From positions 2,494,672-2,550,912 of the forward strand of contig CP070768.1 in assembly GCA_020345745.1 (NCBI GenBank): 56,241 bases of DNA, read 5' to 3'. This DNA comes from Desulfobacterales bacterium (GTDB lineage: Bacteria > Desulfobacterota > Desulfobacteria > Desulfobacterales > UBA11574). Positions within the stretch are counted from its first letter, which is position 1. Every line of letters starts with the position of its first letter. Shown one piece after another: positions 1 to 56,241 of the stretch. The translations under genes and the position numbers were made by a program. Below the pieces are notes generated by a model. The model made no database searches and had not been told where the DNA came from. It saw nothing but the letters and a program-made list of their open reading frames with translations.

Positions 1-3000
1 ACATGGTATCCAAAGAGGCTGTTGACTTCACGGGTTAATGCCAAGCTGGCCCTTAATTTCAATGAGTCAGACAGTGAGATAACCGTTTCTGTTTTATCAG
101 TGTTCAATAAATGAACATATGCTGGGCAGGAACCCGGATGCCCTTTCAAGATGTCATTTAATCTTATCAGCAATGTTTTGTCCGTCCGGGTAGCATCTAA
201 ATTGAAATGGATGCTTGCCGTCCAGAACTCATCCGCTTTATCTATGGATATGATTTTATCCGCCAACATTTTTATTGAATTTTCATCCTTTTGGAGCTGC
301 CCCTGAACGAGAATCGGAACATCTTCTGCTAACAGATGGTACACCTTTGCGTAAAGTGAAGAAAAAACAGTGATTTCAACCGATCCATGGAGGTCTTCTA
401 GGGTAACAAAGGCCATTAAATCGCCCTTTTTGGTTTTGATAATCTTGGTATGCCTGACCATCCCACCCATTCTGACAGCTTCGCCATCCTTTTTCCCCTT
501 CAGTATATGGCTGTCCACGTTGGCGAACTTTTCCAGCACAGCTTCATACCGATTGAGCGGGTGTCCGGTGATATAAAAACCAAGGGATTCCTTTTCAAAG
601 GTTAAGCGTTGCTTTTCACTCCATTCATCGATGTCGGGCATGGGGGGCAGATTGATCTCCTGTTGACCTTTCTCCAATTTAAACAACCCGATCTGGGGAT
701 CCAATTTTTCTTTTTGCACCCTTTGACCGTAATCGATGCAGTCCTCTAAAACTGCCATCATTTGCGAACGATAGTTCCCGGTAGAATCAAACGCGCCGCA
801 TTTAATGAGACTTTCAATCACCCGCTTGTTCACTTTTCTAAGATCAACACGTTCGCAGAACTCAAACAAAGAAGAGAATTTTTTCTCATTTCTGACCTCG
901 ATGATAGCATCAATGGCACCTTCCCCAACATTTTTGACAGCCACTAGTCCAAACCTTATCTTTGAACCGGTCGCGGTAAAGGCTTTGCCGCTGTCGTTGA
1001 TGTCAGGTGGCAGAACTTCTATGTTGGCACTTCGGCATTCTGCCATATACTTGACAACACCATCTGTGGATTGCATTTCACTCGTCAGCAACGAAGCCAT
1101 AAATTCCACGGGATAGTGAGCTTTTAAATAAGCCGTCTGATATGCAATAAGCGCATAAGCCGCGCTGTGGGATTTATTAAATCCATACCCACCGAATTTT
1201 TCCATAAGATAAAAAATCTTTCCGGCTTTATCAGTGAGAATGCCATTCTCCTGGGCACCCTGCATAAAATGCTCCCGGTGCTTGGCCATAATGGACGGAA
1301 TTTTTTTGCCCATCGCTTTTCTAAGATCATCAGCGTCAGACATTGAAAAATTCGCCAGCTCACTGGCGATTTTCATGACTTGCTCCTGATAAACGATGAC
1401 GCCGTATGTTTCTTGCAAAATTGATTCCAGCTCGGGGACAATGAATTCAACTTTTTTTCTGCCGTGTTTCCGGTCCACAAAATCATCAACCATCCCACTG
1501 TCAAGAGGCCCTGGTCGATAGAGAGCAACCAGTGCGATGACTTCGTCAAAGCGCTCCGGCCGAAGCCTCATCAGCAGGTCTTTCATGCCGGAACTTTCCA
1601 GCTGAAACACGCCTGTGGTCTCTCCGGACGAAAGCAGGCGATAGGTTTTGGAATCGTTTAAATCGAGGTTGGTATGATCCGGAGGATTGCCACCTTGTTT
1701 GGCAATCAGGTCCAATGTGTTGGCGATAACCGTCAGGTTACGAAGACCTAAAAAATCGAACTTGACAAGCCCGATCTTTTCAACACATTGCATGTCGAAT
1801 TGGGTGACCACCTCACCTTTTTTGCCTTTATATAGCGGTAGATATTCTACCAAAGGCTTGTCGGCAATGACAACACCGGCCGCATGCGTTGACGCGTGTC
1901 TTGGAAGCCCTTCCAGTACTCGGCAGATATTGATTAAATCAGCAACTTCGGGTTTTTTTTCCGCCAAATCCCTGAGTCTCGGCTCCTGCTTTAACGCCTC
2001 GTCGAGGGTGATGTTCAAAACATCAGGTATCATTTTGGCGATGGCGTCGACTTCATAAAGCGGTATGTCCAAAGCCCTTCCTACATCACGAATGACCGCT
2101 CTGGTTTTCAATTTTCCGAAAGTGATAATTTGGGCCACAAAATCACCACCACCGTATTTCTCCGCAACATACTTAAAGACCTCTTCTCTCCCGTTGATAC
2201 AAAAATCAACATCGATATCCGGCATGCTTTTTCGGGCCGGATTAAGAAACCGCTCAAAAATGAGGCCGTGCTCGATAGGGTCCAGATCGGTAATTCCAAG
2301 GGAATATGCGACTAGACTTCCTGCTGCAGACCCCCTGCCTGGGCCGACCGGAATTTGGTTATCTTTTGCGTAACGGATAAAATCGGCAACAATTAAAAAA
2401 TAACCGGAAAAGCCCATTGAGCTGATCAGTGAAATTTCATTTTCAACACGATCAATATATACCTGTTGGTCAAGGTCAGGATGCTTTGCGGTTACCCGCT
2501 GCAATATTTTTTCGAATCCGTCCCTAACCTTTTGTTCAAACAGTTCATCCACCGTCTGCCCAGACGCTGTTTCAAAATGGGGAAAGTGGTATGAGTCGAA
2601 ATCGAAGGTTAGGTTGCAGCGCCGGGCAATATCTACCGAGTTTTCAAGGGCACCGGGATAATCCTTAAACGTCGCAACCATTTCATCTTTTGATTTTAAA
2701 TACAACTGATCGGTACGAAATTTCAGTCTTTGTGTGTTCTGAACAACCTTGCCGGTTTGGACACACAAAAGTACGTCATGGGCGCGGGCATCTTCTTTGT
2801 TAAGATAATGGCAATCGTTCGTAGCAACTAGAGGAATGGAAAGCCTTTGGCTTATATCCAAAAGCATTTGGTTAACGTTCTCTTGCTCCTCAATGCCGTT
2901 GTTTTGGACCTCCAGAAAAAAACTGCCTTCACCGAATACGTCCTGGTAAAAGCGTGCGGCGTCTTCAGCTTGATCGATCCGTCCGGCTTGAATCAGTCCG

Positions 3001-3431
3001 GGGATTTCACCATGGAGGCAGCTTGACAGGCCAATGAGCCCTTCACTCAGGTTTCTCAAAACGTCTTTGTCGATTCGCGGCTTATAATAAAATCCCTCCA
3101 GTTGGGCAATGGAAGCCAGTTTGCATAGATTACGATAGCCGGTTTGATTTTCAGCCAGAAGGATCAAATGTGACAGCCCACCTTTATCCAGCGGCGTTTT
3201 TTCTGTAAGTCGCCGAGGGGCCAAATAACATTCGCAACCAATAATTGGTTTGATTCCCGCTTTGTTTGCTTTTTCATAAAATTCCAACGCACCGAACATG
3301 GTGCCATGATCGGTAATAGCTACAGCATCCATACCAAAATCGGCCACGCGTTTTAATAACGGTTCGATCCGAATGGCACCGTCCAAAAGGCTGTATTGGG
3401 TGTGGACATGAAGATGAACAAAATCGGACAT
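1..3431 (-). CDS. dnaE: DNA polymerase III alpha subunit; its 3-prime end runs off the window
   Basis: The minus-strand frame is open from the ATG at 3429-3431 to position 1. It is absent from the ORF track because no stop lies inside the window. My translation starts MSDFVHLHVHTQYSLLDGA (PHP domain) and contains GPGRGSAAGSLVAY, FDFLGLRNLT, YRPGP and FNKSHSAAYA. Confidence 0.93.
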   Translation of the reverse strand, partial: MSDFVHLHVHTQYSLLDGAIRIEPLLKRVADFGMDAVAITDHGTMFGALEFYEKANKAGIKPIIGCECYLAPRRLTEKTPLDKGGLSHLILLAENQTGYRNLCKLASIAQLEGFYYKPRIDKDVLRNLSEGLIGLSSCLHGEIPGLIQAGRIDQAEDAARFYQDVFGEGSFFLEVQNNGIEEQENVNQMLLDISQRLSIPLVATNDCHYLNKEDARAHDVLLCVQTGKVVQNTQRLKFRTDQLYLKSKDEMVATFKDYPGALENSVDIARRCNLTFDFDSYHFPHFETASGQTVDELFEQKVRDGFEKILQRVTAKHPDLDQQVYIDRVENEISLISSMGFSGYFLIVADFIRYAKDNQIPVGPGRGSAAGSLVAYSLGITDLDPIEHGLIFERFLNPARKSMPDIDVDFCINGREEVFKYVAEKYGGGDFVAQIITFGKLKTRAVIRDVGRALDIPLYEVDAIAKMIPDVLNITLDEALKQEPRLRDLAEKKPEVADLINICRVLEGLPRHASTHAAGVVIADKPLVEYLPLYKGKKGEVVTQFDMQCVEKIGLVKFDFLGLRNLTVIANTLDLIAKQGGNPPDHTNLDLNDSKTYRLLSSGETTGVFQLESSGMKDLLMRLRPERFDEVIALVALYRPGPLDSGMVDDFVDRKHGRKKVEFIVPELESILQETYGVIVYQEQVMKIASELANFSMSDADDLRKAMGKKIPSIMAKHREHFMQGAQENGILTDKAGKIFYLMEKFGGYGFNKSHSAAYALIAYQTAYLKAHYPVEFMASLLTSEMQSTDGVVKYMAECRSANIEVLPPDINDSGKAFTATGSKIRFGLVAVKNVGEGAIDAIIEVRNEKKFSSLFEFCERVDLRKVNKRVIESLIKCGAFDSTGNYRSQMMAVLEDCIDYGQRVQKEKLDPQIGLFKLEKGQQEINLPPMPDIDEWSEKQRLTFEKESLGFYITGHPLNRYEAVLEKFANVDSHILKGKKDGEAVRMGGMVRHTKIIKTKKGDLMAFVTLEDLHGSVEITVFSSLYAKVYHLLAEDVPILVQGQLQKDENSIKMLADKIISIDKADEFWTASIHFNLDATRTDKTLLIRLNDILKGHPGSCPAYVHLLNTDKTETVISLSDSLKLRASLALTREVNSLFGYH

Positions 3432-3826
3432 TTTTTAAAGGCTTTCTAAATCTTTGACCGGCCTGCTCCCCGCAAGTCCCGCCTTTTAAGGCGGGGTCTC
3501 GAGGGGGGCTATATGAAAATGAGAAAATCCTTACCGGGCGCGAAGCACTTCCGTACGGCAGAACCCCTCCTTTTAAGGTGGGGAGCTTCATTAAAACGGG
3601 TTTGAAAATTATCAATCGCCCTTAAGCTCAAGGCGGAGTAGCGGTAACTCCTCAATAAACAAGGGTTTATCTCACATATACGAGCTTAAGGCTTTTTGCA
3701 GGTAATTTTTAGCAGTTATGAACGGCGGTTTTAACCGCAGACGCATATAGAATATTTCGTGAATTGAAACCGGCGCTCCTACACAGAGATTAAGAGCCAA
3801 GGGGTAATTTAGAACCCCGTTTTTAA
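3432..3826. repeat. Intergenic mosaic of GC-rich stem-loops and repeat-family fragments
   Basis: Hairpins CCCGCC-ttttaa-GGCGGG (3478-3495) and CCCCTCC-ttttaa-GGTGGGG (3564-3583, one mismatch). The stretch cacagagattaagagccaagggg near 3782-3803 resembles the interior of the repeat at 21536-21679. Confidence 0.5.
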
Positions 3827-5350
<1,524 letters not shown>

Positions 5351-5584
5351 TTACCTTTTGCAATCTTTATTCATTCAAATCTTCCATATTTCTTTTCGCA
5401 AACAGATCTTTACAAAATATTCTATCGTATCCACATGTATATATTGAGTATTTCGCTGATTTATCCGTCACCGAAGTTGGACGGATTAACATTAGAGTTT
5501 TTGACAAATCCCGTCCATCAGGGACTATAGATTGGATGAAAAAGGGCGTTATTCAAAGGTTTCGAAAAAAAATGACGACCGGTC

Positions 5585-5614
5585 TTGACACCTTCTTTTC
5601 CCATTTTGTAAATA
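5585..5614 (+). promoter_or_regulatory. Sigma70-type promoter candidate for tsaC, implying a leaderless or near-leaderless mRNA
   Basis: TTGACA at 5585-5590, a 17-18 nt spacer, then GTAAAT/TAAATA at 5608-5614. The ATG is at 5622, only 8 nt after the -10 element, and there is no Shine-Dalgarno (SD) sequence. Confidence 0.4.
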
Positions 5615-5621
5615 ACATCGT

Positions 5622-6230
5622 ATGCTAATTCAAATTAATGACAAAAACCCACAGGGGCGACTTATCTCCAATGTCGTCGATATTCTTAATAAAGGAGGCA
5701 TCATCGCCTACCCAACCGACACCTATTACGGAATCGGTTGTGATATCATGAATAAAAAGGCGATTGAGAAGATCTACCAGTTAAAACAGCGCAATAAAAC
5801 CAAGCCGTTTAGTTTTATCTGCTCTGACTTCAAAAACATCAGCCATTATGCCAAGGTTTCCAACTACGCATACAAAACAATGAAGCGGCTCTTGCCGGGT
5901 CCTTACACATTTGTTCTCGAAGGGTCTAAACTAGTCCCCAAAATCATGCTGACGAAACGGAAAACCGCAGGCATTCGTGTACCTGACAACGCTATTTGCT
6001 TATCCATTGTGGAGGCTTTAGGTAATCCTATCATCACTACGAGTGCCACTAGACCGGACGGGACGATCTTCTACGACCCCTCATTGATTCACGATTATTT
6101 CCACCCCAGAATAGATGTCGTCATTGACGGCGGTCCTGTCCCTGGGTATCCCTCAAGTGTCATATCGCTGATCAATGATATACCAGAAGTTATTCGTAAA
6201 GGTAAGGGGGATGTCAGTATTTTTAAATAA
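5622..6230 (+). CDS. tsaC: L-threonylcarbamoyladenylate synthase (YrdC/TsaC family)
   Basis: 202 aa with YrdC-domain motifs IIAYPTDTYYGIGCD, KPFSFI, PGPYTFVL, GIRVPD and PIITTSA. Confidence 0.85.
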   Translation: MLIQINDKNPQGRLISNVVDILNKGGIIAYPTDTYYGIGCDIMNKKAIEKIYQLKQRNKTKPFSFICSDFKNISHYAKVSNYAYKTMKRLLPGPYTFVLEGSKLVPKIMLTKRKTAGIRVPDNAICLSIVEALGNPIITTSATRPDGTIFYDPSLIHDYFHPRIDVVIDGGPVPGYPSSVISLINDIPEVIRKGKGDVSIFK

Positions 6231-6290
6231 AAAAACGCCCCAAAAAAAGCGCGTCATAAATTTAGTGAATCTCCCAGCCTCATGCAACCG

Positions 6291-6540
6291 GGGTATCAAA
6301 ATGTGTTTAATTCTATATTCTTTGCCTGATTTAGGAATCACAGCGTGAAGCCTCTTGCAGCTTTTGCGCATTGTTTCTTGGCGAAGCGAAACGTCAAATT
6401 GCAAACTGTTTGAGAGCGTTAGCACGAGTTTTTGCAATTTAGTGCAGCAAGCTTAGAAACAATCAAAAGCTGCAAGTCAGCGAACGTAGGATTTTGAAAT
6501 CGTAATTGTCCGTAAACTTATTGAACAGCCATTTACCCCA
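6291..6540. repeat. Degenerate Rep-C-like repeat containing a 123-bp imperfect palindrome
   Basis: The arms CTTGCAGCTTTTG (6354-6366) and CAAAAGCTGCAAG (6464-6476) are perfect complements, with inner pairs attgtttct/agaaacaat and aaattgcaaa/tttgcaattt. Positions 6480-6540 resemble the reverse complement of the Rep-C module (cgtaattgtccg...ttgaacagcc). The left boundary is uncertain. Confidence 0.35.
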
Positions 6541-6608
6541 CCGCAAGCGGATGGGGTAATAAAAATCATAATAAACGAATTGGTTTGTGATAAATTTATT
6601 TAAAGACC

Positions 6609-7499
6609 CTATTCCGGTTGATACAGATAATCAGCAAAAAAATTTGCATGACCGAATTGGTCGATAACTGCTTTTACCAGTGAACCCGAGAGGTATTTAA
6701 GAAAGGGATATTTTTTATCTTTGGCATAGACGGTCGATATTTTACCTTTAATTCCTCCCATTCGGCCAGCCCACTCAATGGCATCTTCATAATTCCCCAA
6801 GCGATCGACAAGGCCAAGCATTTTTGACTCTTCTCCTGTGAAGATACGTCCGTCGGCCAGAGATTCCACCTCAGCCTGTTTCATCTTTCTGCCTTCAACG
6901 ATATCCATAATAAATTGTTTATGGATTTTCTTGGCGAAATCATGAAGAATTTTTTGTTCTTTTTCTTTCATTTCTCGAACCGGTGATCCGATATCTTTGT
7001 ATTCACCACTTTTTATGACAATGGGGAGCAATCCGATCTTGCGAAGCAGTTCTTCGTAATTGGTAAAACCCATAATCACACCGATGCTGCCGGTAATGGT
7101 CCCGGGATTTGCCACAATCCCGTCCGTTCCGGCAGCAATATAATAACCGCCTGAAGCGGCTATGGTCCCCATGGAAGCGACCACTTTTTTGGTGTCAGAC
7201 GTCTTTCTGATCTCCCGATAGATCTCCTGCGCAGGGCCGACGGCGCCTCCCGGGGAATTAATCCGGACCACGATCGCTTTAATGGATTCATCCTCTCGGA
7301 AACGTTTCAGGTTATGGATTGTGGTTTTAGCTTCTGTAATAATTCCGTCGATTTCTATAACACCAACTTTCTCTCCAAATTCGAAATCCGAATCCTTGAC
7401 AGAAAGCAGAAATAGGACAGTCACTCCGATTGCTGCAAATGTTACAATCGTAGAAAAAGTGAGGATAAAAAAAAGGTATGGATGTCTTCTTGAAAACAT
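6609..7499 (-). CDS. sppA: Signal peptide peptidase SppA, 36K type (S49)
   Basis: 296 aa with an N-terminal TM helix and the motifs SPGGAVGPAQEIY and ASGGYYIA. Confidence 0.85.
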   Translation of the reverse strand: MFSRRHPYLFFILTFSTIVTFAAIGVTVLFLLSVKDSDFEFGEKVGVIEIDGIITEAKTTIHNLKRFREDESIKAIVVRINSPGGAVGPAQEIYREIRKTSDTKKVVASMGTIAASGGYYIAAGTDGIVANPGTITGSIGVIMGFTNYEELLRKIGLLPIVIKSGEYKDIGSPVREMKEKEQKILHDFAKKIHKQFIMDIVEGRKMKQAEVESLADGRIFTGEESKMLGLVDRLGNYEDAIEWAGRMGGIKGKISTVYAKDKKYPFLKYLSGSLVKAVIDQFGHANFFADYLYQPE

Positions 7500-7689
7500 A
7501 ATGAGAAGATATTGTCGGTTATTTGTTGTGAGTATTAATCAACTCGTGTCCATCCAGAAATGAGGATTTTCGTTCTATATCAAGGGATGCGGAAAAATAA
7601 CCGCAAGCATATATGTAATATTCCGAGGATTAATTTTTGAGCATAACGCAGAGAGTGAGCAAAATGGCCATTTATGGATTGGCACTAAC

Positions 7690-9618
7690 CTATTCTTCAT
7701 TCAGCTTTTCCTGAAGGTTCTCTCGCAGAATTTCCCCGAACGTTGATGTGGCAGGTCTCATATTATTGACATACTCGGTCAATAAGTTTTGCTCGTCTTC
7801 GATTTCGAGGCGTTTAATGGACAGGCCGATCCTTCTCTCATGGCTGTTTATATTCATCACTTTGGCGGTAATCACATCGCCAATATTAAATTTACCGATG
7901 GGCGTCTTTATCTTTTCTTTGCTTATTTCAGACACATGCACAAGTCCTTCAATACCTTCTTCGAGCTCCACAAACACGCCGAAATCGGTCAGGTTGGTTA
8001 CTGTTCCCGTAATCTCTTTTCCAACCTCGTAGCGCTCCGCCACGGTTTTCCAAGGATCCTCCTGAAGTTGTTTTATCCCGAGCGAAAATCGCTCTTGCTC
8101 TTTTTCAATATCAAGAACAATGGCCTGTACCACCTCGCCTTTTTTATACAATTCAGAAGGATGTTTGATACGCTTCGTCCAAGAAATATCTGAAATATGA
8201 ACCAATCCGTCGATGCCTTCGCCGATACCAATAAAAAGACCAAAATCGGTAATGTTCTTGATCTTGCCCTCGATAGTTGTGCCAACCGGGTATTTTTCAC
8301 TGATGACATCCCACGGATTCGGAACGACCTGTTTCATGCCCAAGGAGATTCGTCTACTTTCCGTTTTGATGTCGAGTACCACCGCCTCGACAATATCGCC
8401 GACAGAAACAACCTTGGAGGGATGGCGAATTTTTCGGGTCCAGGACATTTCTGAAACATGTATGAGTCCTTCAACTCCTTCTTCCAATTCCACAAATGCA
8501 CCATAATCCGTGAGGCTGACTACTTTCCCGTTTATCCGGGAACCCAGTGGATATTTTTCGTTTGCTGTTGTCCAGGGATCTTCCGTGAGTTGTTTCATAC
8601 CCAGAGAAACCCTCTCCCGCTCAATATCAAGACTCAGAATCTTTACGTTTATTTTATCACCCACCGAGAAAAGCTCCGAAGGATGTTTGACGCGTCCCCA
8701 TGAAATATCGGTAATGTGAAGCAATCCGTCCACGCCACCAAGATCGACAAATATGCCATACTCCGTGATATTTTTTACGGTGCCCTCCATGACCTTGCCC
8801 TCGTGGATCTCGGCCAGGGTCTCAGCACGACTCGCTTCGCGCTCATCTTCTAAAATAACCCGTCTTGATAAAACGATGTTGCTCCGTTTTCGGTTAAATT
8901 TTAAGATCTTAAAAGTGAATGTCTTGCCTACCATCTCATCAAGGTTTCGGATAGGGCGTAAATCTGCCTGTGAACCGGGTAGAAAAGCCTGAACTCCGAT
9001 ATCAACGGAAAAGCCCCCCTTTACGCGATTCAAAATAACACCTTCCACTGTTCCATCTTCGTCGTAAGATTTTTTTATGTCCTCCCAAACCTTGACTTTT
9101 GCTGCTTTTTCTTTGGAAAGAATGACGCGTTCTTCCTCGTCGTCCCACCATTCCACCATCACATCAACCGTATCTCCCACATTGGCGTTTAAATTTCCAT
9201 TTTCATCCAAAAATTCTTGGATCAGTATTTGTCCCTCTGATTTGTACCCAATATCAACCAGGACATAATCTTTATCCACAGAAATAATTCTGCCGCTAAC
9301 GACCTCTCCTTCCGCAAAACGCATGAAGCTTTCTTCGTAGAGATCTATCATGCTCTCCATGCTGGTGTCCTGAGTTTGCCCCCTCTCGGGTCTGTCTGTT
9401 GAATCCAGGGGTTCCTCAACGCTGTCGATGGTATCTTTTTCGGGTACACCGTCCTGTTGGTCCTGGACCTCGTCAGATGATGTCTCTCCAACCGGATCCT
9501 CAGGTACGGCAACGTCTTCTTTTACGTCTTTTGGCTCTGAATGCTCTGCAACGCCCTCATCGGAAACGTCCTTCTGTTTTGAATTTTCGGTTAAATCGTT
9601 TTTCTTAACATTTTCCAT
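7690..9618 (-). CDS. rpsA: 30S ribosomal protein S1 with an acidic N-terminal extension
   Basis: 642 aa with six S1 repeats (for example [29 protein letters not shown]). AGGGGG lies 12 nt upstream of the ATG at 9618. An alternative internal start is M87 at 9360. Confidence 0.92.
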   Translation of the reverse strand: [642 protein letters not shown]

Positions 9619-9649
9619 TGAACAAAATACCCCCTAAACCGATTTATTT

Positions 9650-9820
9650 AAGAGACCCTTGAAAAATGCCCTCTTTAATCCAATCTTAAGGCCTGTTCCA
9701 CCAACCCTGCTGCTATGGAAGATCTTACCGAGGTGGTTAATACACTCGATTTTCCCCGATCCAAGCTCAGGACCTTCGATTCGGCCTTGGATAAAACTGA
9801 ACATTTTTCAAAGGTCTCTT
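9650..9820. repeat. Rep-A family MITE-like repeat (divergent interior)
   Basis: TIRs aagagacccttgaaaaatg (9650-9668) and catttttcaaaggtctctt (9802-9820). Lies between rpsA and cmk. Confidence 0.65.
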
Positions 9821-9898
9821 TGGTGCTGGCTTGACAAAGCTAGCATAAACGACTTGAATATCAGACTCATTTTTAAAAAACAATATTTTTTTTATCTT

Positions 9899-10567
9899 TT
9901 ATCGTCCGGAAATGTCAATATAGTGGAGCATCCTGTTAACCACCTGGTCAACAGACAGCTGGGATGAATCGATAATAATCGCATCTTCAGCGGGTTTCAA
10001 CGGGGCCAAATTCCTGGTGCTGTCATTTTCATCTCTCTGCTTCATGTCACGCTCGACTTCTTCAACCGTTTGTAATCCTTTCGATTTAAGCTCATCATAT
10101 CGTCGGGCTGCCCTGGTCTTGAGAGATGCATCGAGGTAGAATTTTACATCCGCATCAGGAAATACGACGGTACCCATATCGCGTCCCTCGAAGACGGCGT
10201 TTTTATCTTTTCCCATATCCCTTTGTAAATCCAAGAGACATCGTCTCACTGCCGGTCTAGCAGAAGCTGCCGAAGCAAACATCGATATTTCGGGCGTCCG
10301 TATTCGATCGGTGATATCCAAACCATTCGATATCAGACGCAAACCTCTCTCCGTAATAGCAAACGCCATATTTAATCGGCTGCAAAGATTCTCAAGGCCC
10401 TGGTCGTCATCGCTAGCGACGCCTGCTGCCAGTGCCTCGAAAGCCACACCTCTATATAGCGCACCGGTATCAATATATTTATAACGCAAACGATCGGCAA
10501 GCATTCGGCTCACCGTGGTTTTACCTGCCCCTGATGGGCCGTCTATTGTAATGAGGCGGCGTATCAT
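9899..10567 (-). CDS. cmk: Cytidylate kinase
   Basis: 222 aa with the P-loop ITIDGPSGAGKTT and YIDTGALYR. Its start overlaps the hisC stop by 4 bp (ATGA). Confidence 0.93.
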   Translation of the reverse strand: MIRRLITIDGPSGAGKTTVSRMLADRLRYKYIDTGALYRGVAFEALAAGVASDDDQGLENLCSRLNMAFAITERGLRLISNGLDITDRIRTPEISMFASAASARPAVRRCLLDLQRDMGKDKNAVFEGRDMGTVVFPDADVKFYLDASLKTRAARRYDELKSKGLQTVEEVERDMKQRDENDSTRNLAPLKPAEDAIIIDSSQLSVDQVVNRMLHYIDISGR

Positions 10568-11652
10568 CTTAAGGTTTTTTTAAGCGCCCTGATAAACCGA
10601 ACATTCTCTTCATGAAGCCCCACATTAATTCTAATATAATGCGGATATCCGTAGGATTTCATTGACCTGACAATAACGCCCTGTTTAAGCATTTTTTCAA
10701 AAGCCACATCAGCCTCTTCTTTAACATCGATCATGAAAAAATTCGTCTGAGTGGGAAAATAGGTTATCCCCAAGTCGTCTAAAGAAGCCTGTAAAAATGC
10801 CAACTCACTGTGCACCAGACGCTTTACATTTTCAAGGAACGTTACGTCTTCAATTGCTGCACTCGCACCGATTTGGGCCAAAGAATTGGTATTAAAAGGC
10901 ATTCTAATCCTGTTTAGCAAATGAACCATTTCTTTCGGCATCACCCCATAGCCGATACGAAGTCCGGCCAGTCCATATGCTTTGGAAAATGTACGCAGGG
11001 TAACCAAAGGCCTGTTGTTATCAATGTATTCTATACTTCTGGCGCACCCGTCATCCCTTACGAATTCAATATATGCCTCGTCAACAATCACCAGCACGTG
11101 GGGCGGAATATTATCAATAAATTTCTCAAAATCTTTTTTATAAATGATCGTTCCAGTCGGATTGTTGGGATTGCATAAAAAAACCATCCGGGTCTTATCG
11201 GTTATCCGATCTGCCATTCGGTCCAGATCGATTGAAAACGATGTCAAAGGGACGGTTACCGGTATGCCACCCGCACCCCGGACGGATATGTCGTACATAA
11301 GGAATGAATGAGAGGGAAATAGCGCCTCATCCCCGGGTTTAAGCAGTACTTGGGTCAGCATGCCTATAATCTCGTCTGAACCGTTACCTAATAAAATATT
11401 ATGCGGGGGCAAACCCAAATATTCCGAAATTTTGTGTATTAGAACATATCCGCCTCCGTCAGGATACCGGTGCAATTTTTCAGTAGCGCTCTGTATGGCT
11501 TTTAGGGCCATTGGGGAAGGTCCAAGGGGATTTTCATTGGAAGCAAGCTTGATGGAATCATCAATCCCATATTCCCTTTCAAGCGCTTCAAGGGGCTTTC
11601 CGGGAATATAGGGTTTTATAGATAAAATGTAATCAGGGACAGACAGTTTCAT
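10564..11652 (-). CDS. hisC: Histidinol-phosphate aminotransferase
   Basis: 362 aa with LASNENPLGPSP, NPNNPTG and the PLP-lysine motif RTFSKAYGLAGLRIGY. Confidence 0.9.
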   Translation of the reverse strand: MKLSVPDYILSIKPYIPGKPLEALEREYGIDDSIKLASNENPLGPSPMALKAIQSATEKLHRYPDGGGYVLIHKISEYLGLPPHNILLGNGSDEIIGMLTQVLLKPGDEALFPSHSFLMYDISVRGAGGIPVTVPLTSFSIDLDRMADRITDKTRMVFLCNPNNPTGTIIYKKDFEKFIDNIPPHVLVIVDEAYIEFVRDDGCARSIEYIDNNRPLVTLRTFSKAYGLAGLRIGYGVMPKEMVHLLNRIRMPFNTNSLAQIGASAAIEDVTFLENVKRLVHSELAFLQASLDDLGITYFPTQTNFFMIDVKEEADVAFEKMLKQGVIVRSMKSYGYPHYIRINVGLHEENVRFIRALKKTLR

Positions 11653-11727
11653 TTTTTATCCCAACCCAAAAGCTGCAATATCTTTTCTTTGTCGACATTT
11701 TACATGCAGTTTTAAGGTGCTAAGGCA

Positions 11728-12267
11728 TTATGCCTCTTCGGCTACTTTTTTACCTTGTTCGAGTGCTTCTAAATTGATGGGAATGAGTTTTTCTTTTGCA
11801 GCAAACATCGCTTTTACACACTGGCGCAGGATATCAAAGCCAACGATTTTGCTACGGGCAACAAAAGCGCCAAGCGCTACGATATTGGCTACTTTCGTAG
11901 TGCCCAGGTCTTTTGCAATATCGTTGGCCGGAACCAAGAGCTCATCAACATCAGAGCGATCTGCTCTTATGGGAATTAATGACGAATTGACGACCACAAC
12001 GCCGTTTGTCTTTACCATGGGGGCAAATTTTTCCAGCGAAGGGCGATTCATGGCAACCAGATGCATCGGATTTCTGATAATCGGAGAACCGATGGGTCTG
12101 TCACTGGTAACGACCAGACAATAAGCGGTTCCGCCGCGCATTTCAGGGCCATACGAAGGAATCCATGCCACTTCACGGCCTTCTTCCATTGCAGCATGCG
12201 CAAAAATGTCTCCGATTAATAGTATGCCTTGACCGCCGAAGCCGGCAAACATGACTTCACTTTGCAT
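11728..12267 (-). CDS. 2-oxoacid:ferredoxin oxidoreductase, gamma subunit
   Basis: 179 aa with FAGFGGQGILLIGDIF, typical of the POR/KOR/VOR gamma domain. Last gene of the delta-alpha-beta-gamma operon. Confidence 0.88.
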   Translation of the reverse strand: MQSEVMFAGFGGQGILLIGDIFAHAAMEEGREVAWIPSYGPEMRGGTAYCLVVTSDRPIGSPIIRNPMHLVAMNRPSLEKFAPMVKTNGVVVVNSSLIPIRADRSDVDELLVPANDIAKDLGTTKVANIVALGAFVARSKIVGFDILRQCVKAMFAAKEKLIPINLEALEQGKKVAEEA

Positions 12268-12315
12268 TCGGTCCTCCTTGATACCCCTGTAAAATATTTG
12301 CGCCTATCTAGGATG

Positions 12316-13074
12316 TTATTCTGGGGTTTTGATTTCGCCCAACGGGTAATAAGCGTGCATGCTCTCTTCGGTCCACTTGACGGCTTCTATCGGCGTCATC
12401 CCCCAGTTGGTGGGGCATGTGCTCACAATTTCCACCAAACTAAAACACCGATTTTCCAGTTGATACTGGAACGCTTTTTTAATCGCTTTCTTTGCCCTTA
12501 CAATGTATTTGGGCTTAATCGCCGATTGCCGTGCAATGTATGCCGGCGTTTCCAATGCAGAAATCAGCTCGGCAACTTTTATGGGCATGCCCACATCTGC
12601 TACATCACGTCCCGATGGAGAGGTTGTCGTTCTCTGATCAGACAAGGTTGTCGGTGCCATCTGCCCGCCGGTCATACCATATACCGTATTGTTAACAAAA
12701 ATTGAGGTAAACTTCTCTCCACGGTTAGCGGAATGTATGATCTCTCCCATTCCTATGCTAGCAAGGTCTCCATCACCCTGATAAGTAAACACGATTAAAT
12801 CGGGCCGAACCCTCTTTATACCTGTGGCCACTGCCGGTGCTCGACCATGAGCAGCTTCCTGAAAGTCAAACGTAAAATAATTATAGGCCAGTACCGCACA
12901 TCCCACCGGTGCAATGCCGACCGCCCGACCCCGAACATCCAGCTCATCGATGACTTCGGCAACCAGCCGATGAATAACACCGTGCGTACAGCCTGGACAA
13001 TAATGAGTGTGTTGATCAGAAAGCGCTGCAGTTTTTTTGAATGTCTTTGCCATACCTTTTGTTCCTTCGTACAA
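12316..13074 (-). CDS. 2-oxoacid:ferredoxin oxidoreductase, beta (TPP-binding) subunit
   Basis: 252 aa with YCPGCTHGV, GDGD and VNNTVYGMTGGQ. Confidence 0.9.
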   Translation of the reverse strand: MYEGTKGMAKTFKKTAALSDQHTHYCPGCTHGVIHRLVAEVIDELDVRGRAVGIAPVGCAVLAYNYFTFDFQEAAHGRAPAVATGIKRVRPDLIVFTYQGDGDLASIGMGEIIHSANRGEKFTSIFVNNTVYGMTGGQMAPTTLSDQRTTTSPSGRDVADVGMPIKVAELISALETPAYIARQSAIKPKYIVRAKKAIKKAFQYQLENRCFSLVEIVSTCPTNWGMTPIEAVKWTEESMHAYYPLGEIKTPE

Positions 13075-13108
13075 AACTCTACCCCGGATTTTTCATGAAA
13101 TATCCGGG

Positions 13109-14179
13109 CTATTTGCTTAACGGTTTAACCACACCCATAATTTCTTCCGGCGTCGGCACATCCCCACCAGCCTTGCCATACCAATGAACCGGGCACACGC
13201 CCTGAACGCTTCGTTCCACGTCTTCAACCATCTGCCCCATACTCAGTTCAATACTAATGGCAGCCTTGCAGCCGCTTTTCGATACAGCTTCTTTTATGGC
13301 ATTTTCAGGAAAAGGAAAGAGCGTCTGGGGCCTTATCATACCGACTTCGAGACCTTCAGTCTTAAACATGTCAATGGCGGTTCGACACACCCTGCTAATG
13401 ATGCCGTAGCTGACGATAAGCACCTTGTAATCCCCATCCGTGTTATAGGACTCGTACCGTATCTCTTCTTGCTTCATACGATCGTACTTGGCCTTTAGAA
13501 AGCGGTTATGTTCCTCCAATAGCTCGGCATTTAGAAAAAGCGATTTAACCAGGTTGCGATCCTTTCGGTTACGTGTGTCCATGCCGCTTGTGGCCCAATC
13601 ATCCTTATTGCTCGGCTCGGATATTAGATGATCCGGAAATTCAACAGGCTCCATCATCTGACCGATTAAACCGTCGCCTAATATCATTACGGGATTTCTA
13701 TATTTTTCCGCCAAGGGGAATGCCATCATCACCATCTCAACCGCTTCCTGAACGCCATCCGGGGCCAGGACAAGTAGTCGGTAGTCACCGTGTCCTCCGC
13801 CCTTGGTGGCTTGAAAATAATCGGCTTGCGATGGAAGGATGCCACCCAATCCTGGGCCACCGCGTACAATATTGACAAAAACCGCCGGTAACTGGGCGGA
13901 TGAGATATAGCTCAAGGCCTCGCTCATGAGACTAATGCCGGGGCTTGACGATGTTGTAAATACACGAGCGCCGCAACCTGCAGCGCCAAAGAGCATATAT
14001 CCAACGGCAACCTCACTTTCTCCTTGTAGGAAAACACCGCCAACTTCCGGCATACGGCGTGAAAGGTATTCTGCAACTTCAGATTGGGGTGTAATAGGGT
14101 AGGCAAAATAGTTGAAACATCCCGCTTTGATTGCAGCCTCTCCAATCGCTTCGTTGCCTTTCATCAAAACTTTGCCCAT
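13109..14179 (-). CDS. 2-oxoacid:ferredoxin oxidoreductase, alpha subunit
   Basis: 356 aa with GNEAIGEAAIKAG..YPITPQSE and GPGLGG. Size and motifs fit VorB/KorA-type subunits; substrate specificity cannot be determined by eye. Confidence 0.9.
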   Translation of the reverse strand: MGKVLMKGNEAIGEAAIKAGCFNYFAYPITPQSEVAEYLSRRMPEVGGVFLQGESEVAVGYMLFGAAGCGARVFTTSSSPGISLMSEALSYISSAQLPAVFVNIVRGGPGLGGILPSQADYFQATKGGGHGDYRLLVLAPDGVQEAVEMVMMAFPLAEKYRNPVMILGDGLIGQMMEPVEFPDHLISEPSNKDDWATSGMDTRNRKDRNLVKSLFLNAELLEEHNRFLKAKYDRMKQEEIRYESYNTDGDYKVLIVSYGIISRVCRTAIDMFKTEGLEVGMIRPQTLFPFPENAIKEAVSKSGCKAAISIELSMGQMVEDVERSVQGVCPVHWYGKAGGDVPTPEEIMGVVKPLSK

Positions 14180-14191
14180 GTGTTCCTCCGT

Positions 14192-14425
14192 TTATTCTTC
14201 CTCTACTTCTTTTTCACTCGTTTTGTTTATTGCAATCGCCACATCAGGACACATGATACAGCATGTCGTACAGTAAACACAGTCCTCAGGACGTGCCTGG
14301 TAAACCGGAAAATAGCCCATTGCGTTGACCTTGTCACACAGTTCCAAAACATTTTTTGGGCAAACCGTCACACACAATTCACATCCCTTGCACCGATCAT
14401 TATCGACAATATGTTTATAGGGCAT
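14192..14425 (-). CDS. 2-oxoacid:ferredoxin oxidoreductase, delta subunit (2x[4Fe-4S] ferredoxin)
   Basis: The track ORF starts at a TTG at 14524 inside a repeat. It is trimmed to the ATG at 14425, which is preceded by AAGGAG. Cluster motifs are CKGCELCVTVCP and CVYCTTCCIMCP. Confidence 0.8.
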   Translation of the reverse strand: MPYKHIVDNDRCKGCELCVTVCPKNVLELCDKVNAMGYFPVYQARPEDCVYCTTCCIMCPDVAIAINKTSEKEVEEE

Positions 14426-14514
14426 ATACACAGCTCCTTTTAAGTTGAACCTTGGTTGAGAGCAAACAAATAATGACACGTTTTTTATATTAACTTGTAA
14501 CAATCTTTTAACAA

Positions 14515-14776
14515 GCCATCTCAAAAATACATCTAACGCCCAATTACAGTTTTGCGCGCCTGTTGAATTGTTTCACAATACTTAAACAATGAAAGCTAAC
14601 GCTTCCCTGATTTCCCGATCACGGATCGTGAAATCAGCAAACGGCTTCGCAGTTTGTAGTTTAGGCAAAATGTTCATCCCGCCTATGGGCGGGACTCCGC
14701 TTTTTCATATGTTACAAATGACACCTACGCCGTCTCGCGCCTGGCCTTTGAACGTGATCTATATTTTTGAGACAGC
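14515..14776. repeat. Rep-C family MITE-like repeat (long copy)
   Basis: Ends gccatctcaaaaatacatctaacgcccaattacag (left) and gatctatatttttgagacagc (right) are inverted. The interior shares blocks with 21403-21537 and 34582-34723 (gtaggtgtcatttgtaacatatgaaaaag). Includes the hairpin TCCCGCC-tat-GGGCGGGA at 14677-14694. Confidence 0.7.
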
Positions 14777-14812
14777 TTGTAGCTTCAAAGGTTCAATAAT
14801 TAAAACATCACA

Positions 14813-15505
14813 CTACCCAACTTTGGCGGCCTTTTTCCAGGGTGGAACGAGCTGCCTGTCTATGGCTAATACCGGACAGGAAAGGCGGTTTTTGTCTATT
14901 TTGGACAAAAGACGCGACTCAACTGTTACAAATTCAAGCGGCAGCCGACTCTCCTCAGATAAAGATCTAACAAAATCGTATCCGTAATAAACGCTTTCAC
15001 TCGTTGTTTCATCTATCAGGTTTGCATTGCCAACAATACCACTTACGCGCATCTTCGATGCCTTGTCAATCTCATCTCGCATTTTGATGCACCCTGAGAT
15101 GGTATCCGTAAAGGGACGAAAGGGATTCACCACCTGGAGCATATGAACACGCTTATCGCGCAATGCGTCAGCTAAGGTTGCAAGCACTTTAGCCCCGACG
15201 TTATTACCCCCTGCATCGATTAATGTCAGCTGGCTCGGCTGGCGGATCAAACCGGATATGGCAGGGCTTAAAACAGGAAGATCTGCCTGCAGATACTGTT
15301 TCGGCGGAACAACAACATCAATGTCTAATTTACACAGCGTTTCCTTTGCTTCACGTGTTCTAAAGTAAGGATTGACAAGATCAAGGTCAGCGATTCGAAC
15401 AGCAAGACCCGCACGCCTACGATTCATGGCGAGGTTAATGGAGACTTCCGTCTTTCCGCTGCCATAGCCGCCGACGATAACCACTATTCCTGTAAGGTTT
15501 CTCAC
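14813..15505 (-). CDS. P-loop NTPase of unknown role (MinD/ParA-like SIMIBI class)
   Basis: 230 aa with the Walker A motif VIVGGYGSGKTEVS near the N-terminus. Candidate promoter TTGACA-17-TACAAA at 15578-15550 on the minus strand. Confidence 0.6.
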   Translation of the reverse strand: MRNLTGIVVIVGGYGSGKTEVSINLAMNRRRAGLAVRIADLDLVNPYFRTREAKETLCKLDIDVVVPPKQYLQADLPVLSPAISGLIRQPSQLTLIDAGGNNVGAKVLATLADALRDKRVHMLQVVNPFRPFTDTISGCIKMRDEIDKASKMRVSGIVGNANLIDETTSESVYYGYDFVRSLSEESRLPLEFVTVESRLLSKIDKNRLSCPVLAIDRQLVPPWKKAAKVG

Positions 15506-15771
15506 GTTGATTAATCGTTAATATCATAAAAATATAAAAAAGTTGCTGATTTGTATTTTCATTTTATTTTGGTGTCAAGTTATTTCATGTTTATTTGAAG
15601 GTGCCGTCTCAAAGCGCAGCGACGCTGTCAATATCGTTAAGCGACAATGGATACCCATGAATGCTTACAATAGCCGGAACTACGAAAAGGCTGGCCCAGC
15701 CGCTCTGCGTTGTGGATGGTAATCAACACCTTTGGCACACATATTTAACCTGTTTCACCTTCTTATCTTCT

Positions 15772-17154
15772 TCAATCTTTATCCCCATCCGTCCCTTTTT
15801 TTGTCTTTTTCTCTTGCTCTTTCAACCTTCGCCATTTTCGAAGCATCTCTTTAATCGTTTTTTCATATCCCCTGTTTGTGGGAACGTAATACCTTTGGCC
15901 CTGAAGCGCTTTAGGCAAATAGTCCTGCGGGACATACGCATGGGCATAATCGTGGGCATATTTGTACCCCTTACCATATCCGAGTGCTTTCATCAGCTCT
16001 GTTGGCGCGTTCCTGATATGAAATGGAACGGGCAAGGCACCCGAACGGTCAATGCTTTCCTTAACCTTTCCGTATGCATCATAAATGCTGTTGCTCTTGG
16101 GGGCAGTCGCCATATAAATAGCTGCTTGGGCCAGCGCCAGTTCACCTTCCGGGTGACCCAGAAATTTGAAAGCTTCCATAGCGCTCTGGGCGATGCCGAG
16201 TGCAAACGGATCCGCATTCCCAATATCCTCGGAGGCAAATCTGACCATGCGCCGGGCAATATACATCGGATCTTCTCCAGCCGACAACATACGCCCGAGC
16301 CAATAAACAGAAGCATCTGGATCACTCCCCCTCATACTCTTGTGAAAAGCTGAAATAAGATTATAATGCTCTTCGCCGGATTTGTCATACAACAGTGCCT
16401 TTTTCTCCAGCGCACGTTCGATGTCTTGCAGGGTTATATGCACAGGTGTTTTGGCGTGTGCAGGATCTTGTTCCGACACCACCATAGATGCAACGATTTC
16501 AAGGCCGTTTAAAGCAACGCGGCCGTCCCCGTCGGCAATTCTGATGATATGTGAACGTGCCTCTGGGTTCACGACAAGATTGATATTTCCCAACCCCCGC
16601 TCCTTGTCCTTGACCGCACGATCGATGATCGTCTTAATCTCACCCTCAGAAAGGGAATTTAAGGTGATGACACGGCACCTCGACATCAGTGCAGGAATCA
16701 CTTCAAAGGAGGGATTTTGGGTGGTAGCGCCGATGAGGGTTATCAATCCACTTTCAACATGGTGAAGAAATGCATCCTGTTGGCTCTTGTTGAACCGGTG
16801 GATTTCATCAACAAAGAGGACGGTTCTTTTCCGAAAAAGCGTTTGTTGGTTTTTTGCGTCTTCGATAACCGATCGGATCTCCTTGATACCGGATAGGACG
16901 GCGGAAAAATGAAGAAAATGACAACGGGTCTCATTGGCAAAAATCCTTGCAAGGGTTGTTTTTCCACACCCAGGAGGACCCCAGAGAATCATAGAAAACA
17001 TCCGGTCGTTCTCTAGGGCATGGCGAATCGATGTCCCTTCACCAACAACGTGGTTTTGCCCTACGAATTCATCTAAATTTCTAGGACGCATCTTGTCGGC
17101 TAGAGGTCTTGATGCATTCGCCGTTTTTTGGGCGTGGTGTTCGAATAGGTCCAA
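15772..17154 (-). CDS. rarA: Replication-associated recombination protein A (AAA+ ATPase)
   Basis: GPPGCGKTTLARI, LFVDEIHRFNK and GATTQNPSFE. The track start (TTG at 17199) lies inside a Rep-A repeat. The in-frame TTG at 17154 has a GGGAGG SD 5 nt upstream and gives a typical N-terminal length (MDLFEHH...RPLADKMRP). Confidence 0.85.
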   Translation of the reverse strand: MDLFEHHAQKTANASRPLADKMRPRNLDEFVGQNHVVGEGTSIRHALENDRMFSMILWGPPGCGKTTLARIFANETRCHFLHFSAVLSGIKEIRSVIEDAKNQQTLFRKRTVLFVDEIHRFNKSQQDAFLHHVESGLITLIGATTQNPSFEVIPALMSRCRVITLNSLSEGEIKTIIDRAVKDKERGLGNINLVVNPEARSHIIRIADGDGRVALNGLEIVASMVVSEQDPAHAKTPVHITLQDIERALEKKALLYDKSGEEHYNLISAFHKSMRGSDPDASVYWLGRMLSAGEDPMYIARRMVRFASEDIGNADPFALGIAQSAMEAFKFLGHPEGELALAQAAIYMATAPKSNSIYDAYGKVKESIDRSGALPVPFHIRNAPTELMKALGYGKGYKYAHDYAHAYVPQDYLPKALQGQRYYVPTNRGYEKTIKEMLRKWRRLKEQEKKTKKGTDGDKD

Positions 17155-17166
17155 TGATTCCTCCCT

Positions 17167-17310
17167 AGAGACCTTGGAAAAATCCTTCCTTTTGTCCAAT
17201 CTCTGCGTCAGGCTCAGATTTTAATCCTCAAAATACACTATGTATGTCTGTGGTTAAAATCTTCGCCTTCCTTGACCTTGAATAAAATTAAACATTTTTC
17301 CAAGGTCTCC
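17167..17310. repeat. Rep-A family MITE-like repeat (144 bp), reverse orientation relative to 21536-21679
   Basis: TIRs agagaccttggaaaaat (17167-17183) and atttttccaaggtctcc (17294-17310). The interior is near-identical to the reverse complement of 21552-21663 (ccaatctctg.gtcag.ctcagattttaatcctc.aaatac...tgtatgtctgtggttaaaatcttcg). Confidence 0.85.
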
Positions 17311-17383
17311 CATTTAAGCATTTAGAAAAAATAAAAATATTTATCCAATTGGTATAGTAAACTCTCAAAAACTTTGGGTAAAA

Positions 17384-17568
17384 GGGATTCAGGTTTTTTA
17401 TGAAAGGAGATATCTTTTTCGTTTACTACAATGTTACCCAGTGACCCTATATTTATGATTTATTTTAACAATTGATTTGGTTTTGTAGAAAAGAAGCCAA
17501 AATCATAAATATAGGGTCACACGGCTAAGACAATATTGATATCGACTGGAAGAAAAAGCCTGAAGCCC
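17384..17568. repeat. Rep-B MITE-like element, 185 bp, copy 1
   Basis: Ends gggattcaggtttttt and aaaaagcctgaagccc are inverted. Internal 20-bp perfect hairpin gtgaccctatatttatgatt (17441-17460) / aatcataaatatagggtcac (17501-17520). Homologous in reverse orientation to 47984-48168. Confidence 0.85.
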
Positions 17569-17641
17569 GAACATTATGAAATAAATCCTACCTTTTTAAG
17601 AAGGTACGTTGATATAAGGCTCATGTATTTCATAGTCAGTA

Positions 17642-18961
17642 CTATTGGAACCGGCTAGTGCGTTTACGAAATATGATTCTTATTGGCGTCATTTCAAGCC
17701 CCGAGCCTTCCCTGATCTGATTGATTAGATAACGTTTATAAGAAAAATGAACAGCAGCAGGATAGTTCACGAAACATACAAAGGTGGGGGGAGCAGTTGA
17801 CGCCTGAGTAATATAGTAAAATTTTAGACGCCTTCCCCGAAAAATGGGCGGTTCATTGCGTTCTGTTGCTCGCTTTAACATCTTATTTAACGGTCCTGTG
17901 CCGATCCGCTCTGAATACTGGCTGTAAACCTCCTCTACAAGCTTGAAAATTTTTATAACCCTGAGACCCGTAATTGCTGAAATCGTCATCACTGGTGCAA
18001 AGCTTAAAAATTTTGCTTGTGTTCTCATCTGGTCATAAAAGCGTTTTGCTGTTTTGCTGTCCTTCTCGACCAGATCCCATTTGTTTAAGAGGAGAATGCA
18101 TCCACATCCGCGCTCAAACGCATATCCGGCAACATTAACGTCCTGTTCGGTGATGCCCTCGTGAGCATCGACGACAATTAACGCTATATCACACCTGTCA
18201 AGGCTTCTTAATGCTTTAATAATTGAAAACTTTTCGAGCTTTTTTGAAACCTTTGCTTTTCGACGGATACCGGCTGTGTCAATGAGAAGGTATGATTTAC
18301 CGTCTATTTTACAGACAGAGTCAATGGCATCGCGTGTGGTTCCGGGAATGTCACTGACCAGAAGACGTTTTTCACCCAGGATTCGATTTATCAATGATGA
18401 TTTTCCAACATTGGGTTTACCGACCACTGCGATCCGGATCATCGATTCTAATTCGACGGATGGCATTTCAGGCAGCGTATCGATCAGTTCGTCGAGAAAA
18501 TCTGATATCCCATAACGATGCTCAGCCGAAACAGGGTACAATTTTTCAATGCCAAGGCGATGAAAATCGTACAACTTCCCTTCCTGTTCGATCCCGTCAA
18601 TCTTGTTGACAGCATAGAAAACAGGTTTTGTTAACCGGCGAAGTATGGTTACCACATCTTCGTCAAAAGGGGAGATCCCCGTCTTGCCGTCCAGCAGCAA
18701 AATGACAGCATCTGCATCGTCAACGGCCTGCAGAATTTGAACCCGGATATCGTTGGCAAAATCATCCTCATCTTCGCTCTGAAATCCGCCTGTATCGACC
18801 AGCGAAAATTCCACACCGTTCCAACTGGCATCACCATAATGACGGTCTCTTGTAACACCGGGAAAATCGTCAACAAGGGCATTTCTGGTTCGAGTTACAC
18901 GATTAAAAAATGTGGATTTGCCGACGTTTGGTCGTCCAATAATAGCAACTATCGGTTTCAT
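17642..18961 (-). CDS. der: Ribosome-associated GTPase Der (EngA)
   Basis: The track ORF is extended to 19150. It is trimmed to the ATG at 18961 ([20 protein letters not shown]). Second G domain [12 protein letters not shown]; also DTGG and DTAG; KH-like C-terminus. Confidence 0.92.
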
Positions 18962-19034
18962 AGCAAACGAATGAATATTAAAAGGTAAAATCCTTGTCTC
19001 ACTGCCCACGCGCTGTGTTAACCGCCGAACGCCT

Positions 19035-21356
19035 TCATTCAGGTGGAGCAAAAAAGCCGATTCCCTGCTGTTCCTGATTGTTCTGATATATATGTAGGCA
19101 ACTGCCGCCGCTTGATGTCGGCACGTGGATGACGCGAACAGCGGATTCAAAAGCGGTCAAATCTGAAGCAATGGAAGAAATCTGGTTGGGTGTTTGGATA
19201 AAGAAATCCTCTTTAAAGACAGTATCTGATTGGTCCGGGAAAATAGCAATAGGTGAAATTTCTGCTTCTACCAAATCGTTAAAAAAATGAGTTCCATAGG
19301 ACACCTCTGGCGTATAGCCCTCCTTCTCAAATGCAATCTCACCCAGAATTAACGTATGGTTAATGTCTTGGTATCCAACTTTAACACCAAGGTTGATGTC
19401 ATTGCTCCCCCAACGACCGGGTCCGAAAAGCGCAAAACGTTTGTCGTGGAACAACTGATTTAGACGGCTTACTGCCCGACCTACGGCCAGTTTGTCATCA
19501 TATGTCGACAGCTTTCCATAGGCTTTCGGACACACATAAACAATATATTCTATATCTTTTATTATGCTGCTTGAAACGACCTTGTTATTGGTAAATATGA
19601 TCTGCTCTTGCGGAATGTCCTTTGGAATATTTACACTACCAATGTCTTTAGTGGTCGAAAGGGAACGGCACTGAAGAATGTAAAGGTACTCACCGTCCCA
19701 TGCAAACTCGATATCAACCGGCCGTTCGTATGCTTCCTGGAGCTGATATAGTATTTTCTTCATCAAGTCTGGAAAAACCGTTTTAGTAAGTAGATTTTCA
19801 AAGGTGAGATAGGCACTGTTAGGGTTGATCGATTTGCTTTTGAAAAGCGGGGGAGATAGATGACCCTCTTGATCCAAAGAGACTGCAAAATACATATCAG
19901 GATGGTTGATCTCACTGAGCAAGTCAATATATGGCATCGCCTCTAATTGTCCGCTCTTTAGATTGAGCACATCGACTTCTTTTTGTGAATATTTTTTTAT
20001 TTGTCCTGGCTCCACCTCAGGGCGAAGCGTGGGGTGGCTCAAATGAACCATACGGGGATAGCCTTGGCCGACACGGTCCACGGCTCGCGTTCCGAGACCA
20101 AAAACAATGCGAACAAAGCCATCTTCCTTTTTGATACGGGGCGTCCAGCTGTAGGAACTATAAGAAAAACCTACACCGGCTGCAAATGGAAAGAAATATT
20201 TACCAAAATGCCTTCCCACGACTTTTTGAACCAGAACACTCATTCTTTCATCAAAATCGATCAGGTTATGATTTCGGCGATATAGGATAGGCTCAGGACC
20301 ATATGTACTCATATGCACCAATTTTAACCCCCAGACGAAGTCGTTAAGACGCTTTTCAATGTCTCCCTGGTTGGCAACAAAAACGGAATCATATTTTCCT
20401 GAAAAAGCATACCCAAAATTATCTTCCAAAAGGCTGGACGATCTGAGAATAAGCGGGTACTCTCCGATCTTTAGCAGAAATTTATGGAAATCATCCATCA
20501 CATCAGGAGGAAAAATGGCCTTTTTAAAAAGCTCGGCCATATGTTTGTATTCTTCCTCAAGTACCTCACGCGATTTGTATTTCTGGGTATGAAACTGATC
20601 CAGATTATTATAGTCGATAAAATCGGAAAAAATCCCGGAATTGAAATAAAAGGATTCAGGTATTCGGACATACCGTTCGATGTCTGGATCCCCTTTGGCA
20701 AGTGTAGGCACAAGGATTTTATAGGCCAGAAACATGCCAGCGGCCTTGCCGCCGATCTTGCCAGGACGTCGCCGGCTCCAGTACATATTAGCGACCAGTT
20801 GGTATACGTCTCGAATAGTTATGTGTTGCTTCCCGATTCCGATAAAGGGCAACTGATTTGAGATAAAATGATTGATGAGGGCTACCCTGGCACCCTCGGC
20901 TTGGCTTGGCGGAATGTGAAGATCTCCTATGGGAATTTCGCAGAATCCTTCGAGCGCATGCTTGATCTTTTTTGACGTTGCCCCCTCGGTGTTTATCACC
21001 CGGTTGAGATGCTTGAATCGATCCTTTTTCCTTGCTAGATTGATGTGATTTTCAATCTCCTCTTCACTGAAATAACTAGCAAAATAAAGATCGATAAGGG
21101 CATTCTTATACTCACGGATGCTATCCTCATCCGGCTCGAGACCTTCTTTGCGAAGCCTTGCGCTGGCCTCTTGTTCGAGTGTCTTTGCATTGGTAATCTT
21201 ACCTTTGCTCAAAGCCTCGAGGAATATTTCCCGAACAGAACCGATGATTTGAGGAAAATTCATCAATTTTTGAAACATGCGATACGTTTTGATAAGGCTG
21301 AGCTCTGTTTGATGGTCGATCGTAAACCTCCTATTTTGTAACAATGTAACTGGCAA
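19035..21356 (-). CDS. PEP/pyruvate-binding (PPDK_N-like ATP-grasp) domain protein with no phosphohistidine domain seen
   Basis: 773 aa with [17 protein letters not shown] and [20 protein letters not shown], typical of the PpsA/PPDK N-terminal nucleotide-binding domain. No GGxTSHAA swivel-His motif is present. The track start is a TTG, so the true start is uncertain. Confidence 0.65.
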
Positions 21357-21402
21357 TTCGCCCGGATATTTAAAAGGAGATCCTTATAACAATTATCTGT
21401 AA

Positions 21403-21537
21403 GCCACCTCAAAAATGCAGATTATGCTCAAGGACAAGGCGCGAGCCGATGAAAAAGCACAGCATACTTAAGTGTGTGTAAGCATTTTGAAGAGGCTTGC
21501 AACTCCGTAATTGGGCATTAGATGTATTTTATAATGG
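21403..21537. repeat. Rep-C family repeat (short copy)
   Basis: Starts gccacctcaaaaatgcag...ctcaaggacaaggcgcgagccg and ends ccgtaattgggcattagatgtattttataatgg. Abuts or overlaps the Rep-A copy that begins at 21536. Confidence 0.7.
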
Positions 21538-21679
21538 AGACCTTTGAAAAATTCTTCATTTTGTTCAAGGTCAAGTAAGACGAAGATTTTAACCACAGAC
21601 ATACATTGGGTATTTCGAGGATTAAAATCTGAGTCTGACACAGAGATTGGACAAAAGGGGACGTTTTTCAAAGGTCTCC
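21536..21679. repeat. Rep-A family MITE-like repeat (144 bp, archetype)
   Basis: Perfect 16-bp TIRs ggagacctttgaaaaa (21536-21551) and tttttcaaaggtctcc (21664-21679). Ends 2 nt before the gdhA stop codon. Confidence 0.88.
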
Positions 21680-21681
21680 GG

Positions 21682-22932
21682 TTATACCCACCCCCTCAGT
21701 TTACAAGCCTCAGCCACCCGCGTCACCGAAACCAGATAGGCGGCTAAGCGCATATGAACGTTCTCCTTTTGGTGCATCTCATGCACGCCATGGAACGCCT
21801 TTGTCATCTTCTCATCCAATCTCCGATGGACTTCTTCCAAGCCCCAATAATAATTGTAGGTGTTCTGAACCTGTTCAAAATAGGAAACAGTCACACCGCC
21901 GGCATTGGCCAAAAAATCCGGCAATACGATGATGCCTTTATCGTAAAGGATTTCATCGGCATCAGGAGTCGTCGGTCCGTTCGCGAGCTCACAGGACATG
22001 CGGCAGCGCAGGTTATCGGCATTTTCTTTGGTGATAACGTTTTCCAAAGCCGCCGGGAACAGCACGGTGACGTCGAGTTCCAAGAGTTCTTCATTCGTGA
22101 TCTCATCCGCTTCAGGATATCCCTCGAGCGTACCGGTTTTAATTTTATACGCAACAACATCTTTGGCATCCATACCGTTGGGATTATAGACACCTGCCCT
22201 GGAATCTGAGGCTGCCACAAGTTGCAACCCCAAAATCTCCTCTCCTAGAAGTGCGCCAAACTGTCCGGCATTGCCAAACCCTTGCACGGCCATTGTTCCT
22301 TTTTGAAGATCAATACCATGAGCTTTAGCTGCTTCACGGGTCACATAGATGCCACCCCTCGCGGTGGCATCTCCTCTCCCGGGGGACCCTCCCAGCGGGA
22401 GTGGCTTTCCGGTGATCACGCCAGGGTGTTTTTCTCCTGCGATGACTTCAAATTCATCCATCATCCACGCCATGATCTGTGGTGTCGTATAAACGTCCGG
22501 AGCAGGAACGTCCTGGGTTACACCTAACGTTCGGGCAATGGCCCGGATATAAGCACGAGCCAGGCGCTCTTTTTCCATTTCTGAAAGTGCTTTAGGATTA
22601 CAAATGACGCCTCCCTTTCCTCCACCAAGCGGAATGTCCACCACAGCGGTTTTCCATGTCATCCATGCGGCCAATGCCCTGACCGTATCAATCGTTTCGT
22701 CTGGATGCCATCGAATACCACCTTTGGCAGGACCGCGGGCCGTATTGTAGGCAACTCTGAATGCATGAAACACTTTCGTTGATCCATCGTCCATCTTCAC
22801 TGGAAGTAGCACCGTCAATTCCTGCATGGGCCAGCGTAATAATTCGTGCATGGCCGGTTCAAGTCCCAATTTTTGCGCGGCATCGTCAAGTTGTTGCTGG
22901 GCAATACTGAACGGGTTCAATGAATCCTGCAT
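21682..22932 (-). CDS. gdhA: Glutamate dehydrogenase
   Basis: Start trimmed to the ATG at 22932 (AAGGAG lies 6 nt upstream). Contains [19 protein letters not shown] and GFGNAGQ. Confidence 0.92.
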
Positions 22933-23174
22933 GATAGGCTCCTTTGGTTTCCTTGTTTTTACTGATCCCAAAAAATGTGGATGCCATTATATCAACCAAA
23001 ATCTTATATTTTCAAGCATTTTATATAACTTCAACTATTATAAAAACGTAAATTATACCCTTTGCTCACCCCCAGTGAGGATCATATCATGTTTGCTTTC
23101 CCAAACACTGTGTGATAGACATTTACCAATTTTCGTATAGACGTTATTTAAACATTTTAAAATAGAGTTTTTAA

Positions 23175-24296
23175 ATGCCGTACGCTCTGATGGAAGGTAA
23201 TGAAGCCATTGCCTGGGCAGCAGCCGAATCCGGATGTCGTTTCTTTGCCGGGTACCCCATTACCCCTGCAACAACGATTTTTAACAGCATGTTAAAAATT
23301 TTACCTCCGTTGGGCGGCATCTGTATTCAAGGCGAGGATGAGATCGCTTCCATCGGTTACTGCTTGGGTGCATCTATGGCTGGATTGAAAACCATGACGG
23401 CGACATCCGGGCCCGGTATCAGCCTCTATAGCGAGCATATCTCCTTTGCCATCGGGAGCGAGATACCCATCGTCATTGTTGATGTGCAACGGTTAGGACC
23501 TTCTACCGGCTCAGCCACGCGAGGTGCCGACGGAGACATCCAATTCCTCAGATGGGGCAGCAGCGGCGGATTACCGGTCATTGTTCTGGTACCCGTCGAT
23601 GTCAGCGACTGTTATACACTGACATTACATGCCTTTAACCTCGCAGAACAGTTCAGATGTCCTGTTTTTATAGCGTCGAATAAAGAGATTGCCATGACTC
23701 GAGAGAACATAGATATCGATTCATTAGAAAAACCTGCAATCATCGATCGGACATCCCCTCCTACCAACCATCCCTTTCTTCCATTTGAGGTTGCTGCAGA
23801 TAGAGTCGTCCCTTATTTTTTGCCCATAGGCGGTGATATCCTGGTGCGACAGACCTCTTCAACCCATGGTCCGGACGGCTATATTACCACCGATTATGAT
23901 AACATCGCCAAAAATCAGGAAAGGCTCCATAAAAAGCTGGCTTCCGGTATAAGCCGATTCAGTTTTCACGAAACAATACTGGCGGAAAACGCTGACACCT
24001 TGTTGTTGGCATATGGCGTTTCGGCCAGGGCTGCACGCGATGTCTATAGAAAACAAAAAAACCGGAATAGACCGGTGTCACTCTTGATTCTTAAAACCCT
24101 ATGGCCGGTGCCTGATGCGTTAATCAGAGAAACAGCCAGAAAATTCAAGCGGGTCGTCGTTGTTGAGATGAACCTCGGACAGTATGTGAGGGAAGTGCAA
24201 CGTATTTTGCCAGATAAAAGCGTCGAATTCATCGGTCAAATGGACGGGCGACTGATAAATCCGCGTCAAATTGAAGAGGCGATTTATCATGTCTAG
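23175..24296 (+). CDS. 2-oxoacid:acceptor oxidoreductase, alpha subunit (second locus)
   Basis: 373 aa with GNEAIAWAAAESGCRFFAGYPITPATT and TSGPGISL. Confidence 0.88.
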   Translation: MPYALMEGNEAIAWAAAESGCRFFAGYPITPATTIFNSMLKILPPLGGICIQGEDEIASIGYCLGASMAGLKTMTATSGPGISLYSEHISFAIGSEIPIVIVDVQRLGPSTGSATRGADGDIQFLRWGSSGGLPVIVLVPVDVSDCYTLTLHAFNLAEQFRCPVFIASNKEIAMTRENIDIDSLEKPAIIDRTSPPTNHPFLPFEVAADRVVPYFLPIGGDILVRQTSSTHGPDGYITTDYDNIAKNQERLHKKLASGISRFSFHETILAENADTLLLAYGVSARAARDVYRKQKNRNRPVSLLILKTLWPVPDALIRETARKFKRVVVVEMNLGQYVREVQRILPDKSVEFIGQMDGRLINPRQIEEAIYHV

Positions 24297-25584
24297 CTTA
24301 TTAAATACCAGTAGGCCGCCGGTTTTTTGTCCGGGTTGCTCCCATGAACGGATCACCCGCTCCCTTGATAAAGCGTTCCAGAACATGAAACTGAGCGGCG
24401 GTCAGATCGCTGTGGTTACCGATATCGGTTGTTCCGGCCTCTTTGACACCTTTTTCCATACCCATGCTTTTCACGGGCTCCACGGCCGCGCCCTTACGTA
24501 TGCAGCAGGAATTAAAATGGCACAACCCGGGCTAAACGTCATTGTTACCATGGGAGATGGAGGGCTTGGTATCGGTGGTGCCCATATATTGGCTGCCTGC
24601 CGTCGCAATCTCAATCTAACACTACTGATCTTAGATAATTTTAATTTCGGAATGACCGGCGGACAGTTTTCAGCAACGACGCCTTCCGAAGCACATGTGG
24701 GATCCGGATTTTTAAATCAGCTAGAAAGACCCATGGACGTTTGTCAGGTGGCTATATCTGCGGGGGCGGCTTATGTCACTCGCTGCTCCGGTTATTCGAA
24801 ACATCTTACCGAAGAAATAGAAGCCGCCATTCGTTTTAACGGATTTTCATTGATCGACATTTGGGGTATTTGCCCAGGCCGTTACACCAAACAGAATAGA
24901 CTGACCCCGCAAATGATTACGGAAATGCTTTCGAAACTGCCATCCATAACAGGACCGGTAGCGAACAACTCAAGGAAGGAATATAACGAACACTACAGGG
25001 AACTGTCCGCCGGGTTAGAGCCTGTCTTACCACCAAAAAAAGTTGCGGTTAAATTCAGGCCACCGGAACCCGGCAGACAGGAAGTGGTTATCCTAGGTAG
25101 CGCCGGCCAGCGTATTATAACAGCCGGAGAGATATTATGCATTGCGGGTCTAACAGCCGGACTTAGAACGACCCAGAAGAATGATTACAACATAACGGTT
25201 CTCAGAGGTCACTCAATCAGTGAACTTATTCTGTCGCCAGAAAAGATAGGCTTTACCGGGATAGAAAGCTCCAGTGTTATCATTGCCCTTAGCCAGGAAG
25301 GGGTGGATCGCCGGAAAGGCCTTTTTGGCCGTCTTGATGATCATGCTCTGATACTCAAACCACCAGAAATTAACACGCCCATGAGCCCTGCGAAAATTCA
25401 TCTTATGGATTTCAAATCGCAGCGGATTAAACCCAAAGACTGGGCCCTGGCCGCCCTATCTGTCATGGCCAAATTAAACAAAGTGATCCATAATGATATG
25501 CTTCGATCAGCGCTAGGGTTTAAGTTCAAAGACAACACGCTTGCATCTGCCATGGATCTTGTGGAGCGGGTTGATATCACTTAG
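24289..25584 (+). CDS. 2-oxoacid:acceptor oxidoreductase, beta subunit fused to a C-terminal gamma domain
   Basis: The ATG at 24289 overlaps the alpha stop by 8 bp. The N-terminal half has FCPGCSHE and GDGGLGIGG (TPP binding). The C-terminal half (VVILGSAGQRIITAGEIL...) resembles the POR gamma domain. Confidence 0.82.
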   Translation: MSSLLNTSRPPVFCPGCSHERITRSLDKAFQNMKLSGGQIAVVTDIGCSGLFDTFFHTHAFHGLHGRALTYAAGIKMAQPGLNVIVTMGDGGLGIGGAHILAACRRNLNLTLLILDNFNFGMTGGQFSATTPSEAHVGSGFLNQLERPMDVCQVAISAGAAYVTRCSGYSKHLTEEIEAAIRFNGFSLIDIWGICPGRYTKQNRLTPQMITEMLSKLPSITGPVANNSRKEYNEHYRELSAGLEPVLPPKKVAVKFRPPEPGRQEVVILGSAGQRIITAGEILCIAGLTAGLRTTQKNDYNITVLRGHSISELILSPEKIGFTGIESSSVIIALSQEGVDRRKGLFGRLDDHALILKPPEINTPMSPAKIHLMDFKSQRIKPKDWALAALSVMAKLNKVIHNDMLRSALGFKFKDNTLASAMDLVERVDIT

Positions 25585-25683
25585 CCCGGATATGCATGAA
25601 TAAAGGTTAACTGTTTTTACTTTTTTGTGCAAATATGCTACTCGGAAGAATAAAGAAAATGATGCGTGGAGGTTTTTCCTAAA

Positions 25684-26169
25684 ATGCCGCCCGTTGAGAT
25701 CGTAGAAGCCGACCTTAGCCTGACAGAGCACCAGCATGCTGTCGTTGAGCTTATCGACGCCTATGCCATAGACCCCATGGGAAATGGCAAGCCCTTGTCG
25801 GCTGAAGCCCGGCGCAACCTAATACCTGGGCTTCAGAAACATCCCACCACTCTGCTCTTCTTAGCCTACCAGGAAGGCAAAGCCATGGGTATCGCTGTTT
25901 GCTTCCTTGGATTTTCTACCTTTACTGCTCGACCGCTCATCAATATCCATGATCTGGCAGTGTTACCCGCCTATCGCGGGCACGGGGCGGGTCGACGGCT
26001 CTTGCAGGAGATCGAGAGGAAAGCCCGGGATCTGGGATGTTGCAAGCTGACGCTGGAGGTTCAGGAAAACAATCACAGGGCCAGAAAGGTCTATGCAGCA
26101 GCCGGATTTGCACAGGCGGTATACAAAGAAGCCGCCGGAGGTTCCTTGTTTCTCGCAAAAATGCTTTGA
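25684..26169 (+). CDS. GNAT family N-acetyltransferase
   Basis: RGHGAGRRLLQEIERKA (acetyl-CoA binding motif). The ATG at 25684 has GGAGG 12 nt upstream; the track start is a GTG at 25666. Confidence 0.8.
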   Translation: MPPVEIVEADLSLTEHQHAVVELIDAYAIDPMGNGKPLSAEARRNLIPGLQKHPTTLLFLAYQEGKAMGIAVCFLGFSTFTARPLINIHDLAVLPAYRGHGAGRRLLQEIERKARDLGCCKLTLEVQENNHRARKVYAAAGFAQAVYKEAAGGSLFLAKML

Positions 26170-26235
26170 ATTGAGCGGCGAGTGAAAAATCCGGGTTAGC
26201 AAGGCCAAAAAAATGAGATCTTGAGATAGAATATC

Positions 26236-28074
26236 ATGAATACACAAATGCAAAAAAATAAAACAGCATCCTTGCAACAGGCGGATGGGTTCTTCAAAGC
26301 ACTGATGCATACTATCAACGACGGTATAGTGATCACCGACACGACACAACAAATTATCATGGCCAATGATGTATTCTGTGCATTTTTTGGCCTTGATGCA
26401 AAAGAGGTTTATAAAACCAGCATGACGGTGTGGATTGAATCGTTTGGCACCGATGCCTTAGCCCGCTGGCATGAGCTGGAAGAAAGCGTTCGCCTTGATG
26501 GCCAGTGCCGCAATATCGAATTCAACATGCTGTCTGGAAAAATTCTTCGCTTCTTTAACGTAAACGCATCCTTGATAAAACATCCCGTTGACGACAAAAC
26601 GGCTGTCATCAGTATTTGGCGTGATAGCACTGAACACAAACAGGCGGAAGAAGCACTGCGTGAGAGTGAGCAGGAATACGTATCACTCATAAAGAATATT
26701 CCAAGCATTGTATACAAAGGGTATAAAGACTGGTCTGTTAACTTCTTTGATAAAAAAATTGAATCTATAACCGGCTACGATGCCCGGGATTTCAATTCTC
26801 GAAAATTAAAATGGGTCGATGTTATCATTGAAGAGGATATTGAACGCACAAAGAAGAGTTTTATCGAGGCCTTAAAAACGGAAAAATCTTATGTTAGAGA
26901 ATATCGGATTAAATCCAAAGATGGGGAAATATGCTGGATCCAAGAAAGGGGACAAATCGTATGTGATAAGAATGGGGAAATAGAATGCGTTAACGGTGTC
27001 TTCTTTGATATAACCAAGCGAAAGTATGCTGAAGAGGCATTGCGCGAAAGCGAAGCATTTAATGCCAGCTTGATGAATCATGCACCGAGTGCGATTCTGG
27101 TTCTCAATTCAGACACTTCAATAAAATATGTAAATCCTGCCTTTGAAAAAATAAGCGGGTTTTCGTACAAGGAACTTATGGGGAGCAAAGCCCCCTATCC
27201 ATGGCAGACAAAAGAAACACTCGATAAAACAAAAAACGATCTCGATGTGGCTACGCATAACGACGTACGAAAGGTCGAACAGCTTTTCCAAAAGAAAAAC
27301 GGCAACCTTTTTTGGGTTGAAATAACATCTGCGCCAGTTGAAAGTGGTGGTGAACTCAAATACTATCTATCCAATTGGATTGATATTACCGAACGAAAGC
27401 AGGCTGAAGAACAAATTCGCACCCTGACACAGCAGTTGATAAAAGCACAGGAAAATGAACGTCAAATGATTTCCCGAGAACTGCATGATCGTATCGGACA
27501 AGATCTTTCCATGTTAAAAATTCTCTGCAATAATCTTTTTGACAACCAATCGGAGGTTCCTGCTGAAATGCGGCAGAGAGTTTCTCAACTATATAAAATA
27601 CTTGGGGATTCAATAAATTCTGTGCGCGACATGGCGTATGACCTACGCCCGTCAAGCCTGGATCAATTGGGCTTGGTTCGAACCCTTTATCAGTTCTGCG
27701 AAGATTTCTCTGAAAAAACCGGATTAAATGTCGATTTCAATTCTGCCGGTATGGATGAACTCAAGCTAGATTTTGATACTGAAATCAACATGTATCGTCT
27801 GGTTCAAGAAAGCCTGAACAATATTATAAAACATGCTGATGCCAAACAAGTAACCATCAAGCTGGTCGCTTCATTTCCCAAAATTATTCTCCGTATTGAA
27901 GACGATGGCAAAGGGTTTGATAAAAAAAATCGGTTGGATGCAGCTGCATATGAGAAACGGATGGGAATCATAAGTATGAAAGAAAGAGTCAGCTTACTGA
28001 ATGGTAAAATAAGAATTAATTCAAGCCCGGCAAAGGGTACGAAAATATTTATTGAAGTTCCTTACAAAAGATAA
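26236..28074 (+). CDS. Cytoplasmic multi-PAS sensor histidine kinase (HisKA_3/NarX-type)
   Basis: 612 aa with no TM segment and three PAS-like repeats, each followed by EALRESE-type linkers. H-box ELHDRIGQDLS; ATPase G1 box EDDGKGFD. Confidence 0.88.
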   Translation: MNTQMQKNKTASLQQADGFFKALMHTINDGIVITDTTQQIIMANDVFCAFFGLDAKEVYKTSMTVWIESFGTDALARWHELEESVRLDGQCRNIEFNMLSGKILRFFNVNASLIKHPVDDKTAVISIWRDSTEHKQAEEALRESEQEYVSLIKNIPSIVYKGYKDWSVNFFDKKIESITGYDARDFNSRKLKWVDVIIEEDIERTKKSFIEALKTEKSYVREYRIKSKDGEICWIQERGQIVCDKNGEIECVNGVFFDITKRKYAEEALRESEAFNASLMNHAPSAILVLNSDTSIKYVNPAFEKISGFSYKELMGSKAPYPWQTKETLDKTKNDLDVATHNDVRKVEQLFQKKNGNLFWVEITSAPVESGGELKYYLSNWIDITERKQAEEQIRTLTQQLIKAQENERQMISRELHDRIGQDLSMLKILCNNLFDNQSEVPAEMRQRVSQLYKILGDSINSVRDMAYDLRPSSLDQLGLVRTLYQFCEDFSEKTGLNVDFNSAGMDELKLDFDTEINMYRLVQESLNNIIKHADAKQVTIKLVASFPKIILRIEDDGKGFDKKNRLDAAAYEKRMGIISMKERVSLLNGKIRINSSPAKGTKIFIEVPYKR

Positions 28075-28078
28075 GATC

Positions 28079-28756
28079 GTGAGTGAAGAGAAAAGAATAT
28101 TGATCATCGATGACCACCCTCTTTTCAGGGAAGGTCTCAAAACAATTATTGCAAGAGAAACTCGTTTTAAAGTCGTAGGAGAAGCAGGAAGCGGTCACGA
28201 AGGGCTGAAAATGGCCAAAACCATCAAACCTGACCTGGTTGTCATGGACATATCCTTGCCCGACCGCAGCGGTATCCAACTGACCCGAGAAATACGAAGT
28301 CTTTTGTCAGACACGCGCATCATTATTGTCAGCATGCATTCTAAAATTGATTATATCACTGAGGCATTTCAGGCTGGCGCCACCGGATATGTGGCCAAGG
28401 AATCCGCCTCTGAAAGGCTCGTTCAAGGTCTTGAAGCGGTCGTTAATGGCGATTATTTTCTGGATACTTCCGTATCCCATGCAGTTGTAGAAAACCTTCT
28501 AAAAATACCGGTGAAAGAGGCACGGATCACCGATGCGAGTTATGGAACCTTAACGCCGCGCGAGCAGGAAGTCATGCGCCTTCTGGCAGAAGGGTTTTCC
28601 AGCAAGGAGGTAGCTAAAAAACTTTTTATCAGCCCTAAAACCGTCGAGAATCACCGTGCCAACATTATGAAAAAGCTCGGGTTGCACAGTACAATTGAGT
28701 TAATCCGCTATTCAGCCAAACTGGGGTTAATCGATGTGGACCTTTGGAAGGAGTAA
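28079..28756 (+). CDS. NarL/LuxR-family response regulator
   Basis: Receiver domain ILIIDDHPLFREGL...DLVVMDISLPD. C-terminal HTH LTPREQEVMRLLAEGFSSKEVAKKLFISPKTVENHRANIMKKLG. The GTG at 28079 lies just after the kinase stop; the track gives a TTG at 28052. Confidence 0.9.
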   Translation: MSEEKRILIIDDHPLFREGLKTIIARETRFKVVGEAGSGHEGLKMAKTIKPDLVVMDISLPDRSGIQLTREIRSLLSDTRIIIVSMHSKIDYITEAFQAGATGYVAKESASERLVQGLEAVVNGDYFLDTSVSHAVVENLLKIPVKEARITDASYGTLTPREQEVMRLLAEGFSSKEVAKKLFISPKTVENHRANIMKKLGLHSTIELIRYSAKLGLIDVDLWKE

Positions 28757-28766
28757 AGCTTAATTG

Positions 28767-28799
28767 TTTGTAACCGGGTGCTTTGCACCCGGTTACAAA
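28767..28799 (+). terminator. Strong hairpin after the response regulator gene (no U-tract)
   Basis: Perfect 15-bp arms tttgtaaccgggtgc / gcacccggttacaaa with a 3-nt loop, 11 nt after the stop codon. Confidence 0.45.
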
Positions 28800-29103
28800 C
28801 GCAACGATTAAATCACTAACGTGCTTTTGCCCTTTTCGGCCTATGGCCGAAAAATCACGCCACCCGCTATGCGGGTGGTCGTTGACTCCTATCTTAACCC
28901 CATCTTAACCCTATCTGACATAGGGCAAACCCCTATTATACGGGAGTTTTCTCCCGTCAAAATGAACCCTCCCCTCTATAGACATAGCAAACAATAATCT
29001 GTTATTTACCCATTTCAATCGAAATTTTACTGGAGCATCTCCGATGCATCATGTTGCGCTTTAACGAGGCACTTTTTTTATTAATCCTGATTGAGGTGTA
29101 ATC

Positions 29104-29313
29104 ATGATCTCTTCCCCCTGTAAAAATTGCCACAGGAAAAATCAGCCAAAAGATGAATGTTCGAAAAAATGTGAATTGTTGCAGGCGATTCAGGACATTC
29201 AGATGTCAGCCAGAAAAAGTAGCAGTTTGAGCGGAATAGATTATACCGAGGAAAGCAGATACTCGATACCGCCGTCACTCACTAAAACTTCCGTCTCCTT
29301 ATGGACAGCATGA
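29104..29313 (+). CDS. Small Cys-rich hypothetical protein (69 aa)
   Basis: GAGGTG lies 6-7 nt upstream of the ATG. The N-terminus has the pattern CxxC-x9-Cx3C (SPCKNCHRKNQPKDECSKKCELL). No family recognised. Confidence 0.4.
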   Translation: MISSPCKNCHRKNQPKDECSKKCELLQAIQDIQMSARKSSSLSGIDYTEESRYSIPPSLTKTSVSLWTA

Positions 29314-29415
29314 TGTAAACTAATCTCCAAAGAAACAAACAATAAAAGAGCTTCATTCGTTTCACCCCGCCAAACGTGTTAAGCTCCCATATTAACCAAA
29401 CAAGGAGTGGCAGCC

Positions 29416-29454
29416 ATGGGCATGCGGGAGGGGAACTCATCATTGGAATATTAA
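29416..29454 (+). CDS. Possible 12-codon upstream ORF (MGMREGNSSLEY)
   Basis: AAGGAG lies 8 nt upstream of the ATG at 29416. Its stop falls 4 nt before the SD-less ATG at 29459, which could allow termination-reinitiation coupling. Confidence 0.25.
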   Translation: MGMREGNSSLEY

Positions 29455-29458
29455 ACAA

Positions 29459-29710
29459 ATGGGTGCAAAGGGTTTAGGTGTCACGAAAGATGGTGTTGGG
29501 CATAAAAAGATGTCTAAGGCACCATCGTGTCGGACAAATTTTGAAACAGCAAAAAATAACTTTATAGATATTAAAGCCTTGATTAGAAGTATCCAGCGAG
29601 CCGAAGGAAGTACCGACTGTTTTCGAAAGGGAATCATCGATTGCGATCAGGTCGATTGTAAATGGCGTCACATCTGCCTTGAAGGTCATTATATATTGAA
29701 CATAGAATAA
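29459..29710 (+). CDS. Small Cys-rich hypothetical protein (83 aa; alternative start M18 at 29510)
   Basis: C-terminal pattern DCFRKGIIDCDQVDCKWRHIC (four Cys in 20 residues). No SD of its own. No family recognised. Confidence 0.4.
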   Translation: MGAKGLGVTKDGVGHKKMSKAPSCRTNFETAKNNFIDIKALIRSIQRAEGSTDCFRKGIIDCDQVDCKWRHICLEGHYILNIE

Positions 29711-29719
29711 AATCGTATA

Positions 29720-29980
29720 ATGAAAAAATCTTTTATTAGCCTATGGGGGTGGTTTGAAAAACAGGGATTGTATGAGGAAGAATTCCAATATTTTATGAAA
29801 GACATTTTTAATTACATGGATCAAAAGGGAAATGTACCGCTAGATTTGCTCAATCAGGAGTTGGAAACACTCGGCTGGGGTATACAATTAATGGATGAAA
29901 CAGTATACAAGCAAATGCTCATCTTACATCAGAATAAAAATCATATTGACCTCAAAGGATATGTCAACAGCCAACGCTAA
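29720..29980 (+). CDS. Hypothetical protein (86 aa)
   Basis: The ORF starts 9 nt after the previous stop. Composition looks helical (WGWFEKQGLYEEEFQYFMKDIFNYM). No family recognised. Confidence 0.4.
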   Translation: MKKSFISLWGWFEKQGLYEEEFQYFMKDIFNYMDQKGNVPLDLLNQELETLGWGIQLMDETVYKQMLILHQNKNHIDLKGYVNSQR

Positions 29981-30101
29981 CTCGACTCATATCGGCATTA
30001 ATTTCATATCACCTACCACTTGTTTTTTTGCTCGTCACCCTATCCTGCTGATCACAATCGAACTGTTGCAATGGATGCCCCGGGTCAACGCGAAAAATTT
30101 A

Positions 30102-30228
30102 ACCCGCCACCGACCTTTGGCGGATTAACCACAGACAACCATTGGAATATTTTGAGTCCCGCTTAAGCGGGATGAGCCTGACGTCCCGCCTTTGGCGGGA
30201 GGCAAAAGAGGGCGTTTTGCAAAGATCT
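30102..30228. repeat. Rep-A-related mosaic carrying tandem GC-rich stem-loops
   Basis: Hairpins CCGCC...GGCGG (30102-30122), TCCCGC-ttaa-GCGGGA (30157-30172) and TCCCGCC-ttt-GGCGGGA (30184-30200). The tail caaaagagggcgttttgcaaagatctc matches the right end of Rep-A. Near-duplicate of 49285-49367. Confidence 0.7.
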
Positions 30229-30258
30229 CAAGCCAATAGTCAGTGAAAGGAGGATATC

Positions 30259-30747
30259 ATGTATATACAGCAAGCTGACCTTTTTTGGGGGATGAATCGG
30301 GATTTTGTAAAAGAAATTATGGATATAACAGATAAAGAAACTTTTCAAAAAGGAGACTTTCTGTTTCGAGAGGGAGATCCCGCCACGTATTTCTACATTT
30401 TAATAAAGGGACGTGTCAAACTGATCATAGGTGAAGACGGGCCGGTCGTTCATACCGTGGACCATGCCGGAGAGGCTTTTGGCTGGTCAAGCTTGATCGA
30501 CAGGGACGTCTATTCCGCATCAGCTGAATGTACGGAGACAACAACGCTACAAAAAATTGACCGGAGAATATTTCATAAAATAGTTGAAAAAGATGCCACA
30601 AATGGGCTCATCTTCTTCAAACGTTTGGCCGGGCTAATCGGATATCGCTTGCTTCGAAGCTACCAGATGGTGACATCCGCATCTATAGCAGAAGGTGCCC
30701 TCTCGTTCGGCACAGAACAGGTCGAAGAATCAGAAGCGGCTTCATGA
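30259..30747 (+). CDS. Stand-alone cyclic-nucleotide-binding domain protein
   Basis: 162 aa with FREGDPATYFYILIKGRVKL and GEAFGWSSL (cNMP-binding beta-barrel). No DNA-binding domain. AAAGGAGG SD. Confidence 0.8.
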   Translation: MYIQQADLFWGMNRDFVKEIMDITDKETFQKGDFLFREGDPATYFYILIKGRVKLIIGEDGPVVHTVDHAGEAFGWSSLIDRDVYSASAECTETTTLQKIDRRIFHKIVEKDATNGLIFFKRLAGLIGYRLLRSYQMVTSASIAEGALSFGTEQVEESEAAS

Positions 30748-30760
30748 TGTAAGGTTCTTA

Positions 30761-31960
30761 TTATTCGAGAAGGACCGTTTTTATTCTAGCTAAGGCCCAA
30801 TCAATTTCTTTTTTTGTAATGACGAGGGGCGGCGCAAAACGGATAACGTTTTCGTGGGTCTCTTTGCAAAGTAACCCCAGCGCCATTAGGCGTTCGCAAA
30901 AAGGTCGTGCCCCACCGGCCTCAGGGAGGAGCTCGACTCCGATCATTAATCCCTTGCCCCTTGTCTCCTTGATGTAAGGGCTGTTGATCTCTTTGAGTTG
31001 CGAAAGGAAATAGGTCCCCATTTTCATGGCGTTATCGATCATATTTTCTTCAATTAAGACGTTCAACGCTGTTCTTGCTACAGCACAGGCCAAGGGGTTT
31101 CCGCCAAATGTACTCCCATGATCACCCGGAATAAAAACGCCGAGAACCGCCTTATTTGATAACACCGCCGATATCGGATAAAAGCCCCCGGAGAGCGCTT
31201 TGCCGATCACCGTCACGTCCGCTTCTATACCGTCATGCTCTTCAGCCAGCAGTTTGCCCGTCCGTCCCAGGCCCGTCTGTATCTCATCCAATATTAAGAC
31301 AATGTCGTGCTTTTCACAAACCGACTTCGCGTCCTTCAGATACCCTGACGGAGGGATAACCACACCGGCTTCACCCTGAATCGGCTCAACCATAAATGCC
31401 ACGGTATTTGATGTTATTGCCGATTCAAGAGCTTCGATATCGCCATAAGGAATCAATTTAAAACCAGGTGCAAACGGCCCAAAACCGTCACGGTACTGAT
31501 TCTCGCTACTGAATCCGATTATCGTTATTGTCCTGCCGTGAAAGTTGCCATCGCAAACGATGACTTCGGCTTTGTTCTCAGGGACCCCTTTCACCTTGTA
31601 ACCCCATTTTCTAACCGCCTTGATAACCGTTTCCACGGCCTCAGCACCACTGTTCATCGGAAGAACTTTATGGGAATTGGTCAACTCGCAAAGCTCCTCA
31701 TAAAAAAGGCCCAGCTGATCGTTGCGAAAAGCACGTGAGGTTAGGGTAAGCTTAGAGGCCTGTTCAATCATTGTGCGCATAATCACCGGATGGCAGTGGC
31801 CTTGATTGACCGCCGAATATGCCGCTAAACAATCGAGATATTTATTCCCCTCTACATCCCAGACCCAAACACCCTCACCGTGGCTTAAGACAACATCCAA
31901 TGGCTTATAATTGTGCGCGCCAAGTTCTTCCTCCAGCTGTATATAACGTTTTGTTTCCAT
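30761..31960 (-). CDS. rocD: Ornithine aminotransferase
   Basis: Start trimmed to the ATG at 31960 ([23 protein letters not shown]). Contains [11 protein letters not shown] and GKALSGG. Confidence 0.88.
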
Positions 31961-31982
31961 CACCGGTTTTCCTCTGTTCTGA

Positions 31983-32141
31983 TTAAAAAAGTGTATAGAT
32001 AAAAGGCGCAATGGCACTACTTTCGGTAAAAATAATCAGCGCGCCAAAAAGAAAGAGCACCAGGACAATAGGCAGCAGCCAGTAGCGTTTCCTTGCCTTT
32101 AAGAACTCCCAAAATTCAGTAACAATGGACTGGTTCGCCAT
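31983..32141 (-). CDS. DUF5989 (SxtK-like) small membrane protein, 52 aa; not in the ORF track
   Basis: My translation is [52 protein letters not shown]. The KRYWLLPI and APFIYTLF-end signature is typical of the small partner of carbamoyltransferase/SxtJ cassettes. Confidence 0.7.
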
Positions 32142-32151
32142 TTTTTCCTCT

Positions 32152-32547
32152 TTAAAATCGTTTTGAAAAACGCGTCTTGGGTTGTGTGGGTTCGGTTCGA
32201 TCGACCCAGTACGATTCGATATTTTTATCAGGCCTGCTGGGAAGCGGCCGACCGCCCAATACCCTTTTTATCATGGCTGAAGGGGTAATGACCAGATAAT
32301 ACGACAAGATCAAAATGAGCGTATTCACGACACTGCCCAAAAAATGGCCAACTTTCAACCAACAAGAATAAACCGGAGCTAAAGGAGAAGGCATGAGCAT
32401 AAAGCCCAGACCCAGAATAGACAAGCAACCAAAAAGATAGACAGGCAACATCTTCTTGGTCCAAAGCCCTATTATGCAAAGGCATCCAAAAAATATGAAT
32501 GCAATGATTCCGAACTTTCTGATCTCTTTATTCTTAATCGAGCTCAA
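32152..32547 (-). CDS. SxtJ-family membrane protein
   Basis: 131 aa with three or four TM helices (IRKFGIIAFIFFG...) and a basic tail ending SYWVDR. Overlaps the carbamoyltransferase stop by 14 bp. Confidence 0.7.
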   Translation of the reverse strand: MSSIKNKEIRKFGIIAFIFFGCLCIIGLWTKKMLPVYLFGCLSILGLGFMLMPSPLAPVYSCWLKVGHFLGSVVNTLILILSYYLVITPSAMIKRVLGGRPLPSRPDKNIESYWVDRTEPTQPKTRFSKRF

Positions 32548-34348
32548 GTTGACGCCTCCAATCCCCTTCTTCTTCCCATGACGGTTGTTCCTCTTTATAC
32601 AAGATGCAGTCTTCTATAACCAAAATGTCCATCTCGGTCCGCATAAAGCACCGGTAAGCATCTTCAGGGGTGCAGATGATCGGCTCACCCCGAACATTAA
32701 AACTTGTATTGACGACAACCGCACAGCCCGTCATTCTTTCGAACGCCGAGATGAGCTCAAAATAGTCTGGCTTATCCTCTGGGCTCACGGTCTGCACGCG
32801 AGCGGAATAATTGAGATGTGTAACAGCAGGAATATCGCTCCTGCTAACTTTGAGACGATCCAGCATCGACATGTTTTTCTCTGTGGTCTGCGGATGGCGC
32901 CGTTCTTCTTTGACGTCGGCAACCAACAGCATATATGGACTGGGCCTATCGATCTCAAAGTAATTAGAAGCCTTGTTTTCCATAACACTGGGCGCAAAGG
33001 GCCTGAAAGATTCACGATATTTAATCTTTAGGTTCATTACGGTTTGGGTGTCTTTACGCCGGGGATCCCCCAAGATACTTCTTGCTCCCAACGCCCTGGG
33101 GCCAAACTCCATTCGCCCTGCCATGTATCCCACGATCTTTCCCCCTGCAATCAGATCCGCAATTTTTTTGGCCCTGTTTCGGTTACTTAACTCATGATAG
33201 GGATATCCTTTTTCTTCAAAGAGTTCTTTGACCGTACGGTTAGCAAACCACGGGCCAAGATATGAGCCTTTTTGGTTATCCTTCCCATTCGGATCAGCCC
33301 TGTCATTTCCCAGAAACTGGTGCCAAACAGACAGTGCCGCCCCCAATGCGCCGCCGGCATCCCCTGCAGCCGGCTGTATCCATATATGGTCAAAAGGCCC
33401 TTCTCTAAGTATGCGTCCGTTTGCCACACAGTTGAGTGTCACGCCGCCAGCAAGGCAGAGGTTTTTTTGTTGTGTCTCTTTGTAGACGTGATTGACCATC
33501 TTCAGGATGATCTCTTCGCAAACAACTTGAATGCTTGCAGCCATATCCATTTCTCTTTGTGTGATTTCGGTCTCCGGATCACGGGGAGGGCCGCCGAAGA
33601 GTTTGGAAAAACGTTTGCTGGTCATCCGTAGACCACCAAGAAAATCGAAATATTTCAGATTTAACCGAATCGATCCATCTTCTTTTAGATCGACCAGCTC
33701 GGAAAATATGATATCTTGGTAACGAGGTTCGCCATAAGGGGCCAGGCCCATGAGCTTGTATTCGCCGGAATTGACTCTAAACCCCGTAAAATAAGTAAAG
33801 GCAGAATAGAGCAGTCCCAAGGAATCGGGAAAGTGTAGTTCTTTTAACAGCTTGATTTCCTTTCCTTTCCCAAAACCATAGCTTGCGGTCGCCCATTCTC
33901 CAACCCCGTCAATGGTTAAAATGGCCGCTGCATTAAATGGAGAGGGATAAAATGCCGAGGCTGCATGAGAACCATGATGCTCCGTAAACAATACAGTGCC
34001 TTCATATCCTGTTTCTTTTCGAATAATTTTAGGAATATACAGTTTTTTCCCCAACCATAGCGGCATCGCCTCCAGCCATGATCGAAGCCCTTTGGGCGCG
34101 ACGGTCAAGTAGCTCATGAGCAGCCGTTCAAAGGTCAGAAACGGTTTGTCATAAAATACCACATGATCTATATTATGGATGGTCACACCTGCTTCTTCCA
34201 AGCAGTATCTGATTGCGCGTTTGGGGAAGCTTGGATCATGTTTCTTACGAGTGAATCGCTCCTCTTGGGCAGCGGCTAAAATGTCGCCGTTCGCAACAAG
34301 ACACGCAGCACTGTCATGGTAGAAACAAGAGATTCCCAAAATGTACAT
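32534..34348 (-). CDS. Carbamoyltransferase (NodU/CmcH family)
   Basis: Start trimmed to the ATG at 34348 (AGGAAG SD). Contains MYILGISCFYHDSAACL, HHGSHAASAFY and NTSFNVRGEPI. Confidence 0.9.
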   Translation of the reverse strand: MYILGISCFYHDSAACLVANGDILAAAQEERFTRKKHDPSFPKRAIRYCLEEAGVTIHNIDHVVFYDKPFLTFERLLMSYLTVAPKGLRSWLEAMPLWLGKKLYIPKIIRKETGYEGTVLFTEHHGSHAASAFYPSPFNAAAILTIDGVGEWATASYGFGKGKEIKLLKELHFPDSLGLLYSAFTYFTGFRVNSGEYKLMGLAPYGEPRYQDIIFSELVDLKEDGSIRLNLKYFDFLGGLRMTSKRFSKLFGGPPRDPETEITQREMDMAASIQVVCEEIILKMVNHVYKETQQKNLCLAGGVTLNCVANGRILREGPFDHIWIQPAAGDAGGALGAALSVWHQFLGNDRADPNGKDNQKGSYLGPWFANRTVKELFEEKGYPYHELSNRNRAKKIADLIAGGKIVGYMAGRMEFGPRALGARSILGDPRRKDTQTVMNLKIKYRESFRPFAPSVMENKASNYFEIDRPSPYMLLVADVKEERRHPQTTEKNMSMLDRLKVSRSDIPAVTHLNYSARVQTVSPEDKPDYFELISAFERMTGCAVVVNTSFNVRGEPIICTPEDAYRCFMRTEMDILVIEDCILYKEEQPSWEEEGDWRRQLELD

Positions 34349-34581
34349 GATAACTTCCTGAGTAAGTATTAATATCTTACCAATACTTGAGATATAACAA
34401 AGTGATCGAACCATCCAAATACTTATATAAATAAATATTTTCGACGTTCTCAGCTTGATTTACGCTCAAATTGGGCTATAGTTTAGATGAATAAACCACA
34501 TTTGTAAACCTTGATCCTTTATCACCGATGAGATTTGGGTTATTGCGGATCTTAGCATAACCGTTCAGTACTCAATACAAA

Positions 34582-34723
34582 CCACCTCAAAAAAATAGAT
34601 CTCGTTCAAGGACAAGGCGCAAGGCGCCGTAGGCGTCATGTGTAACATATGAAAAAACGCAGCATTCATAGTAGATTCACAACATCGTAATTGGACAGTA
34701 GATGGTATTTTTTTGAGATGGCC
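34582..34723. repeat. Rep-C family repeat (142 bp)
   Basis: Inverted ends ccacctcaaaaaaata / tatttttttgagatggcc. The interior ...ttcaaggacaaggcgcaaggcg...gtaggcgtcatgtgtaacatatgaaaaaacgc matches copies at 21403 and 14515. Confidence 0.75.
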
Positions 34724-34975
34724 AGTAATGGCTAATCTCTTTTAAGCCGATAACTACGTGTCGATGACCGCCTGTTGGGCTTGGATATTGCCTGTAATCA
34801 AATTTGACACGGGGTATGAATGTCTGATAAGCAACATTATTATGCCGTTATGTTGGTTTTATCCTAACCCGAATATTTCATGAAACTTTTCGAGAGGCCT
34901 TATAATTTGCAGTGACCCGATATTATGCTTTTTTTAAAAACGATTTGAGTTCGTAAAAAAGATAAGAAGGTGCTT

Positions 34976-36061
34976 ATGATGCATTCCGAAAAAGAAGAGA
35001 CCATTCAAATCTATCCCGGCTGGACAGAGTTCTACAACATAGAAGTCAGTGACAAATTGGATGCGTTCATAAAAAGGAACCGGCTGTTCGATATCATTTT
35101 TGCTCAGCAGTTTGATAGACCCTTTTTAGATTTTATGTGTGAGCTTGCGAATCAGGTGCGACTGCTGGCAAAAACAAAATTGGGTGCCCGGGTGTTAAGC
35201 CGCCTTTTATCACATAAACGTGCCATGCTATATTTTGTGCAACCGTCTACCCGTACCTTCATTTCCTTTATGAACGCATGCCATATATTGGGTATGAAAG
35301 CTTCCGAAATCCGGGGCACAACAACCAGCTCGGAAGTCAAAGGAGAATCCGCCGAAGATACTATCCGGACCTTTTCAAGTTATGTGGATCTCATCGTTGT
35401 TCGGCATCCAGAAGCTGGCTTTGCTGAAAAAACAGCATGGGTATTAAACCAAACCGAACGGCCCGTTTCAGTGATCAATGGTGGATCCGGACCTGATCAG
35501 CATCCAACCCAGGCTTTACTTGACATCTATACACTTGAACGATCGTTTGAACATATCGGTGGGCTGGATGGGAAAAAAATAGCGATGGTTGGCGATTTGA
35601 AAAGAGGAAGAACCGTCCGCTCTTTGAGCTATTTAATGAAAAATTATAAAGATGTAACGTTGTATTTTGTCTCACCGGAAATATTCAAAATGAAGGACGA
35701 TATCAAAAACTTTCTAAAAAAGCATGACATTCAATTTTACGAAACAGATGATTTTGCCAGCGTCATGCCAATTGTGGACGCGATCTATATGACCCGCATA
35801 CAAAAGGAATATGCCACTACACCTGCAAAAGAGACGGATATCTACCCGACCTTCCACTTTAGAAAAAAGGACCTTGCCAACGTGCAATCTCATTGTATTA
35901 TTATGCATCCGCTCCCTCGCCGTTACGAAATTGAAGTCGATGTTGATAAGGATCCCCGTGCGGTATATTGGCGCCAAGAAAGAAACGGCATGTGGATACG
36001 AGCAGCTCTCATCGCCTATCTCTTTGGTGTTGATGATGAGATCGCCTGCGAGTTTAACTAG
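34976..36061 (+). CDS. Aspartate/ornithine carbamoyltransferase-family protein, ATCase-like with an N-terminal extension
   Basis: STRTFISF (canonical STRTR), HPTQALLD and HPLPR. AGAAGG lies upstream of the ATG at 34976; the track start is a GTG at 34970. Confidence 0.75.
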   Translation: MMHSEKEETIQIYPGWTEFYNIEVSDKLDAFIKRNRLFDIIFAQQFDRPFLDFMCELANQVRLLAKTKLGARVLSRLLSHKRAMLYFVQPSTRTFISFMNACHILGMKASEIRGTTTSSEVKGESAEDTIRTFSSYVDLIVVRHPEAGFAEKTAWVLNQTERPVSVINGGSGPDQHPTQALLDIYTLERSFEHIGGLDGKKIAMVGDLKRGRTVRSLSYLMKNYKDVTLYFVSPEIFKMKDDIKNFLKKHDIQFYETDDFASVMPIVDAIYMTRIQKEYATTPAKETDIYPTFHFRKKDLANVQSHCIIMHPLPRRYEIEVDVDKDPRAVYWRQERNGMWIRAALIAYLFGVDDEIACEFN

Positions 36062-36073
36062 TTTCCATCCATA

Positions 36074-36215
36074 AATGACCTTTTTGACCAATCTCTGTGT
36101 CAATCTTCGCAATCGCTTGTGCGACGGTCCCTAGTACGCCTCCGCGCAATTGCTTGATTTCCTTGACCTTGTCCAAAAATCCGCATTTCTGGATTGAAAA
36201 CGTCTAGAGGGGCCA
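36074..36215. repeat. Degenerate Rep-A-like repeat
   Basis: Shares aatgacctttttgaccaatctctgtgtca..., ttccttgaccttgtccaaaaat and ggattgaaaacgtctagagggg with Rep-A blocks. Boundaries are uncertain. Confidence 0.4.
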
Positions 36216-36294
36216 TTCCACCTAAAGCGCTAGTTGTGGATGGGCTTAGACTGAACCAATTCAAGTCTGTAGTTGGAAATTGCGTTTTTCGAAT

Positions 36295-37632
36295 TTATGC
36301 CATAAAAATTTTTTCTCGGTTGTCTTTGACATTCTTGGTTGCATTTCGGGTGTCGATAACTATCTTTGAAAATTTCACAATCTCCTCAACGTCGTAACCG
36401 CTGTGATCGGTCACAATAATGACAGCGTCCATTTCAGTCAAGACCTCAGGGGTAATTGCCGTTGACGTCATCTGAAAATTGTACTTTCGGGTTGGCTCCA
36501 ATTGCGATATCCACGGATCATTATAAGCGACAATAGCACCTTTCTCCGATAATAGTTTCATGATGGCATAGCCGGGAGATTCTCTGTCGTCATCAATATC
36601 TTTTTTATATGCCATTCCCAATAGCATAATCCGGCTGCCGTTGAGACTTTTTTTATGTGTGTTTAAGGCTTCAATGGTCTTTTCGATTACATAATAAGGC
36701 ATAGACACATTAATCTCTCCTGCCAGGTGGATAAATCGCGCGGAAAAATCGTACTCTTTTGCTTTCCAAGCAAGATAAAAGGGATCGATGGGAATGCAGT
36801 GGCCTCCCAAACCCGGACCCGGATAGAAGGGTGTATAGCCAAACGGTTTGGTGGCTGCAGCATCGATAACTTCAAAAAGGTCGATTCCCATTTTATGGGC
36901 CAGAATTTTGAGTTCATTGACCATGGCAATATTAACGGAGCGGAAGGTATTTTCAAGAAGCTTGGTGAGTTCAGCTGTCCTAGTAGACGAAACCGGTACC
37001 GTTTCAGTTATGGTATTATACAAAGCCACTGATGCTTCCAAGCAAGGACGCGTAACACCGCCGACAACCTTTGGAATATTGACAGCCGTATATGTCTGGT
37101 TCCCCGGGTCTTCTCTCTCCGGTGAAAAGGCTAGGAAGAAATCTTCTCCGATCCGCATATCACTTGATGTGAGGGATGGAAGAAGCATCTCTTCGGTTGT
37201 TCCGGGATAAGTGGTGCTCTCTAAAACAATGAGATGTCCCTGGCGAAGATGTTGTGAAATGGTCTTGGTTGTTGACAATAAATAACTAAGATCAGGCTCC
37301 ATTTTGTCTGTCAAGGGTGTGGGTACACAGATTAAAATGCAATCCGCCTCTTTCAGGTGACTAAAATCAATAGTAACATCGAGCTGTTTTTTATCAATCA
37401 ATTCCCTGATTGATGCTTCAGGGATGTGCTTGATGTATGACTCTCCATGTAGAATTTTGTCGATCTTGCGAGCGTCGACATCAAACCCGATGACCCGAAA
37501 ACCGTGCCTTCCAAAATGAATAGCAAGGGGCAACCCAACATAACCGAGGCCGATAATTCCCACTACAGCTGTTTTGTCTGTTATCATCTTCAACAATCGC
37601 TGATGTATATATCCCTTATCATTAACGTTCAT
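36295..37632 (-). CDS. Nucleotide-sugar dehydrogenase (UDP-glucose/GDP-mannose dehydrogenase family; WecC/WbpA-like)
   Basis: 445 aa with GIIGLGYVGLPLA, ICVPTP and GGHCIP. Confidence 0.88.
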   Translation of the reverse strand: MNVNDKGYIHQRLLKMITDKTAVVGIIGLGYVGLPLAIHFGRHGFRVIGFDVDARKIDKILHGESYIKHIPEASIRELIDKKQLDVTIDFSHLKEADCILICVPTPLTDKMEPDLSYLLSTTKTISQHLRQGHLIVLESTTYPGTTEEMLLPSLTSSDMRIGEDFFLAFSPEREDPGNQTYTAVNIPKVVGGVTRPCLEASVALYNTITETVPVSSTRTAELTKLLENTFRSVNIAMVNELKILAHKMGIDLFEVIDAAATKPFGYTPFYPGPGLGGHCIPIDPFYLAWKAKEYDFSARFIHLAGEINVSMPYYVIEKTIEALNTHKKSLNGSRIMLLGMAYKKDIDDDRESPGYAIMKLLSEKGAIVAYNDPWISQLEPTRKYNFQMTSTAITPEVLTEMDAVIIVTDHSGYDVEEIVKFSKIVIDTRNATKNVKDNREKIFMA

Positions 37633-37681
37633 TTCATCTCCTTTTGTGCCATCTTTTGATGTTTTGAGACCACGGTATCAT

Positions 37682-38338
37682 TTACTCGCTGTTTTGTTCC
37701 CTTTCCCCTGATCGTGTTAATATCTCTTTTAATGCGTCAGGATGGAAACTTTCGATGATTTTACCTTTTTCAATAAACGATTCAATATTGATCACCGCGT
37801 TTTCATATCCAGTCATGATGGTTTTTATTTTATAATAAATTGGATCATCGACGCCCAAAAGATCTTTGGCTTCTTTTAACAGGTGTTCACCCTTTTTAAA
37901 ATGTTTTGCCAGCTCACCGAATATCTCTTTTCGCTTTTCGTGCTTTTCCCTTTCCTTGGCAATGATCGGTAACAGTCTCTGGACTGAATACTCGACCAAG
38001 GCATCCCGTGGGGCATTAAAGTGTTTCGAAACGCTATCAAGGGATGTAAGGGATCTTCGACTAATAACAAAGGTTTTCTGAATTCGCCCATGGGATCGGA
38101 GTTTGAGATTCTGAATTTCACGAGCAATTGAATTTAAAGAGCGGGCGTCCTCTACCAAATGATCAAACAGAGATTTTTGTTTGATGCCAAGATGAGTGGC
38201 AACGATGCTAATGGCATCGATGCATCCTTCTGTAAGTTTAAATGTCGCTCTAACGGATTGTTTGCCCCTCAGGTCCAAAGTGGAAGTATAGGGCAAATAA
38301 ACGTCTCTGTATAATTCATTTTCTTTATCTTTCCCCAT
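37682..38338 (-). CDS. Hypothetical protein (218 aa)
   Basis: The ATG at 38338 has GGAGG 7 nt upstream; the track start is 38362. Charged and helical. No family recognised. Confidence 0.5.
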   Translation of the reverse strand: MGKDKENELYRDVYLPYTSTLDLRGKQSVRATFKLTEGCIDAISIVATHLGIKQKSLFDHLVEDARSLNSIAREIQNLKLRSHGRIQKTFVISRRSLTSLDSVSKHFNAPRDALVEYSVQRLLPIIAKEREKHEKRKEIFGELAKHFKKGEHLLKEAKDLLGVDDPIYYKIKTIMTGYENAVINIESFIEKGKIIESFHPDALKEILTRSGEREQNSE

Positions 38339-38645
38339 TTTTTCCTCCAAAAAGGTTATCATTTTCCATTACTGATTATTCAATACAATTTAATAATGCA
38401 ATCTTTTTTAATGTACTTAAATGAATAGCAGAAAATTTATCATAAGACATGGCAGACAACAAAACAAGCGATAGTATGAACACGTTCGCGTTGCTAGAAG
38501 TTGAACCTCTTTGTGAGGTCTCAATGACACGCTCAACTTGCACCTGCACCGTAATTGATAATTGCAGATTTTAGGTGATAGGGGTTTTTAAAATAACGTT
38601 CCATATCCAGCACTGGAAAATTTCCATAAAAACGATTCAATCGGC

Positions 38646-38674
38646 TTGACATATATTAAATACCCGTATATTAT
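38646..38674 (+). promoter_or_regulatory. Near-consensus sigma70 promoter for ihfA
   Basis: TTGACA (38646-38651), a 17-nt spacer, then TATTAT (38669-38674). Lies about 45 nt upstream of the ATG, which has a GAGGAGG SD. Confidence 0.6.
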
Positions 38675-38718
38675 TAAATAATTACATGTTGTATGAACCC
38701 ATTCCATGAGGAGGCGCT

Positions 38719-38997
38719 ATGGCATTAACCAAGAATGATATTGTAACAAGGGTACATGAACTGGGTTTTACCAAGAAAAAATCTGTGGATATTATTGAGT
38801 CTTTGCTGGAAATTATTAAAGGCACACTAGAAAAGGGTGAAGATGTTCTGATTTCTGGATTTGGAAAGTTTTGTGTTAAGCATAAAAAACAGAGAAGAGG
38901 TCGTAACCCTGCTACTGGCGATGATTTGACATTGAAGGAACGAAAGGTTGTTACATTCAAATGTTCAGGTAAATTAAGGGATAAAATTAACCATTAA
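38719..38997 (+). CDS. ihfA: Integration host factor alpha / HU-family DNA-binding protein
   Basis: 92 aa with MALTKNDIV..., GFGKF and RRGRNPATGDDL (the beta-arm). Confidence 0.85.
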   Translation: MALTKNDIVTRVHELGFTKKKSVDIIESLLEIIKGTLEKGEDVLISGFGKFCVKHKKQRRGRNPATGDDLTLKERKVVTFKCSGKLRDKINH

Positions 38998-39046
38998 AAC
39001 AAACTTCAACACGCTTGTTTTCTATTTATAAAGGTTGCAAGCGTTT

Positions 39047-39346
39047 TTAAATACCTACCGTACTAAGCCATACAGACCGATATGGACCCAATTCAAACGA
39101 ATGCATTTGGTACGCTTTTCCTGTAAAAAGGTCCCTCATTATTAACGGCGCCTCTTTTTCTGACAGCGCTACGACTACCTGTTTGGATGAAATATTCTTC
39201 AAAGCATATATCATCTGGTCCGGGCCATACCGTGCAATAGCAAATACTTTTGGGTCTATTTCGAGAATTTTAAAGCCGGCGTTAGGGTGAAATGCCTGCT
39301 GTTTTCTTCTGATTTTTATCAAATCGATATACGTATGAGCAAGTAC
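39047..39346 (-). pseudogene. Probable 3-prime remnant of a sucrose-phosphorylase-like (GH13) gene
   Basis: The frame is open only from the stop at 39347-39349. The translation ...YIDLIKIRRKQQAFHPNAGFKILEIDPKVFAIARYGPDQMIYALKNISSKQVVV...LGPYRSVWL resembles only the C-terminal ~95 residues of ~570-aa sugar phosphorylases. There is no ATG and no SD. Confidence 0.5.
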
Positions 39347-39602
39347 TTAATCGCATCGGTATTTCCCATGGCGCCTCTCCTTGGTTTACCTTAATCGAAA
39401 CGAGCCTATATTTTATCGCTTGCAATTTTATAAAATGATCGACATATTACCTAACATCTCTGGTTGTCGATGTTGGCACTGCTGCAAGTTGAACAATACG
39501 CGCTTTGGCAAGTTTGGACGTCGCTTGCGGCTCAACATGTTTCACAGCGTTTTAAATATTATAGAGATTCTCAAGCTAGCCGTCGCAATAGGGTACAGCC
39601 AT

Positions 39603-40124
39603 ATGATATTTGAATTTAATGGGATTTCACCCAAAATTGGAAAAAATGTCTATATTGCGAAAACCGCAACCGTTATCGGCGATGTCAAGATCAAAGACGG
39701 CGCAAGCATTTGGTATGGTACTGTTTTAAGGGGAGATATGGCCCCTATTACAGTTGGTGAAGGTACCAACATCCAGGATAATTGCACCGTGCATACCGAT
39801 TATGACAAGCCCGCGATTATTGGAAACAATGTCACCATCGGGCATAATGCAGTAGTGCACGGTTGTATAATTGAAAACAACTGCCTTATCGGCATCAATT
39901 CCGTTGTATTAAGCAACGCTCACGTTAAAACCGGTTCTGTCGTTGCAGCAGGTTCTGTTGTGAAATACGGCCAAATCGTTGGCCCGTATCATCTAGTCGC
40001 CGGCATCCCGGCGCTAAGGAAGAAAACACTGTCAGAGCATTCTCTCGCAAAACGGAAACAAACCGCAGCGCATTATGTTCAGCTCGCCGCAGCGCACAAA
40101 AAAATGAAAAAAGCCGACGCCTAG
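39603..40124 (+). CDS. Gamma-carbonic-anhydrase-like hexapeptide-repeat protein (YrdA/PaaY family)
   Basis: Start trimmed to the ATG at 39603 (MIFEFNGISPKIG). Contains IGDVKIKDGASIWYGTVLRGD, NIQDNCTVHTD and TIGHNAVVHGC. Confidence 0.85.
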   Translation: MIFEFNGISPKIGKNVYIAKTATVIGDVKIKDGASIWYGTVLRGDMAPITVGEGTNIQDNCTVHTDYDKPAIIGNNVTIGHNAVVHGCIIENNCLIGINSVVLSNAHVKTGSVVAAGSVVKYGQIVGPYHLVAGIPALRKKTLSEHSLAKRKQTAAHYVQLAAAHKKMKKADA

Positions 40125-40136
40125 ACCGGCTTTTTT
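40107..40136. terminator. Possible bidirectional intrinsic terminator between convergent genes
   Basis: aaaaaagccg - 10-nt loop - cggctttttt. The A/T-flanked stem has only 4 GC pairs. Confidence 0.35.
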
Positions 40137-40195
40137 ATGCAAAGAAAACCATCGAGTTATCTAAAGTTTCGGGTGTTTGCGGGAAAAATGTTTAT

Positions 40196-40606
40196 TTAAA
40201 GCTCGTACTCGCCATCCATGTCGAGAATGAATTCATTCGGGAAGTCTCCCCTAGTGACCTTGAACTTGCCCTCGCCTTTGATGTCCGCCAGCTTGCCGGT
40301 TCCTCTATAGGTTTTCCAGGTGCCTGTCGTGAGCTTGCTTTCTGCGTCACGCTCTCCCTCAAAACGGCTGTAAACCGAACCATACTGAAAGTTCGTCACC
40401 GCATACCCCTGCATGGGACCGCTTCCGCCAATTCGGTCATGAAAGTTGACGCTTCGGCGGGAAACAAATTCACCAGCTACCCCCACTTCATAGTGAAGCG
40501 GTGTGCCCTCCATTTCGACCAACATTAATTGGTGGTCGAACTCATCGTGAACATGAAGGGATTCCCTTCGGGTAATGCGAAGTTTATAGGTCGCTTTCCG
40601 TATCAT
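40196..40606 (-). CDS. Hypothetical protein (136 aa, beta-rich)
   Basis: AAGGAG SD 6 nt upstream of the ATG at 40606. No family recognised with confidence. Confidence 0.55.
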   Translation of the reverse strand: MIRKATYKLRITRRESLHVHDEFDHQLMLVEMEGTPLHYEVGVAGEFVSRRSVNFHDRIGGSGPMQGYAVTNFQYGSVYSRFEGERDAESKLTTGTWKTYRGTGKLADIKGEGKFKVTRGDFPNEFILDMDGEYEL

Positions 40607-40625
40607 AACCTGCTCCTTTCGATTT

Positions 40626-40657
40626 GGATAAAACTAAACATTTATCAAAGGTCTCTC
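40626..40657. repeat. Solo Rep-A end fragment
   Basis: ggataaaactaaacatttatcaaaggtctctc matches the right end of the copy at 9788-9820. Confidence 0.55.
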
Positions 40658-40833
40658 TTAATGTAGAGAACCGGATATTAAACACAAAAAAAACCTTATC
40701 CGGCCCCTTTTTGGTTGTCAACCTCAAATTGGTGCCATAAGCGGTATTTTTAAAACAATCGCTGCAACAATGTCCGATCATACATTGCCTATAAATCGCC
40801 GGGCAAATATGGTTGGCACCCTATATGAACATA

Positions 40834-42711
40834 TTAATAACTGCCCAGTATTTTCAGATAGTCGGTTTTCTCGTCAAGCAAATCGAGCACGGGCTTAAAC
40901 GCGTCTGATTCTGCATCTGCTTCAACGTCGACATAAAACATATACTCCCAGGGCTTTCCGTGGATGGGTCGGGATTCTAGCTTTACTAAATTAATATGGT
41001 TGTCAGCATATATTTTCAAAACTTCATAAAGAGCGCCGGGTTGGTTGCCGGTGGAAAAGATGAGAGACGATTTTCTTCGGGGTCTTTTTTCAAGCTGTTC
41101 TTTGCCGATAACCACAAAGCGAGTATAGTTTCTGGGATTGGTTTCGATCCCTTCTTCAATAACCGCCATCGAGTGAATTTCAGCTGCCTCTTTGCTGGAA
41201 ATGGCAGCGTCAGTCACGTTTCTCCTGTCGCTTATTTCTTTAGCAGCAGCTGAAGTGTCATTAACCGGAACCAGCTTCCAATCTGAATGACGCTCCAAAA
41301 ATTGACGGCATTGCTGAAAAATAAGCGGCGGTGATAAAACCCGTTTGATCGTATCGATCCGTGCATCCGGGTGACCGATAAGGTAATGCATGACACGAAT
41401 AGTGATCTCGCCGATGATTCTTAGATCATATTCGAGAAGAAAGTCATAGTTTTCATGGATACTTCCGGTAAGGGAATTTTCCAACGGCACAACACCGAAA
41501 TCGACCTCACCCCGCTTTACGGCTTCGAAGATCGCTCTAAACGAAGGTGCCGGGATGGCTTCTACTTGTGCGCCAAAATATTGTAAGCAGGCTTTATGGC
41601 TGAACGTACCCATTTCACCCAAGAATGCAGCTCTTTGTAATCCGGTTCCGTTAACTTTTGCCAAATAATCGACAGCGGAAGCTTTGTCCAGATAATCAAA
41701 ATCGAGCTGTTTACCGATCACCGGTGCGATGACATAAATATCTCGCATGAGTTGTCCGAACTGTTTTGGATAAAGGCTCTGGGGACCATCAGACAGGGCA
41801 TGATCCGGATCGTGATGTACTTCAATCATCAATCCGTCTGCTCCGGCAGCAATGGCAGCCCGGGCCATGGGACTCACCTTTTCACGGATTCCGGTGGCAT
41901 GGCTGGGATCGATAATTACCGGCAAGTGCGTCAAAGTCTTGAGAACGGGAATTGCAGACAGATCAAGTGTGTTTCGTGTGTAGGGTTCGAAAGTTCGAAT
42001 CCCTCGTTCACACAATATAACGTTGTCATTGCCCTCTGAAAGAATATACTCGGCTGACATCAGCCACTCTTCTATAGTGGATGAAAGCCCTCTTTTTAAA
42101 ATAACCGGTTTGCCAATGCGACCGACACATTTCAAAAGTTCAAAATTTTGCATGTTGCGGGCGCCCACCTGCACAACATCCACATATTTCATCATCATAT
42201 CGGCTTGCGCCGGGGATGTGATCTCGGTCACAACACCCATCCCGGTGACCTCTCCGACTTCGGATAGAATCTTAAGCCCTTCCTCTTGCATGCCCTGAAA
42301 AGAATAAGGGGACGTTCTCGGCTTGAATGCTCCCCCTCGAAACAGTATGGCGCCGTATTTTCTGACTTCATTGGCAATCGTCAATGCCTGTTCCCTGCTC
42401 TCAACAGCACAGGGACCCGCGACAACCGTAATGCGTTCGCCACCTACAACAGCATCCCGAACCTGAACGCGCGTGTCCTCCGGACTCAATTGTCGACTCA
42501 CAAGCTTAAAAGATGTGGAAATGGGAATCACCTTGGAGACACCGGCAAGCTGTTCAAAAAAATCGACAGCCAGACTCCCCTTGCCCACAGCGCCAATAAT
42601 GTGTTGACCCGCCTCGGACATCTCACGAACAATATATCCCTCTTTAAAGAGTATGCTCCGTATATTGCTCTTCTGATCCGGAGTGATTCCTTTTTCCAAC
42701 ACGAGAATCAT
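40834..42711 (-). CDS. Fusion protein: type I-beta DAH7P synthase with an N-terminal ferredoxin-like domain, plus prephenate dehydratase with an ACT domain
   Basis: 625 aa with an AAGGAGG SD. N-terminus [13 protein letters not shown]...[13 protein letters not shown] (Thermotoga-type regulatory domain). DAH7PS motifs [27 protein letters not shown] and IIDPSHA. Prephenate dehydratase motifs [11 protein letters not shown] and [11 protein letters not shown] domain [10 protein letters not shown]...NLVKLESRP. Confidence 0.88.
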
Positions 42712-42869
42712 AATAAACCTCCTTTTAATGAGTTACTCAATTTTCCCAGCCCAACGTTGAATGCGATCTACAGCAAAGTTCGGCTGGTAAAATTTTAAAG
42801 ACAAAATTAAAATAAAGCGTTTTTACACTTGCAACGGTGTATATGTATCAATTGAGATTTTATATTTAC

Positions 42870-42904
42870 AAAAAAAGCCCCGAGAATGGTTGTTTCCCGG
42901 GGCT
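42870..42904 (-). terminator. Intrinsic terminator of the Phe attenuator
   Basis: The minus-strand RNA reads AGCCCCG-ggaaacaaccauucu-CGGGGCU followed by six more U. It lies about 160 nt upstream of the DAH7PS-PDT start codon. Confidence 0.6.
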
Positions 42905-42965
42905 GAAAAAAAGAAACCCCGGACAGACCGGTTGAGGTCCATCCGGGGTTATTTAACGGTTTGTG

Positions 42966-43049
42966 TTAAACTACCGGATGGACGTTTCTAAAGCTAAAAA
43001 AGAAACGCCCGAAAACCTTTTTTACGTTAAATGTATGATCTTTCGCCAT
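42966..43049 (-). CDS. Phe-rich leader peptide (27 aa); not in the ORF track
   Basis: My translation is MAKDHTFNVKKVFGRFFFSFRNVHPVV. Five Phe fall within residues 13-20. AGGA lies 13 nt upstream of the ATG. Confidence 0.6.
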   Translation of the reverse strand: MAKDHTFNVKKVFGRFFFSFRNVHPVV

Positions 43050-43084
43050 GGTTATTATCTTTTCCTTTGAATCTTTAAGGTGTG

Positions 43085-43113
43085 ATAATAATCGACTCTT
43101 TGGAGCCTGTCAA
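43085..43113 (-). promoter_or_regulatory. Near-consensus sigma70 promoter driving the leader and the DAH7PS-PDT gene
   Basis: On the minus strand: TTGACA (43113-43108), a 17-nt spacer, then TATTAT (43090-43085). Confidence 0.55.
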
Positions 43114-43231
43114 GAGTTGTTTGAGAATTTAATCCAAACATTCGTTCCAGCTATCTTTCATATATTTATTGCGATTTGACAACGTTGTGATAAAAGATGG
43201 GCAATGTTAACCAAAATAAGAGGCACGCCAA

Positions 43232-44260
43232 ATGAAAATCCTTGAAATTTTTGGCAGCAACGGAGATTCAACCCTATTTGTAGGTGAGAGAATTCAACAT
43301 CTACAAAAATATATTCCGGGGAAAAAAGCGATTATAATAACGGATATCAATGTTAAACATTTCTATGAGAAGGAATTCCCCTCCTACGAGGTCATTACTA
43401 TCGGAACCGGTGAAGAGATCAAGACCCTGGATACGGCCCGGGCCATATATAAGAGGCTGGTGGAACTCGAGGCCGACCGTTCCACGTTTATCATCGGAAT
43501 CGGGGGTGGGATTGTTTGCGATATTGCCGGATTTGTTGCTTCAACCTATCTGCGCGGCGTGAAATTCGGATTTGTCTCCACCACGTTGCTGTCTCAAGTT
43601 GACGCAAGCGTTGGCGGTAAGAACGGGGTCAATTTCGAAGGGTATAAAAACATGGTGGGCGTTTTCAATCAACCGCAGTTTGTTATCTGCGACCCTTTCC
43701 TTTTGCATACCTTGCCCCAAAAAGAGATTCGATGCGGGTTGGCCGAAATCGTCAAACATGCCGCCATTGCTGATGCCAATCTATTTACCTTTCTTGAAGC
43801 ACATTACCAACAAGCTCAATCGCTAGATACCGATGTCATTGAAAAGCTGGTGTACGATTCAGTGGTTATCAAATCAGACATTGTCAATAGGGATGAAACA
43901 GAACAAGGGGAACGCCGCAAACTGAATTTCGGCCATACTTTCGGACACGCCATTGAAAAGACGACCGGAGTTTCTCATGGAGAGGCGATCAGTATCGGTA
44001 TGGTGATGGCTTCAGCGCTTTCCGTAAAAAAAGAGCACCTGCCGGTCCACGACGCCCAAAGGATCAAGCATTTACTCGAAAAGCTCGGACTCCCAACGAC
44101 ATTTGAGACCCATAGAAACAACATCATCGATGCAGTGCACAAGGATAAAAAACGTGAAGGGGATCGAATACATTTTGTTCTGCTCAACGGTTTAGGAAGC
44201 GCGTTTGTGGATAACATACCTATTAAGGAGCTAACGGCCGCTATTACTTATATGTCATAA
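43232..44260 (+). CDS. aroB: 3-dehydroquinate synthase
   Basis: 342 aa with GGGIVCDIAGFVASTYLRGV, GGKNGVN and NFGHTFGHAIE. Confidence 0.92.
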   Translation: MKILEIFGSNGDSTLFVGERIQHLQKYIPGKKAIIITDINVKHFYEKEFPSYEVITIGTGEEIKTLDTARAIYKRLVELEADRSTFIIGIGGGIVCDIAGFVASTYLRGVKFGFVSTTLLSQVDASVGGKNGVNFEGYKNMVGVFNQPQFVICDPFLLHTLPQKEIRCGLAEIVKHAAIADANLFTFLEAHYQQAQSLDTDVIEKLVYDSVVIKSDIVNRDETEQGERRKLNFGHTFGHAIEKTTGVSHGEAISIGMVMASALSVKKEHLPVHDAQRIKHLLEKLGLPTTFETHRNNIIDAVHKDKKREGDRIHFVLLNGLGSAFVDNIPIKELTAAITYMS

Positions 44261-44318
44261 CCAGAGAGCCCGTTTGCTCGTAATTATTGAGCGCTTATGA
44301 AAAAAATATAACAGGTTA

Positions 44319-44618
44319 ATGCCAATGCAATTGACAATAAAAGTGATTGAAATCAAGGGGAAATGCCCGGTCTATGACATCGGCAACAAAATCGTTCTAA
44401 AACAGGGATATATTTTGGACACGAAAGAGACAGACGTGGTCTGCATGCACTCCATTTCGTCGATTATGCCCTTTTATGTCGCTTTGTCAAAAGGGGTTAA
44501 GGCCAAAGAGATCGGTCTTGCCAAAGGGGATTCCAACGAAGCATACGTTCAATGTGCGGACCCCTGTGATCTAACCAACGGCGGAACGGTAAGATTTGAG
44601 ATTTGTCGTGTGGACTGA
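44319..44618 (+). CDS. Small Cys-containing protein, TIGR04076-like (from memory of the family pattern)
   Basis: 99 aa with KGKCPVYDIG...VCMHSISSIMPF...VQCADPCD...GTVRFEI. Confidence 0.5.
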   Translation: MPMQLTIKVIEIKGKCPVYDIGNKIVLKQGYILDTKETDVVCMHSISSIMPFYVALSKGVKAKEIGLAKGDSNEAYVQCADPCDLTNGGTVRFEICRVD

Positions 44619-44628
44619 AATATTCGCG

Positions 44629-47600
44629 TTAAGGCTTGCGATCCATGTCTTGTCTTAACTTTTTGATTCGCTCCACGGCAAATTCATATTCAATCCTTTC
44701 ATCCATATACGATCCCAGGGCTTCCTTATAATGTCTGGTGGCCTTCTGTTTATCACCGGAACCTTCAGCCCAAAATCCTAAAGCAGCATGTGCGGTAATA
44801 ATATATTCGGGACTTTCACCTGCCTTTTTTAGCAAGGACGCTTCTGTTCGTTCAGCCAAGAGAACTTCGCTGATCATCCGGTACCAAGAATCTTTCGTCC
44901 CTTGTTTGTACCTCTTGAGAATGGTCTTTGCTTGCTCTTTTTGTCCCATTCTGTAAAGGATCTCTGGTTCTAAAATCCCAACAGTTAAACGACCTGCGTT
45001 TTCTCGACCCTCTATCTCGAGATAGTTCTTGGCATATTCAAGCGCCCGGTGCCAAGATTCTGCTATGGCACTATAATATATCAGTCGGATAAGGACTTCC
45101 CCGTTGGTTTTGTCGTGATCATATATTTTTTTCAAAACAGACTGTTTGTCATGGATACTCAAGGTGTCTTGTTTGAGCTTTGCCATGATCGTCTCAAGCT
45201 CAATCCGACGGTCTGCCTTGGCCAAAAGACCGTTTTGTAAAGCGACTGCAAAGCCCTCTGTCTCAGCCTGATATTTGGTCTTCGCAACGTCATCTAGCAA
45301 GGATGATATTTTTTGCTGCTGCACCTGGCCCAGTTTCGCAAGGGCCATGAAAAATACCCAGTCATTGCTGTCAACACTCTGAACGGCTTTTTTCAGTAAA
45401 TTTTCTGCATGTTCCAGATCTCCTTGTTTTGTCAGGACCAGCCCGGCAATATAATAAAGCCAACCCTTTTCAGAATTAGAATAGCCGCCCTTGACAGCCG
45501 TTTTCATGTCGACAAGTCCTTCCAAAATCCTTACCAGATAACCGAAAAACTCGGAAGGAGATCGCCAATCCAAGGCCAATAATTGCCGGCCATGGGAACT
45601 TTCGGTCGAGCTGCCTGCCTGCCAGTCGATCACATAAAGCATGAGCCTGGCAAGGTCATTCTCCGAATCCATCGATAACGCATTAACAAACAGGGCTCTA
45701 GCTCCGGAGTAGTCCTTGGCACAGAAGTGCATCATCCCCGCCGCGATGACCAATGTCGGATCAAAGCTCAATTTCAATTCTTTATCGGCCAATGATTGGG
45801 CATCAACCCATCGCTGGCGGCTGGCTATCTCCGCGATCTGTTTCAGCTTGGTTGCAATCGATAAATCAAGGAATCCGTTCCATTTGACTTGTCCGGCTTT
45901 CAAATCATGCAAGAAACCAGCTGCCTGGGAAATGGGTAGTACCATACCTAAATCAGAGAGGAGCGTGGCTACCGGTATGGGTGCGGTCGCCCAGTCCACT
46001 GCCACGCTAGAGGCGATACCGATGACGTTGCCGTGAATATCGATGATCGGCCCGCCACTGTTACCCTTGTAGATAGAGGTATCGACTTGGATCATATTTT
46101 TAAACGTGCGACGAACGTGCCCCCTCGTCACGCTGACGTTCACCGTAGCTGCCTGGGTTTGCCTGCCAAGCGGAAACCCCAGAGCAATCACCGGAGAAAG
46201 TCGAGGAATTTCCATTGTTGTCAAGTTAATGGCTAAAGGAAGAGGTTTGAGTTCAATCGGAACTTGATCGATTTTAAGGACCGCAAAGTCATCTTTCAGC
46301 GGTGATTTAACCCGTTGCCAAGTCTTTATAGGTGGTCTGGCTACACCGGCGATGGTCAAGCGAGGCATGCCGTCGGTCCTAAAGGCGGCATTAATGTAAT
46401 AGATGTCGTCCAAATCTGTACTACCTGATAACCCTGGTAAGCGTTTGAAGGCTTTTTCACCATCAAACCATAAAAACGCCCGATAGCCCAAGCGAGGTGA
46501 CCGCTGCAACATCTTGAGTCTTCCGATGAGCGCATACAGCTTGGTATCTTCCAACCAGGGACAGGCGACATGGCGGTTGGTTAACAGGTAGCCCTCTGCA
46601 TCCACAAGAAACGCCGTTCCTTCGGTCCTATTGCGGTAAACCATGGTTTCACCATCATTTAGCCAATAGTCAACCAGGACAAATGCCACGGCTCCGGCAT
46701 ATTGATTGGCGTATTCGCCGAGAACGGTTTCACTGTCCCTTTTACTATAAGCGTAATAGATCCATGCCAGGCCTCCAAGAAGAATCAGAACAGCCAAAAT
46801 GACCACCAAAAAGCGCAAGCTTTTCTTGATCCCTCTGATTTCCTGTACCGGCGTCGAAACGGCATCCAGGTGGTCCAGCCTGTCCGGCTCAAACGCTTCG
46901 ATGTCGATCCCGGCCAGCGTTTTGGCAACGTTGGCCATGGTCCGAGGTCGTAGATCCGGATCTTCAGCCAGCATGATTTTAAGCAAAATTTCCATTTCCG
47001 AAGGAAGGCTTAACTGACCTATTTTGTCTTGAAAGTCTCTCACTTCGTGATCGGCGGTGAGCAGTTCCACGAAAATTTTCCCTAACGACCAGATATCGCT
47101 TCTAATATCCAGCGGCCTGTTGTTGACAATATCGGGGTGACAGGAAAGGAGTTTTTTCAACATGGGCCCGGGTTGGTCCATTTTCGGGTCGAGGAAGCGA
47201 GACAGCTTGTAATCAATTTTAACATCCAGTTCACCATCTTCTCTTTTGAAAATAATAACATCATCTAAAATGAGATGCGGGATAAAATGCCCGATTTGAT
47301 GGAGACCTTCAAGAATTGAGGCGATCCTGGAAAAAAGGTTGAAGGCGGCACGATAGTCTTGGAAAATGCCGGAAGCCAACAAGGCTCCCCAGCTCTCAGC
47401 ATCAATCCATTCGCTTACCCGATACCATAACCCGTCCTGGGATCTCCTGATCTCAAGATGCCTGACGAAGTAATCCTCGGGAAGCTGCTTGAGTTGTTCC
47501 AGTTCCTGTTTGAGGCGATCGGCTATGCTGTTGTCCACTCCGGACCGGGGAGTGAATATGCGAATCATAACCGACCCCTCCATATCATTTTTGACCGCGC

Positions 47601-47751
47601 GGCATAGGATGCTGGAGTATCCTTCGTGGATGATTTCAACGATTTGATAGTCGTCGATGAATTTCCTTCCTTCACCAATTTCGCTACCGCATGAGGGACA
47701 GGCTATAATCTCTTCCGCCACCAACTGTCCACATGTTTGGCACAACTTCAT
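44629..47751 (-). CDS. Membrane protein: zinc ribbon, degenerate Ser/Thr-kinase-like domain, TM helix, trypsin-like serine protease, TPR-like repeats
   Basis: 1040 aa. Zinc ribbon CQTCG..CPSCG at aa 4-21. Kinase subdomains DIWSLGKIFVELLT and DPDLRPR are present, but the HRD, VAIK and DFG equivalents read IPH, MIR and DYK. TM helix at aa 312-335. Protease triad motifs LLTNRHVA, DDFAVLKI and GNSGGPIID. The helical repeat tail runs from about aa 640 to 1040. Confidence 0.8.
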   Translation of the reverse strand: MKLCQTCGQLVAEEIIACPSCGSEIGEGRKFIDDYQIVEIIHEGYSSILCRAVKNDMEGSVMIRIFTPRSGVDNSIADRLKQELEQLKQLPEDYFVRHLEIRRSQDGLWYRVSEWIDAESWGALLASGIFQDYRAAFNLFSRIASILEGLHQIGHFIPHLILDDVIIFKREDGELDVKIDYKLSRFLDPKMDQPGPMLKKLLSCHPDIVNNRPLDIRSDIWSLGKIFVELLTADHEVRDFQDKIGQLSLPSEMEILLKIMLAEDPDLRPRTMANVAKTLAGIDIEAFEPDRLDHLDAVSTPVQEIRGIKKSLRFLVVILAVLILLGGLAWIYYAYSKRDSETVLGEYANQYAGAVAFVLVDYWLNDGETMVYRNRTEGTAFLVDAEGYLLTNRHVACPWLEDTKLYALIGRLKMLQRSPRLGYRAFLWFDGEKAFKRLPGLSGSTDLDDIYYINAAFRTDGMPRLTIAGVARPPIKTWQRVKSPLKDDFAVLKIDQVPIELKPLPLAINLTTMEIPRLSPVIALGFPLGRQTQAATVNVSVTRGHVRRTFKNMIQVDTSIYKGNSGGPIIDIHGNVIGIASSVAVDWATAPIPVATLLSDLGMVLPISQAAGFLHDLKAGQVKWNGFLDLSIATKLKQIAEIASRQRWVDAQSLADKELKLSFDPTLVIAAGMMHFCAKDYSGARALFVNALSMDSENDLARLMLYVIDWQAGSSTESSHGRQLLALDWRSPSEFFGYLVRILEGLVDMKTAVKGGYSNSEKGWLYYIAGLVLTKQGDLEHAENLLKKAVQSVDSNDWVFFMALAKLGQVQQQKISSLLDDVAKTKYQAETEGFAVALQNGLLAKADRRIELETIMAKLKQDTLSIHDKQSVLKKIYDHDKTNGEVLIRLIYYSAIAESWHRALEYAKNYLEIEGRENAGRLTVGILEPEILYRMGQKEQAKTILKRYKQGTKDSWYRMISEVLLAERTEASLLKKAGESPEYIITAHAALGFWAEGSGDKQKATRHYKEALGSYMDERIEYEFAVERIKKLRQDMDRKP

Positions 47752-47793
47752 AGACTCATCTCAAACTTACAATATTCTCTTTTTTTTCAATAA

Positions 47794-47822
47794 AATATAG
47801 AGGTTCGTGTAAATGGTGTCAA
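47794..47822 (-). promoter_or_regulatory. Near-consensus sigma70 promoter for the 1040-aa gene
   Basis: On the minus strand: TTGACA (47822-47817), a 17-nt spacer, then TATATT (47799-47794). Confidence 0.55.
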
Positions 47823-47983
47823 GGAGTAAATCGGCGCAATAAGACGTTAAGCAATGCGACGAATAAAATAAGCGTGACAGGATCTCCAAAACTTTACAGA
47901 AGGCCTCTGATGTGGCATAGTAAACAGTCTCTAGTATGTTGGGTTGTAACTTCTCAACCAACACGGGCTGATCTCCCAGGCAT

Positions 47984-48168
47984 GGGCTTCAGGTTTTTTC
48001 TTCCAGTCGATATCAATCTCGTCTTAGCCCCGCGACCCAATATTTTATGATTTCAGCTTTTTTTTAGGTAAACCCTAAGCCGTTGATAAGGAACTCATAA
48101 TATTGGGTCGCCGGGTGATGACGAAGCAAAGGCAAAAGATATCTTTTTTCATAAAAAACCTGAAGCCC
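47984..48168. repeat. Rep-B MITE-like element, 185 bp, copy 2 (inverted relative to copy 1)
   Basis: Perfect 16-bp TIRs gggcttcaggtttttt / aaaaaacctgaagccc. Internal hairpin gcgacccaatatt(t)tatga (48032-48050) / tcataatattgggtcgc (48095-48111). Shares cttccagtcgatatcaat and aaaagatatctttt blocks with 17384-17568. Confidence 0.85.
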
Positions 48169-48237
48169 TCTTGTCCATAGTTTTTGAGAAGTTGCGTTGT
48201 GTCTGTTATGAAACCTAAAAAGCAAACGTGAACAAAG

Positions 48238-49275
48238 ATGGAAGCACTCAAATGCAGATTAAAAGAACAAGGATTTTCTGCTGGGAGCTGCCTGGTTGAA
48301 GTAGATGGAAAGCGGGTGCTTGCTTGTCAGGCCACATTAAAATTTGAGAACAATCAAATCTATCGACGCATTACTTCCATTCATCTTTCCCGTCCTGAAA
48401 ATTACCTTTCCATTTATCAATCAGGATGTAACTTTTCCTGTAAAAAATGCCATTCCTGGTATTTTAGCAAGAAAAAAGACGGTACCTGGTACACACCGGA
48501 GGCGCTTCTTAAACAGGCCATTTCTTACGAGAAATCAGTCAACCTGATAGAACCCAAAGCCAGAGCAACGTCATTTCATGCTCACGATACCTGCCGTTGC
48601 TGCGGGAGTTGCGTGCTTTACGGAAAGCGACCAAGCGCGTGCCCCGGGATCATGCAGCCTGAATCGATTGTTATGAGCCCTCAGGGATTCGGTCCGGTCC
48701 GAAATATCGTCGCATTTACCGGTGGTGACCTGACCTGTTGTCCCGAATTTTACGGTGAGTTTGCATCGCTTGTTCATACCCATACCCAGCTATGGGTAAT
48801 GATTGAAACCAATGGTTTAGGTTTAACCAATCAAAATCTTGATTATTTTCAATATTCAGGCGTAGACGCCTTTTGGCTCGACATCAAGGCTTATGATGTC
48901 AACAAACACAAATGGCTAACCGGATGTTCCAACCAACACATATTGAAACTGCCTGAAGAAATCCTCAAACGGGAGTTTACGTTGGAAGTTCTATCACTCT
49001 ATATTCCGGGACTGGTTGAATCCGACGAACTTGAAAGTATCGCTTTTACTCTAAAAAAAGTCGATGCCTCAATCCCCTTTACCATTCTTGCCTTCTTCCC
49101 CGAATATCGCATGAAGGATGTTAGCCCTCCCACGGTTCAGCAAATCGTAGAAGCCTATGAACGGGTCAAGAATGTGGGGCTAAAGAATATCCGCCTTGGG
49201 AATATAGGTGTCTTTGTACGAACTGAAGAAGACCAGGAATATTTTCTGTCTCACGTTGACCCGGGTGCATATTGA
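48238..49275 (+). CDS. Radical SAM protein, PflA-activase-like (COG1180/COG2108-like)
   Basis: 345 aa with CNFSCKKC (CX3CX2C), an extra Cys-rich insert DTCRCCGSCV, and a C-terminal IPFTILAFFPEYRM...VGLKNIRLGN shared with the gene at 50624. Confidence 0.8.
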   Translation: MEALKCRLKEQGFSAGSCLVEVDGKRVLACQATLKFENNQIYRRITSIHLSRPENYLSIYQSGCNFSCKKCHSWYFSKKKDGTWYTPEALLKQAISYEKSVNLIEPKARATSFHAHDTCRCCGSCVLYGKRPSACPGIMQPESIVMSPQGFGPVRNIVAFTGGDLTCCPEFYGEFASLVHTHTQLWVMIETNGLGLTNQNLDYFQYSGVDAFWLDIKAYDVNKHKWLTGCSNQHILKLPEEILKREFTLEVLSLYIPGLVESDELESIAFTLKKVDASIPFTILAFFPEYRMKDVSPPTVQQIVEAYERVKNVGLKNIRLGNIGVFVRTEEDQEYFLSHVDPGAY

Positions 49276-49284
49276 CCGGACCAG

Positions 49285-49367
49285 CATTTCGGATCCCGCC
49301 CAAGCGGGATGAGCCTAACGTCCCGCCTTTGGCGGGAGACAAAAAGGAACGTTTTTCAAAGGTTTCC
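49285..49367. repeat. Rep-A-related mosaic end with two GC-rich stem-loops
   Basis: TCCCGCC-caa-GCGGGA (49294-49309) and TCCCGCC-ttt-GGCGGGA (49321-49337), then gtttttcaaaggtttcc (49351-49367). Near-duplicate of 30157-30228. Overlaps the last codons of the M28 peptidase gene. Confidence 0.75.
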
Positions 49368-50366
49368 GTGATGAGAAGTGAAAAAGATCACCAGACTTTC
49401 AACCAGCCGGGCCATGAACCCAAAATCTAATTTGTCCATGGTATCTGACGACATGTGATAATGAGGGTTGCGAAAAAAAGCTGTGTCCGTAATCATGACC
49501 GCCTTGTACCCCTTATCCCAGAAAGAGGCATGGTCGCTGAGCCTCACGGCAGGAAGCAGCCAGCCGCCCAACGGAACGGTAAGTTTGATAACCGGAAGTT
49601 CGGGATTCTTTCGGAAACTTTGAAATAATGCCTGAGTAAGGCTTCTGGAGCTCAAATTACCGACAATGCCGATATAGTCCCCTAGCTTCGGATAGCCGAA
49701 AAACATCAAGGGAAACGGATAATTCTGGCACCCCGGTTGACGGCAAGTATAACCGACCATCTCCAAACAAATCATCCCATCGATTGGTTCCTTCTCCTTC
49801 CAGGCCTTTAGCGCATAAACCCGGCTCCCCATGTGTCGCGTGGCGTACGCCGGGGGCTCCTCCAGAGCAAATGAGACAAATTTAACAGCCAGATCCAGTG
49901 TGCGCCCGTCGTTCATTGCATGTAATTGCCTGGCGGTTTCAAGCTGTACCGCTATGGCGCTCGCATTATCATCCGCACCGACCGTGCCGGCCACAGAGTC
50001 ATAATGCGCTCCCAAAATAAAACGATTTGACGGATGATCAACAAAAGAAATTTCCGACACGATGTTCGCAACCGTATAATCTCTGTATTGATAAGGTTCT
50101 TTGTGGACCGGTGCGCCAATATCCTGATAGAATGCTTCGATGTATTCAGCGGTTTTTTTAAGGTTCTGTGGTGTCAAGACGCTCCTTTCACCTATGGTCA
50201 CTGTCAGTGCCTCCAGGTGATCATGCAACCGTTCCGTCGTCTTTTTGATGTCAATCATAGATCTCCTTTCAGCACCTGTGCGCATGGGACGAATCAGAAA
50301 AACTACAAAAAATAACCCTGTTAAAAGAATAGACCATTTCATAATTGAAAACCTTTGAAATATCAA
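49356..50366 (-). CDS. M28-family metallopeptidase with an N-terminal signal/TM segment
   Basis: GAHYDSV, GADDNASAIAV and FVSFALEEPP. The track start is a TTG at 50366; the alternative ATG is at 50342 (MKWSILLTGLFFVVF). Confidence 0.75.
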   Translation of the reverse strand: MIFQRFSIMKWSILLTGLFFVVFLIRPMRTGAERRSMIDIKKTTERLHDHLEALTVTIGERSVLTPQNLKKTAEYIEAFYQDIGAPVHKEPYQYRDYTVANIVSEISFVDHPSNRFILGAHYDSVAGTVGADDNASAIAVQLETARQLHAMNDGRTLDLAVKFVSFALEEPPAYATRHMGSRVYALKAWKEKEPIDGMICLEMVGYTCRQPGCQNYPFPLMFFGYPKLGDYIGIVGNLSSRSLTQALFQSFRKNPELPVIKLTVPLGGWLLPAVRLSDHASFWDKGYKAVMITDTAFFRNPHYHMSSDTMDKLDFGFMARLVESLVIFFTSHHGNL

Positions 50367-50623
50367 TTATAAATAAAATATCCAGATCCAGAGAATCTGG
50401 TAATGGTGCCATCTCATAACAGTGGAGCCTACCCTTAAAAACCAACCGGGGTAATGGAATGCTGGAGTAGTTGAGTATTGGGTATAAAAAATTAATAGGA
50501 TTCCACTAAACCCATTGCCCCAATACTCCATTATCACAATATTCCAGTTTAACCAGATAAGATAGCATAGCTTTTGTTTTTAACCTTGCCATAAGATTCA
50601 AATTTCAAGTACTATAATCAACC

Positions 50624-51730
50624 ATGGGTACGTGTAAATACTGCCAGAGTCAAGCCGAGACCATCTCAAACACCATCGGCTATTGTGGTGACTGTATCCT
50701 GGACCACTTCGAAACCATATGGCCAGAAATAAAACAGGTTCATGACCACAGCCGTGCGGCCTTTGGTCTTCCTAAGGATCCCCCTCGGGCAAAAAATGGT
50801 ATATCTTGCGGCCTGTGCATCCACAGATGCCGAATTCCCGATCACGGAACGGGTTTCTGTGGTCTCCGATACGTACAAAACGGAAAGATCCGTGGGGGTA
50901 GGCCTCACGAAGGAAATCTGTATTACTACCACGACCCCTTACCGACAAACTGTGTCGGCGATTTTGTCTGCCCTGGCGGAACCGGCTGCGGCTATCCTGA
51001 ATACGCCGTTGCAAAAGGACCGGAATATGGACACAACAATCTAGCCGTATTCTATCATGCGTGCGCATTTAATTGCCTTTATTGTCAAAACTATCATTTT
51101 AAAACAAAAACATTTTCTGCCAAAACGACGCCGGCAAAAGCACTGGCCGAGGCCGTGAATAAACAGACAACGTGTATCTGCTATTTCGGAGGAGATCCAA
51201 CACCTCAGATACTTCATGCAATAAAGGCTGCAAAAATAGCTGTTAACAACGCCAGAGACCGAATACTAAGAATATGCTGGGAAACAAATGGTGCTGTTCA
51301 GGAGCCTTATCTGTCCATGATGGCGGATGTGGCTCTAACGTCGGGTGGGTGCATCAAATTCGATCTAAAGGCTTGGAACGATAGCATTCATCATGCCCTT
51401 TGCGGTGTGTCCAACGCCAAAACTCTGGAGAATTTCAGAACGTTATCAAAGCTGGCAGGACAACGGTCGAATCCTCCGTTGCTGATTGCAAGCACACTGC
51501 TCGTACCCGGATACGTTGATGAATCCGAAGTCTCTTCCATCGCCAAATTCATTTCCGATCTTAATCCGCATATTCCTTACAGTCTGTTGGCTTTTTATCC
51601 TCAATTTTATCTCCACGATCTTCCTACAACCGCACGATCCCATGCACTTCGCTGTCGCTCGATTGCCGAGAAAGCCGGCCTGAAAAACGTCCATGTGGGG
51701 AATGTGCACCTACTAGCTGAAGATTACTAA
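50624..51730 (+). CDS. Radical SAM protein, PflA-activase-like with an N-terminal Cys-rich extension
   Basis: 368 aa with CKYC...CGDC and CGLCIHRCRIPDHGTGFCGLR at the N-terminus, CAFNCLYC (CX3CX2C), and IPYSLLAFYPQFYL...AGLKNVHVGN. Confidence 0.8.
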   Translation: MGTCKYCQSQAETISNTIGYCGDCILDHFETIWPEIKQVHDHSRAAFGLPKDPPRAKNGISCGLCIHRCRIPDHGTGFCGLRYVQNGKIRGGRPHEGNLYYYHDPLPTNCVGDFVCPGGTGCGYPEYAVAKGPEYGHNNLAVFYHACAFNCLYCQNYHFKTKTFSAKTTPAKALAEAVNKQTTCICYFGGDPTPQILHAIKAAKIAVNNARDRILRICWETNGAVQEPYLSMMADVALTSGGCIKFDLKAWNDSIHHALCGVSNAKTLENFRTLSKLAGQRSNPPLLIASTLLVPGYVDESEVSSIAKFISDLNPHIPYSLLAFYPQFYLHDLPTTARSHALRCRSIAEKAGLKNVHVGNVHLLAEDY

Positions 51731-51732
51731 AA

Positions 51733-51792
51733 GCCATCTCAAAAATATATCTAACGCCCAATTACAGTGTTGCGAGCCTCTTCAAAGGTCTC
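51733..51792. repeat. Half Rep-C copy fused to a Rep-A end
   Basis: gccatctcaaaaatatatctaacgcccaattacagtgttgcgagcctcttcaaaggtctc. Fills the gap between two convergent genes and overlaps the stop of the M55 peptidase gene. Confidence 0.7.
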
Positions 51793-52696
51793 GCGGTTGC
51801 AATCCTTGTCGCACCCAATAAAGACCCATACGACCCCACAGGTCATACATGAATAGCCAGAATGTAATCATTTTTTCTTTCAGGGGTGTCAAGTAACAGA
51901 GTCTGATCAAATCCTCATACAGAATATGGATATCAGGGGCGTCAAGAAAAATTCGGGCGTCTTGATGACGAAAGTCCCATCGGTTTGCCATTTTTCGAGC
52001 AACGTGTTTGCCGTCCCTCATGGTCACCACAGCCTTGAAAGGGCCTTTGGGTGTGAAGGGTTTAGTCGAAATATTCGTGAGTGAGGCCACTGCGGCTTGT
52101 TTGAGTCCAGCCCGCCAGACATCGGCGTCAAAGTTTTGAGGCCCTTGTCGTTTATCGATAGGATAGACGTGAATCATGTTAATCGCTGCCTTGGCTTGAC
52201 CACAGGCAACAGGGCAGCCTGAGAAAAAAATAGGTCGTATGCCATATGGGGCGAAAGATGCCGAAAAAAGCTCAACCTCGGACATCGGTTTTCCATTCAC
52301 TTCCAGGTAAGCAATGCGTGACGTTAGTGTATGGGCAAGAAACCCCCTGGTTCCGGAAGCGGCGTGCATGCCAAGAAACATGATCGCTTCTGCGGCTATG
52401 GGATTTCCCATACCGGGCACAGGGCCCAATTTATAACCGGAAATGATCCGTGCCGCCGGATGAACCTGTTCAGGTATGATATTATAACCGGTTCGATGAA
52501 AGTCTTTGACGGTTATTTCTTCCACCCCGGCCGCAAAAAGGGTTTTGACAACGTGATGGACATCCTGCGTCATGCCAACACACGCTCGCCGCCAATCCTT
52601 TGTCATAAATGATGCTGCGCGATAACTGAAACAACCGGAGCTGCCCTCCATATCTGAAACAATGAGAATTCGCTTGAACAAAGTGCTCATAACCAT
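51782..52696 (-). CDS. M55-family (DppA-like D-aminopeptidase) protein
   Basis: 304 aa with an ILIVSDMEGSSG N-terminal signature. Confidence 0.65.
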   Translation of the reverse strand: MVMSTLFKRILIVSDMEGSSGCFSYRAASFMTKDWRRACVGMTQDVHHVVKTLFAAGVEEITVKDFHRTGYNIIPEQVHPAARIISGYKLGPVPGMGNPIAAEAIMFLGMHAASGTRGFLAHTLTSRIAYLEVNGKPMSEVELFSASFAPYGIRPIFFSGCPVACGQAKAAINMIHVYPIDKRQGPQNFDADVWRAGLKQAAVASLTNISTKPFTPKGPFKAVVTMRDGKHVARKMANRWDFRHQDARIFLDAPDIHILYEDLIRLCYLTPLKEKMITFWLFMYDLWGRMGLYWVRQGLQPRDL

Positions 52697-52776
52697 TTCA
52701 TATCATTATATTTTAAAATATACAAATAGCTAACATCTGATCTCATTTTATGTATTACTTAACCAAATCCTTTCGT

Positions 52777-53694
52777 TTACTTGAGGATGCAGGCCATCGC
52801 CACCCACTGTTCCTTGGTAGCGGTTTCAATATCAGCGAAACCAAGACGACGCATCTTTTCTAAAACCACATCCTCGTCCGCTTCGGTTATCCCTGAAATA
52901 ATCAATACCCCATTGTCGTTAAGAAGCCTTTTTGCGTCATTCAAAAGCATGAATACAACCTTTTTTGACACATTGGCAGCAATAACGTCAAACGACTCTG
53001 TCACCCCGGTCGCCAGATTACCATGAATGACCGTGGCATCTTTTTCCGGTATCATGTTCAGGGATAAATTCGTTCGTGCAATGCCCGTGGCAATTTTGTC
53101 CTGATCGGTTCCACACACCCTTCGGGCGCCAAGCTTCGCCGCTGCAATCATCAAAATACCCGAACCGGTCCCTACATCCAGAAAAGAATCGCCGGCTTGC
53201 AAATACTTCTCAATCAGCATGATACATAAACAGGTTGTGGGATGGGTTCCGGTACCAAATGCCATACCCGGATCAATTTCAACAACGATCTCATCCTTCT
53301 TCCAAGCATATGCCCGCCAAACCGGCTTTATCACCACACGAGCACTGACCTTTTTCGGCCAAAAATAGTCCTTCCATGATTCAGTCCAATCAATCTCGTC
53401 TATTTCAGTACAAACCATGTCGCATTGAATACCATTTTCCTTTTCGAATCGTTTCACTTTTTGTTCAATAATTTGAAAATTTTTTTTCAAATTATCATCT
53501 TGCTCAATATAACCGATAACCGCATAATGTTCATGTTTGATGGCATCTTTTCCCCAGTCCTCTAAGGATTCGTCTGCGGGCTCCTCAACAACAACCCCTT
53601 GTAGCCCGCAGTCAAAAAAAATATGTGCGAGAAGATCAGAGGCTAGCCGGTTATCTTTAGCATCAAAATATATTTTGACTTCTACCCATTTCAT
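52777..53694 (-). CDS. prmA: Ribosomal protein L11 methyltransferase
   Basis: 305 aa with DPGMAFGTGTHPTT and LDVGTGSGIL. Confidence 0.88.
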   Translation of the reverse strand: MKWVEVKIYFDAKDNRLASDLLAHIFFDCGLQGVVVEEPADESLEDWGKDAIKHEHYAVIGYIEQDDNLKKNFQIIEQKVKRFEKENGIQCDMVCTEIDEIDWTESWKDYFWPKKVSARVVIKPVWRAYAWKKDEIVVEIDPGMAFGTGTHPTTCLCIMLIEKYLQAGDSFLDVGTGSGILMIAAAKLGARRVCGTDQDKIATGIARTNLSLNMIPEKDATVIHGNLATGVTESFDVIAANVSKKVVFMLLNDAKRLLNDNGVLIISGITEADEDVVLEKMRRLGFADIETATKEQWVAMACILK

Positions 53695-53730
53695 GGTTTT
53701 CTTATCGAGTCCGGCTATTTCATGTAACAG

Positions 53731-53875
53731 TTTTATCCAAGGTCAAGGGCCATTCCGCAGGACAGCGGAATTAGACAGCTGATAAGCTGTCCGTTAGGGC
53801 GAGGGGCAGGACGCCCTGAGCGGATTAAAATTTAAGCCTGACGCTGAGATTGGGTAAAAAAGGGCGTTTTTCAAA
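53731..53875. repeat. Rep-A family copy with a replaced interior and a truncated right end
   Basis: ttttatccaaggtcaagg... and ...ggattaaaatttaagcctgacgctgagattgggtaaaaaagggcgtttttcaaa parallel 21562-21672. Confidence 0.6.
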
Positions 53876-53919
53876 TCATAAAAAACCATAAAACCCCCTT
53901 ACCTGCAGCATCTGAGAAT

Positions 53920-55233
53920 TTACTTAAAACGTTCCTTGGGCGGATTAAAATAACCGAATTTTAGATTCGGAAATAAGGCTCGAATTTTGCTGAGAAGACG
54001 TTTCATTCCCATGGGGGGCCCATGTGCTTCAATATCAAACATGGCGCGCCAATATCTGATCGGATCAAAATTCAAGTTTCGCCACTGGATCATGTTGATC
54101 GGATGTCGCCTTAAAAATGCCATGAGTGCATCCACTTCTTCCGGTGTATCCGTGAATCCCGGAATATTCAGGTAGTTGATGGATACAAATCTGTTCTGAT
54201 CAAGCGCTGTATCTATGCTTTTTTTCACATCTGAAAACCGGTAACCCTTGGGGCGAAAATATGCATCATAGTATTCTTTTCTAACACTGTTTAAGCTTAT
54301 TCTAATGCTATCCAGTCCTGTATCGAACAGATGTTTCAATTTATCGGGTCTGCTGCCGTTGGTGTTCATGTTGATGGTGCCGGCTCGAGTTTCTGAACGG
54401 ATAATACCTATTGCAGCGTTAACGGTGTCAGCCACAAGTAAGGGATCTCCTTCACAGCCTTGACCGAAACTGACAATGCCGCGCTCTACCTTGCTGATAT
54501 GCGCAAGCGCCACCTCGGCAATCTCTTCCGGTGCAGGTTCAAAGGCGATTCTGTCCTGGCTGTGTGGAATCTGTTCATTGTCTTGTAAAGATAAACACCC
54601 CAGACATCGGGCATTGCAATGGGGCGACGTGGGCAGCGGTGCCTCGTACCTGCGCAAGAAAAAGTTCTTACTGGCAGGGCAACCATACTCGAGTGCACAT
54701 GTCTCAAGATGCGCTCTCAGTCTGTTATGCGGCATCTTCTCTTTCATCTTTTTTATGCCGGCAACAACATCAGGGGATCGCATCCATCTTAAATCCTGCC
54801 GTTTCTCCTTATCGACAGGAATCACTGCAGTTCTGAACCTTTCATCAGACCATCCCACCGCTCCGTAAGAAAAAAGGGGCAGATATACAGCACCGTCATT
54901 TTCGTTATAAGCACTGACATAAGATACCAAATGCCCTGGTGAGTTAAAAGCCGCCACCGGATAGACAGGTTCGCCGTGAATAACTGGATTCTCTGTAACG
55001 ATTTCGAACCTATGACGGCTCAAATTATACAAGACCGGCTGTCGATCCGGCATTAGCATCAGTTCACTTCCAAACGGCATGTCTCTTGTTTCATTCCATG
55101 TCAGGGGAACAAAGGCGTCACCCGCCATACCCACAGCAGCATATCCTTCTAATTCAAAAATCTCTCCATCAGGATTGGCGACAACCGCCTTCAAAAGCGT
55201 CTTTTTATCCTTCTCTTTTTTCTTCAAACGCAT
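53920..55233 (-). CDS. Radical SAM protein with an N-terminal domain of about 190 aa and unknown function
   Basis: 437 aa with CNARCLGC (CX3CX2C) at about aa 206, and SFGQGCEGDPLL. Confidence 0.75.
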   Translation of the reverse strand: MRLKKKEKDKKTLLKAVVANPDGEIFELEGYAAVGMAGDAFVPLTWNETRDMPFGSELMLMPDRQPVLYNLSRHRFEIVTENPVIHGEPVYPVAAFNSPGHLVSYVSAYNENDGAVYLPLFSYGAVGWSDERFRTAVIPVDKEKRQDLRWMRSPDVVAGIKKMKEKMPHNRLRAHLETCALEYGCPASKNFFLRRYEAPLPTSPHCNARCLGCLSLQDNEQIPHSQDRIAFEPAPEEIAEVALAHISKVERGIVSFGQGCEGDPLLVADTVNAAIGIIRSETRAGTINMNTNGSRPDKLKHLFDTGLDSIRISLNSVRKEYYDAYFRPKGYRFSDVKKSIDTALDQNRFVSINYLNIPGFTDTPEEVDALMAFLRRHPINMIQWRNLNFDPIRYWRAMFDIEAHGPPMGMKRLLSKIRALFPNLKFGYFNPPKERFK

Positions 55234-55495
55234 AAGTTTAATTCGATTTAATTGAACGCTTGGTAAGCATAACCAAACGAACGGAAATCATAAATAATCT
55301 TCCTAGGCCATTTTGTTTACGATCAATTAAGGTTGAAAATAAATCCGCAGTATTATAACCCTTTAAATAGCCCCTAATTGAGCGAAAGTTGGGAAAATGC
55401 GGCAATGATTATGTGGCATAGGGTTACTTTATTTTGGCAACGCTCATTGAGGGTAACAAATTCGTTCATATTATACAATACATGGGGGATATCAA

Positions 55496-55912
55496 ATGAA
55501 AAGCTATCGAAAAGAATTATGGTTTGAAGTACCATCGCGCAGAGGCCTGATCAATATTACACCTCAGGTTGAAAAATGTCTAAGAGAAAGCGGGATAAAA
55601 GAAGGTCTAGTTCTCGTTAACGCAATGCACATAACAGCCTCCGTTTTTATCAATGACGATGAAGCGGGTCTTCATCACGACTATGAAGTATGGCTTGAAA
55701 AACTGGCACCTCATGAGCCGGTTTCACAGTACAGACATAATACATATGAGGATAATGCCGACGCTCATATGAAAAGGCAGATTATGGGGCGTGAAGTGGT
55801 TGTTGCAATAACTGATGGAAAACTCGATTTTGGTACCTGGGAACGGATATTTTACGGCGAGTTCGACGGTAGACGACGCAAAAGGGTGTTGATTAAAATT
55901 ATCGGTGAGTGA
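55496..55912 (+). CDS. yjbQ: YjbQ/UPF0047 family protein (secondary thiamine-phosphate synthase)
   Basis: 138 aa with a GGGGGA SD and the motifs [17 protein letters not shown] and [11 protein letters not shown]. Confidence 0.8.
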
Positions 55913-56167
55913 TAAAATTTAACTTTTTCAATGAGTTGATGGAGCTATTATTCTCTTATCGCAGGATTGGGTTCGGCTGTGATCTCTATGAGATAGCACA
56001 GGTTTCATATCCGATCCTACGACCGCAATATTTTGGATAAACGGATAAATATAAAAACCGTGGACTGTATACGATAATCCACGCTTATTTCTAATGATTA
56101 GGGCCGAGCACTAATAGCCGTAGTGTGCAGTTTGAATATTACCCATTTGGGCCTTGAATAGGAGATA

Positions 56168-56241
56168 ATGCAGGCTGTAAAAAGTTCAAGATTCCTTTGC
56201 TCACTATTACTTATCCATATTAATTCATCAGGGCAAGTGGT
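56168..56241 (+). CDS. Possible 5-prime end of a secreted/membrane protein gene (runs off the window)
   Basis: AGGAG lies 5 nt upstream of the ATG at 56168. The frame stays open to the window edge (MQAVKSSRFLCSLLLIHINSSGQV). Confidence 0.3.
   Translation, partial: MQAVKSSRFLCSLLLIHINSSGQV

Follow-up and report, generated by a model that had tools for sequence, protein, structure and literature searches.

Results

The locus and its transcription unit

The window (the whole 56,241-nucleotide stretch of Desulfobacterales DNA analyzed here) carries on its minus strand a gene encoding a fused DAHP synthase and prephenate dehydratase (aroG-pheA), preceded by a promoter-like sequence, a small Phe-rich open reading frame (ORF) and a series of predicted hairpins, and followed by a conserved ORF of 136 amino acids (Table 1). 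The fusion protein matches the Pfam families DAHP_snth_FXD, DAHP_synth_1, PDT and ACT and the NCBIfam models PRK08673 and PRK11898, and a strong Shine-Dalgarno (SD) sequence, AAGGAGG, lies 5' of its ATG. No terminator-like site was found between the fusion gene and the 136-aa ORF, and one occurs just 3' of the latter (40136-40107); this ORF is probably the last cistron of the transcription unit that contains the fusion gene. Its product has no match in Pfam, NCBIfam or PDB sequences, and a single-sequence AlphaFold model (mean pLDDT 36.5) was too poor for a structure search.

Table 1. Annotated and predicted features of the aroG-pheA leader region (window coordinates; energies in kcal/mol)
Feature	Position	Strand	Remarks
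Conserved 136-aa ORF	40196..40606	(-)	syntenic in 25 genome and 10 metagenome loci, 77-85% identity
Structural gene, 625-aa fusion	40834..42711	(-)	type I-beta DAHP synthase (N-terminal ferredoxin-like domain), prephenate dehydratase and ACT domain
Hairpin E:F, predicted terminator 2 (T2)	42876..42904	(-)	terminator scan; 11 bp, -18.5; U-tract 42875-42869
Relay pairing D:E (anti-T2)	42896..42923	(-)	UCCGGGGUU (42923-42915) with AGCCCCGGG (42904-42896); -13.8
Hairpin C:D, predicted terminator 1 (T1)	42915..42950	(-)	terminator scan; 15 bp, -27.7; U-tract 42914-42905
Small weak hairpin including the stop codon	42951..42971	(-)	spacer between B and C; -2.6
Leader ORF (pheL-like)	42966..43049	(-)	27 codons and stop; ATG start; product MAKDHTFNVKKVFGRFFFSFRNVHPVV
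Segment B, putative antiterminator arm	42974..42989	(-)	covers codons 21-26
Phe codon cluster, presumed regulatory	42990..43013	(-)	codons 13, 16, 17, 18 and 20
Segment A	43001..43010	(-)	GGGCGUUUCU; 5' arm of the A:B "1:2" hairpin; overlaps codons G14-R15-F16-F17
Predicted sigma-70-type promoter	43085..43113	(-)	TTGACA-17-TATTAT; matches consensus at 11/12 positions
aroB, divergent neighbor	43232-44260	plus	

The leader is conserved in approximately 180 distinct related sequences, drawn from Desulfobacterales genomes and sediment metagenomes. It is present 5' of orthologs in 70 of the 76 genome loci for which upstream sequence is available, and also in at least 120 metagenome contigs. In addition to the fused aroG-pheA, Phe leaders head an unfused operon (encoding an ACT-pair protein, DAHP synthase, and chorismate mutase/prephenate dehydratase) and are found 5' of aroQ, a gene context that fits control by Phe. 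A sister element with a Trp-rich leader lies 5' of trpE in relatives and shares the double-terminator plan; some relatives also harbor a second DAHP synthase under a Trp leader.

A Phe-rich leader ORF

Between the predicted promoter and the biosynthetic gene lies an ORF with its own start and a conserved frame, in which five Phe codons fall within eight codons. The earlier note, made from this sequence alone, had proposed an ORF at 43049-42966 with five Phe among residues 13-20, downstream of a TTGACA-17-TATTAT promoter. All three are present at the positions given, and both the ATG start and the reading frame of the ORF recur in relatives. The end of the -10 hexamer lies 35 nt from the leader ATG, and in 23 or more orthologous loci TTGACA-17/18-TAnnnT is found at equivalent spacing, 54-85 nt 5' of the GRFFF motif.

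Among 162 distinct leaders, Phe is retained at codon 16 in 159, at codon 17 in 157, at codon 18 in all 162, and at codon 20 in 161. Codon 19, which lies between conserved Phe codons, varies freely (S, I, G, N, F, Y, A), codon 13 is divided between the synonymous TTT and TTC (78 vs. 52), and the sole indel within the Phe run of the aligned leaders is 3 nt long. The stop falls at codon 28 in 156/162 leaders, its identity rotating among TAA (76), TGA (44) and TAG (36). An in-frame ATG lies 13 codons before Gly-14 in 126 cases, 14 codons in 23, 12 in 16, and 11 in 21 (ATG positions counted across 179 leaders), and conservation of the leader hairpin loop shows codon periodicity. The SD of the leader in this window is weak (AGGA, 13 nt from the ATG), and only 64/145 leaders contain an SD-like motif 4-16 nt 5' of the start. 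In these comparisons the small ORF shows the behavior expected of a translated leader, from which we infer that it is translated; RNA pairing would equally account for much of the nucleotide conservation at codons 14-16 and 21-26, which is therefore not independent evidence for translation. A scan of the window for other mini-ORFs with amino acid runs identified nothing comparable outside coding regions.

Six RNA segments in two registers

Sequence comparison indicates that the leader RNA comprises six segments (A-F), which can pair in two mutually exclusive registers: a terminated register consisting of A:B, C:D (T1) and E:F (T2), and a read-through register consisting of B:C and D:E. Segment A pairs with AGAAACGUCC (42989-42980), the 5' part of B, in a 10-bp hairpin (-12.5 kcal/mol) that holds the regulatory codons and would sequester the antiterminator arm. 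Segment B ends two codons before the stop, and the B:C helix, formed by the 3' part of B (42983-42974), spans 10 bp (-21.7 kcal/mol, enclosed hairpin included). The hairpin separating B from C is paired in just 74% across loci and varies in length, with an insertion of ~90 nt in two leaders (L139 and L146); it is probably a mere spacer.

The C:D hairpin is directly followed by UCUUUUUUU, the T1 U-tract, and the stretch from the leader ORF to the structural gene contains two terminator-like sites (T1 and T2), each of which would be expected to terminate transcription. A good U-tract (at least 6 U in 10 nt, counted on the alignment, with hairpins located by local search) follows C:D in 156 of 171 leaders and is degenerate in the other 15, being almost absent in three (L043, L065 and L086); a hairpin and U-run are found at T2 in every aligned leader. 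The possibility that T1 and T2 mark the 3' end of a convergent gene was rejected, as the neighboring aroB is divergent and the U-tracts lie on the minus strand only.

The pairing segments described in the earlier note, s1 (42983-42974), s2 (42946-42937), AACCCCGGA (42950-42942), s3 (42923-42915), s4 (42904-42897) and s5 (42882-42876, followed by U7), all lie exactly where it placed them, and its pairings s1:s2 (B:C) and s3:s4 (D:E) are conserved. The segments number six, however, rather than the five it counted, since segment A, which pairs over the Phe codons as a classical 1:2 hairpin, had been missed. The single terminator of the earlier note, s4:s5 (T2), is indeed terminator-like, but the s2:s3 pairing forms the core of the 15-bp T1, which had gone unnoticed.

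Conservation and covariation

Pairing was assessed in a genome alignment (A1) and in an independent metagenome alignment (A2) fitted to the terminated structure only. The alignment of orthologous upstream regions proposed in the earlier note reveals a conserved Phe run and covarying stems (Table 2), and all five helices, three hairpins alternating with two shifted hairpins, carry compensatory pairs.

Table 2. Pairing of the five helices in the two alignments
Helix	A1	A2	Compensatory changes
A:B	96.6%	99.2%	CG/UA
B:C	99.4%	99.6% (strong rows)	present
C:D	91.9%	89.5% (strong rows)	GC/AU pair, 38 to 29
D:E	97.5%	96.3% (strong rows)	present
E:F	95.4%		6 doubly changed pairs (A1)

Among strong A2 rows, the four helices other than C:D are 95-99.6% paired. 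In A1 the terminated form as a whole shows 89.9% pairing and 18 doubly changed pairs (matched by 0/500 shuffles) and the read-through form 98.5% pairing (reached by 0/500 shuffles, with slid controls at 66% or below), figures whose significance the shuffle controls overstate because the aligned sequences are related. Repeating the read-through test on all rows of A2 gave 96.7%. RNAalifold independently predicted A:B, C:D and E:F. The 226-nt leader of the window folds at -72.7 kcal/mol, compared with a shuffle mean of -47.7 (z = -5.8; 0/200 shuffles as stable). A 31-nt core pattern matches the window once (0.00 expected), and a covariance model likewise yields a single match.

Folding at the decision points

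At equilibrium, the terminators are more stable than the antiterminators in every scenario (C:D -27.7 vs. B:C -21.7; E:F -18.5 vs. D:E -13.8 kcal/mol), and the antiterminator never appears when the full leader is folded with ribosome masking, because T1 is more stable. In the energy comparison of alternative folds proposed in the earlier note, the antiterminated pairings are thus weaker than the terminators, so that the switch must be kinetic (co-transcriptional), like that of classical attenuators, if it operates.

Folding was therefore also modeled at individual decision points, with the last 12 nt treated as hidden within the polymerase, a modeling choice rather than a measurement. With the polymerase at the T1 U-tract, the minimum-energy fold contains B:C when the ribosome is at F17 or F18, and C:D when the ribosome is absent or at the stop. 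If B:C is held and the polymerase is at the T2 U-tract, D:E forms; once all of F is exposed, the minimum-energy fold contains E:F even with B:C held. The stall versus stop-codon logic of the earlier note is supported by the conserved pairings and by this masked folding, in which B:C and C:D exchange at the decision point, and its core fits every computational test run here.

Discussion

A proposed Phe-sensing attenuator with two terminators in series

Sequence and comparison establish the ORF, its Phe codons, the two registers of pairing with their covariation, and the two sites at which a hairpin is followed by a U-tract; from these we infer a kinetic choice between the registers, with Phe as the signal. 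On this reading, to which we assign a probability of roughly 75%, the leader would attenuate aroG-pheA in response to Phe through the translating ribosome, by a relay of the his-leader type acting on two successive terminators. Control probably extends to the 136-aa ORF behind the fusion gene.

Transcription would begin at the consensus promoter, and the leader would be translated as the polymerase advances, the signal sensed being charged tRNA-Phe. When Phe is plentiful, the ribosome would reach the stop at codon 28 and cover B, allowing C:D to form; T1 would halt most polymerases, and those that leak through would meet T2 (E:F). Without translation, A:B would sequester B, with the same terminated outcome (superattenuation). 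When Phe-tRNA is scarce, the ribosome would stall on codons 16-18, inside segment A, leaving B free to pair with C as the latter emerges. D would thereby remain unpaired, blocking T1, and would capture E before F is synthesized, blocking T2 and permitting read-through into aroG-pheA.

The two terminators and the D:E relay might, more tentatively, constitute a time-gated attenuator with two checkpoints, an elaboration that we regard as possible but doubtful. A stall would need to last until the polymerase clears T1, and then T2 ~45 nt later; early restart of the ribosome would strip B from C, so that C:D re-forms, D frees E, and T2 fires. If so, the discrimination of a single sensor would be multiplied, and brief pauses would be filtered out.

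Is the second terminator under leader control?

An alternative to the relay is a classical Phe attenuator in which B:C switches T1 only, and T2, free of D:E control, serves as a leaky back-up that sets an expression ceiling or answers to another factor. C and E share a CCCCGR start, and D and F a YCGGGG end, which would provide some D:E pairing free, so that the D:E complementarity could arise in part simply because the two GC-rich terminators resemble each other. The greater stability of E:F relative to D:E, and its presence in the minimum-energy fold despite a held B:C once F is fully exposed, also favor this alternative. An unregulated 11-bp terminator with a U7 tract behind the switch would, however, cut expression in any Phe state. 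Furthermore, all 15 of the 171 leaders with a poor T1 U-tract retain the leader, B:C, D:E and T2, implying that in these the signal must reach T2. Covariation points in the same direction: the D131:E170 pair alternates between CG and UA (46/16 in A1, 45/40 in A2), having switched from CG to UA at no fewer than four places on the protein tree, while the C partner of D131 remains a constant G. We therefore consider control of T1 alone unlikely, and retain the relay as the preferred reading.

Does the peptide itself act?

The C-terminal half of the leader peptide is strongly conserved (V23 in 162/162 leaders, P25 in 151/162, H24 in 139/162), raising the question of whether the nascent peptide, rather than codon supply, is the sensor or effector. 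Its C-terminus (F-R-S/N-V-H-P-V-V-stop) might stall translation, with free phenylalanine possibly playing the part that tryptophan plays for TnaC. Alternatively, the product might be a micropeptide that functions in trans, for which there is precedent in peTrpL, a trans-acting leader peptide reported from Sinorhizobium. Codons 21-26, however, constitute segment B, which pairs with both A and C, and this RNA constraint suffices to account for their conservation. Codon changes follow the pairing partners (alignment columns 45/106 are UA in 29 leaders, CG in 19 and UG in 17), the N-terminus and the last two residues are free to vary, and the location of a Phe codon run within segment A is a classical hallmark of codon-supply sensing. 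A peptide-based mechanism accordingly appears very improbable.

Comparison with known RNA families

No Rfam family reached its gathering score anywhere in the window, and cmscan run on 42000-44000 with E values of up to 10 allowed returned chance-level matches only, such as terminator-rich sRNAs; a match to the "trpB motif" scored 21.8 bits, where the gathering score is 59, again at chance level. Membership in a known Rfam RNA family was rejected on these grounds. The gamma-proteobacterial pheL-pheA family Phe_leader (presumably RF01859) was absent even at E up to 10, so that the leader resembles this family in its mode of action but is not a homologous member, and T-box membership was similarly unsupported, with no match at E up to 10 and a conserved ORF occupying the upstream region. 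That the leader is an untranslated structured RNA (a T-box, riboswitch or protein-binding leader) with an incidental small ORF, a notion encouraged by the weak SD in this window and by the loose resemblance of segment C (CCCGGGUGGACC) to the T-box core (which we take to be GGGUGGNACC), is extremely improbable, given that only far-sub-threshold Rfam matches arise, that a Stem I/specifier domain lacks room, the ORF taking up the 80 nt upstream, and that a fixed start position, a fixed stop position of rotating identity, and codon periodicity would all be unexpected.

Relationship to known attenuators

In the E. coli trp attenuator, segments 1-4 form the alternative hairpins and 1:2 is the pause hairpin. 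Its 1:2, 2:3 and 3:4 pairings correspond to A:B, B:C and C:D here; a terminator stabler than the antiterminator, kinetic control, and superattenuation without translation would be common to both, and the Desulfobacterales leader has an additional downstream stage (D:E/E:F). The his leader of Salmonella and E. coli, said to have been described by Johnston and co-workers in 1980, reportedly contains six segments pairing as A:B/C:D/E:F or B:C/D:E. This is the same relay, with regulatory codons in A and a chain that passes ribosome position to the distal E:F hairpin. The his leader senses a different amino acid, has no sequence relationship to the Phe leader, and is described as using E:F as its sole terminator. 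Here, unlike in the his leader, the last hairpin is not the only terminator-like one: the middle hairpin C:D is followed by a U-tract in 156/171 members, creating two predicted termination points in series.

The leader peptide core of the E. coli pheST operon (pheM) is F-R-F-F-F-x-F, nearly identical to the G-R-F-F-F-S-F found here. The pheM leader controls genes for Phe-tRNA synthetase rather than biosynthesis, and the likeness is probably convergent, as both are Phe runs.

In E. coli pheL-pheA, too, a short ORF with a Phe run precedes the gene for prephenate dehydratase, the ORF is followed by alternative hairpins and an intrinsic terminator, and the inferred effector is charged tRNA-Phe; this system has no detectable sequence or structure homology to the Desulfobacterales leader. 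The peptide is 27 aa in length here vs. 15 in E. coli pheL, and six segments with two terminator-like hairpins contrast with four segments and one terminator in pheL-pheA. Since the downstream gene is a DAHP synthase/prephenate dehydratase fusion, unlike the pheL-pheA target, the first pathway step would be attenuated as well.

Gamma-proteobacterial pheL-pheA attenuators were surveyed by Gurvich et al. 2011 (PMC3082878), where a single sentence notes a possible pheL in Desulfobacterium autotrophicum. This mention, the only one that the literature searches returned, makes the novelty of the leader in this lineage weaker than the earlier note implied. The putative D. autotrophicum pheL comes from the same bacterial family, would likewise be a Phe-codon ORF 5' of pheA and is very probably a member of the leader family described here. 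The main text of Gurvich et al. 2011 provides neither a sequence nor a structure for it, and does not mention tandem terminators, the relay, the breadth of the family, or a Trp counterpart. Neither leader peptides nor pheA are mentioned by Rodionov et al. 2004 in their study of delta-proteobacterial regulons.

Significance for the Desulfobacterales

What emerges is a known mechanism, ribosome-sensed attenuation, in a conserved and little-described double-terminator layout. Nearly all that is known of leader-peptide attenuation comes from enterobacteria and a small number of other groups, and the Desulfobacterales are sulfate reducers, for the most part uncultured and living in sediments, whose gene regulation has received almost no study. 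The family reported here is large and well conserved in this order (~180 distinct examples) and lacks an Rfam model. If real, it would offer an alignment ready to be made into a covariance model for annotating Desulfobacterales genomes, and would predict a Phe-responsive set consisting of aroG, pheA, aroQ, the ACT-pair protein and the conserved 136-aa protein. It would also allow the contribution of a second serial terminator, whether to tightness or to timing, to be examined in a natural system. Because the same plan is reused for Trp 5' of trpE, it could reflect a design rule that holds for amino acid operons throughout the Desulfobacterales. Finally, a single switch would govern entry into the shikimate pathway together with the step specific to Phe, raising the question of how the supply of Tyr and Trp is protected; the second DAHP synthase found under a Trp leader in some relatives hints at an answer.

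A six-segment leader upstream of aroG-pheA

The earlier note had proposed that a promoter, a short Phe-rich leader ORF and five RNA segments (s1 to s5), the last pair forming an intrinsic terminator, precede the fused aroG-pheA gene on the minus strand of the window. The promoter-like site and the ORF are present (see the table of features), every one of the five segments lies at the position given for it, and the 226-nt leader has a folding energy of -72.7 kcal/mol versus -47.7 for shuffled sequences (z = -5.8). The layout has nevertheless to be enlarged. Folding places a further hairpin within the ORF, missing from the earlier note, and folding together with a terminator scan shows that s2:s3 is only the core of a longer, terminator-like hairpin (T1) lying 11 nt ahead of the proposed terminator (T2), which is thus present but not the sole terminator-like site. 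The alternative pairings are upheld, with six segments (A to F) rather than five: A:B, C:D (T1) and E:F (T2) in a terminated register, B:C and D:E in a read-through register.

Features of the leader, its neighbours and related elements (coordinates without a locus label refer to the window)
Feature	Position	Strand	Remarks
Promoter-like match	43113-43085	minus	TTGACA-17-TATTAT, 11/12 consensus positions
Leader ORF	43049-42966	minus	ATG start; encodes MAKDHTFNVKKVFGRFFFSFRNVHPVV
Hairpin within ORF	43010-43001 with 42989-42980	minus	GGGCGUUUCU with AGAAACGUCC
T1	42950-42915	minus	15 bp, then UCUUUUUUU
T2	42904-42876	minus	followed by U7
Spacer, T2 to aroG-pheA start codon	42712-42869	minus	158 nt, AT-rich
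aroG-pheA	42711-40834	minus	625 aa; next gene on this strand
136-aa ORF	40196-40606	minus	directly downstream of aroG-pheA
Terminator-like hairpin	40107-40136	minus	after the 136-aa ORF
aroB, 3-dehydroquinate synthase	43232-44260	plus	divergent, on the other side of the leader
1040-aa ORF	44629-47751	minus	protein kinase, trypsin-like peptidase domains, TPR repeats
Variant leader	L139:1243-1458	-	~90-nt insertion between B and C
Variant leader	L146:4574-4819	+	~90-nt insertion between B and C
ACT-pair protein	L115:3711-4155	-	first ORF after leader
Double Phe leaders	L114:2536-2690, 3377-3531	+
Double Phe leaders	L178:3012-3166, 3853-4007	+
Double Phe leaders	L197:3218-3373, 4059-4215	+
Trp-rich leader	L144:10125-10285	+
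Trp-rich leader	L173:4160-4320	+
Trp-rich leader	L163:9025-9193	-
Trp-rich leader	L182:5776-5944	-

The fusion comprises a type I-beta DAHP synthase with an N-terminal ferredoxin-like domain, a prephenate dehydratase and an ACT domain. Since aroB is divergent, the leader hairpins cannot be the 3' end of another gene, and that explanation was ruled out. The spacer behind T2, in which no promoter-like site was flagged on the minus strand, is ~20-30 nt long in many orthologues and ~230 nt in a few (loci considered besides the window include L001, L005, L007 and L031). The 136-aa ORF occupies the same position in 25 genome and 10 metagenome loci (77-85% identity), and a terminator-like hairpin follows it, with none between it and pheA; as a third cistron it is probably controlled by the same Phe attenuator. 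It had no match in Pfam, NCBIfam or PDB, and its single-sequence AlphaFold model (pLDDT 36.5) was unusable. The 1040-aa ORF is an unusual fusion, unrelated to the leader.

Spread among relatives

Relatives of the fused protein (best 80 loci of 585, 67-85% identity) all derive from metagenome-assembled or single-cell genomes, labelled, with one exception, Desulfobacteraceae, Desulfobacterales, Desulfobacteria, Thermodesulfobacteriota or 'delta proteobacterium'. Usable upstream sequence was available for 76 loci; in 70 of them there is a small ORF with a variable N-terminus and the ending F-G-R-F-F-F-[SI]-F-R-S-V-H-P-x-x, and 4 more have a variant of this motif. A 31-nt degenerate core pattern, matching the window once against 0.00 expected, occurs in at least 120 additional sediment-metagenome contigs. 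A covariance model trained on the genome leaders gave 103 of the metagenome copies scores of 72-157 bits; no Rfam family matches the leader. The insertion in two variant leaders appears by eye to form hairpins, and the antiterminator there would become a long-range pairing.

Covariation and modelled switching between registers

Both registers were scored in A1, a MAFFT alignment of 68 genome leaders. In the terminated register, 18 pairs changed on both sides, slid controls reached at most 53%, and RNAalifold on its own predicts A:B, C:D and E:F; in the read-through register, slid controls reached at most 66%. For neither register did any of 500 shuffles reach the observed values.

Pairing in alignment A1 and free energy of each hairpin
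Pairing	Register	Paired (%)	Free energy (kcal/mol)
A:B	terminated	96.6	-12.5
C:D	terminated	91.9	-27.7
E:F	terminated	95.4	-18.5
B:C	read-through	99.4	-21.7
D:E	read-through	97.5	-13.8

The s1:s2 and s3:s4 pairings proposed previously (B:C and D:E) are further borne out by compensatory changes, with one B:C pair found as UA 29, CG 19 and UG 17 times and one D:E pair as CG 46 and UA 16 times. The latter is informative because the T1 partner of the covarying D position is an invariant G, giving G-C or G-U, so that the C-to-U switch at D is matched in E and not in C. This CG/UA switch occurs in at least four separate places on a neighbour-joining tree of the enzyme. In A2, an independent metagenome alignment fitted to the terminated structure only, the strong rows are 99.6% paired for B:C and 96.3% for D:E, and the key D:E pair is CG 45 and UA 40 times, which 0/500 shuffles match.

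In the E. coli trp attenuator the terminator is favoured at equilibrium; equilibrium folding always favours the terminators here as well, so the choice between registers must be kinetic. We therefore folded the leader at the decision point, using simple models, not simulations, in which polymerase at the T1 U-tract hides the last 12 nt and a 30-nt ribosome footprint is masked. B:C formed when F17 or F18 occupied the ribosomal A site, C:D when the ribosome stood at the stop codon, and A:B with C:D when no ribosome was present, in agreement with the stall-versus-stop logic first suggested for this leader. When B:C was kept fixed and polymerase was placed at the T2 U-tract, a similarly simple model gave D:E.

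The his leader pits A:B, C:D and E:F against B:C and D:E; the present leader shares this six-segment plan but adds a U-tract to the middle hairpin. At least six U residues fall within 10 nt after C:D in 156/171 leaders. The tract is poor in the remaining 15 and almost absent in three of these (L043, L065, L086), and all 15 keep the leader, B:C, D:E and T2. Where the T1 tract is poor, the ribosome signal can act only via D:E on T2, which supports a relay. An alternative, less probable in view of the leaders lacking a T1 U-tract and of the covariation specific to D:E, is that T2 is not governed by D:E. All functional steps of the switch are inferred. On this reading two terminators under one sensor would lower basal leak multiplicatively, and a stall may have to last until polymerase is past both.

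Probable translation of the leader ORF

The comparative signature indicates that the small ORF is translated. A stop stands at codon 28 in 156 of 162 distinct leaders, as TAA (76), TGA (44) or TAG (36). Phe occupies codons 16, 17, 18 and 20 in 159, 157, 162 and 161 of the 162, while codon 19, in mid-loop of the hairpin within the ORF, is S, I, G, N, F, Y or A; codon 13 encodes Phe by both synonymous codons (78 TTT, 52 TTC), and the Phe run varies in length in one case only, by 3 nt (L063). In-frame ATGs in 179 leaders are tightly grouped upstream of the Gly-14 codon, the positions counted being 126 at 13 codons, 23 at 14, 16 at 12 and 21 at 11, and the peptide sequence in this stretch is not conserved. 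In many loci the ATG is preceded by AGGA at a distance of 9 nt; in the window the distance is 13 nt, a weak point for translation. A TTGACA-17/18-TAnnnT match occurs at constant upstream distance in at least 23 loci.

The conserved C-terminus might suggest that the leader peptide itself is a sensor or trans-acting product, but it is fully explained by the pairing of segment B with both A and C. The patterns at the stop codon and the start codon and the codon periodicity contradict the view of the element as an untranslated RNA, as does the lack of any Rfam match. The interpretation of the earlier note as a Phe leader-peptide attenuator is supported, provided that a sixth segment and a second terminator are added, control is taken to be kinetic, and an earlier brief mention in the literature is acknowledged.

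Other operons and a Trp-rich sibling

The same Phe leader, complete with its two terminator-like hairpins, is found as well in front of an unfused operon encoding an ACT-domain-pair protein (~147 aa, Pfam ACT_8), a DAHP synthase (~275 aa) and a chorismate mutase/prephenate dehydratase (~354 aa). The ACT-pair protein, the first ORF after the leader in many metagenome loci, may be a stand-alone regulatory subunit that takes the place of the ferredoxin-like and ACT domains built into the window's fusion enzyme. Behind the L146 leader no aromatic-pathway gene other than this one was found, the next ORF being a methyltransferase. Three contigs carry two Phe leaders ~840 nt apart on the same strand, the first preceding aroQ (type II 3-dehydroquinate dehydratase) and the second the unfused operon.

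Weak covariance-model matches in four contigs point to a divergent Trp-rich element, with the ORF MRIYWWWCAAREVCPSG or ...VFFWCWWWNAG..., which in some relatives is divergent from the Phe leader; it is absent from the window, where the divergent gene is aroB. This element has an A:B-type hairpin and two tandem hairpin-plus-U-tract sites. The genes downstream of it are either trpE-G-D-C-F-B or a second DAHP synthase with a ferredoxin-like domain and then trpE.

The mechanism is of a known kind. Gurvich et al. 2011 (PMC3082878) contains a one-sentence mention of a possible pheL in Desulfobacterium autotrophicum, which gives no structure, and Rodionov et al. 2004 holds no relevant statement on such a leader. 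The novelty is to that extent qualified, but the leader family, its six-segment double-terminator layout, the range of target operons and the Trp sibling appear undescribed in the literature searched. Because the Trp element shares it, the double-terminator plan is, on comparative sequence evidence, a habit of the lineage and is matched to the product of the pathway, consistent with amino-acid-specific attenuation.

Follow-up and report, generated by a model that had tools for sequence, protein, structure and literature searches.

A gene of Desulfobacterales bacterium encodes in one open reading frame of 1040 aa a putative zinc ribbon, a pseudokinase, a transmembrane (TM) helix, a trypsin-like protease and a TPR solenoid. 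It resides on the reverse strand of the stretch of 56,241 nucleotides analyzed here (the window), and the architecture, which had been proposed in the initial annotation, is borne out. The kinase-like domain has lost its catalytic residues and is conserved, the protease has an intact triad, the protein has one TM segment, and the gene stands alone in its context. The product is tentatively regarded, with a probability somewhat short of even, as a membrane-anchored periplasmic protease, the activity or position of which would be set by a non-catalytic cytoplasmic pseudokinase. The features discussed are the following, the codon positions of the key residues being confirmed on the DNA:

44629 to 47751, reverse strand: whole open reading frame, ATG start, 1040 aa plus a TAA stop at 44629-44631
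47794 to 47822, reverse strand: sigma-70-like promoter match, TTGACA-17-TATATT, 43 nt 5' of the ATG
47668 to 47751, reverse strand: putative four-Cys zinc ribbon, predicted cytoplasmic (residues 1-28; C4, C7, C18 and C21, from invariant Cys)
46897 to 47667, reverse strand: Hanks-type kinase fold without catalytic residues (residues 29-285; from Pfam, hhalign and Foldseek)
46819 to 46896, reverse strand: cytoplasmic linker, poorly conserved and of low confidence (residues 286-311; from pLDDT and identity)
46744 to 46818, reverse strand: single TM helix, N-terminus predicted inside (residues 312-336; from hydropathy and AlphaFold2)
45934 to 46743, reverse strand: juxtamembrane helix (340-354) and HtrA-like S1 protease (residues 337-606; from Pfam, PDB and Foldseek)
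46570-46572, reverse strand: catalytic H394, aligned to HtrA and AlgW
46288-46290, reverse strand: catalytic D488, aligned to HtrA and AlgW
46057-46059, reverse strand: catalytic S565, aligned to HtrA and AlgW
44632 to 45933, reverse strand: all-helical TPR-like solenoid, predicted periplasmic (residues 607-1040; from Pfam and AlphaFold2)

Residues 35-266 match the Pfam Pkinase domain (PF00069) at 33.4 bits, over the cut-off of 31.7. Profile-profile comparison by hhalign with the four canonical Hanks kinases encoded by the same genome gives a probability of 99.2% and an E of 1e-18, and Foldseek matches for the fold are PknB, PknI and Nek7, with a target-normalised TM-score of about 0.7. Retention of the subdomain IX Asp (D219) and of the subdomain XI Arg (R268) agrees with the fold markers noticed earlier. 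The bilobal fold of Hanks-type Ser/Thr protein kinases is hence present; their catalytic residues (beta3 Lys, HRD Asp, Asn, Gly-rich loop) are missing. Motifs were read from phmmer alignments to PDB kinases, a MAFFT alignment with the four Hanks kinases of the genome, and the profile-profile hhalign alignments. The three independent alignments concur, and the substitutions reported in the initial annotation at the Gly-rich loop, VAIK, HRD and DFG motifs all hold. HEGYSS replaces GxGxxG, VMIR is found at the VAIK position, the beta3 Lys being replaced by Arg64, and the DFG motif reads D180-Y-K, its Asp being retained. The HRDxKxxN position reads I157-P158-H159-L-I161-L-D-D164. The catalytic Asp corresponds to His159 in the gapless profile alignment, or to Ile161 in the phmmer alignment, neither register being acidic, and the catalytic-loop Asn to Asp164. 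The alphaC Glu is retained (E83), and APE is replaced by H-P206-D207. No canonical Lys, Asp or Asn is placed by the profile alignments, according to which the domain is not an ordinary active kinase.

Conservation was monitored in 43 sequences with a mutual identity of 80% or less. The substitutions described above are invariant or nearly so in these relatives, and a conserved Glu (Glu43) is found within the lost Gly-rich loop. The pseudokinase domain (65% identity) is among the best-conserved parts of the protein; the fact that it and the zinc ribbon (70%) are no less conserved than the protease (62%) and exceed the TPR region (47-49%) argues that the domain is functional, not decaying. Judging from the aligned sequences, the substitutions appear to be fixed and under strong purifying selection. 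Across clades, R64 is found in all, D164 and D180 in most, while the catalytic-base position varies, the residue corresponding to His159 being Q, F, D or Y in other clades. The N-terminal CxxC...CxxC motif was correctly recognized ahead of the pseudokinase, and all four Cys are invariant in the 43 sequences. The Pfam Zn_ribbon_3 match at residues 3-24 scores 16.9 bits, below the cut-off of 27, and the AlphaFold2 model confidence in the region is 61-69.

The pseudokinase is followed by a linker (22% identity), pLDDT values falling below 50 over residues 288-317 in the AlphaFold2 model. Lack of order in the model and poor conservation favour tethering or oligomerisation over rigid allostery. The hydropathy profile (Kyte-Doolittle, 19-mer) peaks at 2.75 at residue 314 and nowhere else exceeds 1.6, and AlphaFold2 builds a helix at residues 315-336, in line with the single TM helix previously placed at residues 312-335. 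The flank N-terminal to the segment carries a charge of +3 and the C-terminal flank one of -1, and the N-terminus is predicted to lie inside. The TM helix runs on, via the 340-354 helix, into the first strand of the protease in the AlphaFold2 model.

The protease matches Pfam Trypsin_2 at residues 378-579 (64.6 bits). HtrA, AlgW and DegS are its sequence matches in the PDB, with the triad aligned, and HtrA1 and DegQ its Foldseek matches (target-normalised TM-score 0.74-0.76). H394, D488 and S565, invariant in the 43 sequences, fall on the catalytic His, Asp and Ser of HtrA and AlgW in the alignments; the S1 triad, as had been suggested, is intact, and the periplasmic part is probably proteolytically active. 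The fold and the triad are those of the HtrA/DegP/DegS group (MEROPS S1C). In contrast, a Pfam scan of the whole protein found no PDZ domain, and the NCBIfam scores fall far under the cut-offs (57.8 vs. 416 bits for degP_htrA_DO, 37.9 vs. 408 bits for DegS), features by which the protein departs from the group. The C-terminal part, predicted to consist of about 400 aa of TPR-like repeats, proved to be a solenoid of about 430 aa and about 22 helices, one of which, at 821-859, is long. Its helix-turn-helix repeats are those of TPR proteins, with Pfam matches above the cut-offs for TPR_2 (33.1 bits, cut-off 27), TPR_19 (32.9) and TPR_14 (29.6). A separate AlphaFold2 model of this part has a pLDDT of 92.1 and a pTM of 0.89. 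Foldseek retrieves generic TPR proteins only (E of about 1e-5, TM-score 0.2-0.3). A sequence profile search of this part against the PDB gave only designed TPRs and MamA with weak E-values; NlpI matches residues 938-1037 weakly.

Transcription of the gene converges with that of the downstream neighbour and diverges from that of the upstream one, and no neighbour is kept across 76 related loci, which sustains the view that it has no obvious operon partner. In the window it is surrounded by genes for aromatic amino-acid biosynthesis, radical SAM enzymes and peptidases. All-against-all blastp clustering of 80 related loci revealed no family-wide partner, synteny being local and confined to sub-clades. 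A Pfam scan of 130 immediate neighbours yielded 142 different families, the commonest found in 7 of the 130, and the 25 commonest all metabolic or housekeeping. The near-consensus promoter ascribed to the gene is present as a sequence at 47822-47794, matching the consensus at 11 of 12 positions (a consensus match only); since the region contains 8 sites of this kind where 5.8 are expected, its role as a promoter is only suggestive. Searches found no RNA sequencing runs with the gene, the sequence occurring in sediment DNA metagenomes only. The GC composition of the gene does not differ from that of its neighbours.

The family is conserved and unstudied, known in databases only as 'trypsin-like peptidase'. 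It comprises no fewer than 900 protein clusters, almost all of which carry a Desulfobacterota label, with at least 918 homologues of roughly equal length. Desulfosarcina alkanivorans PL12 and Desulforhopalus singaporensis DSM 12130 are cultured carriers. Its distribution is patchy: members were found in 36 of 201 genomes of the order to which the window belongs, and in none of the four genomes of its taxonomic family. Some copies are split or broken. The protease is present in all of the best 120 matches to the pseudokinase part. Relatives P0181, P0194 and P0169 lack the pseudokinase and have only a short tail and a TM helix besides the protease and the TPR region. The periplasmic protease-TPR unit is thus autonomous, and the pseudokinase an added regulatory part.

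These data may be accommodated as follows. The gene product would be a bitopic inner-membrane protein having as output a periplasmic HtrA-like serine protease, in which the C-terminal TPR solenoid may do what PDZ domains do in DegS and DegP, binding substrates or partners. The zinc-ribbon-pseudokinase would phosphorylate nothing; it would serve for binding or oligomerisation, and a flexible stretch of about 25 residues would connect it to the membrane helix. By way of this tether it would most likely control the clustering, the oligomeric state or the location of the protease, in response either to a ligand or to the docking of a conserved partner in the cytoplasm, perhaps one of the four Hanks kinases. 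Control of envelope proteolysis would thereby be exerted from the inside to the outside, which we favour among the two directions allowed by the initial annotation.

A different role is suggested by a sister clade (P0159, P0162, P0170, P0176 and P0177), 30-35% identical and identical in architecture, the genes of which adjoin co-directional genes of conflict type. Neighbours encode TIR_2 domains with either Ank repeats or an FGE-sulfatase, RelA_SpoT, STAND NTPases with WD40 repeats, and transposases; a NUDIX gene is directly upstream at one locus and one gene away at another, the two being 57% identical. The sister clade is also linked to an exported VWA protein and to a helical protein of about 260 aa. 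The protein of the window might accordingly be the stand-alone version of a conflict or defence effector, in which the pseudokinase pocket is the receptor of a cytoplasmic nucleotide-derived signal and switches on the periplasmic protease, either to damage the envelope of its own cell (abortive infection) or to process a periplasmic partner. The retention of R64 in all clades and of D164 and D180 in most, with a varying catalytic-base position, is consistent with this hypothesis; the patchy distribution, the split copies and the context of the sister clade fit a defence role as well as envelope maintenance. Yet linkage to conflict or defence genes is found in the sister clade only, and fails for both the window clade and the genome of the window. 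None of the partner families adjoins any of the 76 window-clade genes, the VWA protein and its 283-aa helical partner were not found upon searching the genome of the window, the gene lies among metabolic genes with no compositional anomaly, and conservation is uniform, not diversifying. A phmmer search of flanking ORFs for NUDIX, FGE-sulfatase, TIR, VWA, RelA, M48, STAND and Ank gave only generic ABC ATPase matches, and PADLOC only matches to generic trypsin and kinase domains, which were for this reason not taken as membership in a defence system. The defence hypothesis is regarded as rather unlikely. A related notion concerns the pocket itself. Arg64, Glu83, Asp164 and Asp180 are kept without a catalytic base, leaving room for nucleotide or metal binding, even for atypical activity, and the architecture is used by the sister clade in TIR, NUDIX, RelA-SpoT and STAND islands. 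The degenerate pocket could have come to recognize a nucleotide or second messenger in the cytoplasm, the binding of which gates an executioner or processing protease across the inner membrane. This is deemed unlikely; if true, the protein would be an inside-to-outside signalling device made of one polypeptide.

Signals may alternatively travel from the outside to the inside. The TPR-protease would sense a periplasmic cue, and cleavage close to the membrane, by itself or otherwise, would be followed by release of the zinc-ribbon-pseudokinase through a site-2 protease. The freed fragment would bind or release a regulator in the cytoplasm, for instance an ECF sigma factor. DegS-RseA-RseP is an established precedent for site-1 followed by site-2 cleavage. 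In the Aspergillus nidulans SltB protein, discussed below, self-cleavage takes place between the two domains (PMC4985261). The gene of the TPR-less relative P0226 is followed by one for an ECF sigma factor, but this is a single case on a 4.4-kb contig, and no conserved sigma or anti-sigma neighbour occurs in the 76 loci. Moreover, the model shows the conserved juxtamembrane residues 340-354 as a helix that packs into the protease rather than as a loop exposed to cleavage, and the protease-TPR unit also occurs without any cytoplasmic domain. This direction is judged quite improbable. Least credible, and very improbable, is that the kinase-like domain has kept an enzymatic activity, as an atypical kinase or some other nucleotide transferase with Arg64, Asp164 and Asp180 in a non-canonical active site. 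In that case, the protein would be a receptor kinase of the ordinary kind whose sensor is unusual. Glu83, Asp164 (at the Asn position) and Asp180 are retained along with an Arg at beta3. WNK, KSR1 and, by modelling, the DYD family exemplify kinases and pseudokinases that bind ATP in spite of lacking the beta3 Lys (PMC12599244). The non-acidic residue at the catalytic-base position in either register, its variation among clades, the loss of the Gly-rich loop, where Glu43 is conserved, and a Pfam score barely above the threshold all speak against activity.

DegS and other membrane-anchored HtrA proteases (S1C), the best sequence and fold matches of the protease, likewise feature an N-terminal membrane anchor and a periplasmic chymotrypsin fold with a His-Asp-Ser triad and a GNSGGP motif. 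The protein described here differs because it has a 430-aa TPR solenoid instead of PDZ domains, a spacing of about 94 residues from the catalytic His to the catalytic Asp, and a 310-aa cytoplasmic zinc-ribbon-pseudokinase in place of a short tail. The layout, a cytoplasmic pseudokinase, one TM segment and an extracytoplasmic domain, is shared by EssB/YukC (type VIIb secretion), TraF, and the MviN/MurJ pseudokinase domain of Mycobacterium tuberculosis. In these bitopic pseudokinases of bacteria, the kinase fold serves as a scaffold and not in catalysis (PMC12599244, PMC9600267). Here, in contrast, the outside domain is an apparently active enzyme, and the lineage is diderm. Pfam gives no YukC-type match up to an E of 1, and the surroundings, made up of metabolic genes, are not those of a secretion system such as type VII.

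Bacterial pseudokinases are almost unstudied experimentally, most families having no known function (PMC12599244). As a protease with an assayable read-out is covalently linked across the membrane to a conserved pseudokinase, bacterial pseudokinase function becomes directly testable. The protein would add a new mode of control of envelope proteolysis, with TPR instead of PDZ and a cytoplasmic input module, in a family found in abundant sediment sulfate-reducer lineages; via the sister clade, membrane-spanning proteolysis may be linked to conflict systems. Among the pseudokinase families of the bacterial Ser/Thr kinase atlas (ActPs1-3, GLW, CP1, DYD and DLHK), the motif set fits none of those whose motif descriptions were compared. 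The beta3 Lys-to-Arg change is shared with DYD and ActPs2, but the DYD family keeps HRD, lacks the alphaC Glu and reads D-Y-D, whereas here HRD is lost, Glu83 is present and the motif is D-Y-K (PMC12599244). By description, GLW members have GLW at the HRD position and Leu or Trp for the beta3 Lys, where IPH and Arg are found here; the DFG Asp is lacking in 100% of them, D180 being conserved here. An invariant DGLWY motif is no sign of membership, as its place is beta4-beta5 rather than the HRD position. A TM segment, present here, is lacking in CP1 and DLHK. Neither of the two papers describing these families mentions a trypsin fusion (zero occurrences of 'trypsin').

A pseudokinase and a chymotrypsin-like serine protease are combined in one polypeptide in A. 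nidulans SltB, the function of which depends on both domains, with modulation of the protease proposed as the role of the pseudokinase (PMC4985261). SltB differs in being fungal, and the paper describes neither a membrane segment between the domains nor TPR (PMC4985261). The two combinations probably arose independently, and common ancestry is not claimed. BepA (M48 and TPR) and NlpI-Prc of E. coli are periplasmic proteases with a TPR module selecting substrates or partners. They belong to other protease clans, lack a cytoplasmic module, and are similar as functional analogy only; likeness extends to the weak NlpI match and to one distant family member fused to an M48 peptidase, a fusion that, BepA being composed of M48 and TPR, points to periplasmic protein processing.

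The protein under study, the Pfam matches within it and the sequence upstream are the following:

44629-47751 (-): ORF encoding the protein, ATG start, 1040 aa
residues 3-24: zinc ribbon, sub-threshold match
residues 35-266: Pkinase, 33.4 bits, barely above the 31.7-bit cut-off
residues 378-579: Trypsin_2, 64.6 bits
residues ~678-806: several TPR families
47822-47794 (-): TTGACA-17-TATATT promoter match, 43 nt upstream of the ORF

The closest PDB sequences are ULK3, Nek2 and PDK1 for residues 28-264, and HtrA, AlgW, DegS and DegP for residues 479-585; no PDZ domain was found in the Pfam scan. In the AlphaFold2 model (input, 43 family members; pLDDT 83.4) the N-terminal part has a kinase fold, linker 288-317 is disordered, TM helix 315-336 runs via helix 340-354 into a beta-barrel protease (355-606), and residues 607-1037 are all-helical. 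By Foldseek the N-terminal part resembles PknB, PknI and Nek7 (target-normalised TM-score about 0.7), the middle part HtrA1 and DegQ (0.74-0.76). The C-terminal 441 residues, modelled separately (pLDDT 92, pTM 0.89), resemble generic TPR solenoids only.

The genome also encodes four canonical Hanks kinases, with which the kinase domain was compared by MAFFT, and then profile against profile by hhalign (probability 99.2%, E 1e-18), the catalytic loop aligning without gaps.

Canonical kinase positions and their counterparts in the 1040-aa protein
GxGxxG: HEGYSS
VAIK Lys: Arg64
alphaC Glu: Glu83, kept
HRD: Ile157-Pro158-His159
catalytic-loop Lys: Ile161
catalytic-loop Asn: Asp164
DFG: Asp180-Tyr-Lys
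APE: His-Pro206-Asp207
subdomain IX Asp, subdomain XI Arg: Asp219, Arg268, both kept

The initial annotation had read the catalytic positions as substituted, and MAFFT and hhalign recover this reading (Arg64, His159, Asp164, HEGYSS). The phmmer alignment to ULK3 differs by two in register, and places Ile161 at the catalytic Asp position. Motif readings are invariant or almost so in 43 sequences of pairwise identity up to 80%. Arg at the VAIK Lys and the loss of HRD extend to relatives at mere 30-35% identity, in which the His159 position is Q, F, D or Y, Asp164 is retained, and Asp180 is retained in most. Mean identity to the 1040-aa protein is 70% in the zinc ribbon, 62% in the protease and 22-29% in linker and TM helix; at 65%, against 47-49% in the TPR region, the pseudokinase is not decaying. 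Its motif set fits none of seven pseudokinase families as described in a recent review and in an atlas of bacterial Ser/Thr kinases; a trypsin fusion is mentioned in neither.

An intact S1 triad and a lone TM helix had also been claimed, and both hold. In alignments with HtrA and AlgW, His394, Asp488 and Ser565 fall on catalytic residues, and all three are invariant in the 43 sequences. Hydropathy points to a single membrane-spanning segment (Kyte-Doolittle peak 2.75 at residue 314), all others staying at or below 1.6. The flank charges, +3 and -1, favour a predicted orientation with the N-terminus inside.

A convergent 99-aa ORF (44319-44618, +), lacking a Pfam match and not found conserved beside relatives, ends 10 nt from the stop codon of the gene, and the upstream radical-SAM gene is divergently oriented; the 1040-aa ORF thus looks monocistronic. 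The absence of an obvious operon partner, as initially annotated, agrees with these flanks and with the lack of any conserved neighbour across 76 related loci. The near-consensus promoter was found as described, yet the region has eight sites of its type where 5.8 are expected, which makes the match only suggestive. The GC content of the gene is unremarkable. At the related loci 130 immediate neighbours match 142 Pfam families, the 25 commonest listed being all housekeeping or metabolic. Neighbours in the window are:

40834-42711 (-): 625-aa fusion of DAHP synthase, prephenate dehydratase and ACT domain
43232-44260 (+): 3-dehydroquinate synthase, adjoining the fusion ORF
48238-49275 (+): Cys-rich radical-SAM protein
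49356-50366 (-): M28 peptidase with N-terminal hydrophobic segment, between the two radical-SAM genes
50624-51730 (+): second Cys-rich radical-SAM protein
51782-52696 (-): M55 D-aminopeptidase, after the second radical-SAM gene

DAHP synthase opens the shikimate pathway, and prephenate dehydratase acts late in phenylalanine synthesis.

Each of the 120 sequences that best match the pseudokinase region carries the protease. Some relatives consist only of a short tail, TM helix, protease and TPR region; the periplasmic unit would therefore work alone, and the pseudokinase would be an added part. One distant member carries an extra C-terminal M48 peptidase domain; E. coli BepA is built of M48 and TPR. 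A 595-aa relative, P0226 (JGI 3300042731, gene 1346-3133), lacks the TPR part; 76 nt downstream, in the same orientation, lies a gene for an ECF sigma factor. This arrangement was seen once, on a contig of 4.4 kb.

With the enzyme predicted outside, the best-conserved and non-enzymatic module inside, a flexible variable tether from pseudokinase to membrane and an autonomous periplasmic unit, the most economical reading, tentatively preferred, is that of a membrane-anchored HtrA-like protease to which two accessory parts are added: the TPR domain would choose substrates or partners, and the cytoplasmic pseudokinase, through partner docking or ligand binding, would control clustering, oligomeric state or position. 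Regulated proteolysis freeing the pseudokinase, with signalling from outside to inside, is distinctly improbable. Under both alignment registers the kinase domain has no catalytic base, and an atypical active kinase is the remotest of the readings. A role as defence or conflict effector, with nucleotides sensed in the pocket, is unlikely for the window protein; the idea is prompted by a sister clade at 30-35% identity (P0159, P0162, P0170, P0176, P0177), which shares the architecture, has a coiled coil inserted behind the TM helix, and is co-directional with adjoining conflict-type genes. Its loci, and the exported pairs beside them, are:

L090/L091: gene 6001-9162; pair at L090:4512-5985
L095: gene 7001-11896; pair at L095:12040-13523
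L093: gene 6001-9237; pair at L093:2463-3976
L094: gene 6001-9207
L092: gene 4949-8056

These islands hold TIR_2-Ank, TIR_2-FGE-sulfatase, RelA_SpoT-RyR and PEGA-FGE-sulfatase genes, STAND NTPases (AAA_16/nSTAND1 plus WD40 repeats), an M48 peptidase gene and transposases; NUDIX lies directly upstream at one locus and one gene off at another. The paralogues P0170 and P0177 share a contig of GCA_030814695.1, with ~2 kb between them. Each recurrent pair encodes a helical protein (~256-283 aa), then a VWA protein (~211-220 aa), both with signal peptides; a role as periplasmic partners or substrates is possible. The VWA proteins share 30-38% identity across the three loci, and the helical proteins match only between L090 and L095 (35%). 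Neither conflict-type neighbours nor the pair occur among ORFs flanking window-clade genes, and the window's genome lacks the pair.

Familiar counterparts exist for the anchored protease (DegS-type HtrA proteases), the pseudokinase (the bitopic EssB/YukC) and protease plus TPR (the TPR-assisted periplasmic proteases BepA and NlpI-Prc). In fungal SltB a pseudokinase and a chymotrypsin-like protease occur together (PMC4985261). No description of the present architecture was found in the literature searched. The family is of interest in that a bacterial pseudokinase gains an assayable output.

At least 918 clusters (90% identity) share length and architecture; the names given at source go no further than "trypsin-like peptidase domain-containing protein" or "S1-C subfamily serine protease". 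Among 1.84 billion representatives searched, 142 clusters matched with E below 1e-30. In a species-genome collection 216 stretches encode a relative; among the 80 relatives listed nearly all carry the label Desulfobacterota or "delta proteobacterium"; two come from cultured strains. The distribution is patchy: 9/401 genomes sampled across the phylum, 36/201 of the order (21/126 genera), and none of the four other genomes of the taxonomic family. The window's genome, one 3.42-Mb contig, has a single copy, and the sequence is present in sediment metagenomes. Copies in the same order that are split or frameshifted (2-3 pieces) or reduced to fragments (G587:C4:328720-331906, G523:C65:13012-16275, G476:C1) suggest that the gene is dispensable. 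Several genomes hold two full-length paralogues, ~52-60% identical to the window protein (CP070746.1, loci L035 and L070; JASFEQ01, L023 and L065; DAOVBC01, L013 and L049).
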